DNA from: a virus
Taxonomy: Duplodnaviria > Caudoviricetes
Strand: one strand, 5' to 3'
Virus record (IMG/VR): IMGVR_UViG_3300032295_002421
Location: 14,630-78,629 of that record
DNA: 64,000 nt
The notes below the pieces were generated by a model. It saw nothing but the letters and a program-made list of their open reading frames with translations. It did not search any database and was not told the origin of the DNA. Of the stretch, positions 1 to 64,000 are shown piece by piece. The position numbers and the translations under genes are program-made. Each line of letters starts with the position of its first letter. Positions within the stretch are counted from its first letter, which is position 1.

Positions 1-828
1 AAAAATTCTTTTTACATTATTACCATTCATAATAAACAAGATCTAATTCAAAAAGTTCTAGAAGGAGTAGTTAACTCCACAAAGGACTCAGAATACAAAG
101 TTAATATAATTTGTGTTTTAGATGGATGCACAGATAATTCTGAATCTATTATAGATGAATTTACTAAGACTATAGATCCTAGGTATGTAATCCATAAAAT
201 ATATCAAGATGATGTTCACGAATTATTGTCATTAAATGCCTCATTTAAGTACATAGAAACATTAGAACATTCGGAAGAAGATCTTATATTCTTACTCCAA
301 GATGATGTAATCTTACAAGAACCAGATCTAAATGAAATAATAGAATTACTATATAATCAAAATACAGAATTAGGATACGTTTCCTTTAGGTGTGGACTAC
401 TAACTAGTTTAGATCAACAAGGAGTTCTTTGTGAGCATTCATTTATAGAATCAACAGATGGACATTGGAAACAATTGAATCTAGATCATTTTATTGAAAT
501 GAATAATAAAGAGTTTGGCTTTATTGAGATTGTAATAAAAAGCCCAACATGCATAAAGAAAAAAGTTTTAGATAAGGTAGGATATTTTGATGAAAACCTA
601 GCTCCATTTGGCCATGACGATTTAGACTTATGTATAAGATTAAATAAACTAGGATATAAAAATGCCGTGTTTGGTGCAAGCTTCTCTAGTAAGTTAGATT
701 GGGGAGGTACTAGAGAGGAGAAAAACCAAGATAAAGAATATCATAAAAGTTATAATGAAATTATCTGGAGAAATAAAATATACTTAACAAATAAACACAG
801 AGATTATTATGAAGCTAAGCAAAAATAA
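1..828 (+). CDS. GT2-family glycosyltransferase (5' end at or just before window start)
   Basis: Frame is open from base 1 (KNSFYIITIHNKQDLI...VLDGCTDNS), in frame with ORF 226..828; QDDV DxD-like motif and GHDDLDLCIR acceptor motif. Confidence 0.8.
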   Translation, partial: KNSFYIITIHNKQDLIQKVLEGVVNSTKDSEYKVNIICVLDGCTDNSESIIDEFTKTIDPRYVIHKIYQDDVHELLSLNASFKYIETLEHSEEDLIFLLQDDVILQEPDLNEIIELLYNQNTELGYVSFRCGLLTSLDQQGVLCEHSFIESTDGHWKQLNLDHFIEMNNKEFGFIEIVIKSPTCIKKKVLDKVGYFDENLAPFGHDDLDLCIRLNKLGYKNAVFGASFSSKLDWGGTREEKNQDKEYHKSYNEIIWRNKIYLTNKHRDYYEAKQK

Positions 829-1567
829 ATTACATGAAGATTTTATAAAGTATTCTAAAGATTGGATAGATACAGTTGAAAATAATTCCTCAGTGTATGA
901 CTATTTTGAGAAGCAAGTAAATGATTATGACAGTTTATTTAACCACACAGAAATTGTTGCTAAGTATAAACTAGGATATGGAGAGAAAGCTTTTCGATAT
1001 TTGTGGGCATTAGTTTTTTCTCAAATGCCAAAAGAAGGAAAGTTTCTAGAGATCGGAGTATTTAAAGGATCTATATTAGCTTTATCTCAGCTCGTATCAA
1101 AAGAATTAGAACTGAACATATCAACATATGGATTAACACCCTTAAATAATACAGGAGATAAATACTCTGTGTATGATATAGATAACTATGAGTATGCCAT
1201 TTCATTTCTCTATCATAATTTAGGACTAACTATAGATAATACATTTATTATAGAAGGACTATCTACAGATGAAAATGCTAAGAATGGTGCTAAAGAGAAT
1301 GGACCGTATGATGTTGTTTATATAGATGGTGGTCATGACTATGAAACAGTTGTAAGTGACATTGATTTATCCACAGAGATACTAAAACCAGGTGGATTGT
1401 TAGTCATGGATGATGCATCTAGCTTATTAAACTTAGGTCCTAATCATAAAGGGTTTGCGGGCCACTTAGACGTAGGTCTTGCAATCAGAGATCATATCGA
1501 TACTAAAGATATCTACAAACATTTATTTGCTTGTGGACACAACAGAGTTTGGATTAAAAATAAATAG
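809..1567 (+). CDS. Class I SAM-dependent methyltransferase (Methyltransf_24-like)
   Basis: FLEIGVFKGS motif I; YIDGGHDYETVVSD...LKPGGLLVMDD. Confidence 0.85.
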   Translation: MKLSKNKLHEDFIKYSKDWIDTVENNSSVYDYFEKQVNDYDSLFNHTEIVAKYKLGYGEKAFRYLWALVFSQMPKEGKFLEIGVFKGSILALSQLVSKELELNISTYGLTPLNNTGDKYSVYDIDNYEYAISFLYHNLGLTIDNTFIIEGLSTDENAKNGAKENGPYDVVYIDGGHDYETVVSDIDLSTEILKPGGLLVMDDASSLLNLGPNHKGFAGHLDVGLAIRDHIDTKDIYKHLFACGHNRVWIKNK

Positions 1568-1568
1568 A

Positions 1569-2537
1569 ATGAATTATATAGTTGTAACGTCAATTAATGG
1601 AGTAACTGAAGCCATAAAAAAGTTTAGTAAGATAGATGATTGGAAAGTAGTTGTGGTTGGAGATTTAAAAAGCGTTACTTATCAACACGAGAATGTAAAA
1701 TTTTTAACAGTACAAGAACAACAAGACTTAGGCTTCAATATATTTAATACTACACCTTACAACCATTACTCAAGAAAAAACATTGGATATATATATTCAA
1801 TTGGTCAAGGAGCTGAATATGTATATGATACTGATGACGATACTATTCCATATAAAAACTGGGGTATAAAAGATTTTAAATGTGATAAAGCAATATTAGG
1901 AGATAAGTACATTAATCCATTTAGTTTTTTTACAGATCAAAATGTGTGGCCTAGAGGATATCATTTACCTTATATTAATAAAATACAACAATATACAAAA
2001 GAAGATGGAGATTATAATGTCGGAGTATGGCAAGGAATTATAGATGGTGATTCTGACTTTGATGCTATATATAGACTTATAATAAATAAACATATTAAGT
2101 TTAATGATCATGAAGATATTGTAATCTCTCCTAATTCATATTCTCCATTTAATACTCAAAGTACTTTATGGAATAAAAAACTTTATAGTTTAATGTATAT
2201 ACCTATAACTGTTGACTTTAGATTTACAGATATTTTAAGAGGCTACATTGCTCAAAGAATAATGTGGGATCATGGATATAGATTAGGGTTTCATTCTCCA
2301 AATACTTATCAAATTAGGAATGCTCATGACTACTATAAAGATTTTCTTGGAGAAATATCAATGTATCAAAACATTCCTAAAGTAGTTGAATTATTAGATC
2401 AAATAAAATTGCCTAATGATTCTATAGAAAAAGATTTGTTACTAATATATTCATCTTTAGAAAATAAAAATATTGTTAGTAAATTAGAAATAGAAAATTT
2501 AAATAATTGGATAAAAGATATAAATAGTTTAAAATGA
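1569..2537 (+). CDS. STELLO-like (DUF288) glycosyltransferase
   Basis: YIVVTSIN, VVVVGDLKS, PYNHYSRKNIGY, YDTDDD, WPRGY, DFDAIYRL, FRFTDILRGY motifs; start reset to ATG 1569. Confidence 0.7.
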   Translation: MNYIVVTSINGVTEAIKKFSKIDDWKVVVVGDLKSVTYQHENVKFLTVQEQQDLGFNIFNTTPYNHYSRKNIGYIYSIGQGAEYVYDTDDDTIPYKNWGIKDFKCDKAILGDKYINPFSFFTDQNVWPRGYHLPYINKIQQYTKEDGDYNVGVWQGIIDGDSDFDAIYRLIINKHIKFNDHEDIVISPNSYSPFNTQSTLWNKKLYSLMYIPITVDFRFTDILRGYIAQRIMWDHGYRLGFHSPNTYQIRNAHDYYKDFLGEISMYQNIPKVVELLDQIKLPNDSIEKDLLLIYSSLENKNIVSKLEIENLNNWIKDINSLK

Positions 2538-3490
2538 TAAAAGTAGTTTATGTAACAGGATGTTTAGGATTTATAGGATCTTATGTAACTAGGGCTTGTT
2601 TAGAAAAAGGTTGGTATGTAAGAGGCATAGATAAGTGTACTTATGCATCCAATGAAGATCTTTTATCTGAATTCACAAAAAAATATCCTGATAGATTTTC
2701 TTTTGAAAAAATAGATATTAATGACATGAAGTTTCTTTATGAGTGTGATTATATTATAAACACAGCAGCAGAAACCCATGTTGGAAATTCTATAGTAAGT
2801 AGTGATGAGTTCATACATTCTAATATAGATGGAGTTCATAATTTATTAGAGCTAATTAAAAACTATAGATTAGAATCTAATAGAAAACCTACTCTTCTGC
2901 ACTTTTCAACAGATGAAGTTTATGGAGATATAGATAAAGGTACACATACAGAAGCCGATTTATTAAAACCATCTAATCCATATTCAGCAACAAAAGCTGC
3001 AGCAGATATGTTAATACTTGCTTGGGCTAGAACATATAACCTACCCTATGTTATTGTTAGACCAACCAATAATTATGGAATTGGACAGTATGTAGAAAAG
3101 TTAATTCCTAAGTCTTGTAAAATGTTGCACTTAGGAAAAAAGATATCGTTACATAATAACGGAACTCCTATAAGAAATTGGCTTCATGCAGCAGATACTG
3201 CCAAAGCAGTAATAACAATTATAGAGTCTGGCGTTCAAAATGAAATTTATAATATAGCCGGGGGATTTGAACAATCAAATTATGACACTGTAAAGAAAGT
3301 TATAAAAGAATTTAATGGATCTGATTATATTGAAAAATATCTAGATCTATCTTATTCCAGAATAGGGCAGGACATTAGATACGCATTAGATGATTCTAAA
3401 TTAAAAAATTTAGGTTGGAAACCTACTATGAAGTTTGATGAAGAAATTTCAAAAATAATTGATTATTATAGAAATAGGTTTATATGGTAA
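2534..3490 (+). CDS. rmlB: dTDP-glucose 4,6-dehydratase
   Basis: TGCLGFIGS, AAETHV, STDEVYG, YSATK, NNYG, GQDIRYALD: classic RmlB motifs. Confidence 0.85.
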   Translation: MIKVVYVTGCLGFIGSYVTRACLEKGWYVRGIDKCTYASNEDLLSEFTKKYPDRFSFEKIDINDMKFLYECDYIINTAAETHVGNSIVSSDEFIHSNIDGVHNLLELIKNYRLESNRKPTLLHFSTDEVYGDIDKGTHTEADLLKPSNPYSATKAAADMLILAWARTYNLPYVIVRPTNNYGIGQYVEKLIPKSCKMLHLGKKISLHNNGTPIRNWLHAADTAKAVITIIESGVQNEIYNIAGGFEQSNYDTVKKVIKEFNGSDYIEKYLDLSYSRIGQDIRYALDDSKLKNLGWKPTMKFDEEISKIIDYYRNRFIW

Positions 3491-3520
3491 ATAATATTCA
3501 AATATAAATAAAATACACGT

Positions 3521-4180
3521 ATGATAACACTAGATGAATTAGCGAACAAGCATAACACAGATAAAGGAACAAAATATGGACATGTAACGGTTCATGGATA
3601 TGCTCCAATATATGAAAATTACCTATCTAAATGGAAAGATAAATCTATTAGACTTTTAGAAGTAGGAATCTGCATGGAGCATACAACAGGAGGACATTCA
3701 GTAAGAATGTGGCATGAGTATTTTAAAAATGCTTCTATCTATACTTTTGATATAGCGGATATGAAACATTTAGAAACAGAATTAGGAAATAGAGTTAAAT
3801 TTTATAAAGGAGATCAGAGTGTTAGATCAGATTTTGAAAACATGTATAAAGAATTTGGTTCTGAAAACTTTGATTTTATTTTAGAAGACGGTTCACATAT
3901 ACACCAACATCAGATAATATCATTTGGCCATTTATTTAAATACGTTAAACCTGGAGGTTATTACATATTAGAAGATGTAACTGAAGAAGGATATCCAGTT
4001 TGCTGTATAAGAAATGATGAAACATTTAAATTCATAAAAAAATTAAAAAATGAAAATATAGTTGAATCTGAATGGTTAACTAAAGAAGAATCAGAATATC
4101 TACAAAAAAATATTAAACAAATAGATATTCATGAAGATATACAAAACGCTTATAGAACTATAATCATACACAAAAAATAA
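3521..4180 (+). CDS. Sugar O-methyltransferase (MycE/TylE-like class I)
   Basis: HNTDK..HGY..IYE, LLEVGI, SVRMWHEYF, ILEDGSH, KPGGYYILED. Confidence 0.75.
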   Translation: MITLDELANKHNTDKGTKYGHVTVHGYAPIYENYLSKWKDKSIRLLEVGICMEHTTGGHSVRMWHEYFKNASIYTFDIADMKHLETELGNRVKFYKGDQSVRSDFENMYKEFGSENFDFILEDGSHIHQHQIISFGHLFKYVKPGGYYILEDVTEEGYPVCCIRNDETFKFIKKLKNENIVESEWLTKEESEYLQKNIKQIDIHEDIQNAYRTIIIHKK

Positions 4181-4183
4181 TTT

Positions 4184-4984
4184 ATGAATACTAGAGAATT
4201 TAAATGTTCAAAGATACTAACTGATCTTGTAGAGAACGACGGCCTAATAGGAATTAAGACAAGCTTTGAAGATGAAGGAGCTACATTTAATGAAACAATT
4301 AGATTAAAAGAAGTTTGCAATCAATCAAAAGTCAAACTCAATCTTAAAATAGGAGGGCCAGAAGCTATAAGAGATATGAAAGATTTATCAATTATAGGAG
4401 TGAAAGGCGTAGTTGCTCCTATGGTAGAATCAGGATTTGCATTAAAAAAGTTTGTAGACTCGATCAATAAAACCCTCCCCCAGGATATTATATCATCATT
4501 GCAACTCTTTATTAATGTAGAAACAAAACAAGCAGTGGAAAACATAGATTCTATTCTATCTATGAAAGAAGCAGATACATTGTATGCTATTACAGTAGGT
4601 AGAGTTGATTTAGTTTCTTCAATGGGAAAAGATAGATCTTATGTAAATAGTAATGAGGTTTTTGAAATGACAAAATCAGTATTTACTAAAGTAAAAGAAA
4701 AAGGATTAAAAGCTTGTCTAGGTGGAGCGGTATCTGTAGAGTCATTAGAGTTTCTTAAAAAACTAAATTCAGAAAGGTTATTAGATAAATTTGAAACTAG
4801 ATATGCAATATTTGATCCATCAATAACGCTTAAGAATTTATCTAGGGCGCTATCTAAAGCGCAGATGTTTGAATATGAATGGTTGATGGCAAAGCATGAA
4901 TATTATACTATGAATGCTAATTATGATCTCAATAGAATTAAAATGATTCAAGATAGAATTAATCAATCTATAGACTTTAAATAA
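4184..4984 (+). CDS. HpcH/HpaI aldolase / citrate-lyase-like protein
   Basis: KIGGPEAIRD, GVVAPMVES, INVET, ITVGRVDL. Confidence 0.75.
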   Translation: MNTREFKCSKILTDLVENDGLIGIKTSFEDEGATFNETIRLKEVCNQSKVKLNLKIGGPEAIRDMKDLSIIGVKGVVAPMVESGFALKKFVDSINKTLPQDIISSLQLFINVETKQAVENIDSILSMKEADTLYAITVGRVDLVSSMGKDRSYVNSNEVFEMTKSVFTKVKEKGLKACLGGAVSVESLEFLKKLNSERLLDKFETRYAIFDPSITLKNLSRALSKAQMFEYEWLMAKHEYYTMNANYDLNRIKMIQDRINQSIDFK

Positions 4985-5616
4985 TGAAAGTATTAGTTAC
5001 AGGATCATCTAAAGGAATAGGAAAAAGAATAGATACCTTATTTAGTATTAATGGCCATGATGTGTATGCTCCTAATAGAGATGAACTAGATCTATCTAAA
5101 GACTTTAATTTAAACAGAACTGACTTTGATGTTGTTATAAATAATGCAGGGATAAATCCTTTGAATACTATTAGAGACATGGACCAAGAATTGGTCATGA
5201 GAGTAAACTACTATTCTCCTTTAAAAATAATCCAGCAGTGTTTACCATATATGATAAATCAAAAGTGTGGTCATATTATAAACATAGGTTCTATATGGTC
5301 TAATATAGCAAAGGAAAAGAGAGCGGCATATTCTGCAAGTAAGTCTGCTTTAGAATCACTAGCAAGATCAATAACATCAGAATACGGAAAGTATGGTATA
5401 TTAGCAAATACAGTATCTCCTGGTTTTATTTTAACTGATCTTACAAAACAAAATAATACAGAAGATCAGATAAAAGACTTAGAGAAAAATATACCGCTTA
5501 ATAAATTAGGAACAGTTAATGATATAGCTAGTTTCGTTTATTTTTTAGCCACTCAAAATTCATACATAACAGGACAAAATATAATAATTGATGGAGGTTA
5601 TTCATGCGTAGCTTAA
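4984..5616 (+). CDS. Short-chain dehydrogenase/reductase (FabG-like)
   Basis: TGSSKGIG, NNAG, YSASK catalytic motif, VSPGFI, ITGQNIIIDGG. Confidence 0.9.
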   Translation: MKVLVTGSSKGIGKRIDTLFSINGHDVYAPNRDELDLSKDFNLNRTDFDVVINNAGINPLNTIRDMDQELVMRVNYYSPLKIIQQCLPYMINQKCGHIINIGSIWSNIAKEKRAAYSASKSALESLARSITSEYGKYGILANTVSPGFILTDLTKQNNTEDQIKDLEKNIPLNKLGTVNDIASFVYFLATQNSYITGQNIIIDGGYSCVA

Positions 5617-6632
5617 ATATAAAATCTAAGTTTGGACAGTACTCTGTTAAATTCTATAATCAAGTTTCTGATATACAAGAATTTATACAGGACGGTATTG
5701 TAATTGTGGATTCTAAAGTCTATGAATTATATAAAGATTATCTTCCTGTAGATTCTATTTTATTTGATTGCATTGAACAAAATAAAACTTTAGACGGATC
5801 TGTAACCATATTCAGAGAGTTAATAAAAAGAAAAATAAAATCTAATGGTAAAGTAATTGCTATAGGAGGAGGAATACTTCAAGATGTGGTTGGATTCGTA
5901 TGTTCAACATATTGTAGAGGAATACAATATGATCTAGTTCCGACTACTCTATTATCTCAATGTGATAGTTGTATAGGCGGCAAAACATCTATAAATTTTG
6001 AATCAGTAAAAAATATATTAGGTACATTCTATCCTCCTAATAATATATTAATATGCCCAGAATTTATTAAGACTCTTACAAATGAAGATCAATTGAGTGG
6101 AATGGGAGAGTTAATTAAATTTAACATCTTAAAAAACACAATAGGTAATATAAAAAATAATATTGATTTAATTAGTATGATATATGATGGACTTTCATAT
6201 AAAGCATCAATCATACAAATAGATGAGTTTGATAAGAAAGAAAGAAAATTTTTAAACTTTGGTCATACTTTTGGTCACGCTTTAGAATCTACTTCTGACT
6301 ATAATATTCCTCATGGAACTGCAGTTTTGTTTGGTATATTAATAGCAAATAAAGTATCTAATTTTTTAGGACTCTTAAGTTTAAATAAAGAATCAGAATT
6401 ATTTGATTTAATTTACCCATATATAAAACATCAAAAAATAGAAGAGGATTGGTTTAATTTTGACAATCTTATTTCTATTATAAAACATGACAAGAAAAAT
6501 ACAGGCACTATAAATATGGTTCTATTGACAGATAAAGATCCTAAAATAGTTCCTATAGAATCAGAAGAAAAATTACAGTTAGCACTAAAAAATATTTATG
6601 CGTCTATCAGATTATGTAATAAAATATCTTAA
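5604..6632 (+). CDS. 3-dehydroquinate synthase-like sugar-phosphate cyclase
   Basis: GGGILQD, RG..PTTLLSQCDSCIGGKT, KN..G.F.PP, LNFGHTFGHALE, HGTAV, DKK all intact. Confidence 0.85.
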   Translation: MRSLNIKSKFGQYSVKFYNQVSDIQEFIQDGIVIVDSKVYELYKDYLPVDSILFDCIEQNKTLDGSVTIFRELIKRKIKSNGKVIAIGGGILQDVVGFVCSTYCRGIQYDLVPTTLLSQCDSCIGGKTSINFESVKNILGTFYPPNNILICPEFIKTLTNEDQLSGMGELIKFNILKNTIGNIKNNIDLISMIYDGLSYKASIIQIDEFDKKERKFLNFGHTFGHALESTSDYNIPHGTAVLFGILIANKVSNFLGLLSLNKESELFDLIYPYIKHQKIEEDWFNFDNLISIIKHDKKNTGTINMVLLTDKDPKIVPIESEEKLQLALKNIYASIRLCNKIS

Positions 6633-8340
6633 AGATAATTACCAAGTAGATACAGTATTCACAGTCTCAGGTGGTGGTTGTATATTCTTAGTGGACTCCC
6701 TAACCAATATAGAGGGGGTTAATTATATAGCTACGCATCACGAACAAGCAGCAGCCATTGCAGCAGAAGGGTATTCTAGAATGCATAATAAATTAGGAGC
6801 GTGTGTAGTTACTAGTGGTCCTGGTGGAACTAATGCTATTACAGGTGTATTAGGAGCTTGGTTAGATTCTATTCCTATAATAGTGATTAGCGGTCAAGTA
6901 AATAAGGAAATGACTACTAATTACAACAATCTATATAACCTAAGACAATTAGGAGATCAAGAGTTTAATATAGTCGAGTCTGTAAAGAATATGACAAAGT
7001 ATGCAGCACAAGTCAATAATCCAGAAGATATAAAATACCATTTAGATACTGCATGTAAACTAGCAACCTCACAAAGACCAGGACCTGTATGGTTAGATAT
7101 ACCACTGAATGTCCAATCGACGAATATAAATCCAGATGAGTTAATAGGCAATGATTCAGTAGAAGATACAGAACAGGTTAAGTGTCCTGATAGTATATTA
7201 GATAAAGTTGCAGAAGAATTGAACAAGTCTAAAAAACCACTCTTAATAGTTGGTAATGGAGTTAGACTTTCAAGTGGTGTAGATCAACTTAAAAAGTTTA
7301 TTAGTAAAATAAAAATACCTGTCATATCTTCAGTAAATGGAAATGATCTGATTAATGACGATTATGAAGGATATGCTGGCAGATTTGGAACTCATGCACA
7401 AATATGTGCAAACAATCTTATATCTGAAGCAGACCTTATTTTATCTGTGGGTTCTAGATTATATGTAAGACAAACAGGTTACAATTTTAAAGGGTTTGCA
7501 GAGAATGCGTGTAAGATATATGTGGATGTAGATATTAATGAACTAAATAAACCAACGTTATATCCAGATATTGCTATACATTCAGATGCTAAGTTCTTTT
7601 TAGAACAAATGATAGATAAAGATATAAATACTATAGATAAAGAATGGTTAGATTATTGTTCTAATAAGTATAAAGAAACACCAACTGTTTTACAAAGACA
7701 TAGAAACAAGAAAGATTTTGTTAGTCACTATCATTTTGTAGAAACTTTAGGATCTCTATTAAAACCAACAGACCATGTAGTTACAAGTGACGGTACAGCA
7801 AATGTTGCGACCATGCAAGTATTAAAACTTAAAGGAGATCAGAGACTAATAACAAATACAGGAAATGCTCCTATGGGTTATGGTCTTCCTGCGGCAATTG
7901 GTGCGGCATCAACAAAAATACCTGTAGTTTGTATAGAAGGAGATGGAAGTTTACATTTAAATGTACACGAACTACAAACAGTTAAACATTATAATTTACC
8001 AATAAAGATAATTCTATTTAATAATGATGGATATACATCTATAAAGATATCACAAAAAGCTTTCTTTAATGGTAAGTTTGTAGCATCAGAAAAGAATAGC
8101 GGTGTTTCATTCCCTAATTTTAAAAAGCTTATTAATGCTTATGATCTTAAATATATGTCTATAGAAAATCATAGTTTGATGAAAGATATTTTAAAACAAT
8201 TTCTTTCTTTGGAAGGTCCTGCAGTATTAGAAGTGTTTACCGATCCTGAAGAATTCCACGAACCTAAAGTTGTTGCTAAGTTAGGATCCGATGGTAAATT
8301 TATTCCTGGTAATTTACAAGATATAAAATGGATACAATGA
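6598..8340 (+). CDS. ThDP-dependent acetolactate-synthase-like enzyme (YerE-like)
   Basis: HHEQAAAIAAEGY, TSGPGGTN, RPGPVWLDIP, MGYGLPAAIG, EGDGSL...NN ThDP motif. Confidence 0.9.
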   Translation: MRLSDYVIKYLKDNYQVDTVFTVSGGGCIFLVDSLTNIEGVNYIATHHEQAAAIAAEGYSRMHNKLGACVVTSGPGGTNAITGVLGAWLDSIPIIVISGQVNKEMTTNYNNLYNLRQLGDQEFNIVESVKNMTKYAAQVNNPEDIKYHLDTACKLATSQRPGPVWLDIPLNVQSTNINPDELIGNDSVEDTEQVKCPDSILDKVAEELNKSKKPLLIVGNGVRLSSGVDQLKKFISKIKIPVISSVNGNDLINDDYEGYAGRFGTHAQICANNLISEADLILSVGSRLYVRQTGYNFKGFAENACKIYVDVDINELNKPTLYPDIAIHSDAKFFLEQMIDKDINTIDKEWLDYCSNKYKETPTVLQRHRNKKDFVSHYHFVETLGSLLKPTDHVVTSDGTANVATMQVLKLKGDQRLITNTGNAPMGYGLPAAIGAASTKIPVVCIEGDGSLHLNVHELQTVKHYNLPIKIILFNNDGYTSIKISQKAFFNGKFVASEKNSGVSFPNFKKLINAYDLKYMSIENHSLMKDILKQFLSLEGPAVLEVFTDPEEFHEPKVVAKLGSDGKFIPGNLQDIKWIQ

Positions 8341-9116
8341 AAATATTAATAACAGGAGCTAATGGATATATAGGAAATTCTTTATATAGATCTTTAAAAG
8401 ATTTACATGAAGTTTCTACTATAACTAGAGAAAATTGTGATTTAACAGATCAAAATAGTGTTAATTTATATTTTAAAAATAAATGGTTTGATGTAGTTAT
8501 ACACTGTGCAGTATCTGGAGGTAACAGATTAAAACCAGAAAACTCTCAAGTTATAGACTCTAATCTAATGATGTACTATAATTTATTATACAATAAAAAA
8601 TGTTTTAATAAATTAATACATTTTGGATCAGGAGCTGAATTTCATAGATGGTGGACTCCATATGGTTTAAGTAAAAAATTAATAAGCTCATCAATATCTG
8701 GCCAAGATAATTTTTATAACTTAATAATATATGGATTATTTGATGAATTTGAATTAGATAGAAGATTTATTAAGTCTAATTTAAAAAGGTATATAAATAA
8801 AGAACCAATGCAAATAGATGATAATAACTATATGGATTTTTTTTATATGCAAGACTTAATACAAGTAGTAAATTATTGCATAGAAAATGAAAGTCCTCCA
8901 AAATATATAAATTGCGTTTATAAAGAAAATTTAACCTTAAAAAATATAGCCGATTTTATAAATACCTTAAATGATTATAAAGTAGACATAAAAATAAATG
9001 GATCGGAATTTCCAATTGAAGGGTATACTAGTTTTAATAAAGATTTAAAATTACCATTTGTAGGACTTCAACAAGGAATAATAAACACGTATAATAAATT
9101 AAAATGGAACCAATAA
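8337..9116 (+). CDS. NAD-dependent epimerase/dehydratase
   Basis: MKILITGANGYIG, HCA..GG, GSGAEF, YGLSK; ATGA overlap with upstream stop. Confidence 0.85.
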   Translation: MKILITGANGYIGNSLYRSLKDLHEVSTITRENCDLTDQNSVNLYFKNKWFDVVIHCAVSGGNRLKPENSQVIDSNLMMYYNLLYNKKCFNKLIHFGSGAEFHRWWTPYGLSKKLISSSISGQDNFYNLIIYGLFDEFELDRRFIKSNLKRYINKEPMQIDDNNYMDFFYMQDLIQVVNYCIENESPPKYINCVYKENLTLKNIADFINTLNDYKVDIKINGSEFPIEGYTSFNKDLKLPFVGLQQGIINTYNKLKWNQ

Positions 9117-10387
9117 GTTTTATAACAAACACAGGAGCTAACACTTTAGAATATACTAAATTACTATTAGAATCTTTAAAAATTAATTTAGTTGGTAAAG
9201 AACATGAGATTATAGTTTTTATAGATAAAGATAATGATGGAACATATCAATATCTTAAAAGTATTAAAAAAGATTTTTACGATTTAAAAATAGTAACACA
9301 TAAACTTAAAGGGCCAGTAGGATATCAAAGGAACTCCAATCTTCTTGTTGATATAGCTAAACATAATATAGTTAGTTATCTTCAAAGTGATATGGTTATA
9401 TCACCAAATTATGATATAGACATACTATCTGAAATAGAAGATGATTGTATAATAAGTTCAACTAGAGTAGAACCACCACTTCATGGTCCATCTAATGTTG
9501 TAATAATAAAAGATTTTGGCGTAGATCCTTTACAATTCAATATAGAAGATTGGAATTCATATTCTATTACTGTAAAGGAAAATAAAGTAGCTGAATACTT
9601 TTTTGCTCCATATACTTTTTATAAAAAAACATGGCAAAAGATCGGAGGCTATGATACTATATTTAGAAGATCTAGAGAGGATTCAGATTTTGTACAAAGA
9701 TGTGTTCAATCTGGAATAAAGTTAAAACAAACATTTAAACCAGTTGTTTATCATTTTACTTGTGTAAGTTCTAGAGGAAAAAATTGGTTTGATGAAAACA
9801 ATAAAGAAGCAAAAGAAAGAGTAGAATTACAAAAAATTGCAGACGGAATAGAGATAAGAAGATTCTTAAAAAAATGGGGAGGTTTTAATCATGGAGAAAG
9901 TAAGTTAAAAAAATTAGATATAGATCTTGTAGTAAAAGACAATAAACAATTAAACCCAATGTTCTTAGCTCAATTAGAAGTTTATTGTTCTAGAGTATGG
10001 TTGAAATCAAAAGAAGAGGTGGATGTTTTAATTCAAATCCTAAGTAACGAACAAGATCCAGCTAATACACTTTTAGGATATACTAATGAAGGTTGGGAAG
10101 AAGCTAAACACTTATTTAGAACTACAGACTTTAAGTCTATTTATAGAGTTGGACAACCTGTAGATTTTAATATAAAAATAGAAGTAAACTTTGAAAATAT
10201 AGATCCATCTAAAGATGAATTCATACAAAATATAACGCGTTTAAGTGACATTCTGGAAGGTTCTGAACCTGGAATATATGAACTAGGATCCGCCAAAATA
10301 GAGATCAGAAATATGGTAGATTTAACCCAGGAGCAAATTATAGTTAATAATCCAAAATTTGATTTTTCACTTTTAAATATAGAATAA
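9104..10387 (+). CDS. GT2-family glycosyltransferase
   Basis: HEIIVFIDKDNDGT, LQSDM, GGYD.IF...REDSDF, VYHF. Confidence 0.8.
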   Translation: MEPISFITNTGANTLEYTKLLLESLKINLVGKEHEIIVFIDKDNDGTYQYLKSIKKDFYDLKIVTHKLKGPVGYQRNSNLLVDIAKHNIVSYLQSDMVISPNYDIDILSEIEDDCIISSTRVEPPLHGPSNVVIIKDFGVDPLQFNIEDWNSYSITVKENKVAEYFFAPYTFYKKTWQKIGGYDTIFRRSREDSDFVQRCVQSGIKLKQTFKPVVYHFTCVSSRGKNWFDENNKEAKERVELQKIADGIEIRRFLKKWGGFNHGESKLKKLDIDLVVKDNKQLNPMFLAQLEVYCSRVWLKSKEEVDVLIQILSNEQDPANTLLGYTNEGWEEAKHLFRTTDFKSIYRVGQPVDFNIKIEVNFENIDPSKDEFIQNITRLSDILEGSEPGIYELGSAKIEIRNMVDLTQEQIIVNNPKFDFSLLNIE

Positions 10388-10989
10388 TGACAGCAAAATA
10401 TTCAGTAGATTGGTTTAGTAATAATATTCCTATATGGGATCAGATATTTACGGAATTTAAGATTAAAGGTTCTGATAATTTAAGATTTTTAGAAATAGGA
10501 TGTTTTGAAGGTAGATCAACAAATTATTTACTAGATAATATTTTAACAGGAAATAATTGTACTATAGACGTAATTGATACATTTGGAGGATCTATTAATG
10601 AAGCGGGTATGAATTTTGATGTATCTTTTAATTTTAGTACTTTATATGAAACATTTGTTAAAAATACAGAACCTCATAAAGAAAAAATCAATATTCATGT
10701 TGGATATTCTGGAGATGTTTTAAGAAAATCTTTCAAGAAAAATTATTTTGATTTTATATACATAGATGGATCTCATACAGCCCCGGATGTATTACAAGAT
10801 GCTGTGCTTTGTCATGATTTATTAAAGTCAAAAGGTATTTTAATATTCGATGATTTTGGATGGAAAGATCCTAGTAATCTTGATCCAACAAATAGTCCGG
10901 AATTAGCAATTGCTTGTTTTTTAAATTGTCATAATAATAACTATGGTATGATAACCCAAGGGTATCAAATAGCAGTTATGAAAAAATAA
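10387..10989 (+). CDS. Class I SAM-dependent methyltransferase (Methyltransf_24-like)
   Basis: FLEIGCFEGRS; FDFIYIDGSH; GILIFDDF. Confidence 0.85.
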   Translation: MTAKYSVDWFSNNIPIWDQIFTEFKIKGSDNLRFLEIGCFEGRSTNYLLDNILTGNNCTIDVIDTFGGSINEAGMNFDVSFNFSTLYETFVKNTEPHKEKINIHVGYSGDVLRKSFKKNYFDFIYIDGSHTAPDVLQDAVLCHDLLKSKGILIFDDFGWKDPSNLDPTNSPELAIACFLNCHNNNYGMITQGYQIAVMKK

Positions 10990-11000
10990 AAAATTGTAAG

Positions 11001-11008
11001 ATATTTAT
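11001..11008 (+). promoter_or_regulatory. Putative late promoter ATATTTAT
   Basis: Same 8-mer lies about 5-25 nt upstream of at least 10 starts of structural or head-cargo genes on both strands. Confidence 0.55.
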
Positions 11009-11018
11009 ATAAAAAACA

Positions 11019-11333
11019 ATGGCAAAAGCGGCTAATCCATTATTTAATATAACTGTAGCAGGAAAGAAATATAAACTCAGGTTTGATGTCAATGATAATC
11101 CAACTAAACTTGGAGTTAAAATGCAGTTTGTAATTGACCAAGAATTTGAAGATCCTAGAGACAAACAAATGTTGGCTAATGAAATTAGTGTAGCACTGCA
11201 AAAGAAACTTGGGGCTTCTGGGGTTATGGTTGATTATGATGATCGTAATCCATACAAAAACGTAATAGGCTTTATAGTGCCTTTAAATTCTGTGGCTATG
11301 TTATTAATTAAAGCCATGAAAGGAGGAGCATAA
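11019..11333 (+). CDS. Hypothetical phage protein
   Basis: 104-aa ORF with late-promoter motif upstream. Confidence 0.7.
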   Translation: MAKAANPLFNITVAGKKYKLRFDVNDNPTKLGVKMQFVIDQEFEDPRDKQMLANEISVALQKKLGASGVMVDYDDRNPYKNVIGFIVPLNSVAMLLIKAMKGGA

Positions 11334-11350
11334 AATAAAATAAATTAGTT

Positions 11351-11707
11351 ATGGTAAGAAGAAGAGTTGTCAGGGCTTTATTTGATAATCCTGAATACCT
11401 TACAGCAGAAGATGTTTCTCAGTCTGAAATACTTAAATCTTTATTGAAAATACATATACCTAATTCTATAGAGTATGCTATAGTTAATAAGAAGATTTAT
11501 GCTTGTTTGTTTGAGATAAATGAAACTAATGAATACGTAGAGATCCATAAAAACCATTGGGTTCAGGCTTTAGAAACCTGTTTACTATGGTATATTGAAG
11601 AAGAGAATTATGAAATGTGTACTCATATTAAAAATATAATTCAATCAATTCAAGATAAGAATAAGGCCAGAAAATTTACAACTAAAACTAAAGCCAGTGG
11701 AGAATGA
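11351..11707 (+). CDS. Hypothetical protein with C-terminal UVR-like motif
   Basis: IEEENYEMCTHIKNII resembles the UvrB/C coiled motif. Confidence 0.55.
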   Translation: MVRRRVVRALFDNPEYLTAEDVSQSEILKSLLKIHIPNSIEYAIVNKKIYACLFEINETNEYVEIHKNHWVQALETCLLWYIEEENYEMCTHIKNIIQSIQDKNKARKFTTKTKASGE

Positions 11708-12104
11708 TTTTAAACAAATTCAATTAGGAGTAAACTCTATAATTGGAACTAAGACTGTAATAAGAAGAAAGAAAAAGACTGAAGTAGATAAGAAAAGAGA
11801 ATTGTTTTTTAACATGATGAATAGTCTAGATGAATTAAACGTCAGACAAAATATTATGTATGCGGATCTTAACTTAGACTTTGCAGATTATGATGAGAAG
11901 TTCTTTACTGTTATAGATGCTCTTATCTATATGCACTTTGGTAAACAATGTACTGAGGTAATTAGTTTCTATTTGTATGAAAGAGTAAATAGTGATGGTA
12001 CATTAAATCCAATAATAGTTAATGACAAAGATGAATTAATACTTGAAAACCCATATGATCTTTGGCATTTAATGTGCAAACTAAATCCTAAATTAGATGC
12101 CTAA
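11697..12104 (+). CDS. Hypothetical phage protein
   Basis: 135-aa ORF overlapping both neighbours. Confidence 0.7.
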   Translation: MENDFKQIQLGVNSIIGTKTVIRRKKKTEVDKKRELFFNMMNSLDELNVRQNIMYADLNLDFADYDEKFFTVIDALIYMHFGKQCTEVISFYLYERVNSDGTLNPIIVNDKDELILENPYDLWHLMCKLNPKLDA

Positions 12105-12849
12105 AGGTTTCTTCACAAAAGAAAATATGGCTAAAGAAGCCAGACCAGATACCTGGTGGAATAAAGGACTTCAATTAACAGAAGAGCAACTTAGAGAAGC
12201 TATGGCAAATAGTCGTAGCAATAAAGAAGCTGCTAGATGGCTTGGTATTACAGATATAACATATAAGAAATACGCTAAGTCTTATATTGATCAAGAAACA
12301 GGAAAGACTTTATTCGAACTACATAAGAATATTCCTGGTAGAGGTGTACCTAAAAACCTTGCAGGTTCTAAATGGAAAGTTGACTTAGATGAAATGCTTA
12401 AAGAGAGTCAACCTATTAATTCAAAGAGAATAGCAAAGCTCAAAGAAGCTTTAATGAAAGATGGTAGACTTGGATATCAATGTTCATCGTGTAAATTCTC
12501 AGAGAAAAGATTAACGGACATGAAAGCTCCACTACTACTCAGTTTTAAAAATGGAAAGAAGAGTGATTGGAGACTTGAAAATTTACAATGGCTTTGTTAC
12601 AATTGTCATTTCCTTTATGTAGGAGATCCATTCTCAAATAAGATGCTACAAAAAGTAGAAGCAGTTTCTATTGATAGTCCTGAAATAAAAGAAGAAGTAC
12701 AAGAGTTATATCAACTTGATGACTTTTACTATGAACATTTAAAAAAGCTTGGACTAGAAGGAGACGGAGACGTATTATTCAAAGATCAAGATCTTATAGA
12801 CTACAAGGATCAGGATGACGGATCCGAATTTATAGACATCAGAAAGTAA
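12097..12849 (+). CDS. HTH + HNH-type endonuclease domain protein
   Basis: SNKEAARWLGITDITYKKY (HTH-like); CSSC...NG...DWRLENLQWLCYNCH (HNH with Zn ligands). Confidence 0.65.
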   Translation: MPKGFFTKENMAKEARPDTWWNKGLQLTEEQLREAMANSRSNKEAARWLGITDITYKKYAKSYIDQETGKTLFELHKNIPGRGVPKNLAGSKWKVDLDEMLKESQPINSKRIAKLKEALMKDGRLGYQCSSCKFSEKRLTDMKAPLLLSFKNGKKSDWRLENLQWLCYNCHFLYVGDPFSNKMLQKVEAVSIDSPEIKEEVQELYQLDDFYYEHLKKLGLEGDGDVLFKDQDLIDYKDQDDGSEFIDIRK

Positions 12850-12878
12850 CCATTTATATATATAGTTTCTTTATATAT

Positions 12879-13038
12879 ATAACCTATTAATTTCCAATAC
12901 TTTATAACTTATTGATTTTCAATCACTTGCATAACTGATTGATTTCCAATCGACAATTTTTAAAAAAAGACTAAAAAGATTTTTTTATGTCAAAAATATG
13001 TCGTAATTTTACTATGTATCAAATCAATAATGAATATG
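12879..13038 (+). repeat. Early-promoter cassette copy 1 (3 IHF-box units, A/T tract, promoter core, RBS/start)
   Basis: Units at 12879, 12904, 12931; core TGTCGTAATTTTACTATGTATCAAATCAATAATG at 12999. Confidence 0.9.
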
Positions 13039-13374
13039 GACATCAAGATCTTCGTTTTTAACTACATTACTAAAGAGACAATCATTGACAGTACGATAAC
13101 TGTTCAAGGCGATTTTGCAACAGCCGAGGCTAACCACCAGGTATTTAGAGAAGTTCATCCGGACTGTCAAGTCAATTTTGTTATTGATAGTAAGAACTTT
13201 ATTTTTGCTCCACCTTTAAATCAAGAAAAGGACGAGATCGCTTATGAAGAAGGTCGTATGACTTGGAACGAGTATGTGTCTAAATGGCACGGAGGTTCAG
13301 CATTAGAAAGCGATAGCGATATGCCTAGCTATGAAGATATGGCGCATGCTGCATTTTATTCTCAAAATTTATAA
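13030..13374 (+). CDS. Early hypothetical protein
   Basis: Starts inside cassette 1 (MNM...). Confidence 0.7.
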   Translation: MNMDIKIFVFNYITKETIIDSTITVQGDFATAEANHQVFREVHPDCQVNFVIDSKNFIFAPPLNQEKDEIAYEEGRMTWNEYVSKWHGGSALESDSDMPSYEDMAHAAFYSQNL

Positions 13375-13385
13375 AATAATAGAAT

Positions 13386-13529
13386 ATGAAAATATTAAGC
13401 GTAAATGATTATTTTGTAGAGGTATTGTGGATAGATGATAATGAGATCGAATACATTCCACGTGAAGAGTTTGACAAGAAGTATGGAGCTCCAAAAGATC
13501 CTTCAATTCCAATTTTATTCATTAAATAA
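13386..13529 (+). CDS. Small hypothetical protein (47 aa)
   Basis: MKILSVNDYF...PILFIK*, read by hand; fills gap between ORFs. Confidence 0.55.
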   Translation: MKILSVNDYFVEVLWIDDNEIEYIPREEFDKKYGAPKDPSIPILFIK

Positions 13530-13611
13530 ATAGTTATGACTCTAACAGTTCCAATCGTTACTTATCCACATTTTCCAAAAGAAATTCAAACAATCCACTT
13601 AAATTAAGGTT

Positions 13612-13974
13612 ATGACTCAAAAAGAAATTAAAGCATTAGCATCAGAAATTATTGGCGACGGACAACTTCCTAATAAGTTCTTCGTAACAGTAAGTCCTTA
13701 TATTACAACTATTGATGAGTTTGGAGATCATAATTCAGAACTTATTGAAGGTTACACTGATGAGGATACTACAACAGAAGTCTTTGACACTTATGAAGAA
13801 GCCGAAGAATATTTCAATACAATAGATCTTGATCATCGTTATGGTACAGGACATGCCATGATTGAAGATAGATTGACTGGACAAATTACAGAAATATTTT
13901 TAGAGTCAGTAGTTGAAGTTAATTATCATTTGCGTGGACATGATATGTCAAAAACATTTGGTTATAAAAAATAA
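13612..13974 (+). CDS. Acidic hypothetical protein
   Basis: ORF track; GGTTATG start context. Confidence 0.7.
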   Translation: MTQKEIKALASEIIGDGQLPNKFFVTVSPYITTIDEFGDHNSELIEGYTDEDTTTEVFDTYEEAEEYFNTIDLDHRYGTGHAMIEDRLTGQITEIFLESVVEVNYHLRGHDMSKTFGYKK

Positions 13975-13978
13975 TATT

Positions 13979-14200
13979 ATGAATAAATTAAGAATACGGA
14001 AAACAATTACGCCTAAGAATTCTTTAGAGTATAATGAATGGCTAAAAGAATTTAATTTTGGAAGTGCTTATGATCTTACTAAAGAGAAAGCTAGGAAGCA
14101 CTCTTTAAATGAACACTACGACTTTACTAAACTAATTCCTCAGACTGAAGAATTTAGTTTTAAAAATATCCTAGAATTGGTTAAATTTAAGTTCCTATGA
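13979..14200 (+). CDS. Hypothetical protein
   Basis: Start reset to MNKLRIRK at 13979. Confidence 0.6.
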   Translation: MNKLRIRKTITPKNSLEYNEWLKEFNFGSAYDLTKEKARKHSLNEHYDFTKLIPQTEEFSFKNILELVKFKFL

Positions 14201-14520
14201 TAATTGTGCACTCTTTTATAGTTCCATTCTTTTGGATAGACGAGAAAGGTCCTTATCTAATAGATGATAATGGAAGAAGAGATTTGCCTCAAGGTACCAC
14301 AAGAGATCAGATCCTGTGGTTCAAGAAGCCTCATAGAGGTGGAAAGAACCCTGCATTTGAAAGGGATATTGAATGGGATGTGGAAGGTACAAAAGGTAAG
14401 AAGTATCTAGTGACACTCAAAGGAAAAACCTGGGAGTGCAACTGTCACTCTTTTAAATTTTCTGGAAATAAAAGAACATGCAAACATATAGAGGACTTAA
14501 AGGGTTCATATTTATCATAG
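14197..14520 (+). CDS. SWIM zinc-finger protein
   Basis: WECNCHSF...TCKHI (CxC..CxH). Confidence 0.8.
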   Translation: MIIVHSFIVPFFWIDEKGPYLIDDNGRRDLPQGTTRDQILWFKKPHRGGKNPAFERDIEWDVEGTKGKKYLVTLKGKTWECNCHSFKFSGNKRTCKHIEDLKGSYLS

Positions 14521-14538
14521 GACCTAAAACCTATCTAT

Positions 14539-15132
14539 ATGAACAAGAAGGAAAGAGAGTTCGTCAAATACGTAAAGTCTGAATGTAAAAAGTATGGGGT
14601 CAAGTGTGACTTGAGGAAAACTAGATACGTTAGATTATCAGGAAATATAAAGTGCTCAGGATATTTTGATGAAGATACTCCGGCTCTTGTTTGTTCAATG
14701 AATAGAAAGGATTGGATAGAGATCCTTGCACATGAATTTTCTCACCTCACGCAATGGATAGAGCAGATAGATATTTGGAAGAAGTGTATGACAAGTATGC
14801 CTCTTGTAGATGCTTGGTTAGAAGGTGAAGAGGTTCCTAATATAAAGAAACATTTGGCAGTATCTAGAGAGTTAGAATTGGATAATGAAAAAAGGTCTGT
14901 AAGAATTATTAAAAAGTTTGGTCTAGATGTAGACATAGATAGCTATATAAAAAAGGCTAATGCATATATCTACTTCTATAATAGATTATTGGCTACAAGA
15001 AAGTGGGCCACTCCAAACAATAGCCCATACAGTAACCAAAAGATCATAGAGAAGATGCCAAGGTATTTTAAAGCTGATTATTCAATAACACCTAAAAGAA
15101 TAGAAAAAGTATTCATACAAGAAAACTTATAG
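14539..15132 (+). CDS. Putative zinc metallopeptidase (HExxH)
   Basis: ILAHEFSHLTQW followed by ELELDNE. Confidence 0.6.
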   Translation: MNKKEREFVKYVKSECKKYGVKCDLRKTRYVRLSGNIKCSGYFDEDTPALVCSMNRKDWIEILAHEFSHLTQWIEQIDIWKKCMTSMPLVDAWLEGEEVPNIKKHLAVSRELELDNEKRSVRIIKKFGLDVDIDSYIKKANAYIYFYNRLLATRKWATPNNSPYSNQKIIEKMPRYFKADYSITPKRIEKVFIQENL

Positions 15133-15134
15133 TT

Positions 15135-15515
15135 ATGGACTCAACAATAAAGCCTACGAGAAAACACGTAAATCAAATCCTTGATTGGTGTATAAAGACT
15201 TATGGTAAATCTAAATTCAATAGACCAATTCCAGAAATAGAGTTTAAGAAACCAGACTACTATACAGAAGGATGTATAGCATATTACGATGAGATTGATG
15301 CTGTTATATTTGTAGACAAAGTTGCTAATGATAGTTTAAATGAGTTAGCGAATAGCATCATCCACGAATATATACACTACAAACAAAACATGAAACACTA
15401 TCAGATACTTGCAATGTATCTACCAGATCATAAAAATCCTATGGAAATTGAGGCATCAAAAATTGCTAAAAGAGATACAAAAAAGTGCTTAAAAGAACTA
15501 TTTGGCACTAAGTAG
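15135..15515 (+). CDS. Putative zinc metallopeptidase (HExxH, SprT-like)
   Basis: IIHEYIHYKQ...PMEIEA. Confidence 0.6.
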   Translation: MDSTIKPTRKHVNQILDWCIKTYGKSKFNRPIPEIEFKKPDYYTEGCIAYYDEIDAVIFVDKVANDSLNELANSIIHEYIHYKQNMKHYQILAMYLPDHKNPMEIEASKIAKRDTKKCLKELFGTK

Positions 15516-15559
15516 TTTAACCTTACTATTAATATTTATTATTATATTAATTTAATATA

Positions 15560-15850
15560 ATGACTATACTTCAAGTAACAGAATCAGAACACATAAAAGA
15601 GTATTTTTTACAATATGGGATTTTGGGTATACTTGCTTTTTTACTTGGCTATTTTGCATGGATGCAATATCAAAGACTTGTTAAAAAAAATGATATGCTT
15701 GAAGAAAAAGTAGATAGACTTCAAGAAGAAATGATGGGATTAATTGCAGAAGAAAGAGATAGACTAGCAGAACTTATTAAAGATAATACTGAAGCGTTGC
15801 GTGAATTACAGAAAACGATATTTAAGTACATGGTTAAAAATAATGAGTGA
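15560..15850 (+). CDS. Holin-like membrane protein (1 TM + coiled coil)
   Basis: QYGILGILAFLLGYFAW hydrophobic helix; late motif at 15532. Confidence 0.45.
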   Translation: MTILQVTESEHIKEYFLQYGILGILAFLLGYFAWMQYQRLVKKNDMLEEKVDRLQEEMMGLIAEERDRLAELIKDNTEALRELQKTIFKYMVKNNE

Positions 15851-16164
15851 TGGATTACAAGAAATATTCTTTAGGCAAAATGGGAGATAAATTAGTTAAA
15901 GCAATGGAAGCTAAAGAGCATTTCGATAAGAAAGAAATTGAAAATAATTATATAAGAAAAATACAAACACTAAAAGAGATCCTCACTCACGAATATAAAT
16001 TTGCTACTGAAAATAAAGGTAAGCATTCAAATTACGCAATTAAATTAGAAGTAGTTGAGAAGCATATAGACTACGTAAAAAAGGTTCAAAATAAAAAGTC
16101 ATTTGATCAATCAGATAAACAGATCATAGACCAACTAATCCTAAAGTATACCTCCCATAACTGA
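15847..16164 (+). CDS. Hypothetical protein
   Basis: 105-aa ORF coupled to upstream gene. Confidence 0.6.
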   Translation: MMDYKKYSLGKMGDKLVKAMEAKEHFDKKEIENNYIRKIQTLKEILTHEYKFATENKGKHSNYAIKLEVVEKHIDYVKKVQNKKSFDQSDKQIIDQLILKYTSHN

Positions 16165-16314
16165 TTGATTTCCAATCACTTATAACTTATTGATAATCAA
16201 TCACTTATAACTTATTGATTTTCAATCGAGAATTTTTAAAAAAAGTCAAAATAAATTTTTTTATCTCGATGGAATGTCTTAATTTTACTATGTATCAAAC
16301 AAATAAAAGTTATG
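16157..16314 (+). repeat. Early-promoter cassette copy 2
   Basis: Units at 16157, 16182, 16207; core TGTCTTAATTTTACTATGTATC at 16275. Confidence 0.9.
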
Positions 16315-17190
16315 AATAAGCAAGTTATCCTCTCAGCTCTAGAAGCACAGCTCAAGACAAAACAGTCAGAAATTGAAGTCTATGAAAATGACATAGTCAA
16401 GCCAGCGTACGAAGCACAGAATGCCAGTATCTTAGCTTGGTTCCAAGAAAATGTATCTAATTTAATTCAAAAAATATCAGCTACTAGAGACAGGATTGAG
16501 ATCATGAAATTCGAAGAGCATGCACGCTGGAATTCATGTACTATTTCTCTAATGACTGACTATAGAAGTGAGTCTAGATCTAAGTACGCTGAGTTTAGTT
16601 GGTATAGTTCTAGAGCTACGGCAAAAGACGGATTTGTTCTAGCCGATGTACAAATATTTGGAGCCGTAGCTGCTAAGTTTCAAGAGATAGAAAACTTATT
16701 CATATATGAATGGGGACCAGCATTTACTGAGATATATAATGAGCTCAATAAAATGGAAAGAGAGTGCTCAGACTTGAGTACTACTATTAGTAATACAAAG
16801 AGCGAAATCGCTAGTGAAGCAAAGAATCAATATAAAAAAGCTGGCTTCTTTTGTAAATTAAATACTAAAAAATATATCCATACAAATTGGGATACAAATG
16901 ATGTTACTTTGCAAGATATAGATCATCAAATAAAATTACAAATAGGTAGAAGTAACTATGACTATGTATATGCAAGTGCTTTTAAAGTGAAAGAAATAAA
17001 CAAATACAAATGCACATTACAAATCTCTAACTCACATGGAGTATTAGATAAAGAATTTACTGTAACAATTAAAAGATTTAATCAGTTTATCGATGATGTG
17101 TTTAATTGGCAAAATGGTGGATCTGAAAGTGATAGTAAATACACTATAGATAGGTTCAATAGGAGATATGCTAAACAAGAAAATGCATAA
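16312..17190 (+). CDS. Early hypothetical protein
   Basis: 292-aa ORF directly after cassette 2. Confidence 0.75.
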   Translation: MNKQVILSALEAQLKTKQSEIEVYENDIVKPAYEAQNASILAWFQENVSNLIQKISATRDRIEIMKFEEHARWNSCTISLMTDYRSESRSKYAEFSWYSSRATAKDGFVLADVQIFGAVAAKFQEIENLFIYEWGPAFTEIYNELNKMERECSDLSTTISNTKSEIASEAKNQYKKAGFFCKLNTKKYIHTNWDTNDVTLQDIDHQIKLQIGRSNYDYVYASAFKVKEINKYKCTLQISNSHGVLDKEFTVTIKRFNQFIDDVFNWQNGGSESDSKYTIDRFNRRYAKQENA

Positions 17191-17192
17191 TA

Positions 17193-17282
17193 ATGAAGTA
17201 CATTAAGTATTTAAAAGATGAGTCATTATTGGCACTAATAGGATTAATTCTAATATTCATTTATATCATATCAAAAAATTAA
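17193..17282 (+). CDS. Small membrane peptide (29 aa)
   Basis: MKYIKYLKDESLLALIGLILIFIYIISKN*, read by hand. Confidence 0.4.
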   Translation: MKYIKYLKDESLLALIGLILIFIYIISKN

Positions 17283-17287
17283 AGGTT

Positions 17288-17743
17288 ATGGGATTAGACA
17301 TGTACATGTATAAAAAACTTTATATATCTCAAGGTGATTTTTTTAAAGAAGAATATAGAGATCAGGTCTCTATTACTAAAGGTGGTAAAGATCATCCTAC
17401 AATTAAAAATAGTCGCGTTAGATATGTAATTGAAGAGATAGGATATTGGCGTAAAGCAAATGCTATTCATAAATGGTTCGTAGATAATATTCAAAAAGGA
17501 CACGATGATTGTGGAGAATATTTTGTATTTCCAAATCAACTTCAACAACTTAAAGATCTTTGCCTTCAAGTAATTGAAGACGGTAATAAAGCTCCTGAAT
17601 TACTTCCTACTAATAGTGGTTGTTTCTTTGGTAGTACTGAATATGATGAATATTATTTTGATGATCTACATGAAACAGTAAAAATAATAGACGAAGCTTT
17701 ATTAGATCCTGAAGGAGCTTATTATTATTCATCAAGTTGGTAA
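17288..17743 (+). CDS. Conserved phage hypothetical protein
   Basis: MGLDMY...YWRKANAIHKWF...DDCGEY...GCFFGSTEYDEYY, a recognisable phage family. Confidence 0.75.
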   Translation: MGLDMYMYKKLYISQGDFFKEEYRDQVSITKGGKDHPTIKNSRVRYVIEEIGYWRKANAIHKWFVDNIQKGHDDCGEYFVFPNQLQQLKDLCLQVIEDGNKAPELLPTNSGCFFGSTEYDEYYFDDLHETVKIIDEALLDPEGAYYYSSSW

Positions 17744-17753
17744 AAATAAAAAC

Positions 17754-18023
17754 ATGAAGACATTTAAAGACTTAGAATTTATAGAAATAAAAGATCTATT
17801 CTATAATGGAGTGCAGTGTAGAATTCAATTTGGCAACGGATACGGAGCCAGCATAGTTAGACACAACTTTAGTTATGGAGGAAAAGAAGGTCTCTATGAG
17901 CTTGCTGTATTAGATGAGAATGGAAAGCTACATTATGACAATCCAGTAGCTAATGGAGATGTTAGAGGGCATTTGACACCTGATGAAGTTACAGAACTAT
18001 TAAAACAAATTCAAGAGTTATGA
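17754..18023 (+). CDS. Conserved phage hypothetical protein
   Basis: NGYGASIVRHNFSYGGKEGLYELAVL. Confidence 0.75.
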   Translation: MKTFKDLEFIEIKDLFYNGVQCRIQFGNGYGASIVRHNFSYGGKEGLYELAVLDENGKLHYDNPVANGDVRGHLTPDEVTELLKQIQEL

Positions 18024-18223
18024 AAAAGTATTGTAAAGTATGTGGAACTGAGATCCACCCAAAACGTGTAGCATTAGGATATTCTACTTCTTGTGTAAAG
18101 CATTCGACTGCCGAAAGATATACAGGTATTGTGGCAGCAGGATCTAAAAATGACTTTGAAGTTCATGTCATTAAAGATAGTAAGGTTGCCAAAGAACTTG
18201 TTAAGATGTCAAATATTTATTAG
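18020..18223 (+). CDS. Small Zn-finger-like protein
   Basis: CKVC...SCVKH. Confidence 0.55.
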   Translation: MKKYCKVCGTEIHPKRVALGYSTSCVKHSTAERYTGIVAAGSKNDFEVHVIKDSKVAKELVKMSNIY

Positions 18224-18233
18224 AAAGAATCAA

Positions 18234-18512
18234 ATGAATTACGTAGACCCAGTTAAGTATAGCAAAGCAATCTTATCATTGATGGAAGATGAATCAATGC
18301 CACAAGAGGAAACCATTCCGGTTAAAGGTAATATGACTATGAAAGAAAGAGTATCTAACCTTTCTCCTGATGATAAAAAGAAACTTGAGGAATACATTGA
18401 TGCTATTAAAGAGATCAAGAAAGAGATCCACGAATTAATTAATAAAGATGCCATTGCAGAAGAAGGCGGTAATATGTCTTCAGGATTGTATATGAGTACA
18501 GAAGAGGAATAA
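18234..18512 (+). CDS. Acidic hypothetical protein (late motif upstream)
   Basis: Start reset to MNYVDP at 18234; ATATTTAT at 18213. Confidence 0.6.
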   Translation: MNYVDPVKYSKAILSLMEDESMPQEETIPVKGNMTMKERVSNLSPDDKKKLEEYIDAIKEIKKEIHELINKDAIAEEGGNMSSGLYMSTEEE

Positions 18513-18523
18513 AATAAAATAAA

Positions 18524-18871
18524 ATGGTTTTGTTAAATTTAGTTTACGGAGTTCTTTATGGTATAATAGGACAAGTCTTATCTTTTATTCAACTACAAGG
18601 CGGTATCAAATGGGGTTGGACTGAGAAATACAGTTGGGCTCTTATGTTACTTGGACTTCCTATTAGTTGGGCATTCATGAAAAGTGTCCACAATTTTATC
18701 TTAGCATTTCATGGAGAAACTTGGCCTTCAAGACTATTAGGTTTTGGAATTGGAGTTATAGTATTCATTGCACTTACTTGGTTTTTATTTAAAGAAGGTG
18801 TAACACTAAAGACTTCAATTTGTTTATTTCTTGCATTAGTTATAATTTTGATACAAATGTTGTGGAAATGA
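18524..18871 (+). CDS. Small multi-pass membrane protein
   Basis: About 4 hydrophobic segments; SMR/DMT-like size. Confidence 0.6.
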   Translation: MVLLNLVYGVLYGIIGQVLSFIQLQGGIKWGWTEKYSWALMLLGLPISWAFMKSVHNFILAFHGETWPSRLLGFGIGVIVFIALTWFLFKEGVTLKTSICLFLALVIILIQMLWK

Positions 18872-19605
18872 AAACTGTTGTATTAGGAGATACTCATGGA
18901 AGATCTAATTGGAAGCTTGCTATTCATCAAGAAAAGCCCGGTAGAGTTATATTCATTGGTGATTACTTTGACTCATTTGAGTTTAGTGGAGTAGAGCAGA
19001 TTAATAACTTTAAAGAGATTATAAAGTATAAAGAAAATAATCTACAAGTTGAAGTGGTAATGTTAATTGGCAATCATGATCATCATTACTTTCCAGAAGT
19101 AGGATATACAGGTACTAGTGGTTATCAAAATAAAATTGCTCCATCAATTACACAAGTGATAGATGAGAATAGACATCATTTACAAATGGCTTATGGTTTT
19201 GGTGAGTATCTATTTACTCATGCTGGTGTAAGTCCTGTATTTATGGATGAAACATTTGGAGAAAATGATTGGAGTATAGAAAACATTGTAGTAGATCTAA
19301 ATGAAATGTTTAAATATAAACCTAAAGCATTTGACTTTAATGGTTTTGAATATACAGGTAATAATACAACACAGACACCAATCTGGATTAGACCGAGTGC
19401 TTTGATGTCTGCAAATAAGAAACATCCTAAAGGATTAAAGAAAGACTATATTCAAATTGTAGGACATACCCAAATGCGTAAATTAGATTTAGAAGATAGT
19501 AATAAATTTACAGGAGGTAGATATTATTTCATAGATACTATGGATACAACAGGACAATATCTTATAATTGAAGATGGTAAACTAAGTGTTAATTCTGTAA
19601 AATGA
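18868..19605 (+). CDS. Calcineurin-like metallophosphoesterase
   Basis: GDTHG, FIGDYFD, GNHD, FTHAG, VGHT; start reset to 18868. Confidence 0.9.
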   Translation: MKTVVLGDTHGRSNWKLAIHQEKPGRVIFIGDYFDSFEFSGVEQINNFKEIIKYKENNLQVEVVMLIGNHDHHYFPEVGYTGTSGYQNKIAPSITQVIDENRHHLQMAYGFGEYLFTHAGVSPVFMDETFGENDWSIENIVVDLNEMFKYKPKAFDFNGFEYTGNNTTQTPIWIRPSALMSANKKHPKGLKKDYIQIVGHTQMRKLDLEDSNKFTGGRYYFIDTMDTTGQYLIIEDGKLSVNSVK

Positions 19606-19614
19606 TTATTAATT

Positions 19615-19788
19615 ATGACAGTAAAAGAAAGAGCCAATTTTTTGGTAGAAAGATATGGAGATAACTGTATTCAAGTTGTTAATAGTTTATTAGAAGACAA
19701 TACAGAAACAAATTATTTGTCTTATTGGAAAGATGTACTTAAAACATGTCAAGAAATTCTAACAAATAAAAAACAAGTTAATGCCTAA
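19615..19788 (+). CDS. Small hypothetical protein (57 aa), distant paralogue of 27131..27367
   Basis: MTVKERA...YWKDV resembles MTAKEKA...YWEKV. Confidence 0.5.
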   Translation: MTVKERANFLVERYGDNCIQVVNSLLEDNTETNYLSYWKDVLKTCQEILTNKKQVNA

Positions 19789-19945
19789 TGTAGTTGATCT
19801 AGTAGATCGTATAGAAGAAATGTTTACTGATATGCCTGATAAAAGAAAGAAGAAGGAATATCAAGAATGGAAAGTAACTATCAATAAGTTAATAGAAGAA
19901 GTAAATAAAATGTCAAAGATAAAAATGTATTCAACCATTAAATAA
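19781..19945 (+). CDS. Small hypothetical protein (54 aa)
   Basis: MPNVVDLVDRIEE...STIK*, read by hand. Confidence 0.5.
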   Translation: MPNVVDLVDRIEEMFTDMPDKRKKKEYQEWKVTINKLIEEVNKMSKIKMYSTIK

Positions 19946-19951
19946 AAAGTT

Positions 19952-20335
19952 ATGGCGTACAGTCGTTTCGGATCCAGCCGTTGGTACACTTATTGGTATG
20001 AAGATTATAGTTCAGGAATAAAGTTTCCTACTAAAAAAGAAAAGAGGAAACAAATGTTTATGATCCATGACTTTCCTACGTATATAATTACATACGGGGA
20101 ACTACAAGATAAAGGGATAGGTAGAATATGGGATGACATAAGATTATTCTATTGGACTGATACAGAAGAGTTTAAAGCAAAGAAACCTTCTGAAACTGAA
20201 ATGCGTGAACTAATGGATTATATTTTTCAATGGGAAAAAGATGTGAATAAATATTTTAAATTATTTAATTTTATAAAATATGAATGGTATTATCCATTAA
20301 GAATTAAAATAAAAAATTATGGAAAAAAATTATAA
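19952..20335 (+). CDS. Hypothetical protein
   Basis: ORF track; AAAAGTTATG context. Confidence 0.65.
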   Translation: MAYSRFGSSRWYTYWYEDYSSGIKFPTKKEKRKQMFMIHDFPTYIITYGELQDKGIGRIWDDIRLFYWTDTEEFKAKKPSETEMRELMDYIFQWEKDVNKYFKLFNFIKYEWYYPLRIKIKNYGKKL

Positions 20336-20549
20336 GCAACACAATTCTGGACACTATCTAGAATTAGCAGATAGACTGTGTGTAATCATGGGTAATATAG
20401 ATGAATATTGTTATGATCACCCTGCTTCTAATGATGAGATTAAAAAACTTATAGATGAAGCAATGAAGAATCTTTGGGATGCATATCAAATAACAGGAGT
20501 AAACATATGTGAATATTCCGGACTAAGAGGATTAGAAGGATACGAGTAA
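20319..20549 (+). CDS. Hypothetical protein
   Basis: ORF track. Confidence 0.6.
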   Translation: MEKNYKQHNSGHYLELADRLCVIMGNIDEYCYDHPASNDEIKKLIDEAMKNLWDAYQITGVNICEYSGLRGLEGYE

Positions 20550-20590
20550 GCGCGGCCGCGGGTAGGGCACTTTTCGAGAGGGCCTAAAAA
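20549..20590. other. GC-rich intergenic island
   Basis: GCGCGGCCGCGGGTAGGGCACTTTTCGAGAGGGCC in an otherwise very AT-rich genome. Confidence 0.6.
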
Positions 20591-20708
20591 ATACCATAAA
20601 TACAAATATGCCAGAAACTACACTACAAGAAGTCCTAACCATAATATTAATATGGGAAATAACAAGACTCATACTAAGAAAGCTATGGTATAAAATAATA
20701 AACAGACT

Positions 20709-20894
20709 ATGAATTGGAATGACCCAAGAATCTCTAAGATCATAGAACTAGAACTAAGAGTAACTAGAGCTGTGATCAACGGACATCGACCGGCCGAAAA
20801 CGACGAATACGAAAATGATAGATTAGAAATTCAAAAACTAAGAAAAGAAATAGAGAATGAAAACAGAAGCAACAGAGATCATCAAAGCAGTTAG
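20709..20894 (+). CDS. Hypothetical protein
   Basis: ORF track. Confidence 0.5.
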   Translation: MNWNDPRISKIIELELRVTRAVINGHRPAENDEYENDRLEIQKLRKEIENENRSNRDHQSS

Positions 20895-21066
20895 GTTTAT
20901 AATTGAAAACAAATTCGGTGAACCAGGTTGTAAAGAACCGGAGCATATATTACTAGAAAGGTCTAAGATAGTTACTAGGTATATAATAGGCAGAGTATTA
21001 AAAACAGACTTAGATCCAAAGTATCTAGTAGAGTTACAAGAAGAGATTGACTCACTAAAAAGTTAG
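20857..21066 (+). CDS. Hypothetical protein
   Basis: ORF track. Confidence 0.55.
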   Translation: MKTEATEIIKAVRFIIENKFGEPGCKEPEHILLERSKIVTRYIIGRVLKTDLDPKYLVELQEEIDSLKS

Positions 21067-21120
21067 AATTTCTCTGGTCCGTGAAATGTCATATATTTGA
21101 TATATATAAAAATTGTAAAA

Positions 21121-21315
21121 ATGAGAAACACCAAGTTAATTACAATCCTATTGTTAATAGTAGGATCAATACTATTTACAGGTTGTATAACAAGTAAAAG
21201 AAATAGTAGTTGTTTAAATCCTAAAAGTAAAGGATACAAATATACACCTAGACTTCAAGGAAACCAAAAGTGGAACTACAAAAAATACATGGGCCCGAAA
21301 AGGAAAGTGAAATGA
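21121..21315 (+). CDS. Small putative lipoprotein
   Basis: MRNTK + hydrophobic LITILLLIVGSIL + FTG-C lipobox. Confidence 0.6.
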   Translation: MRNTKLITILLLIVGSILFTGCITSKRNSSCLNPKSKGYKYTPRLQGNQKWNYKKYMGPKRKVK

Positions 21316-21593
21316 CAAGACAAGAAATAAAAGCAAATAAAGAGAGAACTCTTCTTAAAGAACTTATCGATAAGATGTTTGAGATAGCAGGTCATGATCT
21401 TAAGTTTGAAGATGTAGAAGGTAGGACTGATAATTGGTTCCAACAGTATACAATGACTGAAGAACAGAATAAGGAATGGAGAGAATGGGGAACTAAGCAT
21501 ATTAAAAAGAAGAAACGTTACTATTCGAAAATAGCATCTCGCGAAATGGCGTTCCTTGATTTATATTGTGGACTTAAAATTGAAAACAAATAA
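21312..21593 (+). CDS. Hypothetical protein
   Basis: Start reset to MTRQEIK at 21312. Confidence 0.65.
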   Translation: MTRQEIKANKERTLLKELIDKMFEIAGHDLKFEDVEGRTDNWFQQYTMTEEQNKEWREWGTKHIKKKKRYYSKIASREMAFLDLYCGLKIENK

Positions 21594-21594
21594 C

Positions 21595-21831
21595 ATGGCA
21601 CAACAAGATATAATGCAAGACGGTACACCTTATCCATTTGCATCTGGACCAGTAGATGATGGATATAAATTACCTATTAATAATTCACAAAAAGACTGGT
21701 TTAAGGTAGAAAATGGAAGATTAAAACATGTGTTTGAGTTACATACTCGAGGTGGTTTTTTATGGAGGTTATGGTTTTTGATATCGGCTCCAATAATTTG
21801 GTTAGTTAAAGGTGAAATTAAAATTAAATAA
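21595..21831 (+). CDS. Hypothetical protein with C-terminal hydrophobic segment
   Basis: Start reset to MAQQDI at 21595. Confidence 0.55.
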   Translation: MAQQDIMQDGTPYPFASGPVDDGYKLPINNSQKDWFKVENGRLKHVFELHTRGGFLWRLWFLISAPIIWLVKGEIKIK

Positions 21832-21833
21832 CT

Positions 21834-22304
21834 ATGATAGCAGTATTACTAATTAAACATGAAGGAGAAGATAGACTCTTAAATAAATGTTTGGCTTCAT
21901 TAGAACAACAAACAAATAAAGAGTTTAAAGTCTATGAGACTAATCCTGAGTCTATTAATCAGACTATTCAATCTATACTAGGTGAAGGTTTGAAATACAT
22001 TTGCTATTTGGATAGCTATGACTATTATTTGCCTGAACATATTGATACAGTATATAAGGCAATAGCAAGGGCAAAGACTAGATACATCTATACTATTTCT
22101 AAAGTGGTTAGATATAAAGATTGTGGTGGTGCTTGTTGTATTGAGGATGAAGTTCCTAGAATTACAGAGAAGATGTTTGATGAAAGAGTAGTTGATATTA
22201 ATAGTGTGATTAGATCAGCTATTTGTTTGAACTACGATTTTGAAGAATCAAATACTGCAACACAAGTAAACATAATTACTGTGACGCATAGATTAAGTGA
22301 CTAG
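21834..22304 (+). CDS. Short GT2-like glycosyltransferase fragment
   Basis: LNKCLASLEQQT and YICYLDSYDYYLPEHI resemble the GT2 N-terminal fold; short, canonical DD altered. Confidence 0.5.
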   Translation: MIAVLLIKHEGEDRLLNKCLASLEQQTNKEFKVYETNPESINQTIQSILGEGLKYICYLDSYDYYLPEHIDTVYKAIARAKTRYIYTISKVVRYKDCGGACCIEDEVPRITEKMFDERVVDINSVIRSAICLNYDFEESNTATQVNIITVTHRLSD

Positions 22305-22555
22305 ACTTTCTTTATTATGGATTTAATGTCACAATAGCAAGAGTTAGCGCCATGTGCTATAGCCATTAAAATCCACATTAAAGTCATTTCATTTAAACCT
22401 AAAAATGTTTTTACTTCAATCTCTTGTGAAATAGAATCTGGTGAACAGTGGATTATAGATGGAGTTGGTTCGTAAAAATAAAAAGCAAGAAGAAGAAAAG
22501 ATACAGATACCCAATACCTTAAAAAATAGTATATAAATTTATTTAGCATATACAA
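22301..22555 (-). CDS. Small membrane protein
   Basis: Two hydrophobic segments; only minus-strand ORF filling this gap. Confidence 0.5.
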   Translation of the reverse strand: MYMLNKFIYYFLRYWVSVSFLLLAFYFYEPTPSIIHCSPDSISQEIEVKTFLGLNEMTLMWILMAIAHGANSCYCDIKSIIKKV

Positions 22556-22566
22556 ATAAATATAAA

Positions 22567-23121
22567 ATGAAAGTAAATAGGGAAGATCTTAAGTGGTACA
22601 TAGACAATGTTAAGTACAACTATCCTAACTCAACACCTGAAGAGTTTGTTGATCACCTTGCTAATTACATTGAGATGAATCCAGGTTGTATTGATGTGAA
22701 TGGTAAAGCAAGACGCGGTAGATATTATTATTCAACCGTAGGTTATGGAGTATTCAGTTTGTTTGGTGAGAAATACAGAATGGGTAGGATTGAAATATTT
22801 GATAAAAAAACTGAATCGGGATATCAAGTAGATGAAGGAATCTATAGCCTACCTCATGAAGTTGCAAAACAATTTGAAGACTTTATTGAATCAATTGAAA
22901 CAGATCTACCAATTGAAATAAAAATAGGTTCACATGAATGGTGTGAAGAGGAATGTGCTAAGTCACTTGGCTTTACTGATAGTGATCAGATGAGAGAACC
23001 TGAAGCAGTTAAAGCTTATCAAAGAAAAAAGAATGATGAATATGCTAAGTCACAAGGATATAAAGATTGGGATGATCTAGTAGCTAATTCTAAATGGTCA
23101 AAGAAAAAGAATGAAAAATAA
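22567..23121 (+). CDS. Hypothetical protein
   Basis: 184-aa ORF. Confidence 0.7.
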   Translation: MKVNREDLKWYIDNVKYNYPNSTPEEFVDHLANYIEMNPGCIDVNGKARRGRYYYSTVGYGVFSLFGEKYRMGRIEIFDKKTESGYQVDEGIYSLPHEVAKQFEDFIESIETDLPIEIKIGSHEWCEEECAKSLGFTDSDQMREPEAVKAYQRKKNDEYAKSQGYKDWDDLVANSKWSKKKNEK

Positions 23122-23209
23122 AATAATAAAGTTTTTTAAAGACATATTCTTAGGCTTTAAAATAGCAGAAGAACTTAAGAAGAAAAGTCAATGGGGTAAA
23201 TTCTAAGTT

Positions 23210-23521
23210 ATGAAATTAGAAACGCTTACTAAAATTATAGGCACATTAAAGAATCAAAGTGAAGTAACTAATCAACTGTACAGACTTAATGTAGATTTAG
23301 TTGAGTTTGCAGATCCTTATGAATCAGTAATTACTATACTAATTAAAGAGATTTATGGAGAAGAAGGTTATGATTGGTTTAGTTGGTTTTGTTATGACTG
23401 TGATTTTGGTAGCAAATATAGTAAGAAAGATCCTGGTGCATGGGATAAAGATAACAATCCTATTTGCTACGACATAGAATCACTTTGGAATTGTTTAGAA
23501 ACTGAATATAAAATAAAATAA
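23210..23521 (+). CDS. Hypothetical protein
   Basis: DWFSWFCYDCDFG motif. Confidence 0.65.
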   Translation: MKLETLTKIIGTLKNQSEVTNQLYRLNVDLVEFADPYESVITILIKEIYGEEGYDWFSWFCYDCDFGSKYSKKDPGAWDKDNNPICYDIESLWNCLETEYKIK

Positions 23522-23522
23522 T

Positions 23523-23717
23523 ATGGCAACACTTATTGCAACAATCGCTCTTGTATTTCTATTTGCAGGCATTCAACATGCGGCTAATTGGATGGTTAGA
23601 AAAGTTTATAAAGATGTCTATGGACAAAGAGATGCCTCGTCTGTGATGATCGTGGTCATTCTGGCGGTGGTCCTGAGCGTCTTTTGTGTCCAAATGATCA
23701 TACTTTTGAACCAATAA
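23523..23717 (+). CDS. Small 2-TM membrane protein
   Basis: Two hydrophobic helices. Confidence 0.55.
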   Translation: MATLIATIALVFLFAGIQHAANWMVRKVYKDVYGQRDASSVMIVVILAVVLSVFCVQMIILLNQ

Positions 23718-23721
23718 TGGC

Positions 23722-23881
23722 ATAAGTTATTGATTTTCAATCACTTACATAACTAATTGATTATCAACAAGTTATAACTTATTGATTTTCAATCGACAAT
23801 TTTTGAAAAAGATCAAAAAAAATTTTTTTATATCAAAAATATGTCTTAATTTTACTATGTATCAAATCAATAATGAATATG
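23722..23881 (+). repeat. Early-promoter cassette copy 3
   Basis: Units at 23722, 23749, 23774; core at 23842. Confidence 0.9.
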
Positions 23882-24112
23882 CTTAGTAACTACAGAATGA
23901 ACCTCCCGCAATTGACAGCCGCTCTCAGAAGCAGATGCTTGAACAGGACTGCGGATTATTTTGAATCTTTTAAGAATGACGATACTGTCACTCTAGATGG
24001 TCTGTACATAGACAAATCATTTGTTAGACGTCATATCGGACCTGGCGACTTAATGCTAAACCTTGAATGCGAAGTTACTTCTTACATTTTTGGTGTCCAT
24101 ATCGAAGCCTAA
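23873..24112 (+). CDS. Early hypothetical protein
   Basis: Starts inside cassette 3 (MNM...). Confidence 0.6.
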   Translation: MNMLSNYRMNLPQLTAALRSRCLNRTADYFESFKNDDTVTLDGLYIDKSFVRRHIGPGDLMLNLECEVTSYIFGVHIEA

Positions 24113-24137
24113 TCTTTAATCAATCAAAATAATCAAT

Positions 24138-24341
24138 ATGAGCTTTAAGAAATATAACGAGAATTTAAGAATGGTATCAGTTGACGGAGTAGACTACGCA
24201 AAGTCGTACAGTACATTAGTAGCTAGAGTAGAAGACAAAAAGTTGATCGAACTTGGTCGTTGGTCTAAGACTACCACAAAACATGTGAACTACGTGGCTA
24301 AGCAGCTCGGTCTTGAATTGATAAGATTTAGTAACAATTAA
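24138..24341 (+). CDS. Conserved small phage protein
   Basis: SYSTLVA...WSKTTTKHVNY. Confidence 0.7.
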   Translation: MSFKKYNENLRMVSVDGVDYAKSYSTLVARVEDKKLIELGRWSKTTTKHVNYVAKQLGLELIRFSNN

Positions 24342-24352
24342 AATTTTATAAT

Positions 24353-24556
24353 ATGTGTAAGAATGAATTAGAAAAAATGGTCCGCATGAGCCAAGAAGAA
24401 TACATGCAACAGAATCCTAATTACGAACCTATGTTCCCTAAAGGATGGGATGATGATAGTAGGTGGCCAGAGTTTAAGTATGACTATGACTCTTTCAGAT
24501 CCACTCAAATTGCTATCGACCACCATTTAGAGGTTATGGCAGGTTGTTGGGACTAA
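24353..24556 (+). CDS. Hypothetical protein
   Basis: ORF track. Confidence 0.55.
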   Translation: MCKNELEKMVRMSQEEYMQQNPNYEPMFPKGWDDDSRWPEFKYDYDSFRSTQIAIDHHLEVMAGCWD

Positions 24557-24582
24557 TATTAATCAAAAAAACAATAAAAGTT

Positions 24583-24867
24583 ATGCAAGACATTAATTAT
24601 CCAGTTGGGTTCACCATTTTCAAGTTAGACGAAGATAAAGAAGAGTATACCATTACAGGTAATATAGCCAAGGCATATAAATTTAGAGATTTTGAAAGTG
24701 CTTATGATTTGGAAGAATATATAAATAAGCACATAGATTGTTCAGGTATTGCTTTTGACTCCGAATACTGCCAGTTTTTTGCTTATGCTAAAACTGTAGA
24801 TCGAGCAAAGAAATTTGTCGAGGATATAACTACTTGGGTAGTTAAAGTAAAAGAATTAGTAGATTAA
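24583..24867 (+). CDS. Hypothetical protein
   Basis: Start reset to MQDINY at 24583. Confidence 0.6.
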   Translation: MQDINYPVGFTIFKLDEDKEEYTITGNIAKAYKFRDFESAYDLEEYINKHIDCSGIAFDSEYCQFFAYAKTVDRAKKFVEDITTWVVKVKELVD

Positions 24868-24888
24868 AAAATTAAAACAATAAAGGTT

Positions 24889-25083
24889 ATGAATTACAAA
24901 ATGAAATTGAGTGACTTAAAAGAAATGGACGGACTTTACTACATAGCAGATATTGTAGACGTAGATGGTAGTCCTTGGGTTAGTAAAGAGTTCGCACTAC
25001 AAACTTTAGATCTAGTGAACGCTGAAATGAATCAGCCGGTATTTGAAGACTTCGGAGATGATCTATTTGAAGATGAGTTCTAA
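24889..25083 (+). CDS. Small acidic hypothetical protein
   Basis: ORF track. Confidence 0.55.
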   Translation: MNYKMKLSDLKEMDGLYYIADIVDVDGSPWVSKEFALQTLDLVNAEMNQPVFEDFGDDLFEDEF

Positions 25084-25109
25084 AAAAACTTATCTACTCT
25101 AAAGATAGA

Positions 25110-25145
25110 TTTTTATACAACAAAAAAATGTCTTAATTTACATTT
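25110..25145 (+). promoter_or_regulatory. Early-type promoter core lacking the IHF-box array
   Basis: TGTCTTAATTTAC at 25129, one T shorter than the cassette core. Confidence 0.5.
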
Positions 25146-25170
25146 ATATTAAAAAACAAAAAAAGCAGTT

Positions 25171-25416
25171 ATGCAAAATTCAAATCGCCCGAGCTCTTAC
25201 ACTAAATTGAGCTACATTCAGAAAGTTAGTCGTGTAAACAGAAAGCTCCGTCTTGGAGACGTAACTAGAGTTGCTGAGACAACCGGTTTTTCTACCACTC
25301 ATGTGGCAGACGTACTAACAGGTAAGTACTTCAACGATCGTATCGTTAATGAAGCTTACGACATGACACGTGGACGTAAGTCTAATGTGTACAAGCTTTC
25401 TAGCTTGGAGGCTTAA
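25171..25416 (+). CDS. Small HTH DNA-binding protein
   Basis: GDVTRVAETTGFSTTHVADVLTG matches the HTH pattern; basic. Confidence 0.6.
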   Translation: MQNSNRPSSYTKLSYIQKVSRVNRKLRLGDVTRVAETTGFSTTHVADVLTGKYFNDRIVNEAYDMTRGRKSNVYKLSSLEA

Positions 25417-25442
25417 TAACCTCACTCATTATTGATTATTTC

Positions 25443-25472
25443 GGCCTGGATCTCTATCCGGGCCTCTTTTTT
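25443..25472 (+). terminator. Rho-independent terminator
   Basis: GGCCTGGAT-ctct-ATCCGGGCC 9-bp stem followed by T-run. Confidence 0.85.
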
Positions 25473-25630
25473 ATAACTGGTTGATTATCAATACTTTATA
25501 ACTGATTGATTTTCAACCACTTATAACTGATTGATTTTCAATCGAGAATTTTCAAAAAAAGACTAAAAAGATTTTTTTATTTGACTGGAATGTCTTAATT
25601 TTACTATGTAACAAATCAATAATGAATATG
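25473..25630 (+). repeat. Early-promoter cassette copy 4
   Basis: Units at 25473, 25498, 25523; core at 25591. Confidence 0.9.
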
Positions 25631-26038
25631 AACAAGATTATCAACACCCTCGGACTCGGAACCTGCAACTTTATCAGAGAACAAAAAGGATCTTACAGGA
25701 TCGTCTACAAATGCCAAGCCGGGTTCATGAGTATTGCGGAAGCAAAATATAACGATGACATGGCTAATAATTTCGGACCTGCTCAACTGTTGTCTAGTTG
25801 GAAAAAGGGTTCACTTCAAACTATCCAATTCATGGCAGAAGGCGGACAGCACTGGCTTACTGTATTCGCTAGAAAAGGTAAGAAGGTTGTCGTGATCGAT
25901 GAGGAGATACTTAAAGATCTTACTGTCGGTACTATCAATTCTTATTGGATTGACACGAATCTGTATTCTCAAAAACAGTATGCGTATGTCAATGCTAAGA
26001 ATTGGGCATGTAAAGCATTCGTAATGAATGCCGCCTAA
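25622..26038 (+). CDS. Early hypothetical protein
   Basis: Starts inside cassette 4 (MNM...). Confidence 0.7.
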   Translation: MNMNKIINTLGLGTCNFIREQKGSYRIVYKCQAGFMSIAEAKYNDDMANNFGPAQLLSSWKKGSLQTIQFMAEGGQHWLTVFARKGKKVVVIDEEILKDLTVGTINSYWIDTNLYSQKQYAYVNAKNWACKAFVMNAA

Positions 26039-26076
26039 TTTCCAACTAATTAATTAACCAACAAAATTATCAATAT

Positions 26077-26292
26077 ATGTTTAGAGAAGGAATTTACAGA
26101 CGTTCAGATCTTATTGTACTTGAAACAATCGAACAGGCTTGGGATGGTGACGAGCTAGTCATAAACTCAGGAGACGAGAAAGTATGGTTGACTCATCGTG
26201 AGAATCGTGCTTACAATGGAGACTATACACTTGAGACTTTATGTCCTATCAGTGGAAAGTGGGAGCAAGAATCATTTTCGTTCAAACAATAA
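26077..26292 (+). CDS. Hypothetical protein
   Basis: ORF track. Confidence 0.55.
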   Translation: MFREGIYRRSDLIVLETIEQAWDGDELVINSGDEKVWLTHRENRAYNGDYTLETLCPISGKWEQESFSFKQ

Positions 26293-26301
26293 AATTGTAA
26301 T

Positions 26302-26526
26302 ATGAAAGTCAAATACACGCCAGGAACACCTGAAGGATTGGTAGGTAAAACCCATACAGTAGAAATAATAGGCCTGAAGATCTCTAAGATCAGAGGAGTG
26401 CTTAATAAGCCACTGATCCAACAGGTGAGAATTAAATATAAAGATGGTAAGACTGAATGGATTGATGGAATGAAATTATATAGCGATACACAGCCAAGTA
26501 AATTTTTAGAACATTATCAATATTAA
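26302..26526 (+). CDS. Hypothetical protein
   Basis: ORF track. Confidence 0.55.
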   Translation: MKVKYTPGTPEGLVGKTHTVEIIGLKISKIRGVLNKPLIQQVRIKYKDGKTEWIDGMKLYSDTQPSKFLEHYQY

Positions 26527-26537
26527 AATATAAAGTT

Positions 26538-26744
26538 ATGGCAACATTAATTAAAAAAGCTGAAAAAGCCGTAAGAGAATTTAAGGTAGGAGATCTTATT
26601 TGTTGGAGTACTTATTTCCATGACGGAAGATCTTATGAGACAACGTACTACAGTGGTACAGTAACTAAAGTCAACCGAGTCAATCTGATTGCAGAAGACA
26701 AAGAAGGAAATACTTGGAAAGTAGAAAAGGAGGAAGTAATATGA
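26538..26744 (+). CDS. Small SH3/KOW-like hypothetical protein
   Basis: FKVGDLI...GTVTKVNRVN. Confidence 0.55.
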   Translation: MATLIKKAEKAVREFKVGDLICWSTYFHDGRSYETTYYSGTVTKVNRVNLIAEDKEGNTWKVEKEEVI

Positions 26745-27121
26745 AAATAGAAGTATCAACTGGAGAGATCCTAGACAAGTTCTCTATCTTAATCATTAAG
26801 AGATCTAATATTATGGATGATGCCAAGCTAGACAACATCCAGAAGGAGATAGATGAATTACTTCCTATGTTCATTAGTATTACTTGCAAAGATAAAAAAG
26901 TCTATGACAAATATATTGATCTTGCAATAGTTAACAAAGAACTTTGGAGTATAGAAGATGATATCCGAGAATGTGAGAGACAAAAAGACTTTGGAGATAA
27001 GTTTGTCCAATTGGCCAGATTTGTGTATATTAGGAATGACGAGAGAGCCAAGATCAAGAAGGAGATAAACCTATTGACTAATTCAGATATAGTGGAAGAG
27101 AAGTCTTATGAATCCTATTAA
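26741..27121 (+). CDS. DUF6165-like protein
   Basis: IEVSTGEILDKFSIL.IK...LWSIEDDIRECE...F..LAR.VY..ND.RA.IK..IN...S...EEKSY; start reset to 26741. Confidence 0.7.
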   Translation: MKIEVSTGEILDKFSILIIKRSNIMDDAKLDNIQKEIDELLPMFISITCKDKKVYDKYIDLAIVNKELWSIEDDIRECERQKDFGDKFVQLARFVYIRNDERAKIKKEINLLTNSDIVEEKSYESY

Positions 27122-27130
27122 ATAAAAGTT

Positions 27131-27367
27131 ATGACAGCAAAAGAAAAAGCAACCAAATTAATTTCAATGTCTGAGCTAATCATATTGGCAGAGACGGGGC
27201 ATAAGCTAAACGTAAAAGAACGTAAAGATATTGCTAAGCGTCATGCAATTAATTGTTGCGATGAAGTATTAGGAGAAACATCTAATAAGCATTTTATAAT
27301 AGGAAGAAATGGTGCAAGCGGTGTAGAATATTGGGAAAAAGTAAAACAAGAATTAGAAAATTTATAA
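27131..27367 (+). CDS. Conserved small phage protein
   Basis: MTAKEKA...CDEVL...YWEKVKQEL. Confidence 0.65.
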   Translation: MTAKEKATKLISMSELIILAETGHKLNVKERKDIAKRHAINCCDEVLGETSNKHFIIGRNGASGVEYWEKVKQELENL

Positions 27368-27368
27368 T

Positions 27369-27527
27369 ATGGAAAATTTAGACAAAGCAAAGACAGCATA
27401 CAATACTCTATTAAAGAGTGGAATGTTCTATGAGTTCTATCCTCAATTGACAGGTAACTGGGATGAGGATAAGGACTTTTGGTTCGAGGAATATATGGAA
27501 CAAATGGAAAGAATGAAAAACAGATAG
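27369..27527 (+). CDS. Small hypothetical protein (52 aa)
   Basis: LLKSGMFYEFYPQLTGNWDEDK, read by hand. Confidence 0.55.
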   Translation: MENLDKAKTAYNTLLKSGMFYEFYPQLTGNWDEDKDFWFEEYMEQMERMKNR

Positions 27528-27529
27528 GG

Positions 27530-27916
27530 ATGGATAAAGAACAACAAAAACAAATTCTAATAGATATTATGAATGAAGATCAGAAAGATGGATTGTATGA
27601 AATACGCCCAGGACTCTTAACGTATGATGAAGGAAAGTGGACTATGTATACTGTTTGTCATAATGGATTATGGTCTGAAGGTATTCCACTTCATCCGAAT
27701 GAACATAGAATTTGGATGCACAAATATCAAATGGGAGAAGTTCCTACTCAAGGTAAGAAGATAGACTATCAAGTTGAATATGGTACTGGAGTTGTTTATG
27801 CTATTACCGATCTTAAGAAGCCTAACACTTCAACTATAGGATCCAAGTTAGATCTGATCCTAGAAGAGATTGACAAGATCAAATGGATGCTAAGAGATTT
27901 AGATAGTAGAGTCTAA
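27530..27916 (+). CDS. Hypothetical protein
   Basis: Start reset to MDKEQQKQ at 27530. Confidence 0.6.
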   Translation: MDKEQQKQILIDIMNEDQKDGLYEIRPGLLTYDEGKWTMYTVCHNGLWSEGIPLHPNEHRIWMHKYQMGEVPTQGKKIDYQVEYGTGVVYAITDLKKPNTSTIGSKLDLILEEIDKIKWMLRDLDSRV

Positions 27917-27940
27917 AGATATTTATATAAAAAGATCAGG

Positions 27941-28972
27941 ATGAAATTAAGACAACTACTCGAAGACCTTACTCTAGAGTTAAATATGCCTAAGCCAGAA
28001 GATGCCTACAAGTTTGATAAGATAGCATCTAAGAATTTAGGATACGGAGATTATTACAAGTACGCCTATACGAATGTTAAGGGAGATCCTATGGAAGTAA
28101 CTGTACTATCTACCAAGAAACCAAAGGATCCTGGAATTACACTCTATGTGGCATTTGGTGCAGACGTTACTGCTCAAGGTACTAAGACTGATTTTATTCC
28201 TGATCCTGGTAATGAAGACCCGGATGAAGAAGATAAGTACGATCAAAAGACAGGAGCTGGAGATGTATTGAAAGTTCTGGCTACCGTGGTCCAAGCTGTA
28301 AAGAATACTGTTAACAAGGTTGGAGGTATGGATAAGATATACGCAATGGCATGGTCACCAACAGATCCTAAAAGAGCAAATGTATACGACCACTACGTAC
28401 AAACCCTGTTCCCAACCTTTAAGAAGGATCTACAAATGTCTAGGCATTCTTTTAAGTACTATATCAACCAAGACTTCAAAGGTAAGGAAGTAAATGAGAT
28501 TGGATTGGACAGTGAAAAGATGAAGCCATATAGATTTACTACAGTAGAAGATGGAGAAGATCGTAGAGTATATTCTTTTAAAACCGATAGCGGTCTTGAT
28601 TATATGGTTGAATTGGAAGAAGAAGTAGATGATGATCTTGGTATGGTATTGTATATAAACTTTGGAGTGTTTGATAAAGATGATGTTGGAGCAGGATCAA
28701 ACCAAAATGTGGTAACAAATAAGGGAGAACAATATAGAGTAATGAATACCATTGCTGCCATAGTAAAAGAAGACTTAGCCATTAATTCATATATCAAATA
28801 CATAACATTTAATCCTGCTAAAAGAAAACTTCCTAATCCTATAAGTGGAAAAGAAAGAGATATAGATTCTAACTCAAGAGCGAAGCTGTACATGAAATAT
28901 ATTATAGGCAGACTTCCTAATGCTAAAGAGATAGATGATCCTAAATACCCAATCCTCATAAAGATTAAATAG
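27941..28972 (+). CDS. Probable virion-internal protein with two copies of a repeated domain
   Basis: MKLRQLLE N-terminus; late motif at 27919; domains separated by VNE. Confidence 0.7.
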   Translation: MKLRQLLEDLTLELNMPKPEDAYKFDKIASKNLGYGDYYKYAYTNVKGDPMEVTVLSTKKPKDPGITLYVAFGADVTAQGTKTDFIPDPGNEDPDEEDKYDQKTGAGDVLKVLATVVQAVKNTVNKVGGMDKIYAMAWSPTDPKRANVYDHYVQTLFPTFKKDLQMSRHSFKYYINQDFKGKEVNEIGLDSEKMKPYRFTTVEDGEDRRVYSFKTDSGLDYMVELEEEVDDDLGMVLYINFGVFDKDDVGAGSNQNVVTNKGEQYRVMNTIAAIVKEDLAINSYIKYITFNPAKRKLPNPISGKERDIDSNSRAKLYMKYIIGRLPNAKEIDDPKYPILIKIK

Positions 28973-28973
28973 A

Positions 28974-29462
28974 ATGAAACTATCCAAGATACTAAAGGAA
29001 GTAATGTCAGAAATAGGAGATGCTTCTAAAGAACCATATGGACCTATTGATACAATAACAGATGATGAAGGAGATAGACAATATGGATTTAAAACAGAAT
29101 CAGGAACCATATACGAGGTAAAGGTAGAAACTTTCTATAGAGGAGAAGGAAAACCTGTAATAGCAGCAGTATCATTTGGAATAATAGGAGAGGATGGAGA
29201 TATATCTTATGATGCTCAAACAGGAGAGAATGATATATACAGAATAATGGCAACCATAGTAGCCGTAGTAAAGAAAGATCTTAAATCAAATCATGCAGAT
29301 ATAATAGAGTTCTCCCCGTCTAAAAGAGCAGGAGATAAAGACAAAGATCCAATGTCAAACGTAAGAACCCAACTTTACACAAGATACATTAAAGGACAAT
29401 TCCCTAATGCTGAAGTAACTAGAACTCTTCATGGAGATATAAGAGTTGACTTAAAAAAATAA
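28974..29462 (+). CDS. Probable virion-internal protein, third copy of same domain
   Basis: MKLSKILKEVMSE; aligns with both halves of 27941..28972. Confidence 0.7.
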   Translation: MKLSKILKEVMSEIGDASKEPYGPIDTITDDEGDRQYGFKTESGTIYEVKVETFYRGEGKPVIAAVSFGIIGEDGDISYDAQTGENDIYRIMATIVAVVKKDLKSNHADIIEFSPSKRAGDKDKDPMSNVRTQLYTRYIKGQFPNAEVTRTLHGDIRVDLKK

Positions 29463-29766
29463 ACCGACTGGCCCAAGAAATAAACATACATAATAATCCA
29501 GTAATAGATAAAGATATAATACCAGAGGATAAGAATACAGATAAGGATATAAAGAAAACAACTCCTACACCTATACCTGTATAAAGAAACAATATAAAGG
29601 ATATAGATAAAAGATCCCAATCCCTAATTACCTAGTGTAGTACTAGAAAGATCTAACGGATATAAAAAATTAATATTGTTAGAAAGTGTTAGTTTGTGTC
29701 AATTTGTGTATAAAAGAATAAGAGAAAGAATAACCTGGATCCGTAGCCATATCACGCCCGCGCCGC

Positions 29767-29937
29767 CTAAGTGATTGATACCCAATAAGTTAGAAAGGAT
29801 ATTTACGTATATAAGAGATTGATTACCAACGACTTATAACTGATTGATTGCTAATAAAAACTTTTCAAAATAGTTGCCTAAATATTTTTTTATGTCACTG
29901 GATTGTCTTACTTTTACTATGTATCAAATCAATAATG
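29767..29937 (+). repeat. Early-promoter cassette copy 5 (more diverged)
   Basis: Boxes at 29768, 29812, 29837; core TGTCTTACTTTTACTATGTATCAAATCAATAATG at 29904. Confidence 0.8.
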
Positions 29938-30213
29938 ACAATGACAGACAGAACACAGCTTATCCTCTCCTCAGTACGTAACTACGAATTCATTAAGAAG
30001 GCCATTGACACCATTAACGAGAACCTCTACAGTTCAGACCTATGGGTGAATGACAGGATCCAGATGGACGTAGAACAGGATGAGGACGGAAACATGAGTA
30101 GGTTCATCATCACTGGAACTGCCTTAGACTTCTTTCAGATCGGCCTTAGGTACGGTTCACTAGAGGAAATGAAAAGGAATAAAGAGATCAGTGACATCAT
30201 TAACAGATACTAG
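29935..30213 (+). CDS. Early hypothetical protein
   Basis: Start reset to cassette ATG at 29935 (MTMTDR). Confidence 0.65.
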   Translation: MTMTDRTQLILSSVRNYEFIKKAIDTINENLYSSDLWVNDRIQMDVEQDEDGNMSRFIITGTALDFFQIGLRYGSLEEMKRNKEISDIINRY

Positions 30214-30279
30214 GTCCACTCCAAAGAATTATTTTACCACATCAGATTAATTAATTAAATTACAATATAAATAAAGGTT

Positions 30280-31074
30280 ATGAATTTGAACACTATTACA
30301 TCTATCTCTCTCGACTCTGCAAGACAAATCGCTCCAGCTATCTTTGCTACTTCACCTGCACCGACTATCAAAAGTCCGAAGTACCAGTTCACTCCTACGT
30401 TTGAGGTTATCGAACACATGCAAGATATGGGTTACGCATTGACAGGAGTTAAGCAATCTAGTTCTAACGTAGAGCTCCGTAAGAATTGGGGCATACACAT
30501 CACCCGCTTCCAACACCCTGACCTTTACATTAAAGACCCACAGGGTATGATCGAGGCAAGGCCTGAGGTTGTGCTTATCAACTCACATGATGGCACAAGG
30601 CCAATTCAATTTGAGATGGGACTGTTCCGCCTAGTGTGTGAGAATGGTTTAGTAATCAAGGACAAGGACATGGGAAGCTTTAGAGAGCGCCATACCAAGA
30701 TGAACTTCCAAGAGGTTAAGAACCTTATTGATGAGAAAGTATCTGGACTCCAAGGCGTAGTTAATACCATAAGCAAATGGAATATGATCGAGATGACTGA
30801 TAAGCAAAGATACCAGTTTGCTGTAGAAGCATTGGCCTTAAGACTTTCAGATGATCGTCAGCCTGAACAGTATGAGGTATTAGATATTCTTAACGCTAAG
30901 CGTAGTGTAGATGAACAACCTACCTTGTGGCACACATATAATACCGTACAAGAGAATCTTATTAAGGGTGGGTTCCAATTAAACAACCGTCAAGCTAGGG
31001 CTATCAAGAATCCTATAGAGGACTTCAATATCAACCAAGGCCTATGGAGTTTAGCTAGCGCTTACTCAAACTAG
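30280..31074 (+). CDS. DUF932 (phage/plasmid TIGR03299-like) protein
   Basis: APAIFA..P....S.KY.F.PT, LINSHDG, GLFRLVCENG, LWHTYNTVQENLIKGG, NQGLW. Confidence 0.85.
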   Translation: MNLNTITSISLDSARQIAPAIFATSPAPTIKSPKYQFTPTFEVIEHMQDMGYALTGVKQSSSNVELRKNWGIHITRFQHPDLYIKDPQGMIEARPEVVLINSHDGTRPIQFEMGLFRLVCENGLVIKDKDMGSFRERHTKMNFQEVKNLIDEKVSGLQGVVNTISKWNMIEMTDKQRYQFAVEALALRLSDDRQPEQYEVLDILNAKRSVDEQPTLWHTYNTVQENLIKGGFQLNNRQARAIKNPIEDFNINQGLWSLASAYSN

Positions 31075-31080
31075 TTGGTT

Positions 31081-31230
31081 AGAGAGACGAGCTCGCGAGC
31101 GACATGCTTGCGGCTTGCTCTTGACCTTTAGCAGTCAACTAGCACCACAGCAATGACCTAATTATGGTAGATAGGAGGGCCCTAGCCGGGGGCCCCGCGT
31201 TGACTGGCCACGCACACCGGGAAAATTTTG
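31081..31230. other. GC-rich, potentially structured intergenic element
   Basis: CAGTCAAC (31132-39)/GTTGACTG (31200-07) stem enclosing CCTA/TAGG and GGGCCC/GGGCCC hairpins. Confidence 0.55.
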
Positions 31231-31261
31231 AAATTCTATAAGAATATAAATACGTAAATAA

Positions 31262-31672
31262 ATGAAAGAGACAGTAAAGAAAAAATTGGTAGATCACATG
31301 TTAGCAAATGGTAATGACTTTTCTTATACAGAAATGATCGAGTTTATTTTAAAAACTAACTATGGAAAAGCATATCAATATGATCATACCAGTTCAGACC
31401 GTGGTTACTATGCCACCAATTTCTCTAAGAAGTGGAATGGATATATGGTAAATGGTAAAGGTCCTTGCGGTGTGTACAAAAACGAAAATGGAAGGTACAG
31501 TGCTACCTATTATAAAAAAGTAGATAAAATGGAAGAAAAAAACATATATAAGAAACTGTTTGATACAGTAGAAAAAGCAGGAAAGTTAATCGCCAAATTC
31601 GGTGCTATATCTATTCCAGCTACAATGAAGAAAACCCCAAACGGAAAGTATATTGTAACATTCAAAATTTAA
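31262..31672 (+). CDS. Hypothetical protein
   Basis: ORF track. Confidence 0.65.
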   Translation: MKETVKKKLVDHMLANGNDFSYTEMIEFILKTNYGKAYQYDHTSSDRGYYATNFSKKWNGYMVNGKGPCGVYKNENGRYSATYYKKVDKMEEKNIYKKLFDTVEKAGKLIAKFGAISIPATMKKTPNGKYIVTFKI

Positions 31673-31682
31673 ATATAGAAAC

Positions 31683-31874
31683 ATGGATAAATTCAAACAA
31701 CATTTCGAGGTATGGGAAAAGATCCTTATGGCTCTTGCCCTAATTGCATCAGCATCAGTATTGACAGTTAATCTAAAGGAAGGAAATGATTATGGTTGGC
31801 AGGTTGTTGCTATCCTATGGATTGTAACCTGTTGGTTGAAAACAAACAAGATCAAAGAACTTGAAAATAAATAA
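31683..31874 (+). CDS. Small 2-TM membrane protein
   Basis: Two hydrophobic helices. Confidence 0.55.
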   Translation: MDKFKQHFEVWEKILMALALIASASVLTVNLKEGNDYGWQVVAILWIVTCWLKTNKIKELENK

Positions 31875-32087
31875 ATATGAATTTTAGTTTTAACAGCAAT
31901 TACAATACAATCTATTTCATTCCTACCATATCCATTTGTTATGAATATGTAGATAGTAAATTAGAATATATGTTCTTGGATATTTCGTTCTTGAAATGGT
32001 GTGTCACTTTTACTATCAAAAAAATGGAATTGAAATTCTAAACTCCGGGAAAAATTTAAATTTACAAAAAACAATAAATACAAAAAT

Positions 32088-32336
32088 ATGAAAAAGACAG
32101 AACAATTCGAAATTAGCCCATTGACACGTATTCCAGGTGGATCCTTTATTACCATTGAATTCTCAGATGGTTCATCATCCAGAGGCGTGAACGTTAAACA
32201 TGTAAGGAAATATATAGAGACTGTAATTACAGAATCTTTATTGAAAGGTCTGGATGTTACTAAGGCTTATTTTACTGGTGACCATGAATTGGTTTACGAG
32301 AATGGTAAGTTCTTTAATCTGGATAAGAAGGGATAA
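32088..32336 (+). CDS. Hypothetical protein
   Basis: ORF track. Confidence 0.6.
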   Translation: MKKTEQFEISPLTRIPGGSFITIEFSDGSSSRGVNVKHVRKYIETVITESLLKGLDVTKAYFTGDHELVYENGKFFNLDKKG

Positions 32337-32413
32337 TCCGGAAATGTCCAAAGTGATAAATTTGTAAATACTATATTTTAGGGCCCCTATGCGGAAACGA
32401 AAACATTTATAAT

Positions 32414-32695
32414 ATGGCACTATTAACTATTCTATTGTCTATACTAATCTGCTTTATTGTTGTTAGGTTTGCTAGGTTCACTTTAGCAATTGCATCGATC
32501 TTATTAGGTCTAGTATTCCTAGGTGTTCTAATAATTCCTTTCAACCCTGCAGTTGGTATAGCAATGGTAATAGTATTTGCCTGTTTAATATCTGTATTGA
32601 TTATGGCACTCATGTTTTCCGGACTTGTATCTCTATTAGTAGTCACTCCGTTGTTATTATTGTGGCAAGGCATAAAACTATTATTTAATAAGTAA
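32414..32695 (+). CDS. Very hydrophobic multi-TM protein
   Basis: 93 aa, almost entirely hydrophobic. Confidence 0.6.
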   Translation: MALLTILLSILICFIVVRFARFTLAIASILLGLVFLGVLIIPFNPAVGIAMVIVFACLISVLIMALMFSGLVSLLVVTPLLLLWQGIKLLFNK

Positions 32696-32726
32696 TTCAA
32701 TATTTATTAGTAGCAAAATTATTATA

Positions 32727-33947
32727 ATGAAAGATTTTAACATCGCAAAGTATTTAAAAGAAAACCATTTAGGTTCTCATGCTATTCTTGGTGCCTACGT
32801 AGATTTGCATAATTTAAAAGAAGAAGAGGAAACAAAGTTAGATACAGAAATTCCGTATGAAGGTCCAGAACATAAGCTGGATGGCTTTGGTGATGAATTT
32901 AAACAAGATAGTCCTGTAGAAGAAAAAGCAGGTAAAGATGATAGAGATAGTTTAATGGCAAAACTATTTGCTATTCAAAAAAGATTTGGATGGAAAAAAG
33001 TAAGTCGAGATCGAGAGCCATTTCAAAATATAAGAATAGCTGATGGTTTAAAATTAGTTCGTAATAACTATGTTGAAGATGGTAGTATTACTATTGATAT
33101 TGATAGTACAGTAAGTAAAGCTGCTTTTAGTGAGATCAGAAATTTACTACAAACAAAATTTCCTGATTGGAAAATAGATCCTAGCAGTGTTAGAAAAGAT
33201 GTTGATCCTGATACTGATTCTAAGAATGTATTATTCTTTAATATAGTAAAAAATAAATCTGTTAAAGAAAATAGTCCTGTAGAAGAACTTGAAAAGCCTG
33301 AGAAAATATATTCTAATGATTGGATGAATAACTCTATAGATGATAAAAGAGTTGGTAGTTGGACTTGTTACTATACGGATCAAATGGGCACTATTTATTG
33401 GGTACATGATGATATCCCAGGTGAGCATATTATGGTTTATGCAACACCACATTGGGATGGGGCAGAAGGAATAGCTATTGAAGTTCAAGTAGATTACGGT
33501 GAGCATACATTAGATCAAGAAGTTGTAGGTGATCCTTCATATCCTGATTTTGAAAGCTACGCCCAAGATATGATTCCTGTTCTTAATAAAGTAGAATCTA
33601 AATATAAATCTGGTAAATATCACGATTATATTGATTATGGCGATTCTATGGATACTGATGATTCTGTAAATCCATTTCCTTCAATAGTAGGAGATGATGA
33701 TGATGATTCTGTAGGTCCAATTGCTGTTAAAGAAAAGGAATATGCTGATGATGAATATGATGATGAAGATGATAGATTTGCTTCATTAGGTGGAGAGCAA
33801 ATTAAATACGCAATAAAAAATCTAATGAATAGTGGTTTTGATAGTAGAGATATTGCACAATTTGTAATAGATACTATTGATAGATTTGAATCTTTTAATG
33901 AAGAAGTAACTGTATCATCATCTGGTGTTCAAATGGAAAAAAAATAA
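32727..33947 (+). CDS. Acidic modular probable virion-internal protein
   Basis: MKDFNIAKYLKE start; internal LKE/VEE/VKE/FNE sites; late motif at 32700. Confidence 0.65.
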   Translation: MKDFNIAKYLKENHLGSHAILGAYVDLHNLKEEEETKLDTEIPYEGPEHKLDGFGDEFKQDSPVEEKAGKDDRDSLMAKLFAIQKRFGWKKVSRDREPFQNIRIADGLKLVRNNYVEDGSITIDIDSTVSKAAFSEIRNLLQTKFPDWKIDPSSVRKDVDPDTDSKNVLFFNIVKNKSVKENSPVEELEKPEKIYSNDWMNNSIDDKRVGSWTCYYTDQMGTIYWVHDDIPGEHIMVYATPHWDGAEGIAIEVQVDYGEHTLDQEVVGDPSYPDFESYAQDMIPVLNKVESKYKSGKYHDYIDYGDSMDTDDSVNPFPSIVGDDDDDSVGPIAVKEKEYADDEYDDEDDRFASLGGEQIKYAIKNLMNSGFDSRDIAQFVIDTIDRFESFNEEVTVSSSGVQMEKK

Positions 33948-33950
33948 ACT

Positions 33951-34190
33951 ATGGCATTTAACTTTAAGCAATTTACAGCAAATAATCCTCTTCTAAAAGA
34001 AATTGATGCAGAAGAATTTGATTATATGGATAATGATCAATTAGATGCAGCAGGTCTTACAGGAGATAAGATAGGCCCAGATGAAGCAGGAAGTTCTTTT
34101 CCTAGAGTTGAATTTGAAGAAGCCGTGATCAAAGCTTTAAAAGCAGGTATAGATAAAAATACTCTGCATAAGATAATTGATTGGAATTAA
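33951..34190 (+). CDS. Small probable virion-internal protein
   Basis: MAFNFKQF...LLKE start. Confidence 0.6.
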   Translation: MAFNFKQFTANNPLLKEIDAEEFDYMDNDQLDAAGLTGDKIGPDEAGSSFPRVEFEEAVIKALKAGIDKNTLHKIIDWN

Positions 34191-34211
34191 CCTTTGCAAG
34201 CCCATACATAT

Positions 34212-34240
34212 AGCCCTCGGCAAGTGCCAGGGCTTTTTTT
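34212..34240 (+). terminator. Rho-independent terminator at convergence of + and - operons
   Basis: AGCCCT-c-GGC-aagt-GCC-AGGGCT followed by T-run. Confidence 0.8.
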
Positions 34241-34694
34241 ATTCTACATCCTTTCTATAGAACCTACCTTGGATATTATCGTTATATGAATCTATATGAA
34301 GAACTTTGTAGTGCATTTGCCACCAAACTTCGTAATAAGTCAATTGTTTCTTAGAGTAACATAATTGTAAGATCTCTCTAGCAAACATGTCGTCTCCTAT
34401 TTCTTTTCTTTCTTGATTAAGAAGCTTATTACTTCCATGGTATGATAACCAATCGGACTCTTTAACTATCTTCCTCTTGCGTGGGACGCGCCCAGGTTTG
34501 TCCCATTCCGCGATCTCCTTTTTGGTTAATGCTTTATTGGTATTATTGAAAAGAACCTTTCTACCTATATAGAATTTGCCATTAACTAGATTGACAATCT
34601 TATATATAAAGCCAACAGTATTGGATGGAAAGTCTTCTATTGAATTAAACTCTCTAGTAACTCCTAGAGGATCAAAATATAACCATTTTCTCAT
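34239..34694 (-). CDS. GIY-YIG (Seg-like) domain protein
   Basis: GFIYKIVNLVNGKFYIGRK; YHGS; YNDNI. Confidence 0.75.
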   Translation of the reverse strand: MRKWLYFDPLGVTREFNSIEDFPSNTVGFIYKIVNLVNGKFYIGRKVLFNNTNKALTKKEIAEWDKPGRVPRKRKIVKESDWLSYHGSNKLLNQERKEIGDDMFAREILQLCYSKKQLTYYEVWWQMHYKVLHIDSYNDNIQGRFYRKDVE

Positions 34695-34704
34695 ACTTTA
34701 TTTT

Positions 34705-35094
34705 TTAGCTATCCCACCTTACAATAAAAGTCATATCTGTATTTGGTGGTATTGGATATGGTCTAGACAATTTTCCTACTACTAATAATTCATCTTGATC
34801 ATTATATAATCCTATTGTAGTTACATAAGGATGAAAATCTGAACCTGTTATTGCATCTATATATGAACCTGAAGTTCCTGCTTTTGTAGCACTAAGATTT
34901 TGTGTATAATTAAAATCATTTTCTTTTACTTTACACCTAACTTCATTCTGATATATAGTTATTTCTGATTGCAAAGACATTGTAAATGGGGAATACGAAA
35001 TGAGCTCAGTATCTGTAATAAGATAGTTATTTTCATCTTCTGTTATAAGAAATAATGAATCTTCTGCCGTTAAAAAAGTAACTACTGCTGACAT
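34705..35094 (-). CDS. Baseplate/tail structural protein, C-terminal half of a split gene
   Basis: YVTTIGLYNDQDELLVVGKLSRP aligns to the C-terminus of 38759..39790; own ATATTTAT at 35099-35106. Confidence 0.7.
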   Translation of the reverse strand: MSAVVTFLTAEDSLFLITEDENNYLITDTELISYSPFTMSLQSEITIYQNEVRCKVKENDFNYTQNLSATKAGTSGSYIDAITGSDFHPYVTTIGLYNDQDELLVVGKLSRPYPIPPNTDMTFIVRWDS

Positions 35095-35096
35095 AC

Positions 35097-35708
35097 CTAT
35101 AAATATTCAGATTTTATTTCTTCCCACAAAAATTTTGTTACCTCTTTATTATAGTTATCTTGATAAAAATATGGTCCATTTTTTGGAGTTAAATAAACCC
35201 TTTCTTTACTTTCCATAGTTATTGCTATATCACAAAACTGATTAGTTGATAAAGAATCTATTAAAAATTTCATCATTAATTTTGCTGATTTAATATTAGG
35301 TATTAAACAAGGAGTTAATGATAGCATATAGTAAACTCTGTAAAAATCATTATTAAAATCTTTTATCTCCATATTTGGTTTTATCCCTCCACAATTATAT
35401 AAACTACCTCCTAAAAAAATAAAATCACATTCATCTGGTATATTAATACTTTCTGGTAGCGGTCTTATTAATTCCATATCATCATCTATTGATATAAAAG
35501 GAAATTTATTTTTTTCTATTGCATCACATATTAATTTTATTTGTCCAAAAGAAATTCTATCTTGTCTTAGATCTAGTTTTATGTCATTAGATATTCTATA
35601 ATACTCTAAATTTAAATTATTAAATAAGGCTTCTATTTTATTTCTTCTATCCGTATATCCTTCATAATTTAAGTAATAAAATGGTATATCAATTAATTTT
35701 ACATCCAT
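35097..35708 (-). CDS. GT25-like glycosyltransferase
   Basis: PFYYLNY...DRR..IE..F; SIDDD DxD motif. Confidence 0.5.
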   Translation of the reverse strand: MDVKLIDIPFYYLNYEGYTDRRNKIEALFNNLNLEYYRISNDIKLDLRQDRISFGQIKLICDAIEKNKFPFISIDDDMELIRPLPESINIPDECDFIFLGGSLYNCGGIKPNMEIKDFNNDFYRVYYMLSLTPCLIPNIKSAKLMMKFLIDSLSTNQFCDIAITMESKERVYLTPKNGPYFYQDNYNKEVTKFLWEEIKSEYL

Positions 35709-36454
35709 AGTATAGTATTATTAGATATATTAAATATTTGGTTTTTATTTTCTAATAAAACTTTTTTATGATTTTCTATATCTAGTAAAGGATTTCTAGT
35801 TTCTCCTAACCCTCCCTTATCGCTTATATCAAACATAAAGTTTTCACATTTAACAGTATGAGGAGGATTAAAATGAAAATAAGCATTTATATAACTTTCA
35901 TCATTTACACCGGGTTCGTATGGTATTTTTTTATCTTCTATTTGCCAATCTCTTAACGTTTTACAAAAATTTATAACCACATCTTTTTTTCCGCCAAAAA
36001 AAGCTCCGTAATGGTATGTGTAAGGAAGTGGACTGTCTTCTGGTACATATGCCTTAGAGTCTTTAAATCTATCAAACCCCTTTCCTCCAGATAAAAAAGA
36101 TCTATTTCCATAATGCTCTCCGCCTACAAGATCTCCTAAAAACCAATTTTCCGTAAAATCTTTAGATACATTAGTATCTGCATCAAAATAATATAAATAA
36201 TCGCAATCTATTTCCTCTAATAAAATAATATTTTTAAATTTTGAATTTGTTCCATCAACCCAATTACTATGCATTTCTTGATAAAACTTTACATTTATTT
36301 CAGATGGTAGATATGGTTTAGGATCTGTATCAGAAAAAAAGTAAAATTCTATATTTAAATTACCTTTATAATGATGAATAAATTTTTTTATAAATCTAAT
36401 TCCAAGTAAAAAATAAGCATTAGTAGCTATTAAAACTATTCCTATTTTTTTCAT
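35699..36454 (-). CDS. GT6-family (ABO / alpha-1,3-Gal(NAc) transferase-like) glycosyltransferase
   Basis: IGIVLIAT..Y; YFFSD; YFDAD; YHYGAFFGG; NDESYINAYF. Confidence 0.8.
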   Translation of the reverse strand: MKKIGIVLIATNAYFLLGIRFIKKFIHHYKGNLNIEFYFFSDTDPKPYLPSEINVKFYQEMHSNWVDGTNSKFKNIILLEEIDCDYLYYFDADTNVSKDFTENWFLGDLVGGEHYGNRSFLSGGKGFDRFKDSKAYVPEDSPLPYTYHYGAFFGGKKDVVINFCKTLRDWQIEDKKIPYEPGVNDESYINAYFHFNPPHTVKCENFMFDISDKGGLGETRNPLLDIENHKKVLLENKNQIFNISNNTILWM

Positions 36455-37407
36455 ATTAAAGGAGATTTTTTTTCTACTTCTTGTATTTCTTGATAGTATT
36501 TATAACTTGCTGTTCCTTCTTTTATTCTAAGATTTAAATTATATGGTACAAAATCTCTATATTGAGCTTTGTAAAATTTACCTCCGCAGGAACAAGTAAC
36601 TCCAGCATTATGAAATATATTAGTTTCATTAAATCTTTCTTCTGTATCTGTACCCCAACAAAAATCTAATTCTTTTATTACTTTAGTTTCTTGACCATTT
36701 AACCAACCATTCCATAGTACTGCCCACATATCTGCACACCATATTTGGAGTTCATGATATGATTCGTTTTCTTGTTTTTTTAAATTATTTAATTGTGTAA
36801 TTTGAAAATATAATTCTTCACAATCTTTTTCTACTTTTTCCCAAAATGTATAATCAATATTTTTAAGAATATATTGAGCACCACCTGAATTAGAATTCAT
36901 TAATTTAGGAATAACTGGATCCATTCCGATTATTTCACACATTTTTAAATAAACATCTTCACCTTTACCTTTTATATAATTATAATTTATGTAACTATTA
37001 GTATCACTTAAATACCAAATATTATCATTTACAAATTTATTCCAATCAACTGGTTTTGTAAAAATAATATCGCAATCATGATAAAATATAGCTTCATTAA
37101 AAAGTTCTGGGTGTTCTTTAAAATGTTGTTTTAATATATTTGGTCTTATTGAAGAAATATATTTTATTGGATGTTTTCTAGTGTCTGGATAAAAGAAAAA
37201 TCTTACTGTATCGTAATAGGTTGTTAGTTTATCCCATATTTCAATTACTTCTGGATTACTAGTTTCATCATTAGGATTACAAGCAATAAGAATATCAATA
37301 TTATTTGGATTTATACCATTTTTAATAAAGTTATTTATCATAACTTCTACTTGCCAAGCATAATAAATAAGTCTTGGTTGAACACAAATGTAACGTAAAT
37401 TTTTCAT
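36451..37407 (-). CDS. HPAT/SERGT-like (GT95/GT96-like) protein O-glycosyltransferase
   Basis: YYAWQVEV...Y...IRP...HF...HDCDI...GGAQYI...WCADMWA pattern resembles peptide O-glycosyltransferase domains. Confidence 0.5.
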   Translation of the reverse strand: MKNLRYICVQPRLIYYAWQVEVMINNFIKNGINPNNIDILIACNPNDETSNPEVIEIWDKLTTYYDTVRFFFYPDTRKHPIKYISSIRPNILKQHFKEHPELFNEAIFYHDCDIIFTKPVDWNKFVNDNIWYLSDTNSYINYNYIKGKGEDVYLKMCEIIGMDPVIPKLMNSNSGGAQYILKNIDYTFWEKVEKDCEELYFQITQLNNLKKQENESYHELQIWCADMWAVLWNGWLNGQETKVIKELDFCWGTDTEERFNETNIFHNAGVTCSCGGKFYKAQYRDFVPYNLNLRIKEGTASYKYYQEIQEVEKKSPLI

Positions 37408-37436
37408 AACAATTTTATTTTTATTTTTTATTTATT

Positions 37437-38735
37437 TTAACATGGTACAGATGATACCGAAATTCCAGGACCAGGACCATAAGAGAAAGTATTATCTCTT
37501 ACACACGGCGTATTTACAGAACTAAATGTATTAACACTACCACCTGTTGAATTATTATTTTCACACAAATTACCAGTCCAAGACGTACCTGTACCTTGAG
37601 TTTCTATTGTATAAACTGAACATGTAGGTACTTCTGTAGTTGTTGTTGTTGTTGTGCTAGTAGTTGTCGTAGTAGTGGTTGTCGTAGTAGTAGTTGTTGT
37701 AGTAGTCGTAGTTTCAGATGCAGAAGCACTTACATAATAAGATTTACCTGAAGCTGCTGTAAATGTATAAGAATTTACTGTTGCAGGTATTGATCCAGGG
37801 GTTGATATATTATTATGTAAAACTGTAGAATCAGTTAGATTTTCTATATATAATCTATAAGAACCCAATGTACCACCTTGACTATTTTGTTGTGAATATA
37901 TAGAACTTCCTGCAGAAGCTATAAAACTATTATTTTCTGTGGAGAACGATGATACTACATTTGTACCATCATCATTTATTAATAAGTCAGAATCTACATA
38001 AGGACTAGCTAATTCTGTATTTGCCCAAAATATAGTAGCTGGTACTTCTGTTGTAGTAGTAGTCGTTGTACTAGTTGTTGTTGTAGTCGGCGCTGCTGTA
38101 GTTGTTGTAGTTGTGGTACTAGTTGTTGTTGTACTAGTTGTTGTTGTAGTCGGCGCCGCCGTAGTTGTTGTAGTCGTTGTACTAGTTGTAGTTGTGGTCG
38201 TAGTAGAATCTATTATAGCGTTTCTATAATCTAAATTAGTTATTACAACTATACCTTGATTATATAAAATATTTCCTACATGTATATTAAGATTATCTGT
38301 ATCTATAATATTTCCATTACCATCATCTATAATATTATAAGTTAATCCTGTTAAATTAAAACTCTTTCTACTTATATTTTCTCCAAATACAGTTCTTGGT
38401 ATAGATATAACAGTTATTTCATCGCTAGATGATATTGGAAAATATCTAAAATCATTATCAAAAGTACCTTCTGCTGCTGTTGATTGAAGATTATCATTCC
38501 ATGCACTAGCTGAATTATCTAAATTTCCTGTAATATAAGAATTATAATATAATTGTTGTGCTAGTTTGTATACAAGAAATTCAGTTTTGTTTACATTAAA
38601 AGATCCATTAATTCCTCTATTAACAGTTATTCCACTATTAATAACAGAAGAACTAAAGTAAGATGCAGAGTATTTTAACTTTATAGGATAAGTAGAAATA
38701 TCTGACCTATCAAGAGTATTTTTTGATGATCCCAT
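37437..38735 (-). CDS. Baseplate/tail protein N-terminal half fused to mucin-like Thr-rich repeats, a beta-rich module and a Cys-containing tip
   Basis: VISIPR..FGE and VGNILYNQGIVVIT align with 38759..39790; two poly-Thr tracts each ending EVP. Confidence 0.75.
   Translation of the reverse strand: MGSSKNTLDRSDISTYPIKLKYSASYFSSSVINSGITVNRGINGSFNVNKTEFLVYKLAQQLYYNSYITGNLDNSASAWNDNLQSTAAEGTFDNDFRYFPISSSDEITVISIPRTVFGENISRKSFNLTGLTYNIIDDGNGNIIDTDNLNIHVGNILYNQGIVVITNLDYRNAIIDSTTTTTTTSTTTTTTTAAPTTTTTSTTTTSTTTTTTTAAPTTTTTSTTTTTTTEVPATIFWANTELASPYVDSDLLINDDGTNVVSSFSTENNSFIASAGSSIYSQQNSQGGTLGSYRLYIENLTDSTVLHNNISTPGSIPATVNSYTFTAASGKSYYVSASASETTTTTTTTTTTTTTTTTTSTTTTTTTEVPTCSVYTIETQGTGTSWTGNLCENNNSTGGSVNTFSSVNTPCVRDNTFSYGPGPGISVSSVPC
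37635..37712 (-). repeat. Poly-Thr coding repeat (second tract)
   Basis: ACN codon run. Confidence 0.9.
38049..38204 (-). repeat. Thr/Ser/Ala-Ala-Pro mucin-like coding repeat (first tract)
   Basis: Two TTTTTAAPTTTTTS units within a poly-Thr run. Confidence 0.9.
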
Positions 38736-38758
38736 TTACAAACTGTTATAGTAGTTTC

Positions 38759-39790
38759 CTACCAATCTAATTTAACTCTAATAAGAGCTTCTTTAGTAAA
38801 ATCTTTAGTTAGTGGCTTAGACATTTTAGCCACAGCTAACAATTCATTATTATCATTATATAATCCTACTGATGTTGGAAATGTTTGAGGACTATTAATA
38901 AAATTAGAATATATTAAATCACCAGATCCTGTAAAAAATGATGGATTAGTAGTATAATTATAATCTGAATTTTTAACTCTAACAAATAGATAGTTTGAAG
39001 AAATTGTTTCCTGAGAATTTAATTGGAAAAAAGATCCACTATTAATTGTTCTAAAAATTAGATTATTATTAAAACTAGCTGCATTTGAAGTAACCGCTGT
39101 AGAAAAAGAAGTTCCAATACCACCGTCTCCTGATGCTAAAGAAAGCGCTCTTGGATTTAAAAGTATCAATCCGATATCAGGTAAAAATAATCCATAACTA
39201 CCAGAAACTGTATATCCCTTAGTAGCTCCTGTTAATGTAGGACTATTTCTTGCGGTACCATTAGATCCTGATACTATATTATAAACTCTTCCGCCGTCTA
39301 AATACGATATGATATTTATATCATTAGAATTGTCTGTTAATTTTATAGGTCCACTACCTGCGTTTGCAAGATATAAATTAAAAGTACCAGGAAATAAACT
39401 CTCTTTATATTTATTTCTATCAATTTGAATAGCAATTAAATCATCAGAGTCTACGTTTCCAGTTCCAAAATTAATTGAACTTTCAGCGTCTCCGTAAATT
39501 AAATTTCTAAATTGTCCAAAAGTAATTCTAGTAGGACTATTACCTGTAACTATTGGATTTAATGGAGCAGATCCTGATCCTGCATAATGTCCATAAGCAA
39601 CAGAAAATTGAATAGAAGCTGATGGGGAAACAATAGATCCATCATAAACATCTACATAATAACTTCCTGTAGAACTAGCTGATGCTGTAAAAAAATTAGT
39701 AAGAATAGTTACATTATTACTCCATGCCGGTGCTGTTACCGAGTCAGATGATATGACAAAATCTGATGCTTCTAATCTTGTAAATGACAT
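38759..39790 (-). CDS. Baseplate/tail structural protein
   Basis: SVGLYNDNNELLAVAK resembles the tail-collar (DUF3751-type) C-terminal motif; lies in structural operon. Confidence 0.6.
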   Translation of the reverse strand: MSFTRLEASDFVISSDSVTAPAWSNNVTILTNFFTASASSTGSYYVDVYDGSIVSPSASIQFSVAYGHYAGSGSAPLNPIVTGNSPTRITFGQFRNLIYGDAESSINFGTGNVDSDDLIAIQIDRNKYKESLFPGTFNLYLANAGSGPIKLTDNSNDINIISYLDGGRVYNIVSGSNGTARNSPTLTGATKGYTVSGSYGLFLPDIGLILLNPRALSLASGDGGIGTSFSTAVTSNAASFNNNLIFRTINSGSFFQLNSQETISSNYLFVRVKNSDYNYTTNPSFFTGSGDLIYSNFINSPQTFPTSVGLYNDNNELLAVAKMSKPLTKDFTKEALIRVKLDW

Positions 39791-39801
39791 ATTTTATTAT
39801 A

Positions 39802-40458
39802 TTATGAGTTTTTTGTAATTGTTACAGGTATACTAATTCTTGCTCCAGAATCACGACCAACTACAACTAAAGTAGTAAATAATGAAGTATTTGATCCAAA
39901 TAAAGTATTAACTGTAGTTGCAGTTAAGTTAATTGTAGTTCCTATAACAGTTTTACTTACATTAGTACCTATAGTAGTTGTAGAATTAAGAGATACTGCT
40001 TCTGGTGTATTTATACCTACTCCATTAAATGAACTCATTACTCTAACATCTCCAATTGTGGCTACATATCCTGATTGTTCAAAAGTTGAAGTAGCGCCGA
40101 GGTAGTTTAGAGTTTGAGGAGTAATTGCAAGAGATGCTCCTTGTTTTAATTTAATTGCATCATATCCTAAATCAAGTACAGGTACTTTAGCTGTTCCTCT
40201 AGGAAGAGTAATAAGTTTATACTTCATAATCTCAGTATCATTAGGATATGCTTGAATTATAGGCATAGCCTCAATAGCCTCACCATAGAATGCGGATCCT
40301 GATGGGTGGTTTGGATTATAAAGACTGTAATCTATTTCATCATCACCTAAAGAAAATTGGGTAATTAGAAAAGATCCATTATTTCTAGAAAGAAGTTCTC
40401 TTCCTTTTTTAGTAAGGATAGCATCTACTACCACCGATGTACTACTTAAATATGACAT
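39802..40458 (-). CDS. Baseplate/tail structural protein
   Basis: LTKKGRELL...ITQFSLGDDE resembles the DUF3751-type N-terminus; late motif at 40475. Confidence 0.6.
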   Translation of the reverse strand: MSYLSSTSVVVDAILTKKGRELLSRNNGSFLITQFSLGDDEIDYSLYNPNHPSGSAFYGEAIEAMPIIQAYPNDTEIMKYKLITLPRGTAKVPVLDLGYDAIKLKQGASLAITPQTLNYLGATSTFEQSGYVATIGDVRVMSSFNGVGINTPEAVSLNSTTTIGTNVSKTVIGTTINLTATTVNTLFGSNTSLFTTLVVVGRDSGARISIPVTITKNS

Positions 40459-40485
40459 ATAAATGGGCTTTTAAATAAATATGTG

Positions 40486-43400
40486 TTATTGGAAAATTAT
40501 TGTGTTTGTATCTGGGTCTATTAAATTCTGTTGTCTTAGAGATTTTATAACATTTCCAGAATTATCTCTTACATCTGGATCTATATATTGTGGGAAAAGT
40601 ATTCCGTCTTGAGTAATCGGTGTTTTTAAATTATAGTTTAAAATAACATTTGTTTCATCAGGAATTCTTTTTAGTACTATATATCTACAAATTTGACTAG
40701 GAAATTGTCCAAGTTTAGTATCAAGAGGATTAATATCTTTATCTACAGTAAAAGTCCAAAATGATCCTGTTGAATCTTCTAAAGGAGAAGCACTTAAAAC
40801 TCTATATTCTGATTTTGGAGTAAATCCACTTGATGTATTATATAATCTAATCAAATCCATGTTTTCCAAGAAAAATGTAAATACAGGAGTATCTATTCCT
40901 GGATAGCTACCACTAAAAATAAAGTTATCATAATATGCAGATTGAGTTAATGATAATTTTATAGTTCTATTATCAATTGCATACCAACAAGGATCTTGAT
41001 CTACAATTTCATCTATAAATTGTGTAGTTGTAATAGTACTTGGAGTTCCTGCAACCCATTTTTGCACATTTGTTATTTGTGGAGGATTATAATAACTAGC
41101 ACCACCAACTGTGATATAAAAAGGTAAAGTTTGCCCAATAGCTCTTTCTATTTGTCCATTTATAGTTGTATATCCAGATCCAGGATTAGTTGGAGTCATT
41201 TGCCAATATACAGTTAAATTTTCTGTAATAGGACTAGTTCCTCCTGCGCAAGAAGCGGTATATCCATATATGTTTTGACCAAACTGATTATTTATATTAT
41301 ATAGAGAAGACCAATTAGCTAGAGTGTATTCAGCAGATGGAGCAGAATAAACTCTACCACCAGGATTAGAAACAGTAGATGTAATTTCTATAGGATTATC
41401 TAAATAAAATCCGACATTGTTACTTTCAGAAACTCTAAATAAAATAGGACTATATCTATAACCTCCTTCATATATAGTAAAATTACTATTATTAGCTAAT
41501 CTTTGTATATAAGGATTAGTATTATCATAATTAAATAATGATACATCTAAAGTCTCTCCTGATTTAAATACATTTTGAGTAGTAAAAATATTTTTATTTA
41601 ATTTAGTTAAATCTAATACGTTTTCACTATTATCTATAAAGTATTTAATTTGTGCATTAGCTCTTTGAGGTAATTGAAAAGATGCAGAGTATATATCTAT
41701 TAAATAAGCATATTGATATTTTATTTTATCAATTGCTGCTGTTTTACCAAACGAAATATCTCCATCAGTGTACACATTATATTGTGAACTTTGTACATAT
41801 GATCCACTATATCTAGGAATGATAGATCTTTTTAAATTATAATTATAATCTTGAACATATGCATATGGGTTATTAAAATTAGTGTACGTTGCATAATTAT
41901 CAATTCTAGAATTATTCATAGATTGAGTAACTATTCCATAATTTACAGGGATTGATTGATCTGAGGTATAATCAAGATCAAATAAAACTGTAGATCTTAC
42001 TGATTGAGTAACATTTTGGTATAAAGCCCCTAATGAATATGTAGCAAAATAAGAAGCAGAAGATGCTAAACTAGATATTTCTACTTGTGGAAAAGCCTCT
42101 CCATTTGTAACAATAATATTAGATCCGCTAAATTCTCCTGTATATTTTTCTATTCCATTAGAACTAGAAATAAACACAGATCCAGATGAACATATTGTAT
42201 AGCCTGTCCAACCAGAATATCCTTCAATAGCGCCACCAGAAGATCCAGATATTTCTATCATATCAATAGACTGGGAATAGTCATTAAAACTAACACTTGG
42301 CTCGTGCCTAGCGTATTTATTTCTCTCTAGCATGTGTGATTTAACTATGATACCAGTAGAGAGATTTGCTCTAGCAGGAACATAATCTTTAATCATTTTA
42401 AATAAAGAGTTATTATAAAACTTAATAAGTCTTATATATTCCCAAATACTATTAGGTTGAGTATATGTTGAAAAATAAGCATTTTTAAAACTATCCAAAG
42501 GAAAGTATGAAGAAGAATATTGATATCCTGGCGAACCAATTAATTGATCTATATCAAAATATCCTTGCGATGATACAATATTATTATTAATAGTATCTGC
42601 TGGAGAAAATCCAACTTCAATATTAGTTGTATTTAATCTATTAGTATTTTTATAATATTGTAAACTTGCTTCAGGATGTAATAAAGAAGAAGACAAAGTT
42701 AAACTACTTGTTATTGTAGATATTTTATATGTAGATGAATCTAAATCATAAATTCCATTTACAAAATCTATAGGAGTTCCTCCAAATTCTCTAACTGTTA
42801 AAATATTATCTGGTATTCCAAATGTGCTAATTAATGCTTTAACTCCTCTTTCTGTTCCTTTACTTTTTAATAAATAAGGTAAATTGTGATATAATCTTTT
42901 ATAAAATTCTTGTTGAATTTCTTTTGCTGATAGTGTCGTCAAACTTGAAGTTACATAATTTGTTATGTACTCAGATCCAGTTGGAGGTAATAAAGATCCA
43001 TCTGCATTTATTCCGAAAAGAGTATAATAAAGATTATTAGATATATTTGAGTTAGTATATAATTGAATTCCAAAACCCCTTAACGCGTCTCCTACAAGAT
43101 CTAAAGATATTCCAGTATCAGGATTGTTTGTTGCATTATATCTATTAGATAAATCTTTATAATATATCCAAATATTATCAAAATGCTGGCCAATCATATC
43201 TAAAAAAGTTATGAATGGTTCATTATTTGAATCGTCTAATAAATACTGAGGTATTGAATTATGTAGTAAATCTTTATTAGTAGAATCATAATATGATGCT
43301 GAAAATAATAAAGATTGAGTGGTAGGTGTCGGTATAGTATTACTAGATCCTAAAAAATTAGATACTTGAGAAGAAGTTACTGAATATAATTGATACGGTT

Positions 43401-44523
43401 GGGTTGATGTTGATTTAGGCCAAGCCCAACTTGATGAATTAAAATATAAAAAATATTCATATGTATCAAAATTAGTTATTATATTATCTATAGCTTGTTG
43501 AGCTGAATCTTTAGTAGCATTGGCATATGTGGAATTTGTTGCTCCTCCTGCAATTAATGACTGACTATATTGTTGCTGCTTATAATTTTCTATTAATTGA
43601 ATTTTATAAATAAAATTACTTACTCTTTCATAAGCACTGGAAAAATGTACAAAGTTTTTAAAATTACTATAATCTATATTAATTGCTATAGATTTATCTT
43701 GATAATAACTTAGTAATTTTTGAAATGAAGAAGTAACCGGACTAGCTATTAAATTATCGTAGTTATAATAAGGAGTAGTTTGTCCGTTTTTATTATTTAT
43801 TTCTACGTTAAAATTAGGCCCTCTTAAATAATTTAATTCTGTAACTTGAGCAACTTGAGATTGTATAGAAACTTCAAAAGTTGCTGGTTCAGATATTTTA
43901 TCTACTATCCATAAATTATCTTTTAATGAATATTTACTATCTAAAGGCTCATATAATTTTATAAGTAAATACCCTCCTAAATCATCCTCTGTATAAGCTA
44001 CATTATTTGCAGCTACTAATTCATTATTTCCAAAATTTAAATAAAATACCGGATAATAATTTCTAGTGGCTATTATTGCTTGGTATGCATTAAATCCAGA
44101 TCTTATAATATCTGAACTTATTGTTTGTGAAGCTAATCTTAATTCAGTTCTATCTGACGAAATCTCCTTAATCCAATAAAAACTTCCTACTGATGAATTA
44201 AATAGCCTATTATAAAAACAATACTGTAAATTAAAAATACCTCTCTTAAAACCCCTTTCTTTAAGATCTAATTCAGGATTTAAAGTTAATGCAGAATATG
44301 TATTATTTTTTGGATTATTTAATATATATGGATAATAATCTGATGCATCATAGTCAATAAAAATGCTACTTCCATTTTCATCATATATAAACAATTCAAT
44401 ATAGTCTCCCTCATTTCCAAAAGAAGAATTTATATAATTAACATTAATTAATGGTCTATCTTTTGCTGAAAGATCTCCAGATGGATTACCAGTTCCGGTA
44501 TATGTAATATTAACTAATTCCAT
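40486..44523 (-). CDS. Large baseplate wedge/tail structural protein
   Basis: 1345 aa; YLLKSKGTERGV..LI..FG motif typical of wedge (gp7/P2 gpI-like) proteins. Confidence 0.6.
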   Translation of the reverse strand: MELVNITYTGTGNPSGDLSAKDRPLINVNYINSSFGNEGDYIELFIYDENGSSIFIDYDASDYYPYILNNPKNNTYSALTLNPELDLKERGFKRGIFNLQYCFYNRLFNSSVGSFYWIKEISSDRTELRLASQTISSDIIRSGFNAYQAIIATRNYYPVFYLNFGNNELVAANNVAYTEDDLGGYLLIKLYEPLDSKYSLKDNLWIVDKISEPATFEVSIQSQVAQVTELNYLRGPNFNVEINNKNGQTTPYYNYDNLIASPVTSSFQKLLSYYQDKSIAINIDYSNFKNFVHFSSAYERVSNFIYKIQLIENYKQQQYSQSLIAGGATNSTYANATKDSAQQAIDNIITNFDTYEYFLYFNSSSWAWPKSTSTQPYQLYSVTSSQVSNFLGSSNTIPTPTTQSLLFSASYYDSTNKDLLHNSIPQYLLDDSNNEPFITFLDMIGQHFDNIWIYYKDLSNRYNATNNPDTGISLDLVGDALRGFGIQLYTNSNISNNLYYTLFGINADGSLLPPTGSEYITNYVTSSLTTLSAKEIQQEFYKRLYHNLPYLLKSKGTERGVKALISTFGIPDNILTVREFGGTPIDFVNGIYDLDSSTYKISTITSSLTLSSSLLHPEASLQYYKNTNRLNTTNIEVGFSPADTINNNIVSSQGYFDIDQLIGSPGYQYSSSYFPLDSFKNAYFSTYTQPNSIWEYIRLIKFYNNSLFKMIKDYVPARANLSTGIIVKSHMLERNKYARHEPSVSFNDYSQSIDMIEISGSSGGAIEGYSGWTGYTICSSGSVFISSSNGIEKYTGEFSGSNIIVTNGEAFPQVEISSLASSASYFATYSLGALYQNVTQSVRSTVLFDLDYTSDQSIPVNYGIVTQSMNNSRIDNYATYTNFNNPYAYVQDYNYNLKRSIIPRYSGSYVQSSQYNVYTDGDISFGKTAAIDKIKYQYAYLIDIYSASFQLPQRANAQIKYFIDNSENVLDLTKLNKNIFTTQNVFKSGETLDVSLFNYDNTNPYIQRLANNSNFTIYEGGYRYSPILFRVSESNNVGFYLDNPIEITSTVSNPGGRVYSAPSAEYTLANWSSLYNINNQFGQNIYGYTASCAGGTSPITENLTVYWQMTPTNPGSGYTTINGQIERAIGQTLPFYITVGGASYYNPPQITNVQKWVAGTPSTITTTQFIDEIVDQDPCWYAIDNRTIKLSLTQSAYYDNFIFSGSYPGIDTPVFTFFLENMDLIRLYNTSSGFTPKSEYRVLSASPLEDSTGSFWTFTVDKDINPLDTKLGQFPSQICRYIVLKRIPDETNVILNYNLKTPITQDGILFPQYIDPDVRDNSGNVIKSLRQQNLIDPDTNTIIFQ

Positions 44524-44861
44524 TATAATAAATTATTGATATTATTCATAGATTGATTTATATCTAATATCTGTTGACGTAAAGAATTTATTTCTTCTAT
44601 TAAAGCTTGTTTTTCCGCATCTAAAACAGACCCACCTAAATACTCTTGACTTCTTTCAACTAAATAAGAATGAGAATTTATAGATCCAGAAACAGGTATT
44701 TCAAAAAATAATAAATCATAATATTCAAAAAATTCATCTACAGTTATTAAACTAGAAGTTACAATTGTTTCTTCTGTAATAAATTCTTCAAAATTTGTAT
44801 TTATAGCTTTTGTGTATGTAGCTAATCCATATATTTTTTTTGATAATTCTATATTTGCCAT
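44523..44861 (-). CDS. Structural-region hypothetical protein
   Basis: C-terminal coiled coil. Confidence 0.65.
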   Translation of the reverse strand: MANIELSKKIYGLATYTKAINTNFEEFITEETIVTSSLITVDEFFEYYDLLFFEIPVSGSINSHSYLVERSQEYLGGSVLDAEKQALIEEINSLRQQILDINQSMNNINNLL

Positions 44862-45967
44862 TATCTAGTAACTTTAAATATTAAATCATTATCTATTTCA
44901 TAAGATGTACCATCTGATAATACCGTTTTAATTAGTATTTTATAATATCTTTCTGGTTCAAGTCCATTCATATATAGGTTAAAATAACTATTTATTCCAT
45001 CACAACTAACTTTTGTGTACGTAGTGTCATAATCTATTAGTATATCATTTGTCTTTACATCTTGTAAAGCCCAATAAGATGTTTGAGGAAGCACTTTATT
45101 TGTTAAATATAAAGAAGATGTTGTAAATGTTCTTATTGGGTATTTATCTCTTGCATTTATATTGAACCTATATTTTCCTGTTCCGTATTTGTAAGTATCT
45201 AAATTATTAGATAAAGTAATTACACTATCTGTACTATTAATTACCGAAAGACTTCCTGTAGAATATGAACTATCATCCCACTTTATTTCTAATGTTGGAG
45301 GATAAATAGTATGCGTATCTACTGAAAAAAAACTTAGTCCTATATAACTACCTGAGTTTTGTTCTATAACATTTGGATGTTTTATTAAAAATCCATAATT
45401 AGGATATGAACCACTAAACCAAGTGTTAACTATAGAACTTACATCAACGTTTATATCTTTATTATCAGAATAGCCAAATGATTGAGTAGTTGATCCATTT
45501 GTCCACGAACCACCTCCAGGAGTTAAATAATATGATCCATTTCCCCATTGATTTGATGCAGTTGAAAATTGATTAGGATTATACCAACATGCTCCATTTC
45601 TAGTTTCTGGAATATCTCCAAATTTACCTGTTCCCATTTGCCACGACTGAGAAACTTGTCTTACTTCTAAACTATAAGTAGTATTTAAATTTTCAGCAGT
45701 TGCTAAATATAGTCTTAAATTAGTTTTCCAAGATCCTGTAGTAAAAGATTTTAAAACAGCAATATCTGAATCTGAAAAAGATATAATTGATCTTCTTAAA
45801 TTATCTTGAAGAAGAGGTTCTGATGGTACAGGATCAACAAAATAATTAGATGGATTATTAGAGTTTTTTACAGATACTTCTAAAATAGAATCTAATCCAG
45901 TATTGGCAGCAGGACTACTAGAATATAATGTAGTATCAGCAGTAGCAAATATTTTATATACAGCCAT
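44861..45967 (-). CDS. Virion protein with DNRLRE/CBM96-like domain
   Basis: ADTTLY...P..NTG....LEV, RSII.F, DVSSIVNTW...NYGFLIK, FFS......PTLEIKW. Confidence 0.6.
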   Translation of the reverse strand: MAVYKIFATADTTLYSSSPAANTGLDSILEVSVKNSNNPSNYFVDPVPSEPLLQDNLRRSIISFSDSDIAVLKSFTTGSWKTNLRLYLATAENLNTTYSLEVRQVSQSWQMGTGKFGDIPETRNGACWYNPNQFSTASNQWGNGSYYLTPGGGSWTNGSTTQSFGYSDNKDINVDVSSIVNTWFSGSYPNYGFLIKHPNVIEQNSGSYIGLSFFSVDTHTIYPPTLEIKWDDSSYSTGSLSVINSTDSVITLSNNLDTYKYGTGKYRFNINARDKYPIRTFTTSSLYLTNKVLPQTSYWALQDVKTNDILIDYDTTYTKVSCDGINSYFNLYMNGLEPERYYKILIKTVLSDGTSYEIDNDLIFKVTR

Positions 45968-45980
45968 TTTTTATTTTTTT

Positions 45981-47837
45981 TTACATTGTTACTACACGAC
46001 CTTGAATATCTGTATTAGGATATTTTACTTCAAATATAGAAGGATCTAAAGACGGATAAAGAACTCCGTTTAAAGTTCCTGCAGATATATCATATGAGTA
46101 TCTGGAATATCCGCTAGTTAAACCAGATTTATTAACTATATTAACTTTTTTAACTGTTTGAACTCCTTCAACAATTTCTAATATAGAATAAATGTCTCCT
46201 AATATTATAGGTTGATTTATTTGCCAATTGTTAATATTAAAAAAGTCTTGTAATACTGTTATACATCTAGCTAATACATCTTGACTAGTATAATTAGGTC
46301 TAATTATAATATCAAAATCACAACCAATATTAATTATATATGCAGGTTTTATATTAACTGCATCTGTCATCATTCTATAATCTGATAAATATGTTTGTAA
46401 ATTTTCAAGCATAGCAGGAGAAGGGTTTTCTAAGTTGTTATTAGAATTTAATCCTAAAACATAAAGACTAACTAAAACTTGATCTTTTTGACCTATATCT
46501 CCTCTCATGTAATTATTAAAAGTAGCATCGTCTTTAGTTACATATGCCTTAGAAATTTTACCATATCTAGGATCCATACTAAGAGTTCTTGCTAAATAAT
46601 CTTCTTGAGTTACAGCTCTATATTGTGTTGGAAATTCTGCTAATATATTTAATTTTAATTCATTAACAGTATCTCCATCGCCACCACCAGAAGCAGGATC
46701 TATATTATTAACTGCTAAGGTATTTTGATATGTAGTATTACCAGCGGAAGAAAAAGATGATATTTCAGTTAACTGATTAGATAGTACATTTGATCTTGCG
46801 CCTCCTCCAACTAAATATTGAAATGTTATAGTAGTATTTTTAGGAGCCAATCCATAAGTTTGTGTTGTAACAAAATTAGTAGGATCAAATGAGCTAGATA
46901 AAGTACTAAGTCCACCACCAGATAAACCAACACTTACATTATTAGGATTAGGTAAAACAGCAGTATCTGCTACTGAATTTATTCCTGGTCCAAATTCTAT
47001 TTCTAAAGTTCCTTCTGATGTAAATCTAGAAACAAATCTTCTAGAAACATACATTTTTTGAAGCATATAAGGAACTTGATTCTGGTATTGATATAATGAT
47101 GGATAATTTGCCGCTGTATTTTCTACTGGTTTTAATATATAATCTTGGGCTAAATAAGGTACTTCATACCATGTGTTTCCATCGCTATCTTTGGCATCTA
47201 AAATAGTTATTATTGAACTATCAGAAATTGATACAGTAGAAAATCTTTGAGGTGCTCCAAAAGCAAAATTTGCTGTTTTTAATTGGCCAGATAATGCTTG
47301 TCTAGTTTTTTTAAGAATATAAGAAGTAGGAATATTAGAACTATCTATTGTATATACATCTATAGTAGTTGGATCCATAGAAGATGACATAGAAAAATCT
47401 ATTTTATCAGGGATATAAAAAGAAACACTAGAATCTACATTAGATCTAATTTGCATTCCTTGTCTTACTGTAAATGCATAAGAAAAATCTGGAATGGTTT
47501 CTGTTCCTATATTAATTGATGGTATTTGTTGATATATTTCTACATTTGCTATTGCCGCAGAGCTTATTTTAGGTCTATACCCTAACATATAAGCTAAAGT
47601 ATATAAATTATTTTTTTGTTTTGCATATTGTAAAAAGCTCTCTTGTATTTGATTATCTAAATAAAAAGATAATACGTCTCCAACATAAGCCGCCATATCA
47701 ATAAACATAGATCCTGGACTGGCTTGTGTAAAATCGTTATATACTGTAGGGTAATACGCCCTAGCATACTCTATAAGATCTGTTTTAAATGTATTAAAAT
47801 CTTTATTTATATATGATATATCAGTTTGAGTAGCCAT
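45981..47837 (-). CDS. Baseplate wedge subunit (T4 gp6 / baseplate J-like)
   Basis: KDFNTFK.DL..Y; FIDMAAYVGDVLSFYLD.Q; A.MLGY.P; YLVGGG..SN; RAVT.EDY. Confidence 0.85.
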   Translation of the reverse strand: MATQTDISYINKDFNTFKTDLIEYARAYYPTVYNDFTQASPGSMFIDMAAYVGDVLSFYLDNQIQESFLQYAKQKNNLYTLAYMLGYRPKISSAAIANVEIYQQIPSINIGTETIPDFSYAFTVRQGMQIRSNVDSSVSFYIPDKIDFSMSSSMDPTTIDVYTIDSSNIPTSYILKKTRQALSGQLKTANFAFGAPQRFSTVSISDSSIITILDAKDSDGNTWYEVPYLAQDYILKPVENTAANYPSLYQYQNQVPYMLQKMYVSRRFVSRFTSEGTLEIEFGPGINSVADTAVLPNPNNVSVGLSGGGLSTLSSSFDPTNFVTTQTYGLAPKNTTITFQYLVGGGARSNVLSNQLTEISSFSSAGNTTYQNTLAVNNIDPASGGGDGDTVNELKLNILAEFPTQYRAVTQEDYLARTLSMDPRYGKISKAYVTKDDATFNNYMRGDIGQKDQVLVSLYVLGLNSNNNLENPSPAMLENLQTYLSDYRMMTDAVNIKPAYIINIGCDFDIIIRPNYTSQDVLARCITVLQDFFNINNWQINQPIILGDIYSILEIVEGVQTVKKVNIVNKSGLTSGYSRYSYDISAGTLNGVLYPSLDPSIFEVKYPNTDIQGRVVTM

Positions 47838-47839
47838 TT

Positions 47840-48253
47840 TTACATATTTTCAATAGTTAGAATAACAGAATCATTTTCATTTGATGTAAGCAGTCTATAA
47901 CTAAATTTTATATTTATAGTACTATAATTTGGATTAGGTATTATACTTAATTGAGTTATTTCAATTTGGGGAAACTTTAATTCCATTTGAGTTCTTATAG
48001 ACTGTTCAATCTCTTCAAGAGTAATTTGATCTATTTGTTCAAATAATCTAGCCCTAAGACCAGCACCAAAAGTAGGATTAAAAACCCTTTCCCCAGGATC
48101 TGTTAAAAGATAATTTATAATATTATATTTTAATTGATCTTTTGTGGTATATACAGATGAAAATACATTATCAGCAGCAAAAGGTATTTTTACACCAATT
48201 GCTGTTGATGGTTTTAAATCTAGTGGTGATATTTGTTTTACTCCGTAGGCCAT
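47840..48253 (-). CDS. Baseplate protein, T4 gp25-like
   Basis: NIINYLLTDPGERVFNPTFGAGL...LFEQ. Confidence 0.9.
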   Translation of the reverse strand: MAYGVKQISPLDLKPSTAIGVKIPFAADNVFSSVYTTKDQLKYNIINYLLTDPGERVFNPTFGAGLRARLFEQIDQITLEEIEQSIRTQMELKFPQIEITQLSIIPNPNYSTINIKFSYRLLTSNENDSVILTIENM

Positions 48254-48693
48254 TATATTTGTCCTTGTTCTTTAAGTTTTGCCATAAGTCCAGTAAAATC
48301 AGGAACCTCATTTATTTGAACTGCATCTATATTTGAACTGGGTCTAGCCGTTCCTAACATTCCTTCTACACTACCTACCTTAACCTCTCTAGGTTGAAAT
48401 GCCAATCCAGGATGAACATTATCTGAGGTCATATTAAAATCTTCATTTAACATATTTTGTGCAGTATCATTTAAGAATGCTGCCATAGGATTATTTCCTG
48501 TAAATTTAACAGGTTTAGGAATAGCCGTGTTTAAAGTTCCTGGTATTTTAGATTTTACCTGTTCCTGTAAACTCTTTTTAGGGTCTGCCATAGGGGTTTT
48601 TTTAACCTCACTTAATAGTTTAGGAAGTTCCTCTTTAAGAACTGTTCTGAGTTCTTCCCTTATTAGTTTTCTTAATTGGTCTATTTGTCCCAT
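48253..48693 (-). CDS. Hypothetical virion protein
   Basis: LRKLIREELRTVLKEE N-terminus. Confidence 0.65.
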   Translation of the reverse strand: MGQIDQLRKLIREELRTVLKEELPKLLSEVKKTPMADPKKSLQEQVKSKIPGTLNTAIPKPVKFTGNNPMAAFLNDTAQNMLNEDFNMTSDNVHPGLAFQPREVKVGSVEGMLGTARPSSNIDAVQINEVPDFTGLMAKLKEQGQI

Positions 48694-48740
48694 ATATTAT
48701 AAATATTATTTTTAATAATTTACTATTAATATTATTTTTT

Positions 48741-50528
48741 TTATCCTGAGGTACTAGTTTTTCCGTTATTTGGATTTATATTTCCTAATTCTGTTTTCAT
48801 ATTATTATTCTGGGCAGATAGAGCAGATCTCATTTTTTTTCTTAGTGATTTACCTCCTGGTAAATTATCTATAAATTGAGAAAGTCCTAATTCTTTATTT
48901 TGATTTAATACAAAATTTGCATCTGTTAAAGTTGATGTAAGATCTTGTAAATCTAAATCATCATCTCCTAAAAACTTATTAGATTCTAAAACAGTCAGTA
49001 AATCATCAGGAGATAAGGCAGGGATAGAAACATCTATTAATCCTTTTGAATATAATATAAATTTTACTTCGTTTATTATAATTAAATCTAAAGAAGCAAA
49101 TGTTGGAGTAGATTGGGCTACAATAAATCCATTTTGATCTCTAGCTATTCCAAATCTTCTTCTTATAGAAATTCCCTCATCCGTTAGTTCTTCAGGAATA
49201 ATTTCTATAGCATAAGGACCTATATTTCTTTGTAATCTATTAGTATTACTATTATATGAATTTATAAAATTTCTTAGAGGAACTGCTGAATTTTCTAAAG
49301 AATCTATAGTATCTTGTATTTCTTTTTTAAGAGGTTCTTCTACATTAGTGCAATTTTGTAAACTACTAACTATTAAAGTTAATTTATCTATTATTATTTG
49401 CATACCAGCAACAAGAGATGTCACAAATATAACCATTAAATTTAAAACAAAATTTATTTGTTGTAATCTTTTTACAAGTTTGTCTATTCCCTTAGCTCCT
49501 ACAACATCTTCATTTATATTAGCTAATAGAGTGTTAACACCAGCAGTAGTAAATACTGATGGTATAGGAAGTCCGAAAAAGAATTTTCTTATTACATAAA
49601 AAGCTTTTAATAATATTAAAAAAATTCTAATAAAAGATCTACATGTATTTATATAAGAAGCTAATTTTTGTGCTACTGAAGATATATTTCTAGCGCTTTT
49701 TAAAATATTATTTAAAGTTGGAATAGCTTTATCTATTGGAATTTCTCTATTTAATCTTTCAATTTGATCTTGAATCGCACCCCCAGCTATAAAATCTGCT
49801 GTTGCTAATACACTAGAAGCACTTGTTAATGTTTGAATAGTCATACAAACTATTCTAACTTTGTCTATAATATCAAATATTTTTTCTATTTCTTTAGGAA
49901 GTAAATTTTGTAGATTTTCTATATTTGTATATCTTTCAAATTGAGTTGATATATTTTGAATAAAATTAGAAGCTATAGAAACCTCAGGAAAAAGTTCCCT
50001 TATTTCAGGATCATTTAATCCAGAATTTGCTTCTAATATAATATTCATATATCTTCTTATATCAGTTATTAAACTGTATAAATCATCAATATTTGTAGAG
50101 GTCGCAAATTTAAAAACTCCTTCATTTAAACTATTAGGAGTTAATCTATAAGCATCAATTGTTTTTTGAATATCAAAAGCTATTTTTTGTATTTGCCATT
50201 TCTTTTTTGCTATTGGATTTTCAGGAATAGGATCATTTGGATTAAAAGGTTTTCCTCCTGGTATTTGGCTTATAGCATGATTTATAATATTACAAAAATC
50301 TACAGTCGTTAATCTTTCTAAAATATAAATAGTTCCTTTATCTAAAGCTCTAGTAATTAAATTACCTTCATCTGGTTTTAATGAATACTTTCCATAAATT
50401 ATGGCATCTGTTGTACTTTGTGCATTTATTATAAAAGTAGCTATAGTTGCAATAGCTTTTTCTATACCTTTAGCAGAAGTGGTATTTATATTTAATTTAT
50501 CGTTTACTAAATTTCTTGTAAGACTCAT
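48741..50528 (-). CDS. Helical baseplate-associated protein with hydrophobic segments
   Basis: 595 aa; FIRIFLILLKAFYVIRKFFFG and FVLNLMVIFVTSLVAG; follows spike gene. Confidence 0.55.
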   Translation of the reverse strand: MSLTRNLVNDKLNINTTSAKGIEKAIATIATFIINAQSTTDAIIYGKYSLKPDEGNLITRALDKGTIYILERLTTVDFCNIINHAISQIPGGKPFNPNDPIPENPIAKKKWQIQKIAFDIQKTIDAYRLTPNSLNEGVFKFATSTNIDDLYSLITDIRRYMNIILEANSGLNDPEIRELFPEVSIASNFIQNISTQFERYTNIENLQNLLPKEIEKIFDIIDKVRIVCMTIQTLTSASSVLATADFIAGGAIQDQIERLNREIPIDKAIPTLNNILKSARNISSVAQKLASYINTCRSFIRIFLILLKAFYVIRKFFFGLPIPSVFTTAGVNTLLANINEDVVGAKGIDKLVKRLQQINFVLNLMVIFVTSLVAGMQIIIDKLTLIVSSLQNCTNVEEPLKKEIQDTIDSLENSAVPLRNFINSYNSNTNRLQRNIGPYAIEIIPEELTDEGISIRRRFGIARDQNGFIVAQSTPTFASLDLIIINEVKFILYSKGLIDVSIPALSPDDLLTVLESNKFLGDDDLDLQDLTSTLTDANFVLNQNKELGLSQFIDNLPGGKSLRKKMRSALSAQNNNMKTELGNINPNNGKTSTSG

Positions 50529-50965
50529 TTTGTATAAGTATTTTTAGACAAAAATGAATCATTTTCTATAACATTTAACATTATTTTGCACGCCTTATTT
50601 AATTTTTTTCCAGCCGATGAAATTGCTTGCATACTAGTGCCTAATTCAGATTCAGAACACTGCGCTAATAAAACAGATACGGTACTAATTTCTTGTACAA
50701 AAAGTTTAAGTCTATCATTAAAAAATTTTCCTAATATAAGAGGTTCTTTGGCGTTTTCTCCTAAAGTGATTTTTTTACAATATAATAATATTTCTTGATT
50801 AGCATCTAAATTTATAGTTTTTACTGAAGATAAACCTACGGCCTGTTTTCCAAAAAGAAAAATAGCATCATTTTTAGAATGAATTGTTACTCTATCTGCT
50901 GATAAAATTATTTGATCGCCTTTATATGGAAATTGTGGATTATATGGAGGAACAGGTAGTGCCAT
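50525..50965 (-). CDS. Baseplate spike (gp5 C-terminal-like) protein
   Basis: QIILSADRVTIHSK beta-repeats; LG..A.EP.ILG. Confidence 0.55.
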   Translation of the reverse strand: MALPVPPYNPQFPYKGDQIILSADRVTIHSKNDAIFLFGKQAVGLSSVKTINLDANQEILLYCKKITLGENAKEPLILGKFFNDRLKLFVQEISTVSVLLAQCSESELGTSMQAISSAGKKLNKACKIMLNVIENDSFLSKNTYTK

Positions 50966-50966
50966 T

Positions 50967-51884
50967 CTAAATATTTAAATTATTTTCTCTTGCTCTTGAA
51001 TCTTGTTCTTGCGCTGATAATATTTCTGTAGATATAGGTTTTGTAAAAGATTTTATAATAGGTCTAGATCTAAGAACAGTTGTTTTTTGTTTAAAAGATC
51101 CTCTAGGAAAATTATTTATATCATCTAAAAATATTTCTTGAGTAGAAGTCATATATATAGAAGCGCCGTCCCTATTTATATCTTCCAAAGTATTATCAAT
51201 TACTGATCCTATATTATTTTCAGATACTTTATTTGTAATTATAGTTATAGGATCTCCATTAGTTCCTGATACAGACCATGGATTTATAGTTTCTTGCGCT
51301 ATAACTGTACTTCCTAATCTTATTGACTGTCCAAATCTACCTTGAAAAATAATGTCTCCTTCAAATGGTTGCAGATTTTTAATTTTATCATTTTCATAAA
51401 AAGTATTTCCCATTGATAAACTGGGATTTTCTAATTCTGTACTTTGATATTCAGCTTGCGAAGAGTAAGATTCTAAAAAACTATAATATTCTTGTAGATT
51501 AGGAAACGCTCCATGATTAGGATGATTCCAAATATTATAAGCAGGAAAATAATAAAATTGTTGATTAGTAATTCTATCATTTAATTTTTCTGAAGGTCCT
51601 GCTATTATTAAAACTATTTCATTAATAACTGGATATTGTTTTATAAAATTAAATATAGGATAGGCTGGTTCTGTTGTTTCTGATGCAAAAGATATATTAA
51701 ATGAAGAATATAATAATTCATATCTAATTTTTCCTACATCTGCTGGATTAGTATAATCATAGTCTATTTCATTTGTAGCCGTTTTATATGGGCCCATTAC
51801 TATAGACTTTACTCTTCCTATTTGAAAATAATAACCTCCGTTATTAACTTCCGCAGTTGGATTATTTGAAAATATATTAGCCAT
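50967..51884 (-). CDS. Baseplate hub/spike N-terminal (gp5/Vgr OB-fold-like) protein
   Basis: GRVKSI...VGKIRY...KQYPVINEIVLI; FEGD..FQGRFGQSIRLGS. Confidence 0.6.
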   Translation of the reverse strand: MANIFSNNPTAEVNNGGYYFQIGRVKSIVMGPYKTATNEIDYDYTNPADVGKIRYELLYSSFNISFASETTEPAYPIFNFIKQYPVINEIVLIIAGPSEKLNDRITNQQFYYFPAYNIWNHPNHGAFPNLQEYYSFLESYSSQAEYQSTELENPSLSMGNTFYENDKIKNLQPFEGDIIFQGRFGQSIRLGSTVIAQETINPWSVSGTNGDPITIITNKVSENNIGSVIDNTLEDINRDGASIYMTSTQEIFLDDINNFPRGSFKQKTTVLRSRPIIKSFTKPISTEILSAQEQDSRARENNLNI

Positions 51885-52246
51885 TATACGCTAGGTAGTT
51901 GTTTAGGATCTTTAATTTTAATTGTTGAAACCTCAGAAAATAATTGTTCAATATCCTTTTCAGTAAGAATACCAGAATCTTCAGTATCTCCAGCTTTTTT
52001 ACTTTCAGCAGCTTTTTGGAAAAGATTAAGTAATTTTAAAAGAACCTCATCGTTTTTTAAACTAGAATCTATAAATCCTTTAAGTAGAGGCACAACTACA
52101 ATGGCATCACCAGGGGTTTCAATCATGTCGGCAAGCCTCATAATCTCCTGTTTAATTGTAGAATCTTGATTTTTTTGCTTATCGTATACCTCTTCTACAA
52201 GATTGGCAATAGTTTTACCTTTAAATATTTCCTTATCAAGTTCCAT
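51884..52246 (-). CDS. Conserved helical hypothetical protein
   Basis: Late motif at 52258-52265. Confidence 0.65.
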   Translation of the reverse strand: MELDKEIFKGKTIANLVEEVYDKQKNQDSTIKQEIMRLADMIETPGDAIVVVPLLKGFIDSSLKNDEVLLKLLNLFQKAAESKKAGDTEDSGILTEKDIEQLFSEVSTIKIKDPKQLPSV

Positions 52247-52264
52247 GACTTTTTAGAATAAATA

Positions 52265-53017
52265 TTAATAGTCATTGTTTTCAAGATATTCATTAAGGAT
52301 AGTTCTGTAGATGTTTTTAAGCTTTTTAATTACCTTTGTAATGGTATTAGATTGAGTGTCAGCCATCTCTTTTACATATATAAAGACAGCCTTTTTATTA
52401 AAAATGTCTATATTTTCCCTTTTTTTAAATATTTCTAAAATAGCATCAGCAACCTTTATTTCCTCAGTTTTATCAAATAATTCTAATAAATTGTCATCTA
52501 CATATTTTATGAAAAGCTCTACCACGTCTAGCTTATCTAGCTCTGGTTCTGGTTCCTTTACAAGGATGCTATTTAATAATGCATCATCATCATTTTGTTC
52601 TCCAATCTCTGCCTTTGCTACAAGTTTCTTATAATTTTTTTGGTTATATATAATTAAATATCTTTTAGCAATTGTTCCAAAATAAGAATACGCTTTGCCT
52701 TTAGATTGGTCATAAAGGTCTAATTTTTGAAGAAGAAAAGATATTACTTCATATTTAAGATCCTCTATATTATCAACCTCAGTATAATAAAACTTAAATG
52801 TATGAATAATATTTTCTACTAATTTATAAAATCCGTAGTGAATATCTTCATTATATATTCTATTTCTTTCCGCTTGATTTTTGGCCGCCCTGTACCTTAG
52901 AATTGCTTCTTCAGTTTCTATTGTAAAATAGTTATTTTTTGTCTTAGGCTTCCTTTTTCTAGGTTCACCTTTTTTAGTTAAAAGAACCTCTTCCTCATTT
53001 GCTAGTATATCAGTCAT
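52265..53017 (-). CDS. Phage RNA polymerase sigma factor (late, gp55-like)
   Basis: EDLKYEVISFLLQKLDLYDQSKGKAYSYFGTIAKRYLI matches sigma70 region 2. Confidence 0.7.
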   Translation of the reverse strand: MTDILANEEEVLLTKKGEPRKRKPKTKNNYFTIETEEAILRYRAAKNQAERNRIYNEDIHYGFYKLVENIIHTFKFYYTEVDNIEDLKYEVISFLLQKLDLYDQSKGKAYSYFGTIAKRYLIIYNQKNYKKLVAKAEIGEQNDDDALLNSILVKEPEPELDKLDVVELFIKYVDDNLLELFDKTEEIKVADAILEIFKKRENIDIFNKKAVFIYVKEMADTQSNTITKVIKKLKNIYRTILNEYLENNDY

Positions 53018-53018
53018 A

Positions 53019-53291
53019 TTATTCTTCTATAAATTCGTTAATCCTACTTTGCATTTGTTTTACATTTTCCATAAGGCTTAAAAATTCAGGATCAGACTGC
53101 ACCCATAATTTAGAATCAATTTGATTTGCGCATGTATTTATTTCCTTCATACAATCTTTAATATTATCAATAAATAATTGTTGAGTAATAACCATTGATT
53201 CTAGTCTTCTATTCTTTTGGAATAAATTCCAAATTATATATCCTACTATAGATATGGCCCAAACTATAAGGGCTATAATTCCTGTTGTCAT
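53019..53291 (-). CDS. N-terminally anchored membrane protein
   Basis: GIIALIVWAISIVGYIIWNLF TM plus coiled coil. Confidence 0.6.
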   Translation of the reverse strand: MTTGIIALIVWAISIVGYIIWNLFQKNRRLESMVITQQLFIDNIKDCMKEINTCANQIDSKLWVQSDPEFLSLMENVKQMQSRINEFIEE

Positions 53292-53303
53292 AATATATTA
53301 ATT

Positions 53304-53933
53304 TTAGTTTGATTCAATTTTACTAGACATCAAATCTGCCTGATGCAATATGTAAGCAATATTAGATCTTAATTCTGTATCTTTATTATAAGTAATATAA
53401 TATTGTTTATTTGCTTCTTCATACAAACCATCATGAAGTCTGATAGCTAGAAACTCATTTTCTGAAACCTGAATACCATATTTCTGAAGTACGAATAAAC
53501 TTCTTTCCGCAATTCTCATATGAGTTATAGCAGGATTGTAGTTAAACATAAGACCTTGATTCTCTCTATGCCATTGTGACTGGTTAGGAATATAAACTGG
53601 TTCATCATTAGTACCTAGTTTGCCAAGATCATGATTAAGTGCTGAAAAAGCTAATTCTTCAGTTGTATAATTTTTGTTCTGGCCAAATTTATCCCAAACC
53701 TTTTCAAATACTAAAGCCGCTTCCGTAACCCTAATAACATGATCTAAATAACCACCAGCAAAAGCATTATGATGACTTATTTTTGTAGAAGCAGGAGAAG
53801 TAGCAAGAGTTTCTTCAATATCTTTGTACATTTCCAAAAGTTTGTCTTTCCTATTACCAGAAATATACTTATTAATTAAAGAATAAAACTTGGCTAGATT
53901 TTCAGCCATTTGTTCAGGACTTAAATTTTTCAT
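53304..53933 (-). CDS. HD-domain phosphohydrolase
   Basis: HHNAFAGGYLDH, NHDLGK, LHDG, HQAD. Confidence 0.85.
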   Translation of the reverse strand: MKNLSPEQMAENLAKFYSLINKYISGNRKDKLLEMYKDIEETLATSPASTKISHHNAFAGGYLDHVIRVTEAALVFEKVWDKFGQNKNYTTEELAFSALNHDLGKLGTNDEPVYIPNQSQWHRENQGLMFNYNPAITHMRIAERSLFVLQKYGIQVSENEFLAIRLHDGLYEEANKQYYITYNKDTELRSNIAYILHQADLMSSKIESN

Positions 53934-53947
53934 AACTTATTTTTTAT

Positions 53948-54124
53948 TTAAAATTCATTTTCACTATTTATCAATACTTCAATTTCATCTATTTTAGATT
54001 TTATTTTATCTAATTGAGCATGAAGCTCTTCTTGAGATCTTGCAGTTGATACTAAAGCTCTTTGAGAATTTATTAAATTATTTAATTCAAATATTTTCCT
54101 TAATATTAATTGTTTATATTTCAT
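53948..54124 (-). CDS. Small coiled-coil protein (58 aa)
   Basis: MKYKQLILRKIFEL...SENEF*, read by hand. Confidence 0.55.
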   Translation of the reverse strand: MKYKQLILRKIFELNNLINSQRALVSTARSQEELHAQLDKIKSKIDEIEVLINSENEF

Positions 54125-54133
54125 ACTATGAAT

Positions 54134-54454
54134 TTACAACTTTAATGTGTAATCTATTAATTGATCTATAGAGTATAATGGTTTTCCTTTAATTTTATTA
54201 TTTAATGATATAGTATTTCCTACATCATCATAATTGTCTGTTAAATAAATAATTTCTTCTATAAAATTATCATTTATCATTTTTAATACTATAGGATAGT
54301 TAGAACATCCTATTAAATTTTCAATAGAATCACATATTTCGGTATCCGATTTACAAACTTCATAATTATAATGTACGTAATTTTTACCTAATTCTTGCTT
54401 TAGTTTTTCACACTTACTACAACCTTCTAGTAATAATAATTTAATCTTGATCAT
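54134..54454 (-). CDS. Glutaredoxin/thioredoxin-like protein
   Basis: LEGCSKCEKLK CxxC; YPIV cis-Pro motif. Confidence 0.7.
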   Translation of the reverse strand: MIKIKLLLLEGCSKCEKLKQELGKNYVHYNYEVCKSDTEICDSIENLIGCSNYPIVLKMINDNFIEEIIYLTDNYDDVGNTISLNNKIKGKPLYSIDQLIDYTLKL

Positions 54455-54608
54455 AAAATTCTTTATCTATTTTTTGCATTATTTGATACCACATATATTT
54501 TTCTTCATTTTTCATAGTATCAAATGTCATTGATAAGTAAATATATAATGCATTCAATTGCTCTTCTGTTATTTTATCTCCATCTATTTGAAAATCTTCT
54601 ACTTGCAT
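54441..54608 (-). CDS. Small hypothetical protein (55 aa)
   Basis: MQVEDFQIDG...FYDQD*, read by hand. Confidence 0.5.
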   Translation of the reverse strand: MQVEDFQIDGDKITEEQLNALYIYLSMTFDTMKNEEKYMWYQIMQKIDKEFYDQD

Positions 54609-54674
54609 AATAGCTAGTTTAAAGGTATTTAGCCTTTTTTTAGAGTATAATTGACTTTGTTTTTTATTTGTAGT

Positions 54675-54870
54675 TTATACCTAAAATCCTTTAGCGGACT
54701 AAACCGTCGGATATGGCCGATATTATTTTAGGCTTTCACTACTAACTATTTTTATATACCTGAAGCATATATTGGTCTTTACTCCTGGTAGTCGTATTAC
54801 TTACCCATTCTAAAACACACTCATGGAATTTAACCAAGCTATGGTATAGAGCCTGAGTATACGACATTAG
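54675..54870 (-). ncRNA. Candidate structured RNA or 5' leader with possible pseudoknot
   Basis: Nested stems read by eye; two pairings work only as G-U on the minus strand. Confidence 0.4.
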
Positions 54871-54923
54871 TTTTACTAATATACAACAAATATTTGAAAC
54901 AGAAAAATTTTTTTTAATAAATA

Positions 54924-54955
54924 TTTTTTTATGTCATTTTTTTGTCTTATATTTG
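54924..54955 (+). promoter_or_regulatory. Bacteroidetes-type sigma-A promoter for primase operon
   Basis: TATATTTG (TAnnTTTG) at 54948-54955; same T-tract/ATGTC/7-nt/TGTC layout as the early cassette core. Confidence 0.65.
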
Positions 54956-54959
54956 ATAA

Positions 54960-55889
54960 ATGGATAAAGAATTACTTGTATTAGGATTATTGGAAACAGT
55001 GCTTGGTAAAGGAAAGGGATCTAAAACCACTATGGATTATGCATTCTATTGCCCAGTTTGTAAGCATCATAATCCTAAGTTAATAGTCAATATTAAGTCT
55101 GGACAATATAATTGTTGGACTTGCCATCCTGCTACTAAAGGTAAAACACCAGTATCACTCTTAAAAAAAGTAGACGCTCCTACTGAAAAGATTATCGAAA
55201 TGAAAAATTATTTTCAAGGAGATAATACAAAGATTGATACTACTAAACCAAATAAAGTAACCCTACCAGAAGAATTTATTTCATTATCTAATCCAGATAA
55301 ATCTCTTGAGTGTAGACATGCTCTAGCTTATTTAAAAAAAAGAAATATATCTATTCAAGACATACAAAAGTATAATATTGGATATTGTAAAACAGGAAGA
55401 TACAGAAATAGAATTATAGTACCTTCTTATGATAAAGATGGAAATGTAAATTATTTTATTGCTAGATCATTTGAACCTGATCCCTCTCGTAAGTATGATG
55501 CTCCTAGTTGTAATAAAACAGAACTTATAGGCCTAGAATATTTTGTTAATTGGTCTATTCCTGTTATTTTATGTGAGGGTATTTTTGATGCAATTGCAAT
55601 TAAACGTAATGCTATTCCTTTATTTGGAAAAACTATTCCGCAGTCACTCATGATGAAATTAGTAGAATCTGAAGTAAAAACAGTATATTTGGCATTAGAT
55701 AAAGATGCTCTTAAAGAAGCACTAGATTATTCACAAAATCTTCTTAATTTAGGGAAAGAAGTTTATTTAATAGAATTAGAGGGTAAAGATCCTTCTGACC
55801 TTGGTTTTAATAATATGACCAAGTTATTACATACTGCGAAGCCATTGTCTTTTGGAGACCTGCTTCTCAAAAAAATACAACTAATATGA
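54960..55889 (+). CDS. DNA primase (Zn finger + TOPRIM)
   Basis: CPVC...YNCWTCH; YRNRIIVP; CEGIFDA; LALDKDA. Confidence 0.9.
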   Translation: MDKELLVLGLLETVLGKGKGSKTTMDYAFYCPVCKHHNPKLIVNIKSGQYNCWTCHPATKGKTPVSLLKKVDAPTEKIIEMKNYFQGDNTKIDTTKPNKVTLPEEFISLSNPDKSLECRHALAYLKKRNISIQDIQKYNIGYCKTGRYRNRIIVPSYDKDGNVNYFIARSFEPDPSRKYDAPSCNKTELIGLEYFVNWSIPVILCEGIFDAIAIKRNAIPLFGKTIPQSLMMKLVESEVKTVYLALDKDALKEALDYSQNLLNLGKEVYLIELEGKDPSDLGFNNMTKLLHTAKPLSFGDLLLKKIQLI

Positions 55890-56680
55890 TCGAACAAAAC
55901 AAGAATGTCTATCGAGACAAATTCTTAAAAAGAATCGTTGAAACTGATCCTGAACTTAGACAAATTACTTTACATGATGCTAGATACTATCAAAGATCGC
56001 CTGGAGTCTTTTATCCTTCTGTTACCACAATTCTTGGCTACTTTCCGAAAGGTGCTTTTTTCGAAACTTGGATTAAAGACATGGGTCATAATGCTGATAT
56101 TGTTATGCGTCGCGCTGGCGATGAGGGAACTCAAGTCCACAATGCCGTAGAAAAATTCTTAAAAGGAGAAGAGATTAGATGGATAGAACCAGATGGTAAG
56201 GTTAATTATCATACCCATGTATGGAAGATGATTTTAGGCTTTACAGACTTTTGGACAACCTATAAACCAACTCTTTTACTATCAGAAGAATTTATGTTTA
56301 GTGACACTTACAAGTATTCTGGAACTCTAGATTTATTGGTGGACATAAATGGAGAAAAATGGCTCTTAGATATTAAAACTTCAAACTCAATTCATGAAAG
56401 CTACTACTTACAAATGTCAGCCTACACTAAAGCTTATGAAGAAAGATACCTCCAAAAAGTGGATCGTAACGGTATCATATGGCTCAAATCTTCTAAAAGA
56501 GGGTCAGATAAGGCAGGCAAAAAAATGCAAGGTGCAGGTTGGGAAATAATTGAAGGAAAAAAGACAGTTGATGAATATTTTAGTATGTTCTTACATACAT
56601 ACGAGACTTATAAGATTATGCATCCAGAGTCTGAGATCGAATTACTTACCCTACCCAATACTGTTAAACTCTCAGATTAA
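55886..56680 (+). CDS. PD-(D/E)XK exonuclease
   Basis: YPSVTTIL; GTQVH; YSGTLDL...LDIKTS...YYLQMSAY. Confidence 0.85.
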   Translation: MIEQNKNVYRDKFLKRIVETDPELRQITLHDARYYQRSPGVFYPSVTTILGYFPKGAFFETWIKDMGHNADIVMRRAGDEGTQVHNAVEKFLKGEEIRWIEPDGKVNYHTHVWKMILGFTDFWTTYKPTLLLSEEFMFSDTYKYSGTLDLLVDINGEKWLLDIKTSNSIHESYYLQMSAYTKAYEERYLQKVDRNGIIWLKSSKRGSDKAGKKMQGAGWEIIEGKKTVDEYFSMFLHTYETYKIMHPESEIELLTLPNTVKLSD

Positions 56681-56694
56681 TATTTATTGGTAGT

Positions 56695-57480
56695 ATGATT
56701 AAGCTACTAGATTTATTATTGGAAGTAAAAGAAGGCAAAAAAGCTATTATAATGGCAGGTGGAGCTGGTGCCGGCAAATCCACTTTTGTTAAACAGATTA
56801 GACCTGACTTAAAAAAACAAGACTGGATTGAGCTGAATGCAGACAAGTATGTAGAAGACAAAGATAGTCCTATGTACAATAATCTATCAGCTGCGTCTAT
56901 TCAGATTGATAAAAAAGATCTTCCTCAAACAATTCAATCTGACAAAAACTTTTTATATGATACAACCGGTACTAATGTAGACAGGATATACAATATTAAA
57001 GATTCTGGATATAATATTATGATGGTAATGGTATATACTAATCCTATAGTTAGTTTCCTGCGTAACTTTTCTAGAGAAAGAAAGGTTCCTACTGTTGGAG
57101 TACTTTCTAGCTGGAATAATGTATATAAGAATATCGATACATATAAAAAAATGTTTGGAGATAATTTTTACTTAGTAGAAACAGGAGTATCTGATGAGGA
57201 AAAGAAAATGGTAGCTGAATTTGAAAAAGCCTACAAATCTAATAAACTAAAAGAATTTTTTGAGCAACTTTTATCTTCTGGTCAATTTAAATCTACATTT
57301 AAAAAAGATCCAACTAAACAAAAATCTCCTGAAGAAATAGCAAAATCTAAAGCACTTGTTGACAAACAGATAGATATATTATCAAATCAGTTTGATACTA
57401 TAGAAAAACAAGTAGAAGAATTAAAAACTCAAGATATGTCAAGTGTTGTGTCTAAAGCAAAATCATTTATTAAGTCATGA
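56695..57480 (+). CDS. P-loop kinase (zeta-toxin/AAA_33-like) with capsid-cargo-type N-terminus
   Basis: GGAGAGKS Walker A; LNADKY; YDTTG; MIKLLDLLLE start. Confidence 0.75.
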   Translation: MIKLLDLLLEVKEGKKAIIMAGGAGAGKSTFVKQIRPDLKKQDWIELNADKYVEDKDSPMYNNLSAASIQIDKKDLPQTIQSDKNFLYDTTGTNVDRIYNIKDSGYNIMMVMVYTNPIVSFLRNFSRERKVPTVGVLSSWNNVYKNIDTYKKMFGDNFYLVETGVSDEEKKMVAEFEKAYKSNKLKEFFEQLLSSGQFKSTFKKDPTKQKSPEEIAKSKALVDKQIDILSNQFDTIEKQVEELKTQDMSSVVSKAKSFIKS

Positions 57481-58067
57481 TTAATTTCGAACAACTAGGA
57501 AGACAAATAGCAGAGGATATTTTAAAAGAAGCATCACCAGATGTAGGACCTTGTTTTTACCCTGGTAAATTTAAACCTCCTCATAAAGGACATTTTGAAG
57601 CTGCAAAGTATTTAGCATCTCAAAATTATATTAATAAGGTATATGTTGTTATATCTAATGTTACCAAATATGGTATAACTCCACAAGATTCTCTTTATAT
57701 TTGGCAAGAATATCTTAAAGCAGAACCTAATCCTAAAATAGAAGTCTATATATCTAAAGAGTCTACACCTATAAAAGACATTTTTTCTTTTATGGCAGAA
57801 AACCCAGATATTGATCCAGTGTATGTTGCATCGGGTGAAGAAGAACAAACAGAATTAGGATATTTTGATTCTATACAAAAAAGATTCCCTAATAAAATAA
57901 GACCTCAAATTATACCTGCACAATTTGGTAGAATATCTGCAACTCAAATGAGAGCTACAATTAAAGATGGTAACTTTGAAGAGTTCGTTAAGTTTATTCC
58001 AGACTCAGCATATAATAAGGGAGTGGCAAAAGACGTGTTTGGAAGACTATTGAAAATAATGAAATGA
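57477..58067 (+). CDS. HxGH nucleotidyltransferase (cytidylyltransferase/NadD-like)
   Basis: PGKFKPPHKGH; ISATQMR. Confidence 0.8.
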   Translation: MINFEQLGRQIAEDILKEASPDVGPCFYPGKFKPPHKGHFEAAKYLASQNYINKVYVVISNVTKYGITPQDSLYIWQEYLKAEPNPKIEVYISKESTPIKDIFSFMAENPDIDPVYVASGEEEQTELGYFDSIQKRFPNKIRPQIIPAQFGRISATQMRATIKDGNFEEFVKFIPDSAYNKGVAKDVFGRLLKIMK

Positions 58068-58957
58068 TACCAGAACAAAGACAAGAAATAATAGAGGATT
58101 TTATACAGTTTGTAAAAAACAAACTTGATATAGATCAACTTCCTACAATTAGGTTTTTAAATGACCGTGAATGGGCTACTGAAAAAAAAAGTTTTGGACA
58201 ATATGATCCTAATCAAAGGCACTTAGATGTTTATATAGGTAATAGAAATCTAGCCGATATACTTAGAACTTTATGCCACGAATTAGTTCATCATAGACAA
58301 AATGAACTTGGTAAATTATATAATAATGCTGGAGAAACTGGTTCTAATATAGAAAATCAAGCTAATGCTTTAGCAGGAATAATGATGAGAGATTACGGTA
58401 AGAGTAATGATCTTATTTATGAATCTCTTCTTCCTACTCTTAAACAAATCTACGAAGTAGAACAAAAAGGTAGTATTCAAATCTATTGTGATATGGATGG
58501 AGTATTATGTGATTTTGATGAAAGATTTGAACATTTTTATGGAATTCCACCTATAGAATACCGCACTACAAAAGGTGCCAAAGCATTTGAAGAGGCTGTA
58601 AATAAAGCCGGTGTTGACTTTTGGGCTAAAATGAATTGGATGCCTGGAGGCCAAGAATTATGGTCTATTATAGGTAAATATAATCCTTATATTTTAACTA
58701 GTCCAAGCAAATTTGAGTTTGCTAAAGAAGGAAAAAAGATGTGGATACAAAATAATTTAAATCCTCAACCTAGTAAAATATTATTTGCTCAAACAGGAAA
58801 TAAGCATTCAGAAATGAAGACTGATCCTAAAAGATCTATCCTAATAGATGACTATTGGCCAAATCTAGCTCCATGGAAAGCAGAAGGCGGTATTGCAATA
58901 ATGCATAAAGATATTAATAAAACAAAAGATATATTAAGTAAATTTAGAATAAAATAG
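58064..58957 (+). CDS. Fusion of HExxH metallopeptidase-like domain and HAD 5'(3')-deoxyribonucleotidase
   Basis: LCHELVHHRQ...ENQANA; IYCDMDGVLCDF, ILTSP, LIDDY. Confidence 0.8.
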   Translation: MIPEQRQEIIEDFIQFVKNKLDIDQLPTIRFLNDREWATEKKSFGQYDPNQRHLDVYIGNRNLADILRTLCHELVHHRQNELGKLYNNAGETGSNIENQANALAGIMMRDYGKSNDLIYESLLPTLKQIYEVEQKGSIQIYCDMDGVLCDFDERFEHFYGIPPIEYRTTKGAKAFEEAVNKAGVDFWAKMNWMPGGQELWSIIGKYNPYILTSPSKFEFAKEGKKMWIQNNLNPQPSKILFAQTGNKHSEMKTDPKRSILIDDYWPNLAPWKAEGGIAIMHKDINKTKDILSKFRIK

Positions 58958-58959
58958 TT

Positions 58960-59538
58960 ATGTTACCAAAAGATTCTACTCTAAAGAAAGAGTTTAAAAA
59001 AAGCGACGTTCAAAGAATGAGAAATATTATTACTGGTAAAACTGGTGATAGAACTCAAATACTTGGAGGTTGGGAAAGTAAAATAGAAGAGCATAAAGAA
59101 GGAGATATTTGGGAAGAAAATGGAAAGAAGTGGACTATTAAAAACGGCATTAAACAGTCTATTACAAAGCTAGATAAGTTTAAGCATCTTGTATCTATGC
59201 CTCTTACTTGTCCTAGTTGTAAGAAGCCTATGAAGGCAGATGAACTAAATAAAAAAATGTATTCAGTACATAAAACGTGTTTGAACTGTGTTATTGATAT
59301 GGAAGCTAAACTTAAGCTTGAAGGCAAATATAAAGAATATGAAAAGAATATTCTTAATATGAATAAGAATGCAAGCCTTGAAGAGTTTGAACAGGCTTTA
59401 GATTCATGGCTTGAGGAAAAAGATACATTTGTAACTGAACAAGGAGACATTGAAAGTTGGCAAGGAGGAGATAAGACTGTTATATATAAACAGCTAAAAG
59501 AAAAGATACAGGAGTTTAGGAAAACAGATATTTATTAG
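58960..59538 (+). CDS. Conserved Zn-binding hypothetical protein
   Basis: CPSC...HKTCLNC. Confidence 0.7.
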   Translation: MLPKDSTLKKEFKKSDVQRMRNIITGKTGDRTQILGGWESKIEEHKEGDIWEENGKKWTIKNGIKQSITKLDKFKHLVSMPLTCPSCKKPMKADELNKKMYSVHKTCLNCVIDMEAKLKLEGKYKEYEKNILNMNKNASLEEFEQALDSWLEEKDTFVTEQGDIESWQGGDKTVIYKQLKEKIQEFRKTDIY

Positions 59539-59552
59539 TAAATCTATATAGT

Positions 59553-61115
59553 ATGCCAGCAGCATCTAAACAACAACAGAAATTAATGGGCATAGTTCAC
59601 GCCCTTCAAAAAGGAGATATGAAACCATCACAAGCATCAGGAAAAGCAAAAGAAATGGCTAAATCAATGAAAAAAGGCGATGTAAAAGACTTTGCATCAA
59701 CTAAACATAAAGGACTTCCTAAAAAAGTAAAAAAAGAAGATTACGATCCTACAAAAATGTACGTAGTTCTTAGACCAGTAGATAACCTTGACGCGGCTGG
59801 ATTAATTAAAGAATTAAATCCATTACAAGGACTTGCTCCTTTAAATGTTAACATGGAAGATGTTATAGGTGTTACTGCAGATTCTACCCAAGCACAAGAA
59901 ATAGCAGCAGAAGCATATGATAAGTATTGTAAAGAAGTTCAATCTCTTGAAGAAAAGAAAGGTAAAGTTGGTGATAAATTAAAAAAGACTATTGATCATC
60001 TAGAAAAAAAGCGTAAAGAGCATGTTGAAATGGCTAAAGAAGATCCTAAAAATGCTTCTCAACATAAAGAACAAATTGCTAAAATAGCTACTCAAATTGA
60101 CGATCTTATGAGTAAGATGGAAAGAGTTGAGAAAAGTAAGAAAAACACCGAGAAAGCAGAAGATAAGAAAAAAGAAAAAAAGAGTTTAGAAGAAAGTGTG
60201 TTAGGTACTATAGCACTAGGAGCGACTCTAGGAATGGGAGTAAATTGGTTAAAGAATAAAAAAAAACAAATAGCTATTGCTAACCAAAAAGACCAAGAAG
60301 AAAAAGAGCAGGCTAAAAAAGATCAAGAAAGATTACAAGCAGTAGAAAAAGCAAAAAATATTTTAGATAATAATAAAGAATCACTAGATAAAATAAAAAA
60401 TAATAATAAAATTAAAGGTTGGTTAGATACTATAAATAAAAAATACAATAATGATTATAGTGCGTGGGAAGCAGAGGGCGGAAGTGGTTATTATAGTGGA
60501 GCAGGACTACCTCCTACATGGGGAGAGGGTTCTGGTGATTTAATAAAAAATATAGAAAAGGAAATAATATCAATTGTAGGAGAAGAAAAAGCAAAAGAGT
60601 TATTAGGTGCCTTACAAACATCCGGTAAAGGTTTAGAAAAGGGATTAAATAATGAAAGCAAAAAAAAAGATAAATTAAAAGAAGAATTTAATCCTACTGA
60701 TAAAGTAGTTTTAGATATACCTCTTTTTATTAGACTTTTAGAATATGCCAGAGAAGATGCAAAATCAGATATGGATCTTCATAATGTAGCACAAAAAGCT
60801 ATTGAATTATCCCAATCAGGAATGTCTCTTTCTATGAAAGATTATGAATCTTTAGTAGGAGGGCAACAAGAATTAGAAGAGCTAGGGCCAGCTAATAATG
60901 CAGCAAATCCTATAGATACTACACCAGAATTCCAAAGAGACTTAAGACAAAAATCAATTGATTTACCAAAAATACCTGGTATAGATAAAGCTGAAGTACA
61001 AAATTTAAGTGCTATATTAAATGCTATTACTAATAAATTAGGTAAAGGATCTCTTGCAGTTCATATAAAAGCAGCTTTAGATTTATTTAATAATAGGACC
61101 AAGAATTTAAAATAA
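59553..61115 (+). CDS. Modular probable head-internal polyprotein with N-terminal DUF3008-like domain
   Basis: MPAASKQQQKLMG...DFASTKHKGLP; modules separated by LEE/LKE; late motif at 59528. Confidence 0.65.
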   Translation: MPAASKQQQKLMGIVHALQKGDMKPSQASGKAKEMAKSMKKGDVKDFASTKHKGLPKKVKKEDYDPTKMYVVLRPVDNLDAAGLIKELNPLQGLAPLNVNMEDVIGVTADSTQAQEIAAEAYDKYCKEVQSLEEKKGKVGDKLKKTIDHLEKKRKEHVEMAKEDPKNASQHKEQIAKIATQIDDLMSKMERVEKSKKNTEKAEDKKKEKKSLEESVLGTIALGATLGMGVNWLKNKKKQIAIANQKDQEEKEQAKKDQERLQAVEKAKNILDNNKESLDKIKNNNKIKGWLDTINKKYNNDYSAWEAEGGSGYYSGAGLPPTWGEGSGDLIKNIEKEIISIVGEEKAKELLGALQTSGKGLEKGLNNESKKKDKLKEEFNPTDKVVLDIPLFIRLLEYAREDAKSDMDLHNVAQKAIELSQSGMSLSMKDYESLVGGQQELEELGPANNAANPIDTTPEFQRDLRQKSIDLPKIPGIDKAEVQNLSAILNAITNKLGKGSLAVHIKAALDLFNNRTKNLK

Positions 61116-62131
61116 TGCATAATCTTTCTAGAAATCATATTAAATATGTTTTAGGAATAGATATATCTTTAAATGAAAGTATTTCTTTTACAGAAGAACA
61201 ATCTATTCTTATTATAGAAAGACAATTATTGTACGAAAATTTTTTAGATTCTATAAAAAAATATGCAGGAGAAATAAAGGATACTTTTTTAAAAGGATTT
61301 ACTGATTTTAAAGATTTTGCTTCTACTTTATACAGAATTATAAATGATAAATTATCAATTAATTTTGCAGATTCTTTACTAAGAACTTTTATTAATAGTG
61401 ATATTAAAAAAAGTATAGATGATATTTTACAAAAAATAGGACAACAAGATCTACTTAATAATTTAATATCTAAAGTAAAAAAAATCTCTAATCCTATTTC
61501 AAAATTAATAGCTGCAATAGGGTTTACAACTGTTTCTAAGTTTTTTTATGATAAATTTAAAGATTTAGATTTAACTAAAGAAAATATTAAACAACAAGTT
61601 ATTTCATATTTAAAAAATTTTTTATCTGATGCGGCAATAGAAACATTAGAAGGTTTTTTTACTGGTGGATTTTCTACATTAAAACAATGGTTAGAAAAAA
61701 TAGGAATAGGCGCTACTACAATATATAATACATTAAAAAGTACTATAGAAAAATATAAAGACGCTTTTATGAAACAAGATGCAGGACAAAAAATGGCAGC
61801 AAAATTAGTTAGAGAAGAATTAAATGAAGGAGAATTCTGTCCTCAATGTTTGGCTCAATATATAAGAGAGCACATAAATTCTTTACAAGAAGCAGAATAT
61901 CAAGGACGTAAAGTGCCTCTTGGAAAACCTATGAGAGGTGATGTTAAGAAGTTTAAAGTATATGTAAAGAATAATAAAGGAAATATTGTTAAGGTTAACT
62001 TCGGTGATCCTAATATGAAGATTAAAAAATCAAATCCTAAAAGAAGAAAAAGTTTTAGAGCAAGACATCACTGTGATACTAATCCTGGACCAAGATGGAA
62101 AGCTAGATATTGGTCATGTAGGAAGTGGTAA
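61115..62131 (+). CDS. Modular probable head-internal protein with basic C-terminal domain
   Basis: LQE|AEYQGRKV...KKFKVYV...RKSFRARHHC...YWSCRKW. Confidence 0.65.
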   Translation: MHNLSRNHIKYVLGIDISLNESISFTEEQSILIIERQLLYENFLDSIKKYAGEIKDTFLKGFTDFKDFASTLYRIINDKLSINFADSLLRTFINSDIKKSIDDILQKIGQQDLLNNLISKVKKISNPISKLIAAIGFTTVSKFFYDKFKDLDLTKENIKQQVISYLKNFLSDAAIETLEGFFTGGFSTLKQWLEKIGIGATTIYNTLKSTIEKYKDAFMKQDAGQKMAAKLVREELNEGEFCPQCLAQYIREHINSLQEAEYQGRKVPLGKPMRGDVKKFKVYVKNNKGNIVKVNFGDPNMKIKKSNPKRRKSFRARHHCDTNPGPRWKARYWSCRKW

Positions 62132-62163
62132 TCAGTTAAATTAATTTATATACTTAATAAATA

Positions 62164-62826
62164 ATGGCTTATTTAGTAGCTAGTATACCACCAATAGAAG
62201 TTTTTATACGTAAAGATTTTTTATACGATTTTACTAAAGATAGTAAAAATAAGTTGTTAGGCGAAAATGAATACGAGTCAGCTCACTGGATAACAACTAA
62301 ATCAATCCCGAACCAAGCTTTATATTTTGAATCTTTCTTGCATGATTATGGTGCTTTATATGATAAGCTACCTATACATGCTTTTGTTTGGAAGACAGAT
62401 ATAGATAAAAATAATATATATCCATTAGATTGGTTACAATTATGGGACTGTTTTTCATATAATATATCTGTTATAAAAAAACAAAGATTAAGAAATGCTC
62501 GTTGTGAAGTAATAATGAAAGATAAGTCAAAGGCTCCTGGGCAGTATTTATTTACTATAGATTCGTGTTCTTCTGATCCAAATGAATTAGATGTATCTTG
62601 GTCAGAAACACCAAATGAACACAAATCATTTAATATAATTAAATTAGATAATGGTCAGTTTGCGGCCCAACCTAATAATAGAATATTATGGAAGCACCAG
62701 TCACAAACCCCTTCCACAGATTTAAAAACTCCATATTTTAAATTTTCAACTAAAACCTGGATCTGTGAAAATTCAGATAGGTGGTCAGCAGCTGGATCCA
62801 GTACTTTTACATATATAGATGAATGA
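62164..62826 (+). CDS. Conserved large-phage hypothetical protein
   Basis: LPIHAFVW, LQLWDCFSY, NGQFAAQPNNRI. Confidence 0.75.
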   Translation: MAYLVASIPPIEVFIRKDFLYDFTKDSKNKLLGENEYESAHWITTKSIPNQALYFESFLHDYGALYDKLPIHAFVWKTDIDKNNIYPLDWLQLWDCFSYNISVIKKQRLRNARCEVIMKDKSKAPGQYLFTIDSCSSDPNELDVSWSETPNEHKSFNIIKLDNGQFAAQPNNRILWKHQSQTPSTDLKTPYFKFSTKTWICENSDRWSAAGSSTFTYIDE

Positions 62827-62868
62827 TGAACTTCCAAGTTTAATTAATAGACAGATATTTATATTCAT

Positions 62869-63186
62869 ATGACAAAGCTTTTAGATATTTTAAAGGAAAT
62901 AAAAGAATCTTTTATAGAGTTTGCAGAAACTAGAATGAAAGGTGCTGAGAAGATTGCAAACAATGCAAAAGAAAAAGGTGGTTTGTCTATGCTTACTTAT
63001 AGTCATTTTATAGTTAAGCTTCCATATTATAAGAAAGCTAAACAAGGTGAATTTAATATAGAAGAAGCTAAAAAAGAATATGATAAGACATATAAAAGTA
63101 TATCTCTTAATATGACTCAGACAGAGTTTCAAAGAGAGGTTGGTAGATTAGAAGTATTAGGTGAACTAATAATTAGAAATAAATGA
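62869..63186 (+). CDS. Probable head-internal protein
   Basis: MTKLLDILKE start; late motif at 62855. Confidence 0.65.
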   Translation: MTKLLDILKEIKESFIEFAETRMKGAEKIANNAKEKGGLSMLTYSHFIVKLPYYKKAKQGEFNIEEAKKEYDKTYKSISLNMTQTEFQREVGRLEVLGELIIRNK

Positions 63187-63725
63187 TTAAGCTCAAAGAC
63201 ATATTAAGCGAAGTAATCTCAGAAATGGGATTTAATGATTGGGGAGTTCAAAATATAATCAAAGCATACAAAGATAATCCTAATAAAGCAAGAGAAATAT
63301 CAATAGCTTTTGCCGATCAAACAGACACATCTCTTGATGCTATTTTAGATATCATTCAAGATATGGACAAAATAGATTTTGATGAAAAACTTATTGCTTT
63401 AGGTTTACATAATTTAGAAGAAGCTTGTTGGGATGGATATCAAAAACAAGGAATGAAAAAGAAAGGGAACAGAATGGTTCCTAATTGCGTTAGAGTGAGT
63501 GAAGCAAAAAAGAAAAGTAAAGTTAATCCTGCGTATCTTACTAAAGATGCAGCAGCAATGAAGAAAGAAATTGATAGGGTAAAAAAGTTAAAGTCTGATG
63601 ATCCTTCGGCATACGGTAAATGGGATGCTGATTATTCAGATAAGGCTAAAACTAAGAAGTATAAGACTAAGAAAAGTGCTGCAACTTCTGCTTATGAAAA
63701 AAGATTTGGTAAAAAAGAAAAATAA
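63183..63725 (+). CDS. Modular probable head-internal protein
   Basis: MIKLKDILSE; LEE|ACWDGY..GMKKKG..VPNCV|SEA module; basic tail. Confidence 0.65.
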   Translation: MIKLKDILSEVISEMGFNDWGVQNIIKAYKDNPNKAREISIAFADQTDTSLDAILDIIQDMDKIDFDEKLIALGLHNLEEACWDGYQKQGMKKKGNRMVPNCVRVSEAKKKSKVNPAYLTKDAAAMKKEIDRVKKLKSDDPSAYGKWDADYSDKAKTKKYKTKKSAATSAYEKRFGKKEK

Positions 63726-64000
63726 TGAAGCTACAAGAACTATTACAACAATTAGTTGAAGAGAGGCTTAAGTTTCATCATTCTAATGCACCAGATGCAA
63801 AAGGTAAGTTTAAAGAATTACCTGCAGAAAAGTTAGCTAATTGGTTAATTAGAACAAGAAAAGGTAATATGAGTAAGATAACTGGCTCATTAAACCAACA
63901 AGCTAATTTTAATCGTAAAGATGATCCTGCTTACGCAAGAAAAATGGATAGGACTAGAGAGATAGTTAAAAAGAGACTAGATAAAAAGAAAAAGAAATGA
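63725..64000 (+). CDS. Basic probable head-internal protein
   Basis: MKLQELLQQLVEE start; Lys/Arg-rich; TGA at 63998-64000. Confidence 0.6.
   Translation: MKLQELLQQLVEERLKFHHSNAPDAKGKFKELPAEKLANWLIRTRKGNMSKITGSLNQQANFNRKDDPAYARKMDRTREIVKKRLDKKKKK

Follow-up and report, generated by a model that had tools for sequence, protein, structure and literature searches.

Four minus-strand open reading frames (ORFs), encoding proteins of 432, 318, 251 and 203 amino acids, lie between positions 35097 and 38735 of the window, as the whole 64-kb stretch of DNA analysed is called here. The window, which comes from a large aquatic phage, is AT-rich, and no near-identical phage was found in GenBank. A previous sequence-only reading had placed these ORFs at the same coordinates and described them as a threonine-tract structural protein followed by three glycosyltransferases; both this arrangement, which lies in a baseplate/tail-fibre module, and the proposed tight coupling of the genes were borne out. 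A 29-nt gap separates the gene of the Thr-tract protein from that of the second protein, a member of a family called X here; the X and GT6 genes overlap by 4 nt, the GT6 and 203-aa genes overlap by 10 nt, and 2 nt separate the latter from the next ORF. The cassette genes are packed with overlaps within the late structural block, as follows:

38759-39790, minus strand: structural-module protein, upstream context (343 aa, 47% identity to an immuto protein)
37437-38735, minus strand: Thr-tract protein, presumed acceptor (432 aa)
38211-38735, minus strand: N-terminal anchoring domain of the 432-aa protein (aa 1-175)
38043-38210, minus strand: poly-Thr tract 1 of the 432-aa protein (aa 176-231, 56 residues)
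37722-38042, minus strand: middle domain of the 432-aa protein (aa 232-338)
37629-37721, minus strand: poly-Thr tract 2 of the 432-aa protein (aa 339-369, 31 aa, ending in EVP)
37440-37628, minus strand: 4-Cys C-terminal domain of the 432-aa protein (aa 370-432)
36451-37407, minus strand: family X (phrog_4417), presumed initiating Thr O-glycosyltransferase (318 aa)
35699-36454, minus strand: GT6-family glycosyltransferase, presumed elongating, alpha-1,3-Gal(NAc)-type (251 aa)
35097-35708, minus strand: GT-A glycosyltransferase with GT25-like fold, presumed elongating beta-glycosyltransferase (203 aa)
34705-35094, minus strand: C-terminal domain of a split baseplate-module gene, far end of the cassette insertion (129 aa)
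34239-34694, minus strand: SegE-like GIY-YIG homing endonuclease (Pfam PF19835, 6.6e-26)

Alignments place the cassette inside a split baseplate-module gene, which is intact in the Flavobacterium phage immuto, a phage with neither X nor poly-Thr. Residues 54-167 in the N-terminal domain of the 432-aa protein align to residues 62-234 of immuto gp105, and residues 31-128 of the 129-aa ORF align to residues 241-356 of the same protein (40% identity, E 3e-25). The domain encoded by the 129-aa ORF also ends the neighbouring 343-aa protein, which by virtue of this domain is a paralogue of the split gene, and baseplate wedge genes lie upstream (45981-48253). The homing endonuclease directly follows the C-terminal piece, a position kept in the relatives L005 and L020, and the cargo found between the gene halves of relatives consists of X alone, X with a radical SAM gene, X with GT6, or X with both GT6 and the GT25-like gene.

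The two poly-Thr tracts of the 432-aa protein, formerly put at about 50 and 26 residues, were confirmed and measured 56 and 31 residues. The first consists of a 21-aa unit ending in AAP, encoded by a 63-nt repeat present 2.3 times, and its mixed Thr codons point to selection for threonine rather than slippage. This is the sole ORF with such tracts in the entire 64-kb window. The middle and C-terminal domains have no family match in Pfam, and a resemblance of the middle domain to an Ig-like beta-sandwich was seen solely in a low-confidence Atlas model. The protein is presumed, purely from synteny, to be a virion component.

The 318-aa protein X matched phrog_4417 at 1e-61 and had no Pfam or NCBIfam match. 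Its AF2 model (pLDDT 97) has a GT-A fold, and its best fold matches in the PDB were glycogenin (Z 15.4; rmsd 3.3 A over 226 residues), LgtC (14.6), Skp1 alpha-galactosyltransferase (14.4), UGGT (14) and GlyE (13.5). Among PDB structures, the modelled fold is thus closest to retaining GT8/GT24 enzymes, with whole-length Z scores of 14-15.4 and rmsd values of 3.3-4.0 A over about 225-247 residues against glycogenin, LgtC, the Skp1 enzyme and UGGT, with which X also shares the DXD motif. It differs from them in an identity of just 6-12%, in extra helices and in length (318 vs about 260 aa). In X the metal motif reads HDxD, in which D113 is invariant and D111 is retained in at least 90% of sequences. 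As for CAZy GT8, X has the retaining GT-A fold and DXD motif of that family (glycogenin, LgtC), and no GT8 sequence match was found in Pfam or among PDB sequences. Searches of PDB sequences with X alone or with a 50-sequence profile returned nothing real; the TALE-repeat and MoaB matches obtained in such searches with X and the 203-aa protein were rejected as spurious.

The sequence-only reading had labelled this protein an HPAT/SERGT-like enzyme. The label was not upheld: the Pfam HPAT model (PF23452) gave no match to X (E <= 0.1), and the nearest solved folds were those of GT8/GT24 retaining enzymes. The same model matched one of 50 X relatives, at E 0.23, and none of five X-carrying phage genomes at E <= 10. 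HPAT or SERGT entries were also absent from the PDB fold and sequence matches of X, neither group having a solved structure. Membership of X in HPAT/SERGT was therefore rejected for want of a usable Pfam HPAT match, which leaves room for very distant kinship; the model is present on 10% of the members of an Atlas cluster near X. What X would have in common with the plant and algal enzymes HPAT (GT95) and SERGT1 (GT96) is its proposed activity, the direct attachment of a first sugar to hydroxy-amino acids in repetitive structural proteins. The HPAT and SERGT enzymes are Golgi membrane proteins.

The assignment of the 251-aa protein to GT6 was upheld (Pfam PF03414, 3e-10, 39.8 bits against a cut-off of 25). 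Among PDB sequences it matched BoGT6a (7e-12, residues 3-202) and alpha3GalT (1e-7). At the metal site, its D-A-D aligns with the D-V-D (DXD) of alpha3GalT, where BoGT6a has N-A-N, and its D-E-S aligns with the D-E-S carrying the catalytic glutamate in both enzymes (E317 of alpha3GalT, E192 of BoGT6a) and with D-Q-S in the chains of the BoGT6a E192Q mutant. The donor-specificity triplet is Y-G-A here, H-A-A in alpha3GalT and A-G-G in BoGT6a; in the human A/B enzymes, Ala at the third triplet position goes with Gal donors. For the activity of the family, retaining alpha-1,3 transfer of Gal or GalNAc to a beta-Gal acceptor, this triplet is the one lead. The enzyme is presumed to be of the alpha-1,3-Gal type, probably with UDP-Gal as donor, and a blood-group-like glycan end made by it is speculation. 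A supply of GDP-fucose for such a glycan was unsupported in the window, where both candidate genes fit poorly: the dehydratase encoded at 2534-3490 scores best against dTDP-glucose 4,6-dehydratase (296 bits, vs just 55 for Gmd), and 8328-9116 resembles fucose synthase at 46 bits, where the cut-off is 500.

The GT25-like character of the 203-aa protein held at the level of fold and motif and found no counterpart in sequence. It matched phrog_24091, a PHROG without assigned function, at 4e-9, and had no Pfam (E <= 0.1), NCBIfam or PDB sequence match, to GT25 or otherwise, even with a 28-sequence profile. Its AF2 model (pLDDT 87) adopts a GT-A fold that superposes on the C-terminal GT25 domain of COLGALT1 (VIA Z 16.6, rmsd 2.6 A, 173 residues), followed by a bacterial beta-1,4-GalT (Z 14.5), Mimivirus R655 (13.8) and A64R (12.3); COLGALT1 and the beta-1,4-GalT stand over other GT-A folds (Z <= 13.2). 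A DDD motif occupies residues 75-77, with D76 and D77 invariant. The enzyme is probably beta-linking. In each of the three GT-A glycosyltransferases, the metal and catalytic motifs are intact.

Family X is widespread: clustering at 90% leaves 3807 homologues, clustering at 50% yields 868 clusters, and 77 isolated phages carry it. Its sequences, from well above a hundred clusters, are 66-84% identical, their catalytic residues invariant and their frames open over the full length. In other genomes it is fused to GT6, GT2, GT32-like, GT7C, radical-SAM/SPASM or methyltransferase domains, and the genes directly after it in 57 loci encode mostly glycosyltransferases and methyltransferases, which is compatible with a single initiating enzyme accompanied by differing sets of tailoring enzymes.

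The co-occurrence of poly-Thr genes with X across phage genomes, proposed as a check by the sequence-only reading, was found. In related viral loci from IMG/VR, the frame directly upstream of X carried poly-Thr in 52 of 77 cases and the frame directly downstream in 0 of 74 (18/453 for other frames; odds ratio 50), counts whose significance overstates independence, as these loci are mutually related. In the reverse test, X was present in 8 of 118 loci picked only by a run of 10 Thr codons, and in all eight it lay directly downstream of the poly-Thr gene on the same strand. Genome-wide, the eight-Thr-codon runs of one 176-kb genome, 21 in all, fall without exception in the gene that immediately precedes X, those of VPE25 are confined to the tail-tube C-terminus and the position just upstream of X, and immuto has neither such runs nor X.

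Moreover, X-carrying phages of Enterococcus, Lactobacillus, Lactococcus and Staphylococcus (phiFL1A, PLE3, VPE25, 1706, SA2 and Iacchus) have poly-Thr tails on the capsid and/or tail-tube protein, or a small poly-Thr ORF before X. The tails of 1706 and SA2 consist of Thr alone, free of Pro and Lys. The orthologous tail-tube proteins of four X-negative phages are without a Thr tail; that of R3.3 ends in TTTTTT, and R3.3 later proved X-positive (E 1e-92). In small temperate siphophages, X lies within the head/tail gene blocks, directly after the poly-Thr protein. Against the pairing, L005 and L020 keep an intact X between the gene halves next to an N-domain protein without the poly-Thr extension, in about a dozen loci the context of X is non-structural and poly-Thr is missing within 6 kb of it, and for about 90% of the poly-Thr ORFs of viral contigs the surrounding stretch examined lacked X.

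We read the locus, with a probability of roughly 0.7, as a virion-protein O-glycosylation cassette acting on the Thr-stalk protein of the baseplate/tail-fibre region. Since the X family is found beside Thr runs on particle proteins of many unrelated phages, the 432-aa protein is very probably sugar-coated by the phage, and the tie of X to poly-Thr virion proteins fits the role of an initiating peptide O-glycosyltransferase.

Alternatively, the three glycosyltransferases might act elsewhere, on host envelope polysaccharide, lipid-linked glycans or phage DNA, the poly-Thr tracts being ordinary flexible linkers, left unmodified and carried on the same mobile cassette. Positions 1-10989 of the window hold a large sugar-modifying cluster, which indicates that the phage makes glycans for some purpose, and the X loci with no poly-Thr nearby, L005 and L020 among them, and the many poly-Thr ORFs lacking X would suit this explanation. 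It seems unlikely given the siting of X in siphophage head/tail blocks right after a poly-Thr protein, the Thr tails that come and go with X on orthologous tail-tube proteins, and the restriction of genome-wide Thr runs to X-adjacent or major virion genes. Moreover, the enzymes have no signal peptide or membrane segment, their N-termini being the first beta-strand of the fold.

That X modifies virion proteins elsewhere than on Thr (hydroxylated Pro or Lys in the tracts or next to them), or extends what the GT25-like enzyme initiates, appears quite improbable. The tracts are interrupted by AAP, EVP and VKP, 2OG-Fe(II) oxygenases or SPASM radical-SAM enzymes adjoin X in some loci, and the Atlas cluster bearing HPAT matches points the same way, as does the protein-initiating COLGALT1, which the 203-aa enzyme matches best in fold. 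However, the cassette has no oxygenase, several tails, such as those of 1706 and SA2, are pure Thr, the GT25-like gene was found in only 2 of 80 loci, and minimal arrangements have X alone (L020, and between structural genes in phiFL1A, PLE3, 1706 and SA2). Finally, selfish or decaying cargo at a split-gene recombination hot spot, without present particle function, could account for the differing content between gene halves of close relatives and for the adjoining homing endonuclease, and is very improbable against the conservation of X (its identity over many clusters, invariant catalytic residues, thousands of homologues and open full-length frames), the motifs retained by all three enzymes and the mixed Thr codons.

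Under the virion-glycosylation reading, the conserved N-terminal domain would anchor the 432-aa protein in the particle, its extension forming two small globular domains strung on two poly-Thr stalks. Late in infection, in the host cytoplasm, X, a putative soluble retaining-type GT-A transferase with a DXD motif, from a large unnamed phage family, would put the first sugar on the hydroxyls of stalk threonines, which we infer to be the acceptors. The glycan would then be lengthened by the GT6 enzyme and by the GT25-like one, which probably forms beta linkages; this division of labour among the three is tentative, as COLGALT1 itself initiates on protein. The product would be a mucin-like stalk, stiff, hydrophilic and protease-resistant, of speculative benefit to the phage. 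The system was previously called self-contained, which is not supported, sugar-nucleotide genes being absent from the cassette. A broader proposition, on which we are evenly balanced, is that X is an unrecognised peptide O-glycosyltransferase family, the phage counterpart of mucin- and extensin-initiating enzymes, and that thousands of phages infecting Bacillota, Bacteroidota or other hosts use poly-Thr as a portable glycosylation tag on their capsids, tail tubes and fibres, a tag that here takes the form of a mucin-like stalk with a GT6-made alpha-Gal-type cap.

The full-text literature searched held no description of family X or of poly-Thr tags on phage proteins. To our knowledge, mycobacteriophages are the only phages in which experiments have demonstrated glycosylation of the particle, which there alters antibody recognition. 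This mycobacteriophage glycosylation is the closest known system, reported for Che8 (gp108-110), Corndog and Myrna (Freeman et al. 2023, Cell Host Microbe 31:1216, as cited in PMC12363180 and PMC12619734). In that system, as is proposed here, glycosyltransferases encoded by the phage act in the cytoplasm on proteins of its own virion, and the capsid and tail-tube C-termini are tagged, as in the Gram-positive X phages. The enzymes are, however, unrelated to X and the 203-aa protein, whose profiles gave at most 1.3 bits against Che8 gp108-110 by hmmsearch and no BLASTP hit below E 0.6. The Che8 capsid and tail-tube C-termini are also without poly-Thr, whereas the acceptor in the window would be an internal stalk of a baseplate/fibre-region protein, and the hosts here are Bacteroidota and Bacillota. 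The mycobacteriophage system is demonstrated by experiment, that of X known from sequence and models.

If the X/poly-Thr pairing works as proposed, particle glycosylation would be widespread, including in well-studied phages of Enterococcus, Lactococcus, Lactobacillus and Staphylococcus, with a bearing on phage therapy (immunogenicity, clearance), dairy phage biology and phage ecology. It could also provide biotechnology with a short genetically encoded tag and a single soluble enzyme with which to O-glycosylate proteins in the cytoplasm. The hypothesis is open to direct testing in phages already cultured.

Giant viruses (PBCV-1 A64R, Mimivirus R655/R699) likewise supply GT-A enzymes for particle proteins, R655 and A64R being the fold neighbours of the 203-aa enzyme given above, and differ in their eukaryotic hosts, their acceptors (capsid Asn or fibril proteins) and the lack of sequence kinship. 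In the serine-rich-repeat adhesins of Gram-positive bacteria (GtfA/B, then Gtf3, GlyD, GlyE), as proposed here, soluble enzymes act sequentially on long hydroxy-amino-acid repeats in the cytoplasm. There, the GT-B pair GtfA/B initiates on Ser-rich repeats, and an accessory Sec system exports the product; GlyE, a GT8 enzyme of this system, is among the fold neighbours of X.

ORF, repeat and spacing analyses confirmed the Thr-tract protein and three coupled enzymes described by the sequence-only reading, and the best reading of this arrangement is a putative virion O-glycosylation cassette (probability about 0.7). That part of the earlier interpretation was retained, and its HPAT label, its description of the system as self-contained and its blood-group-like terminal epitope were not established. 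The cassette genes, which lie at most 29 nt apart and overlap by up to 10 nt, and the endonuclease lying beyond them are as follows.

37437-38735, minus strand: Thr-tract protein (432 aa)
36451-37407, minus strand: X (318 aa), a member of the glycosyltransferase family called family X here
35699-36454, minus strand: GT6 enzyme (251 aa)
35097-35708, minus strand: GT25-like enzyme (203 aa)
34239-34694, minus strand: SegE-like GIY-YIG endonuclease, after the C-terminal piece of a split gene

The cassette was found at the downstream end of the minus-strand late block, in which baseplate wedge genes are followed by proteins of 1345, 218 and 343 aa and by the 432-aa Thr-tract protein, and then by the three enzymes, a 129-aa ORF and the endonuclease. 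Synteny suggests that the 432-aa protein is a particle component. The baseplate wedge protein at 45981-47837 (minus strand) shared 46% identity with its counterpart in Flavobacterium phage vB_FspM_immuto (immuto), a 160-kb myovirus. The G+C content was 27-35% across the whole window, the window genes were placed on a 160,111-bp contig in a protein collection, and no near-identical phage was found in GenBank.

The 432-aa protein is composed of five parts, and no other ORF of the 64-kb window carries a comparable Thr tract.

Residues 1-175: N-terminal domain
Next: Thr tract of 56 residues, built on a 21-residue unit with AAP at its end
37722-38042, minus strand: middle domain of about 107 residues
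Next: Thr tract of 31 residues, with EVP at its end
Last: C-terminal domain of 63 residues, with four cysteines

The first tract is encoded by a 63-nt repeat in which different Thr codons are mixed. The middle domain, not conserved in relatives, resembled Ig-like/prealbumin-like beta-sandwiches (SpaA, Cna_B, fn3, Big_7; TM 0.56-0.68) solely in a low-confidence Atlas model. Alignment with immuto gp105 (357 aa; L004:26018-27091 in the comparison set) revealed that its residues 62-234 correspond to residues 54-167 of the 432-aa protein and its residues 241-356 to residues 31-128 of the 129-aa ORF past the enzymes; therefore, one immuto gene is represented by two ORFs in the window (34705-38735, minus strand). 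About 3.3 kb lies between the two halves and encodes the Thr stalks with their domains as well as the three enzymes. Relatives keep both the split and the SegE-like endonuclease, which always comes after the split gene, whose C-terminal domain is common to the adjoining 343-aa protein.

Poly-Thr is probably the substrate of family X, judging from the association of the two across viral genomes. Among 80 IMG/VR loci carrying X, poly-Thr was present in 52 of the 77 same-strand frames directly upstream of X, in none of the 74 frames directly downstream and in 18/453 remaining frames (odds ratio 50, p 2e-37, a value that overstates independence because the loci are related to each other). In the reverse direction, 118 viral loci were picked solely for ten consecutive Thr codons; X occurred in eight of them, in every case immediately downstream of the poly-Thr ORF. 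At the genome scale, all 21 eight-Thr-codon runs of a 176-kb relative lay inside the gene just ahead of X, those of Enterococcus phage VPE25 were confined to the tail-tube C-terminus and the stretch just ahead of X, and the whole genome of immuto had neither X nor such a run. Two poly-Thr/Ser proteins directly precede X in Chryseobacterium phage MA9V-3. An extra eight-Thr-codon run was observed in this phage (L001, PV245944.1) at 93987-94009, about 30 kb away from X.

X-carrying isolates infecting Gram-positive hosts presented capsid and/or tail-tube proteins with a terminal poly-Thr tail, or a small poly-Thr ORF right before X; this pattern was present in Enterococcus phages phiFL1A and VPE25, Lactobacillus phage PLE3, Lactococcus phage 1706, and phages SA2 and Iacchus, phiCTP1 being the exception. 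The X-negative orthologues of the phiFL1A tail-tube protein, 50-60% identical, from Streptococcus Javan47 and 315.6, Pediococcus cIP1 and Lactobacillus phiJL-1, all stop soon past the core they have in common with it and lack the Thr tail. The tail-tube protein of Lacticaseibacillus phage R3.3 ends in TTTTTT, and when X was later looked for in the five orthologue phages, it was present in R3.3 only (E 1e-92). In VPE25 (L085:3725-3883) and Staphylococcus phage SA2 (L088:3649-3930), the poly-Thr is encoded by a short frame that either overlaps the end of the gene for the capsid or tail-tube protein or comes after it; this frame may be an extension produced by programmed frameshifting instead of a separate gene.

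Some observations do not fit this association. The close relatives L005 (5446-8306) and L020 (5446-7287) carry an intact X between the split halves, and their N-domain protein is 176 residues long and lacks a Thr tract; in L005, a radical-SAM/SPASM enzyme replaces the GT6 and GT25-like enzymes. Moreover, in a group of about a dozen loci X lies amid non-structural genes and the surrounding 6 kb contains no poly-Thr, and X was not within reach of the majority of poly-Thr ORFs from viral contigs. Therefore, poly-Thr does not require X. At the X loci devoid of poly-Thr, the acceptors may be encoded elsewhere in the genome.

X was assigned to phrog_4417, annotated there as of unknown function, and had no Pfam or NCBIfam match. 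Its predicted model was excellent (pLDDT 97) and revealed a GT-A fold with a conserved H-D-x-D motif, whose nearest neighbours were the retaining enzymes glycogenin (Z 15.4), LgtC (14.6), Skp1 alpha-GalT (14.4), UGGT (14) and pneumococcal GlyE (13.5). The HPAT-like identity proposed earlier was not upheld: the Pfam HPAT model matched neither the protein nor any of five X-carrying phage genomes, and among 50 relatives it gave a single hit, at E 0.23; the sole pointer to HPAT was an Atlas cluster neighbouring X, in which 10% of members carry the HPAT domain. The family splits into 3807 clusters at an identity threshold of 90% and into 868 at 50%, and its members are publicly annotated as 'hypothetical' or 'prophage pi2 protein 34'.

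X is presumed to be the initiating enzyme, and it is the constant element across arrangements. Its fusion partners in other genomes are GT6, GT2, GT32-like and GT7C domains, a radical-SAM/SPASM domain and a methyltransferase; among 57 non-redundant loci, the commonest genes after X encode GT2 (7), GT32-like (6), GT6 (5) and radical SAM/SPASM (4) enzymes, as well as methyltransferases. Members of the clade to which the window belongs differ in their cargo, which is X alone, X with radical SAM, X with GT6, or X with GT6 and the 203-aa enzyme. In several Gram-positive phages, X is directly flanked by structural genes with no adjoining second transferase. 2OG-Fe(II) oxygenases and SPASM radical-SAM enzymes adjoin X at L048:3447-6001 and at two loci of the A3 set, a hint that some variants carry out additional chemistry on protein or sugar, for example hydroxylation.

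The 251-aa protein proved to be a true GT6 member, as proposed (Pfam 39.8 bits against a cut-off of 25; BoGT6a 7e-12). It retains the catalytic Glu and the DXD motif as D-A-D, which is N-A-N in the metal-independent Bacteroides enzyme, and its donor-specificity triplet is Y-G-A (H-A-A in alpha-1,3-GalT, A-G-G in BoGT6a). With the human A and B enzymes taken as a guide, this triplet leans towards Gal as the donor. For the 203-aa enzyme, no sequence-level family was found in Pfam, NCBIfam and PDB sequence searches. Its confident model (pLDDT 87) was closest to COLGALT1, a collagen galactosyltransferase of humans, in its GT25 domain (Z 16.6, rmsd 2.6 A over 173 residues), followed by bacterial beta-1,4-galactosyltransferases and Mimivirus R655; thus, the name 'GT25-like' is correct as a fold label and does not extend to family membership by sequence. 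No signal peptide or membrane segment was found in any of the three enzymes, and therefore the modification would be cytoplasmic, ahead of assembly. As a plausible order we infer that X would add an alpha-linked first sugar, alpha being the configuration predicted from its fold, the GT25-like enzyme would add a sugar of the beta-Gal type and the GT6 enzyme would add an alpha-1,3 cap.

Experimental demonstration of phage particle glycosylation is known only for mycobacteriophages (Freeman 2023, as cited in PMC12363180 and PMC12619734). Neither X nor the 203-aa enzyme is related to the transferases of that system, and the Che8 capsid and tail-tube ends carry no poly-Thr. In mechanism, the putative cassette comes closest to the way serine-rich-repeat adhesins are glycosylated in the cytoplasm and to the glycosylation of giant-virus particles by virus-encoded enzymes. 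No description of family X or of a poly-Thr tag was found in literature searches. Phage-encoded particle glycosylation is already known, and on the best reading the novelty here would be the putative enzyme family and acceptor tag.

A large cluster for making and modifying sugars was also observed in the window.

1-10989, plus strand: two GT2 enzymes, a STELLO-like transferase, three Methyltransf_24 enzymes, a dTDP-glucose 4,6-dehydratase-like enzyme, an HpcH-type aldolase, an SDR, an epimerase/reductase, an AroB-related sugar-phosphate cyclase (TIGR04425, 341 bits) and an acetolactate-synthase-like TPP enzyme

This cluster may be a source of unusual, branched or methylated sugars for the cassette.
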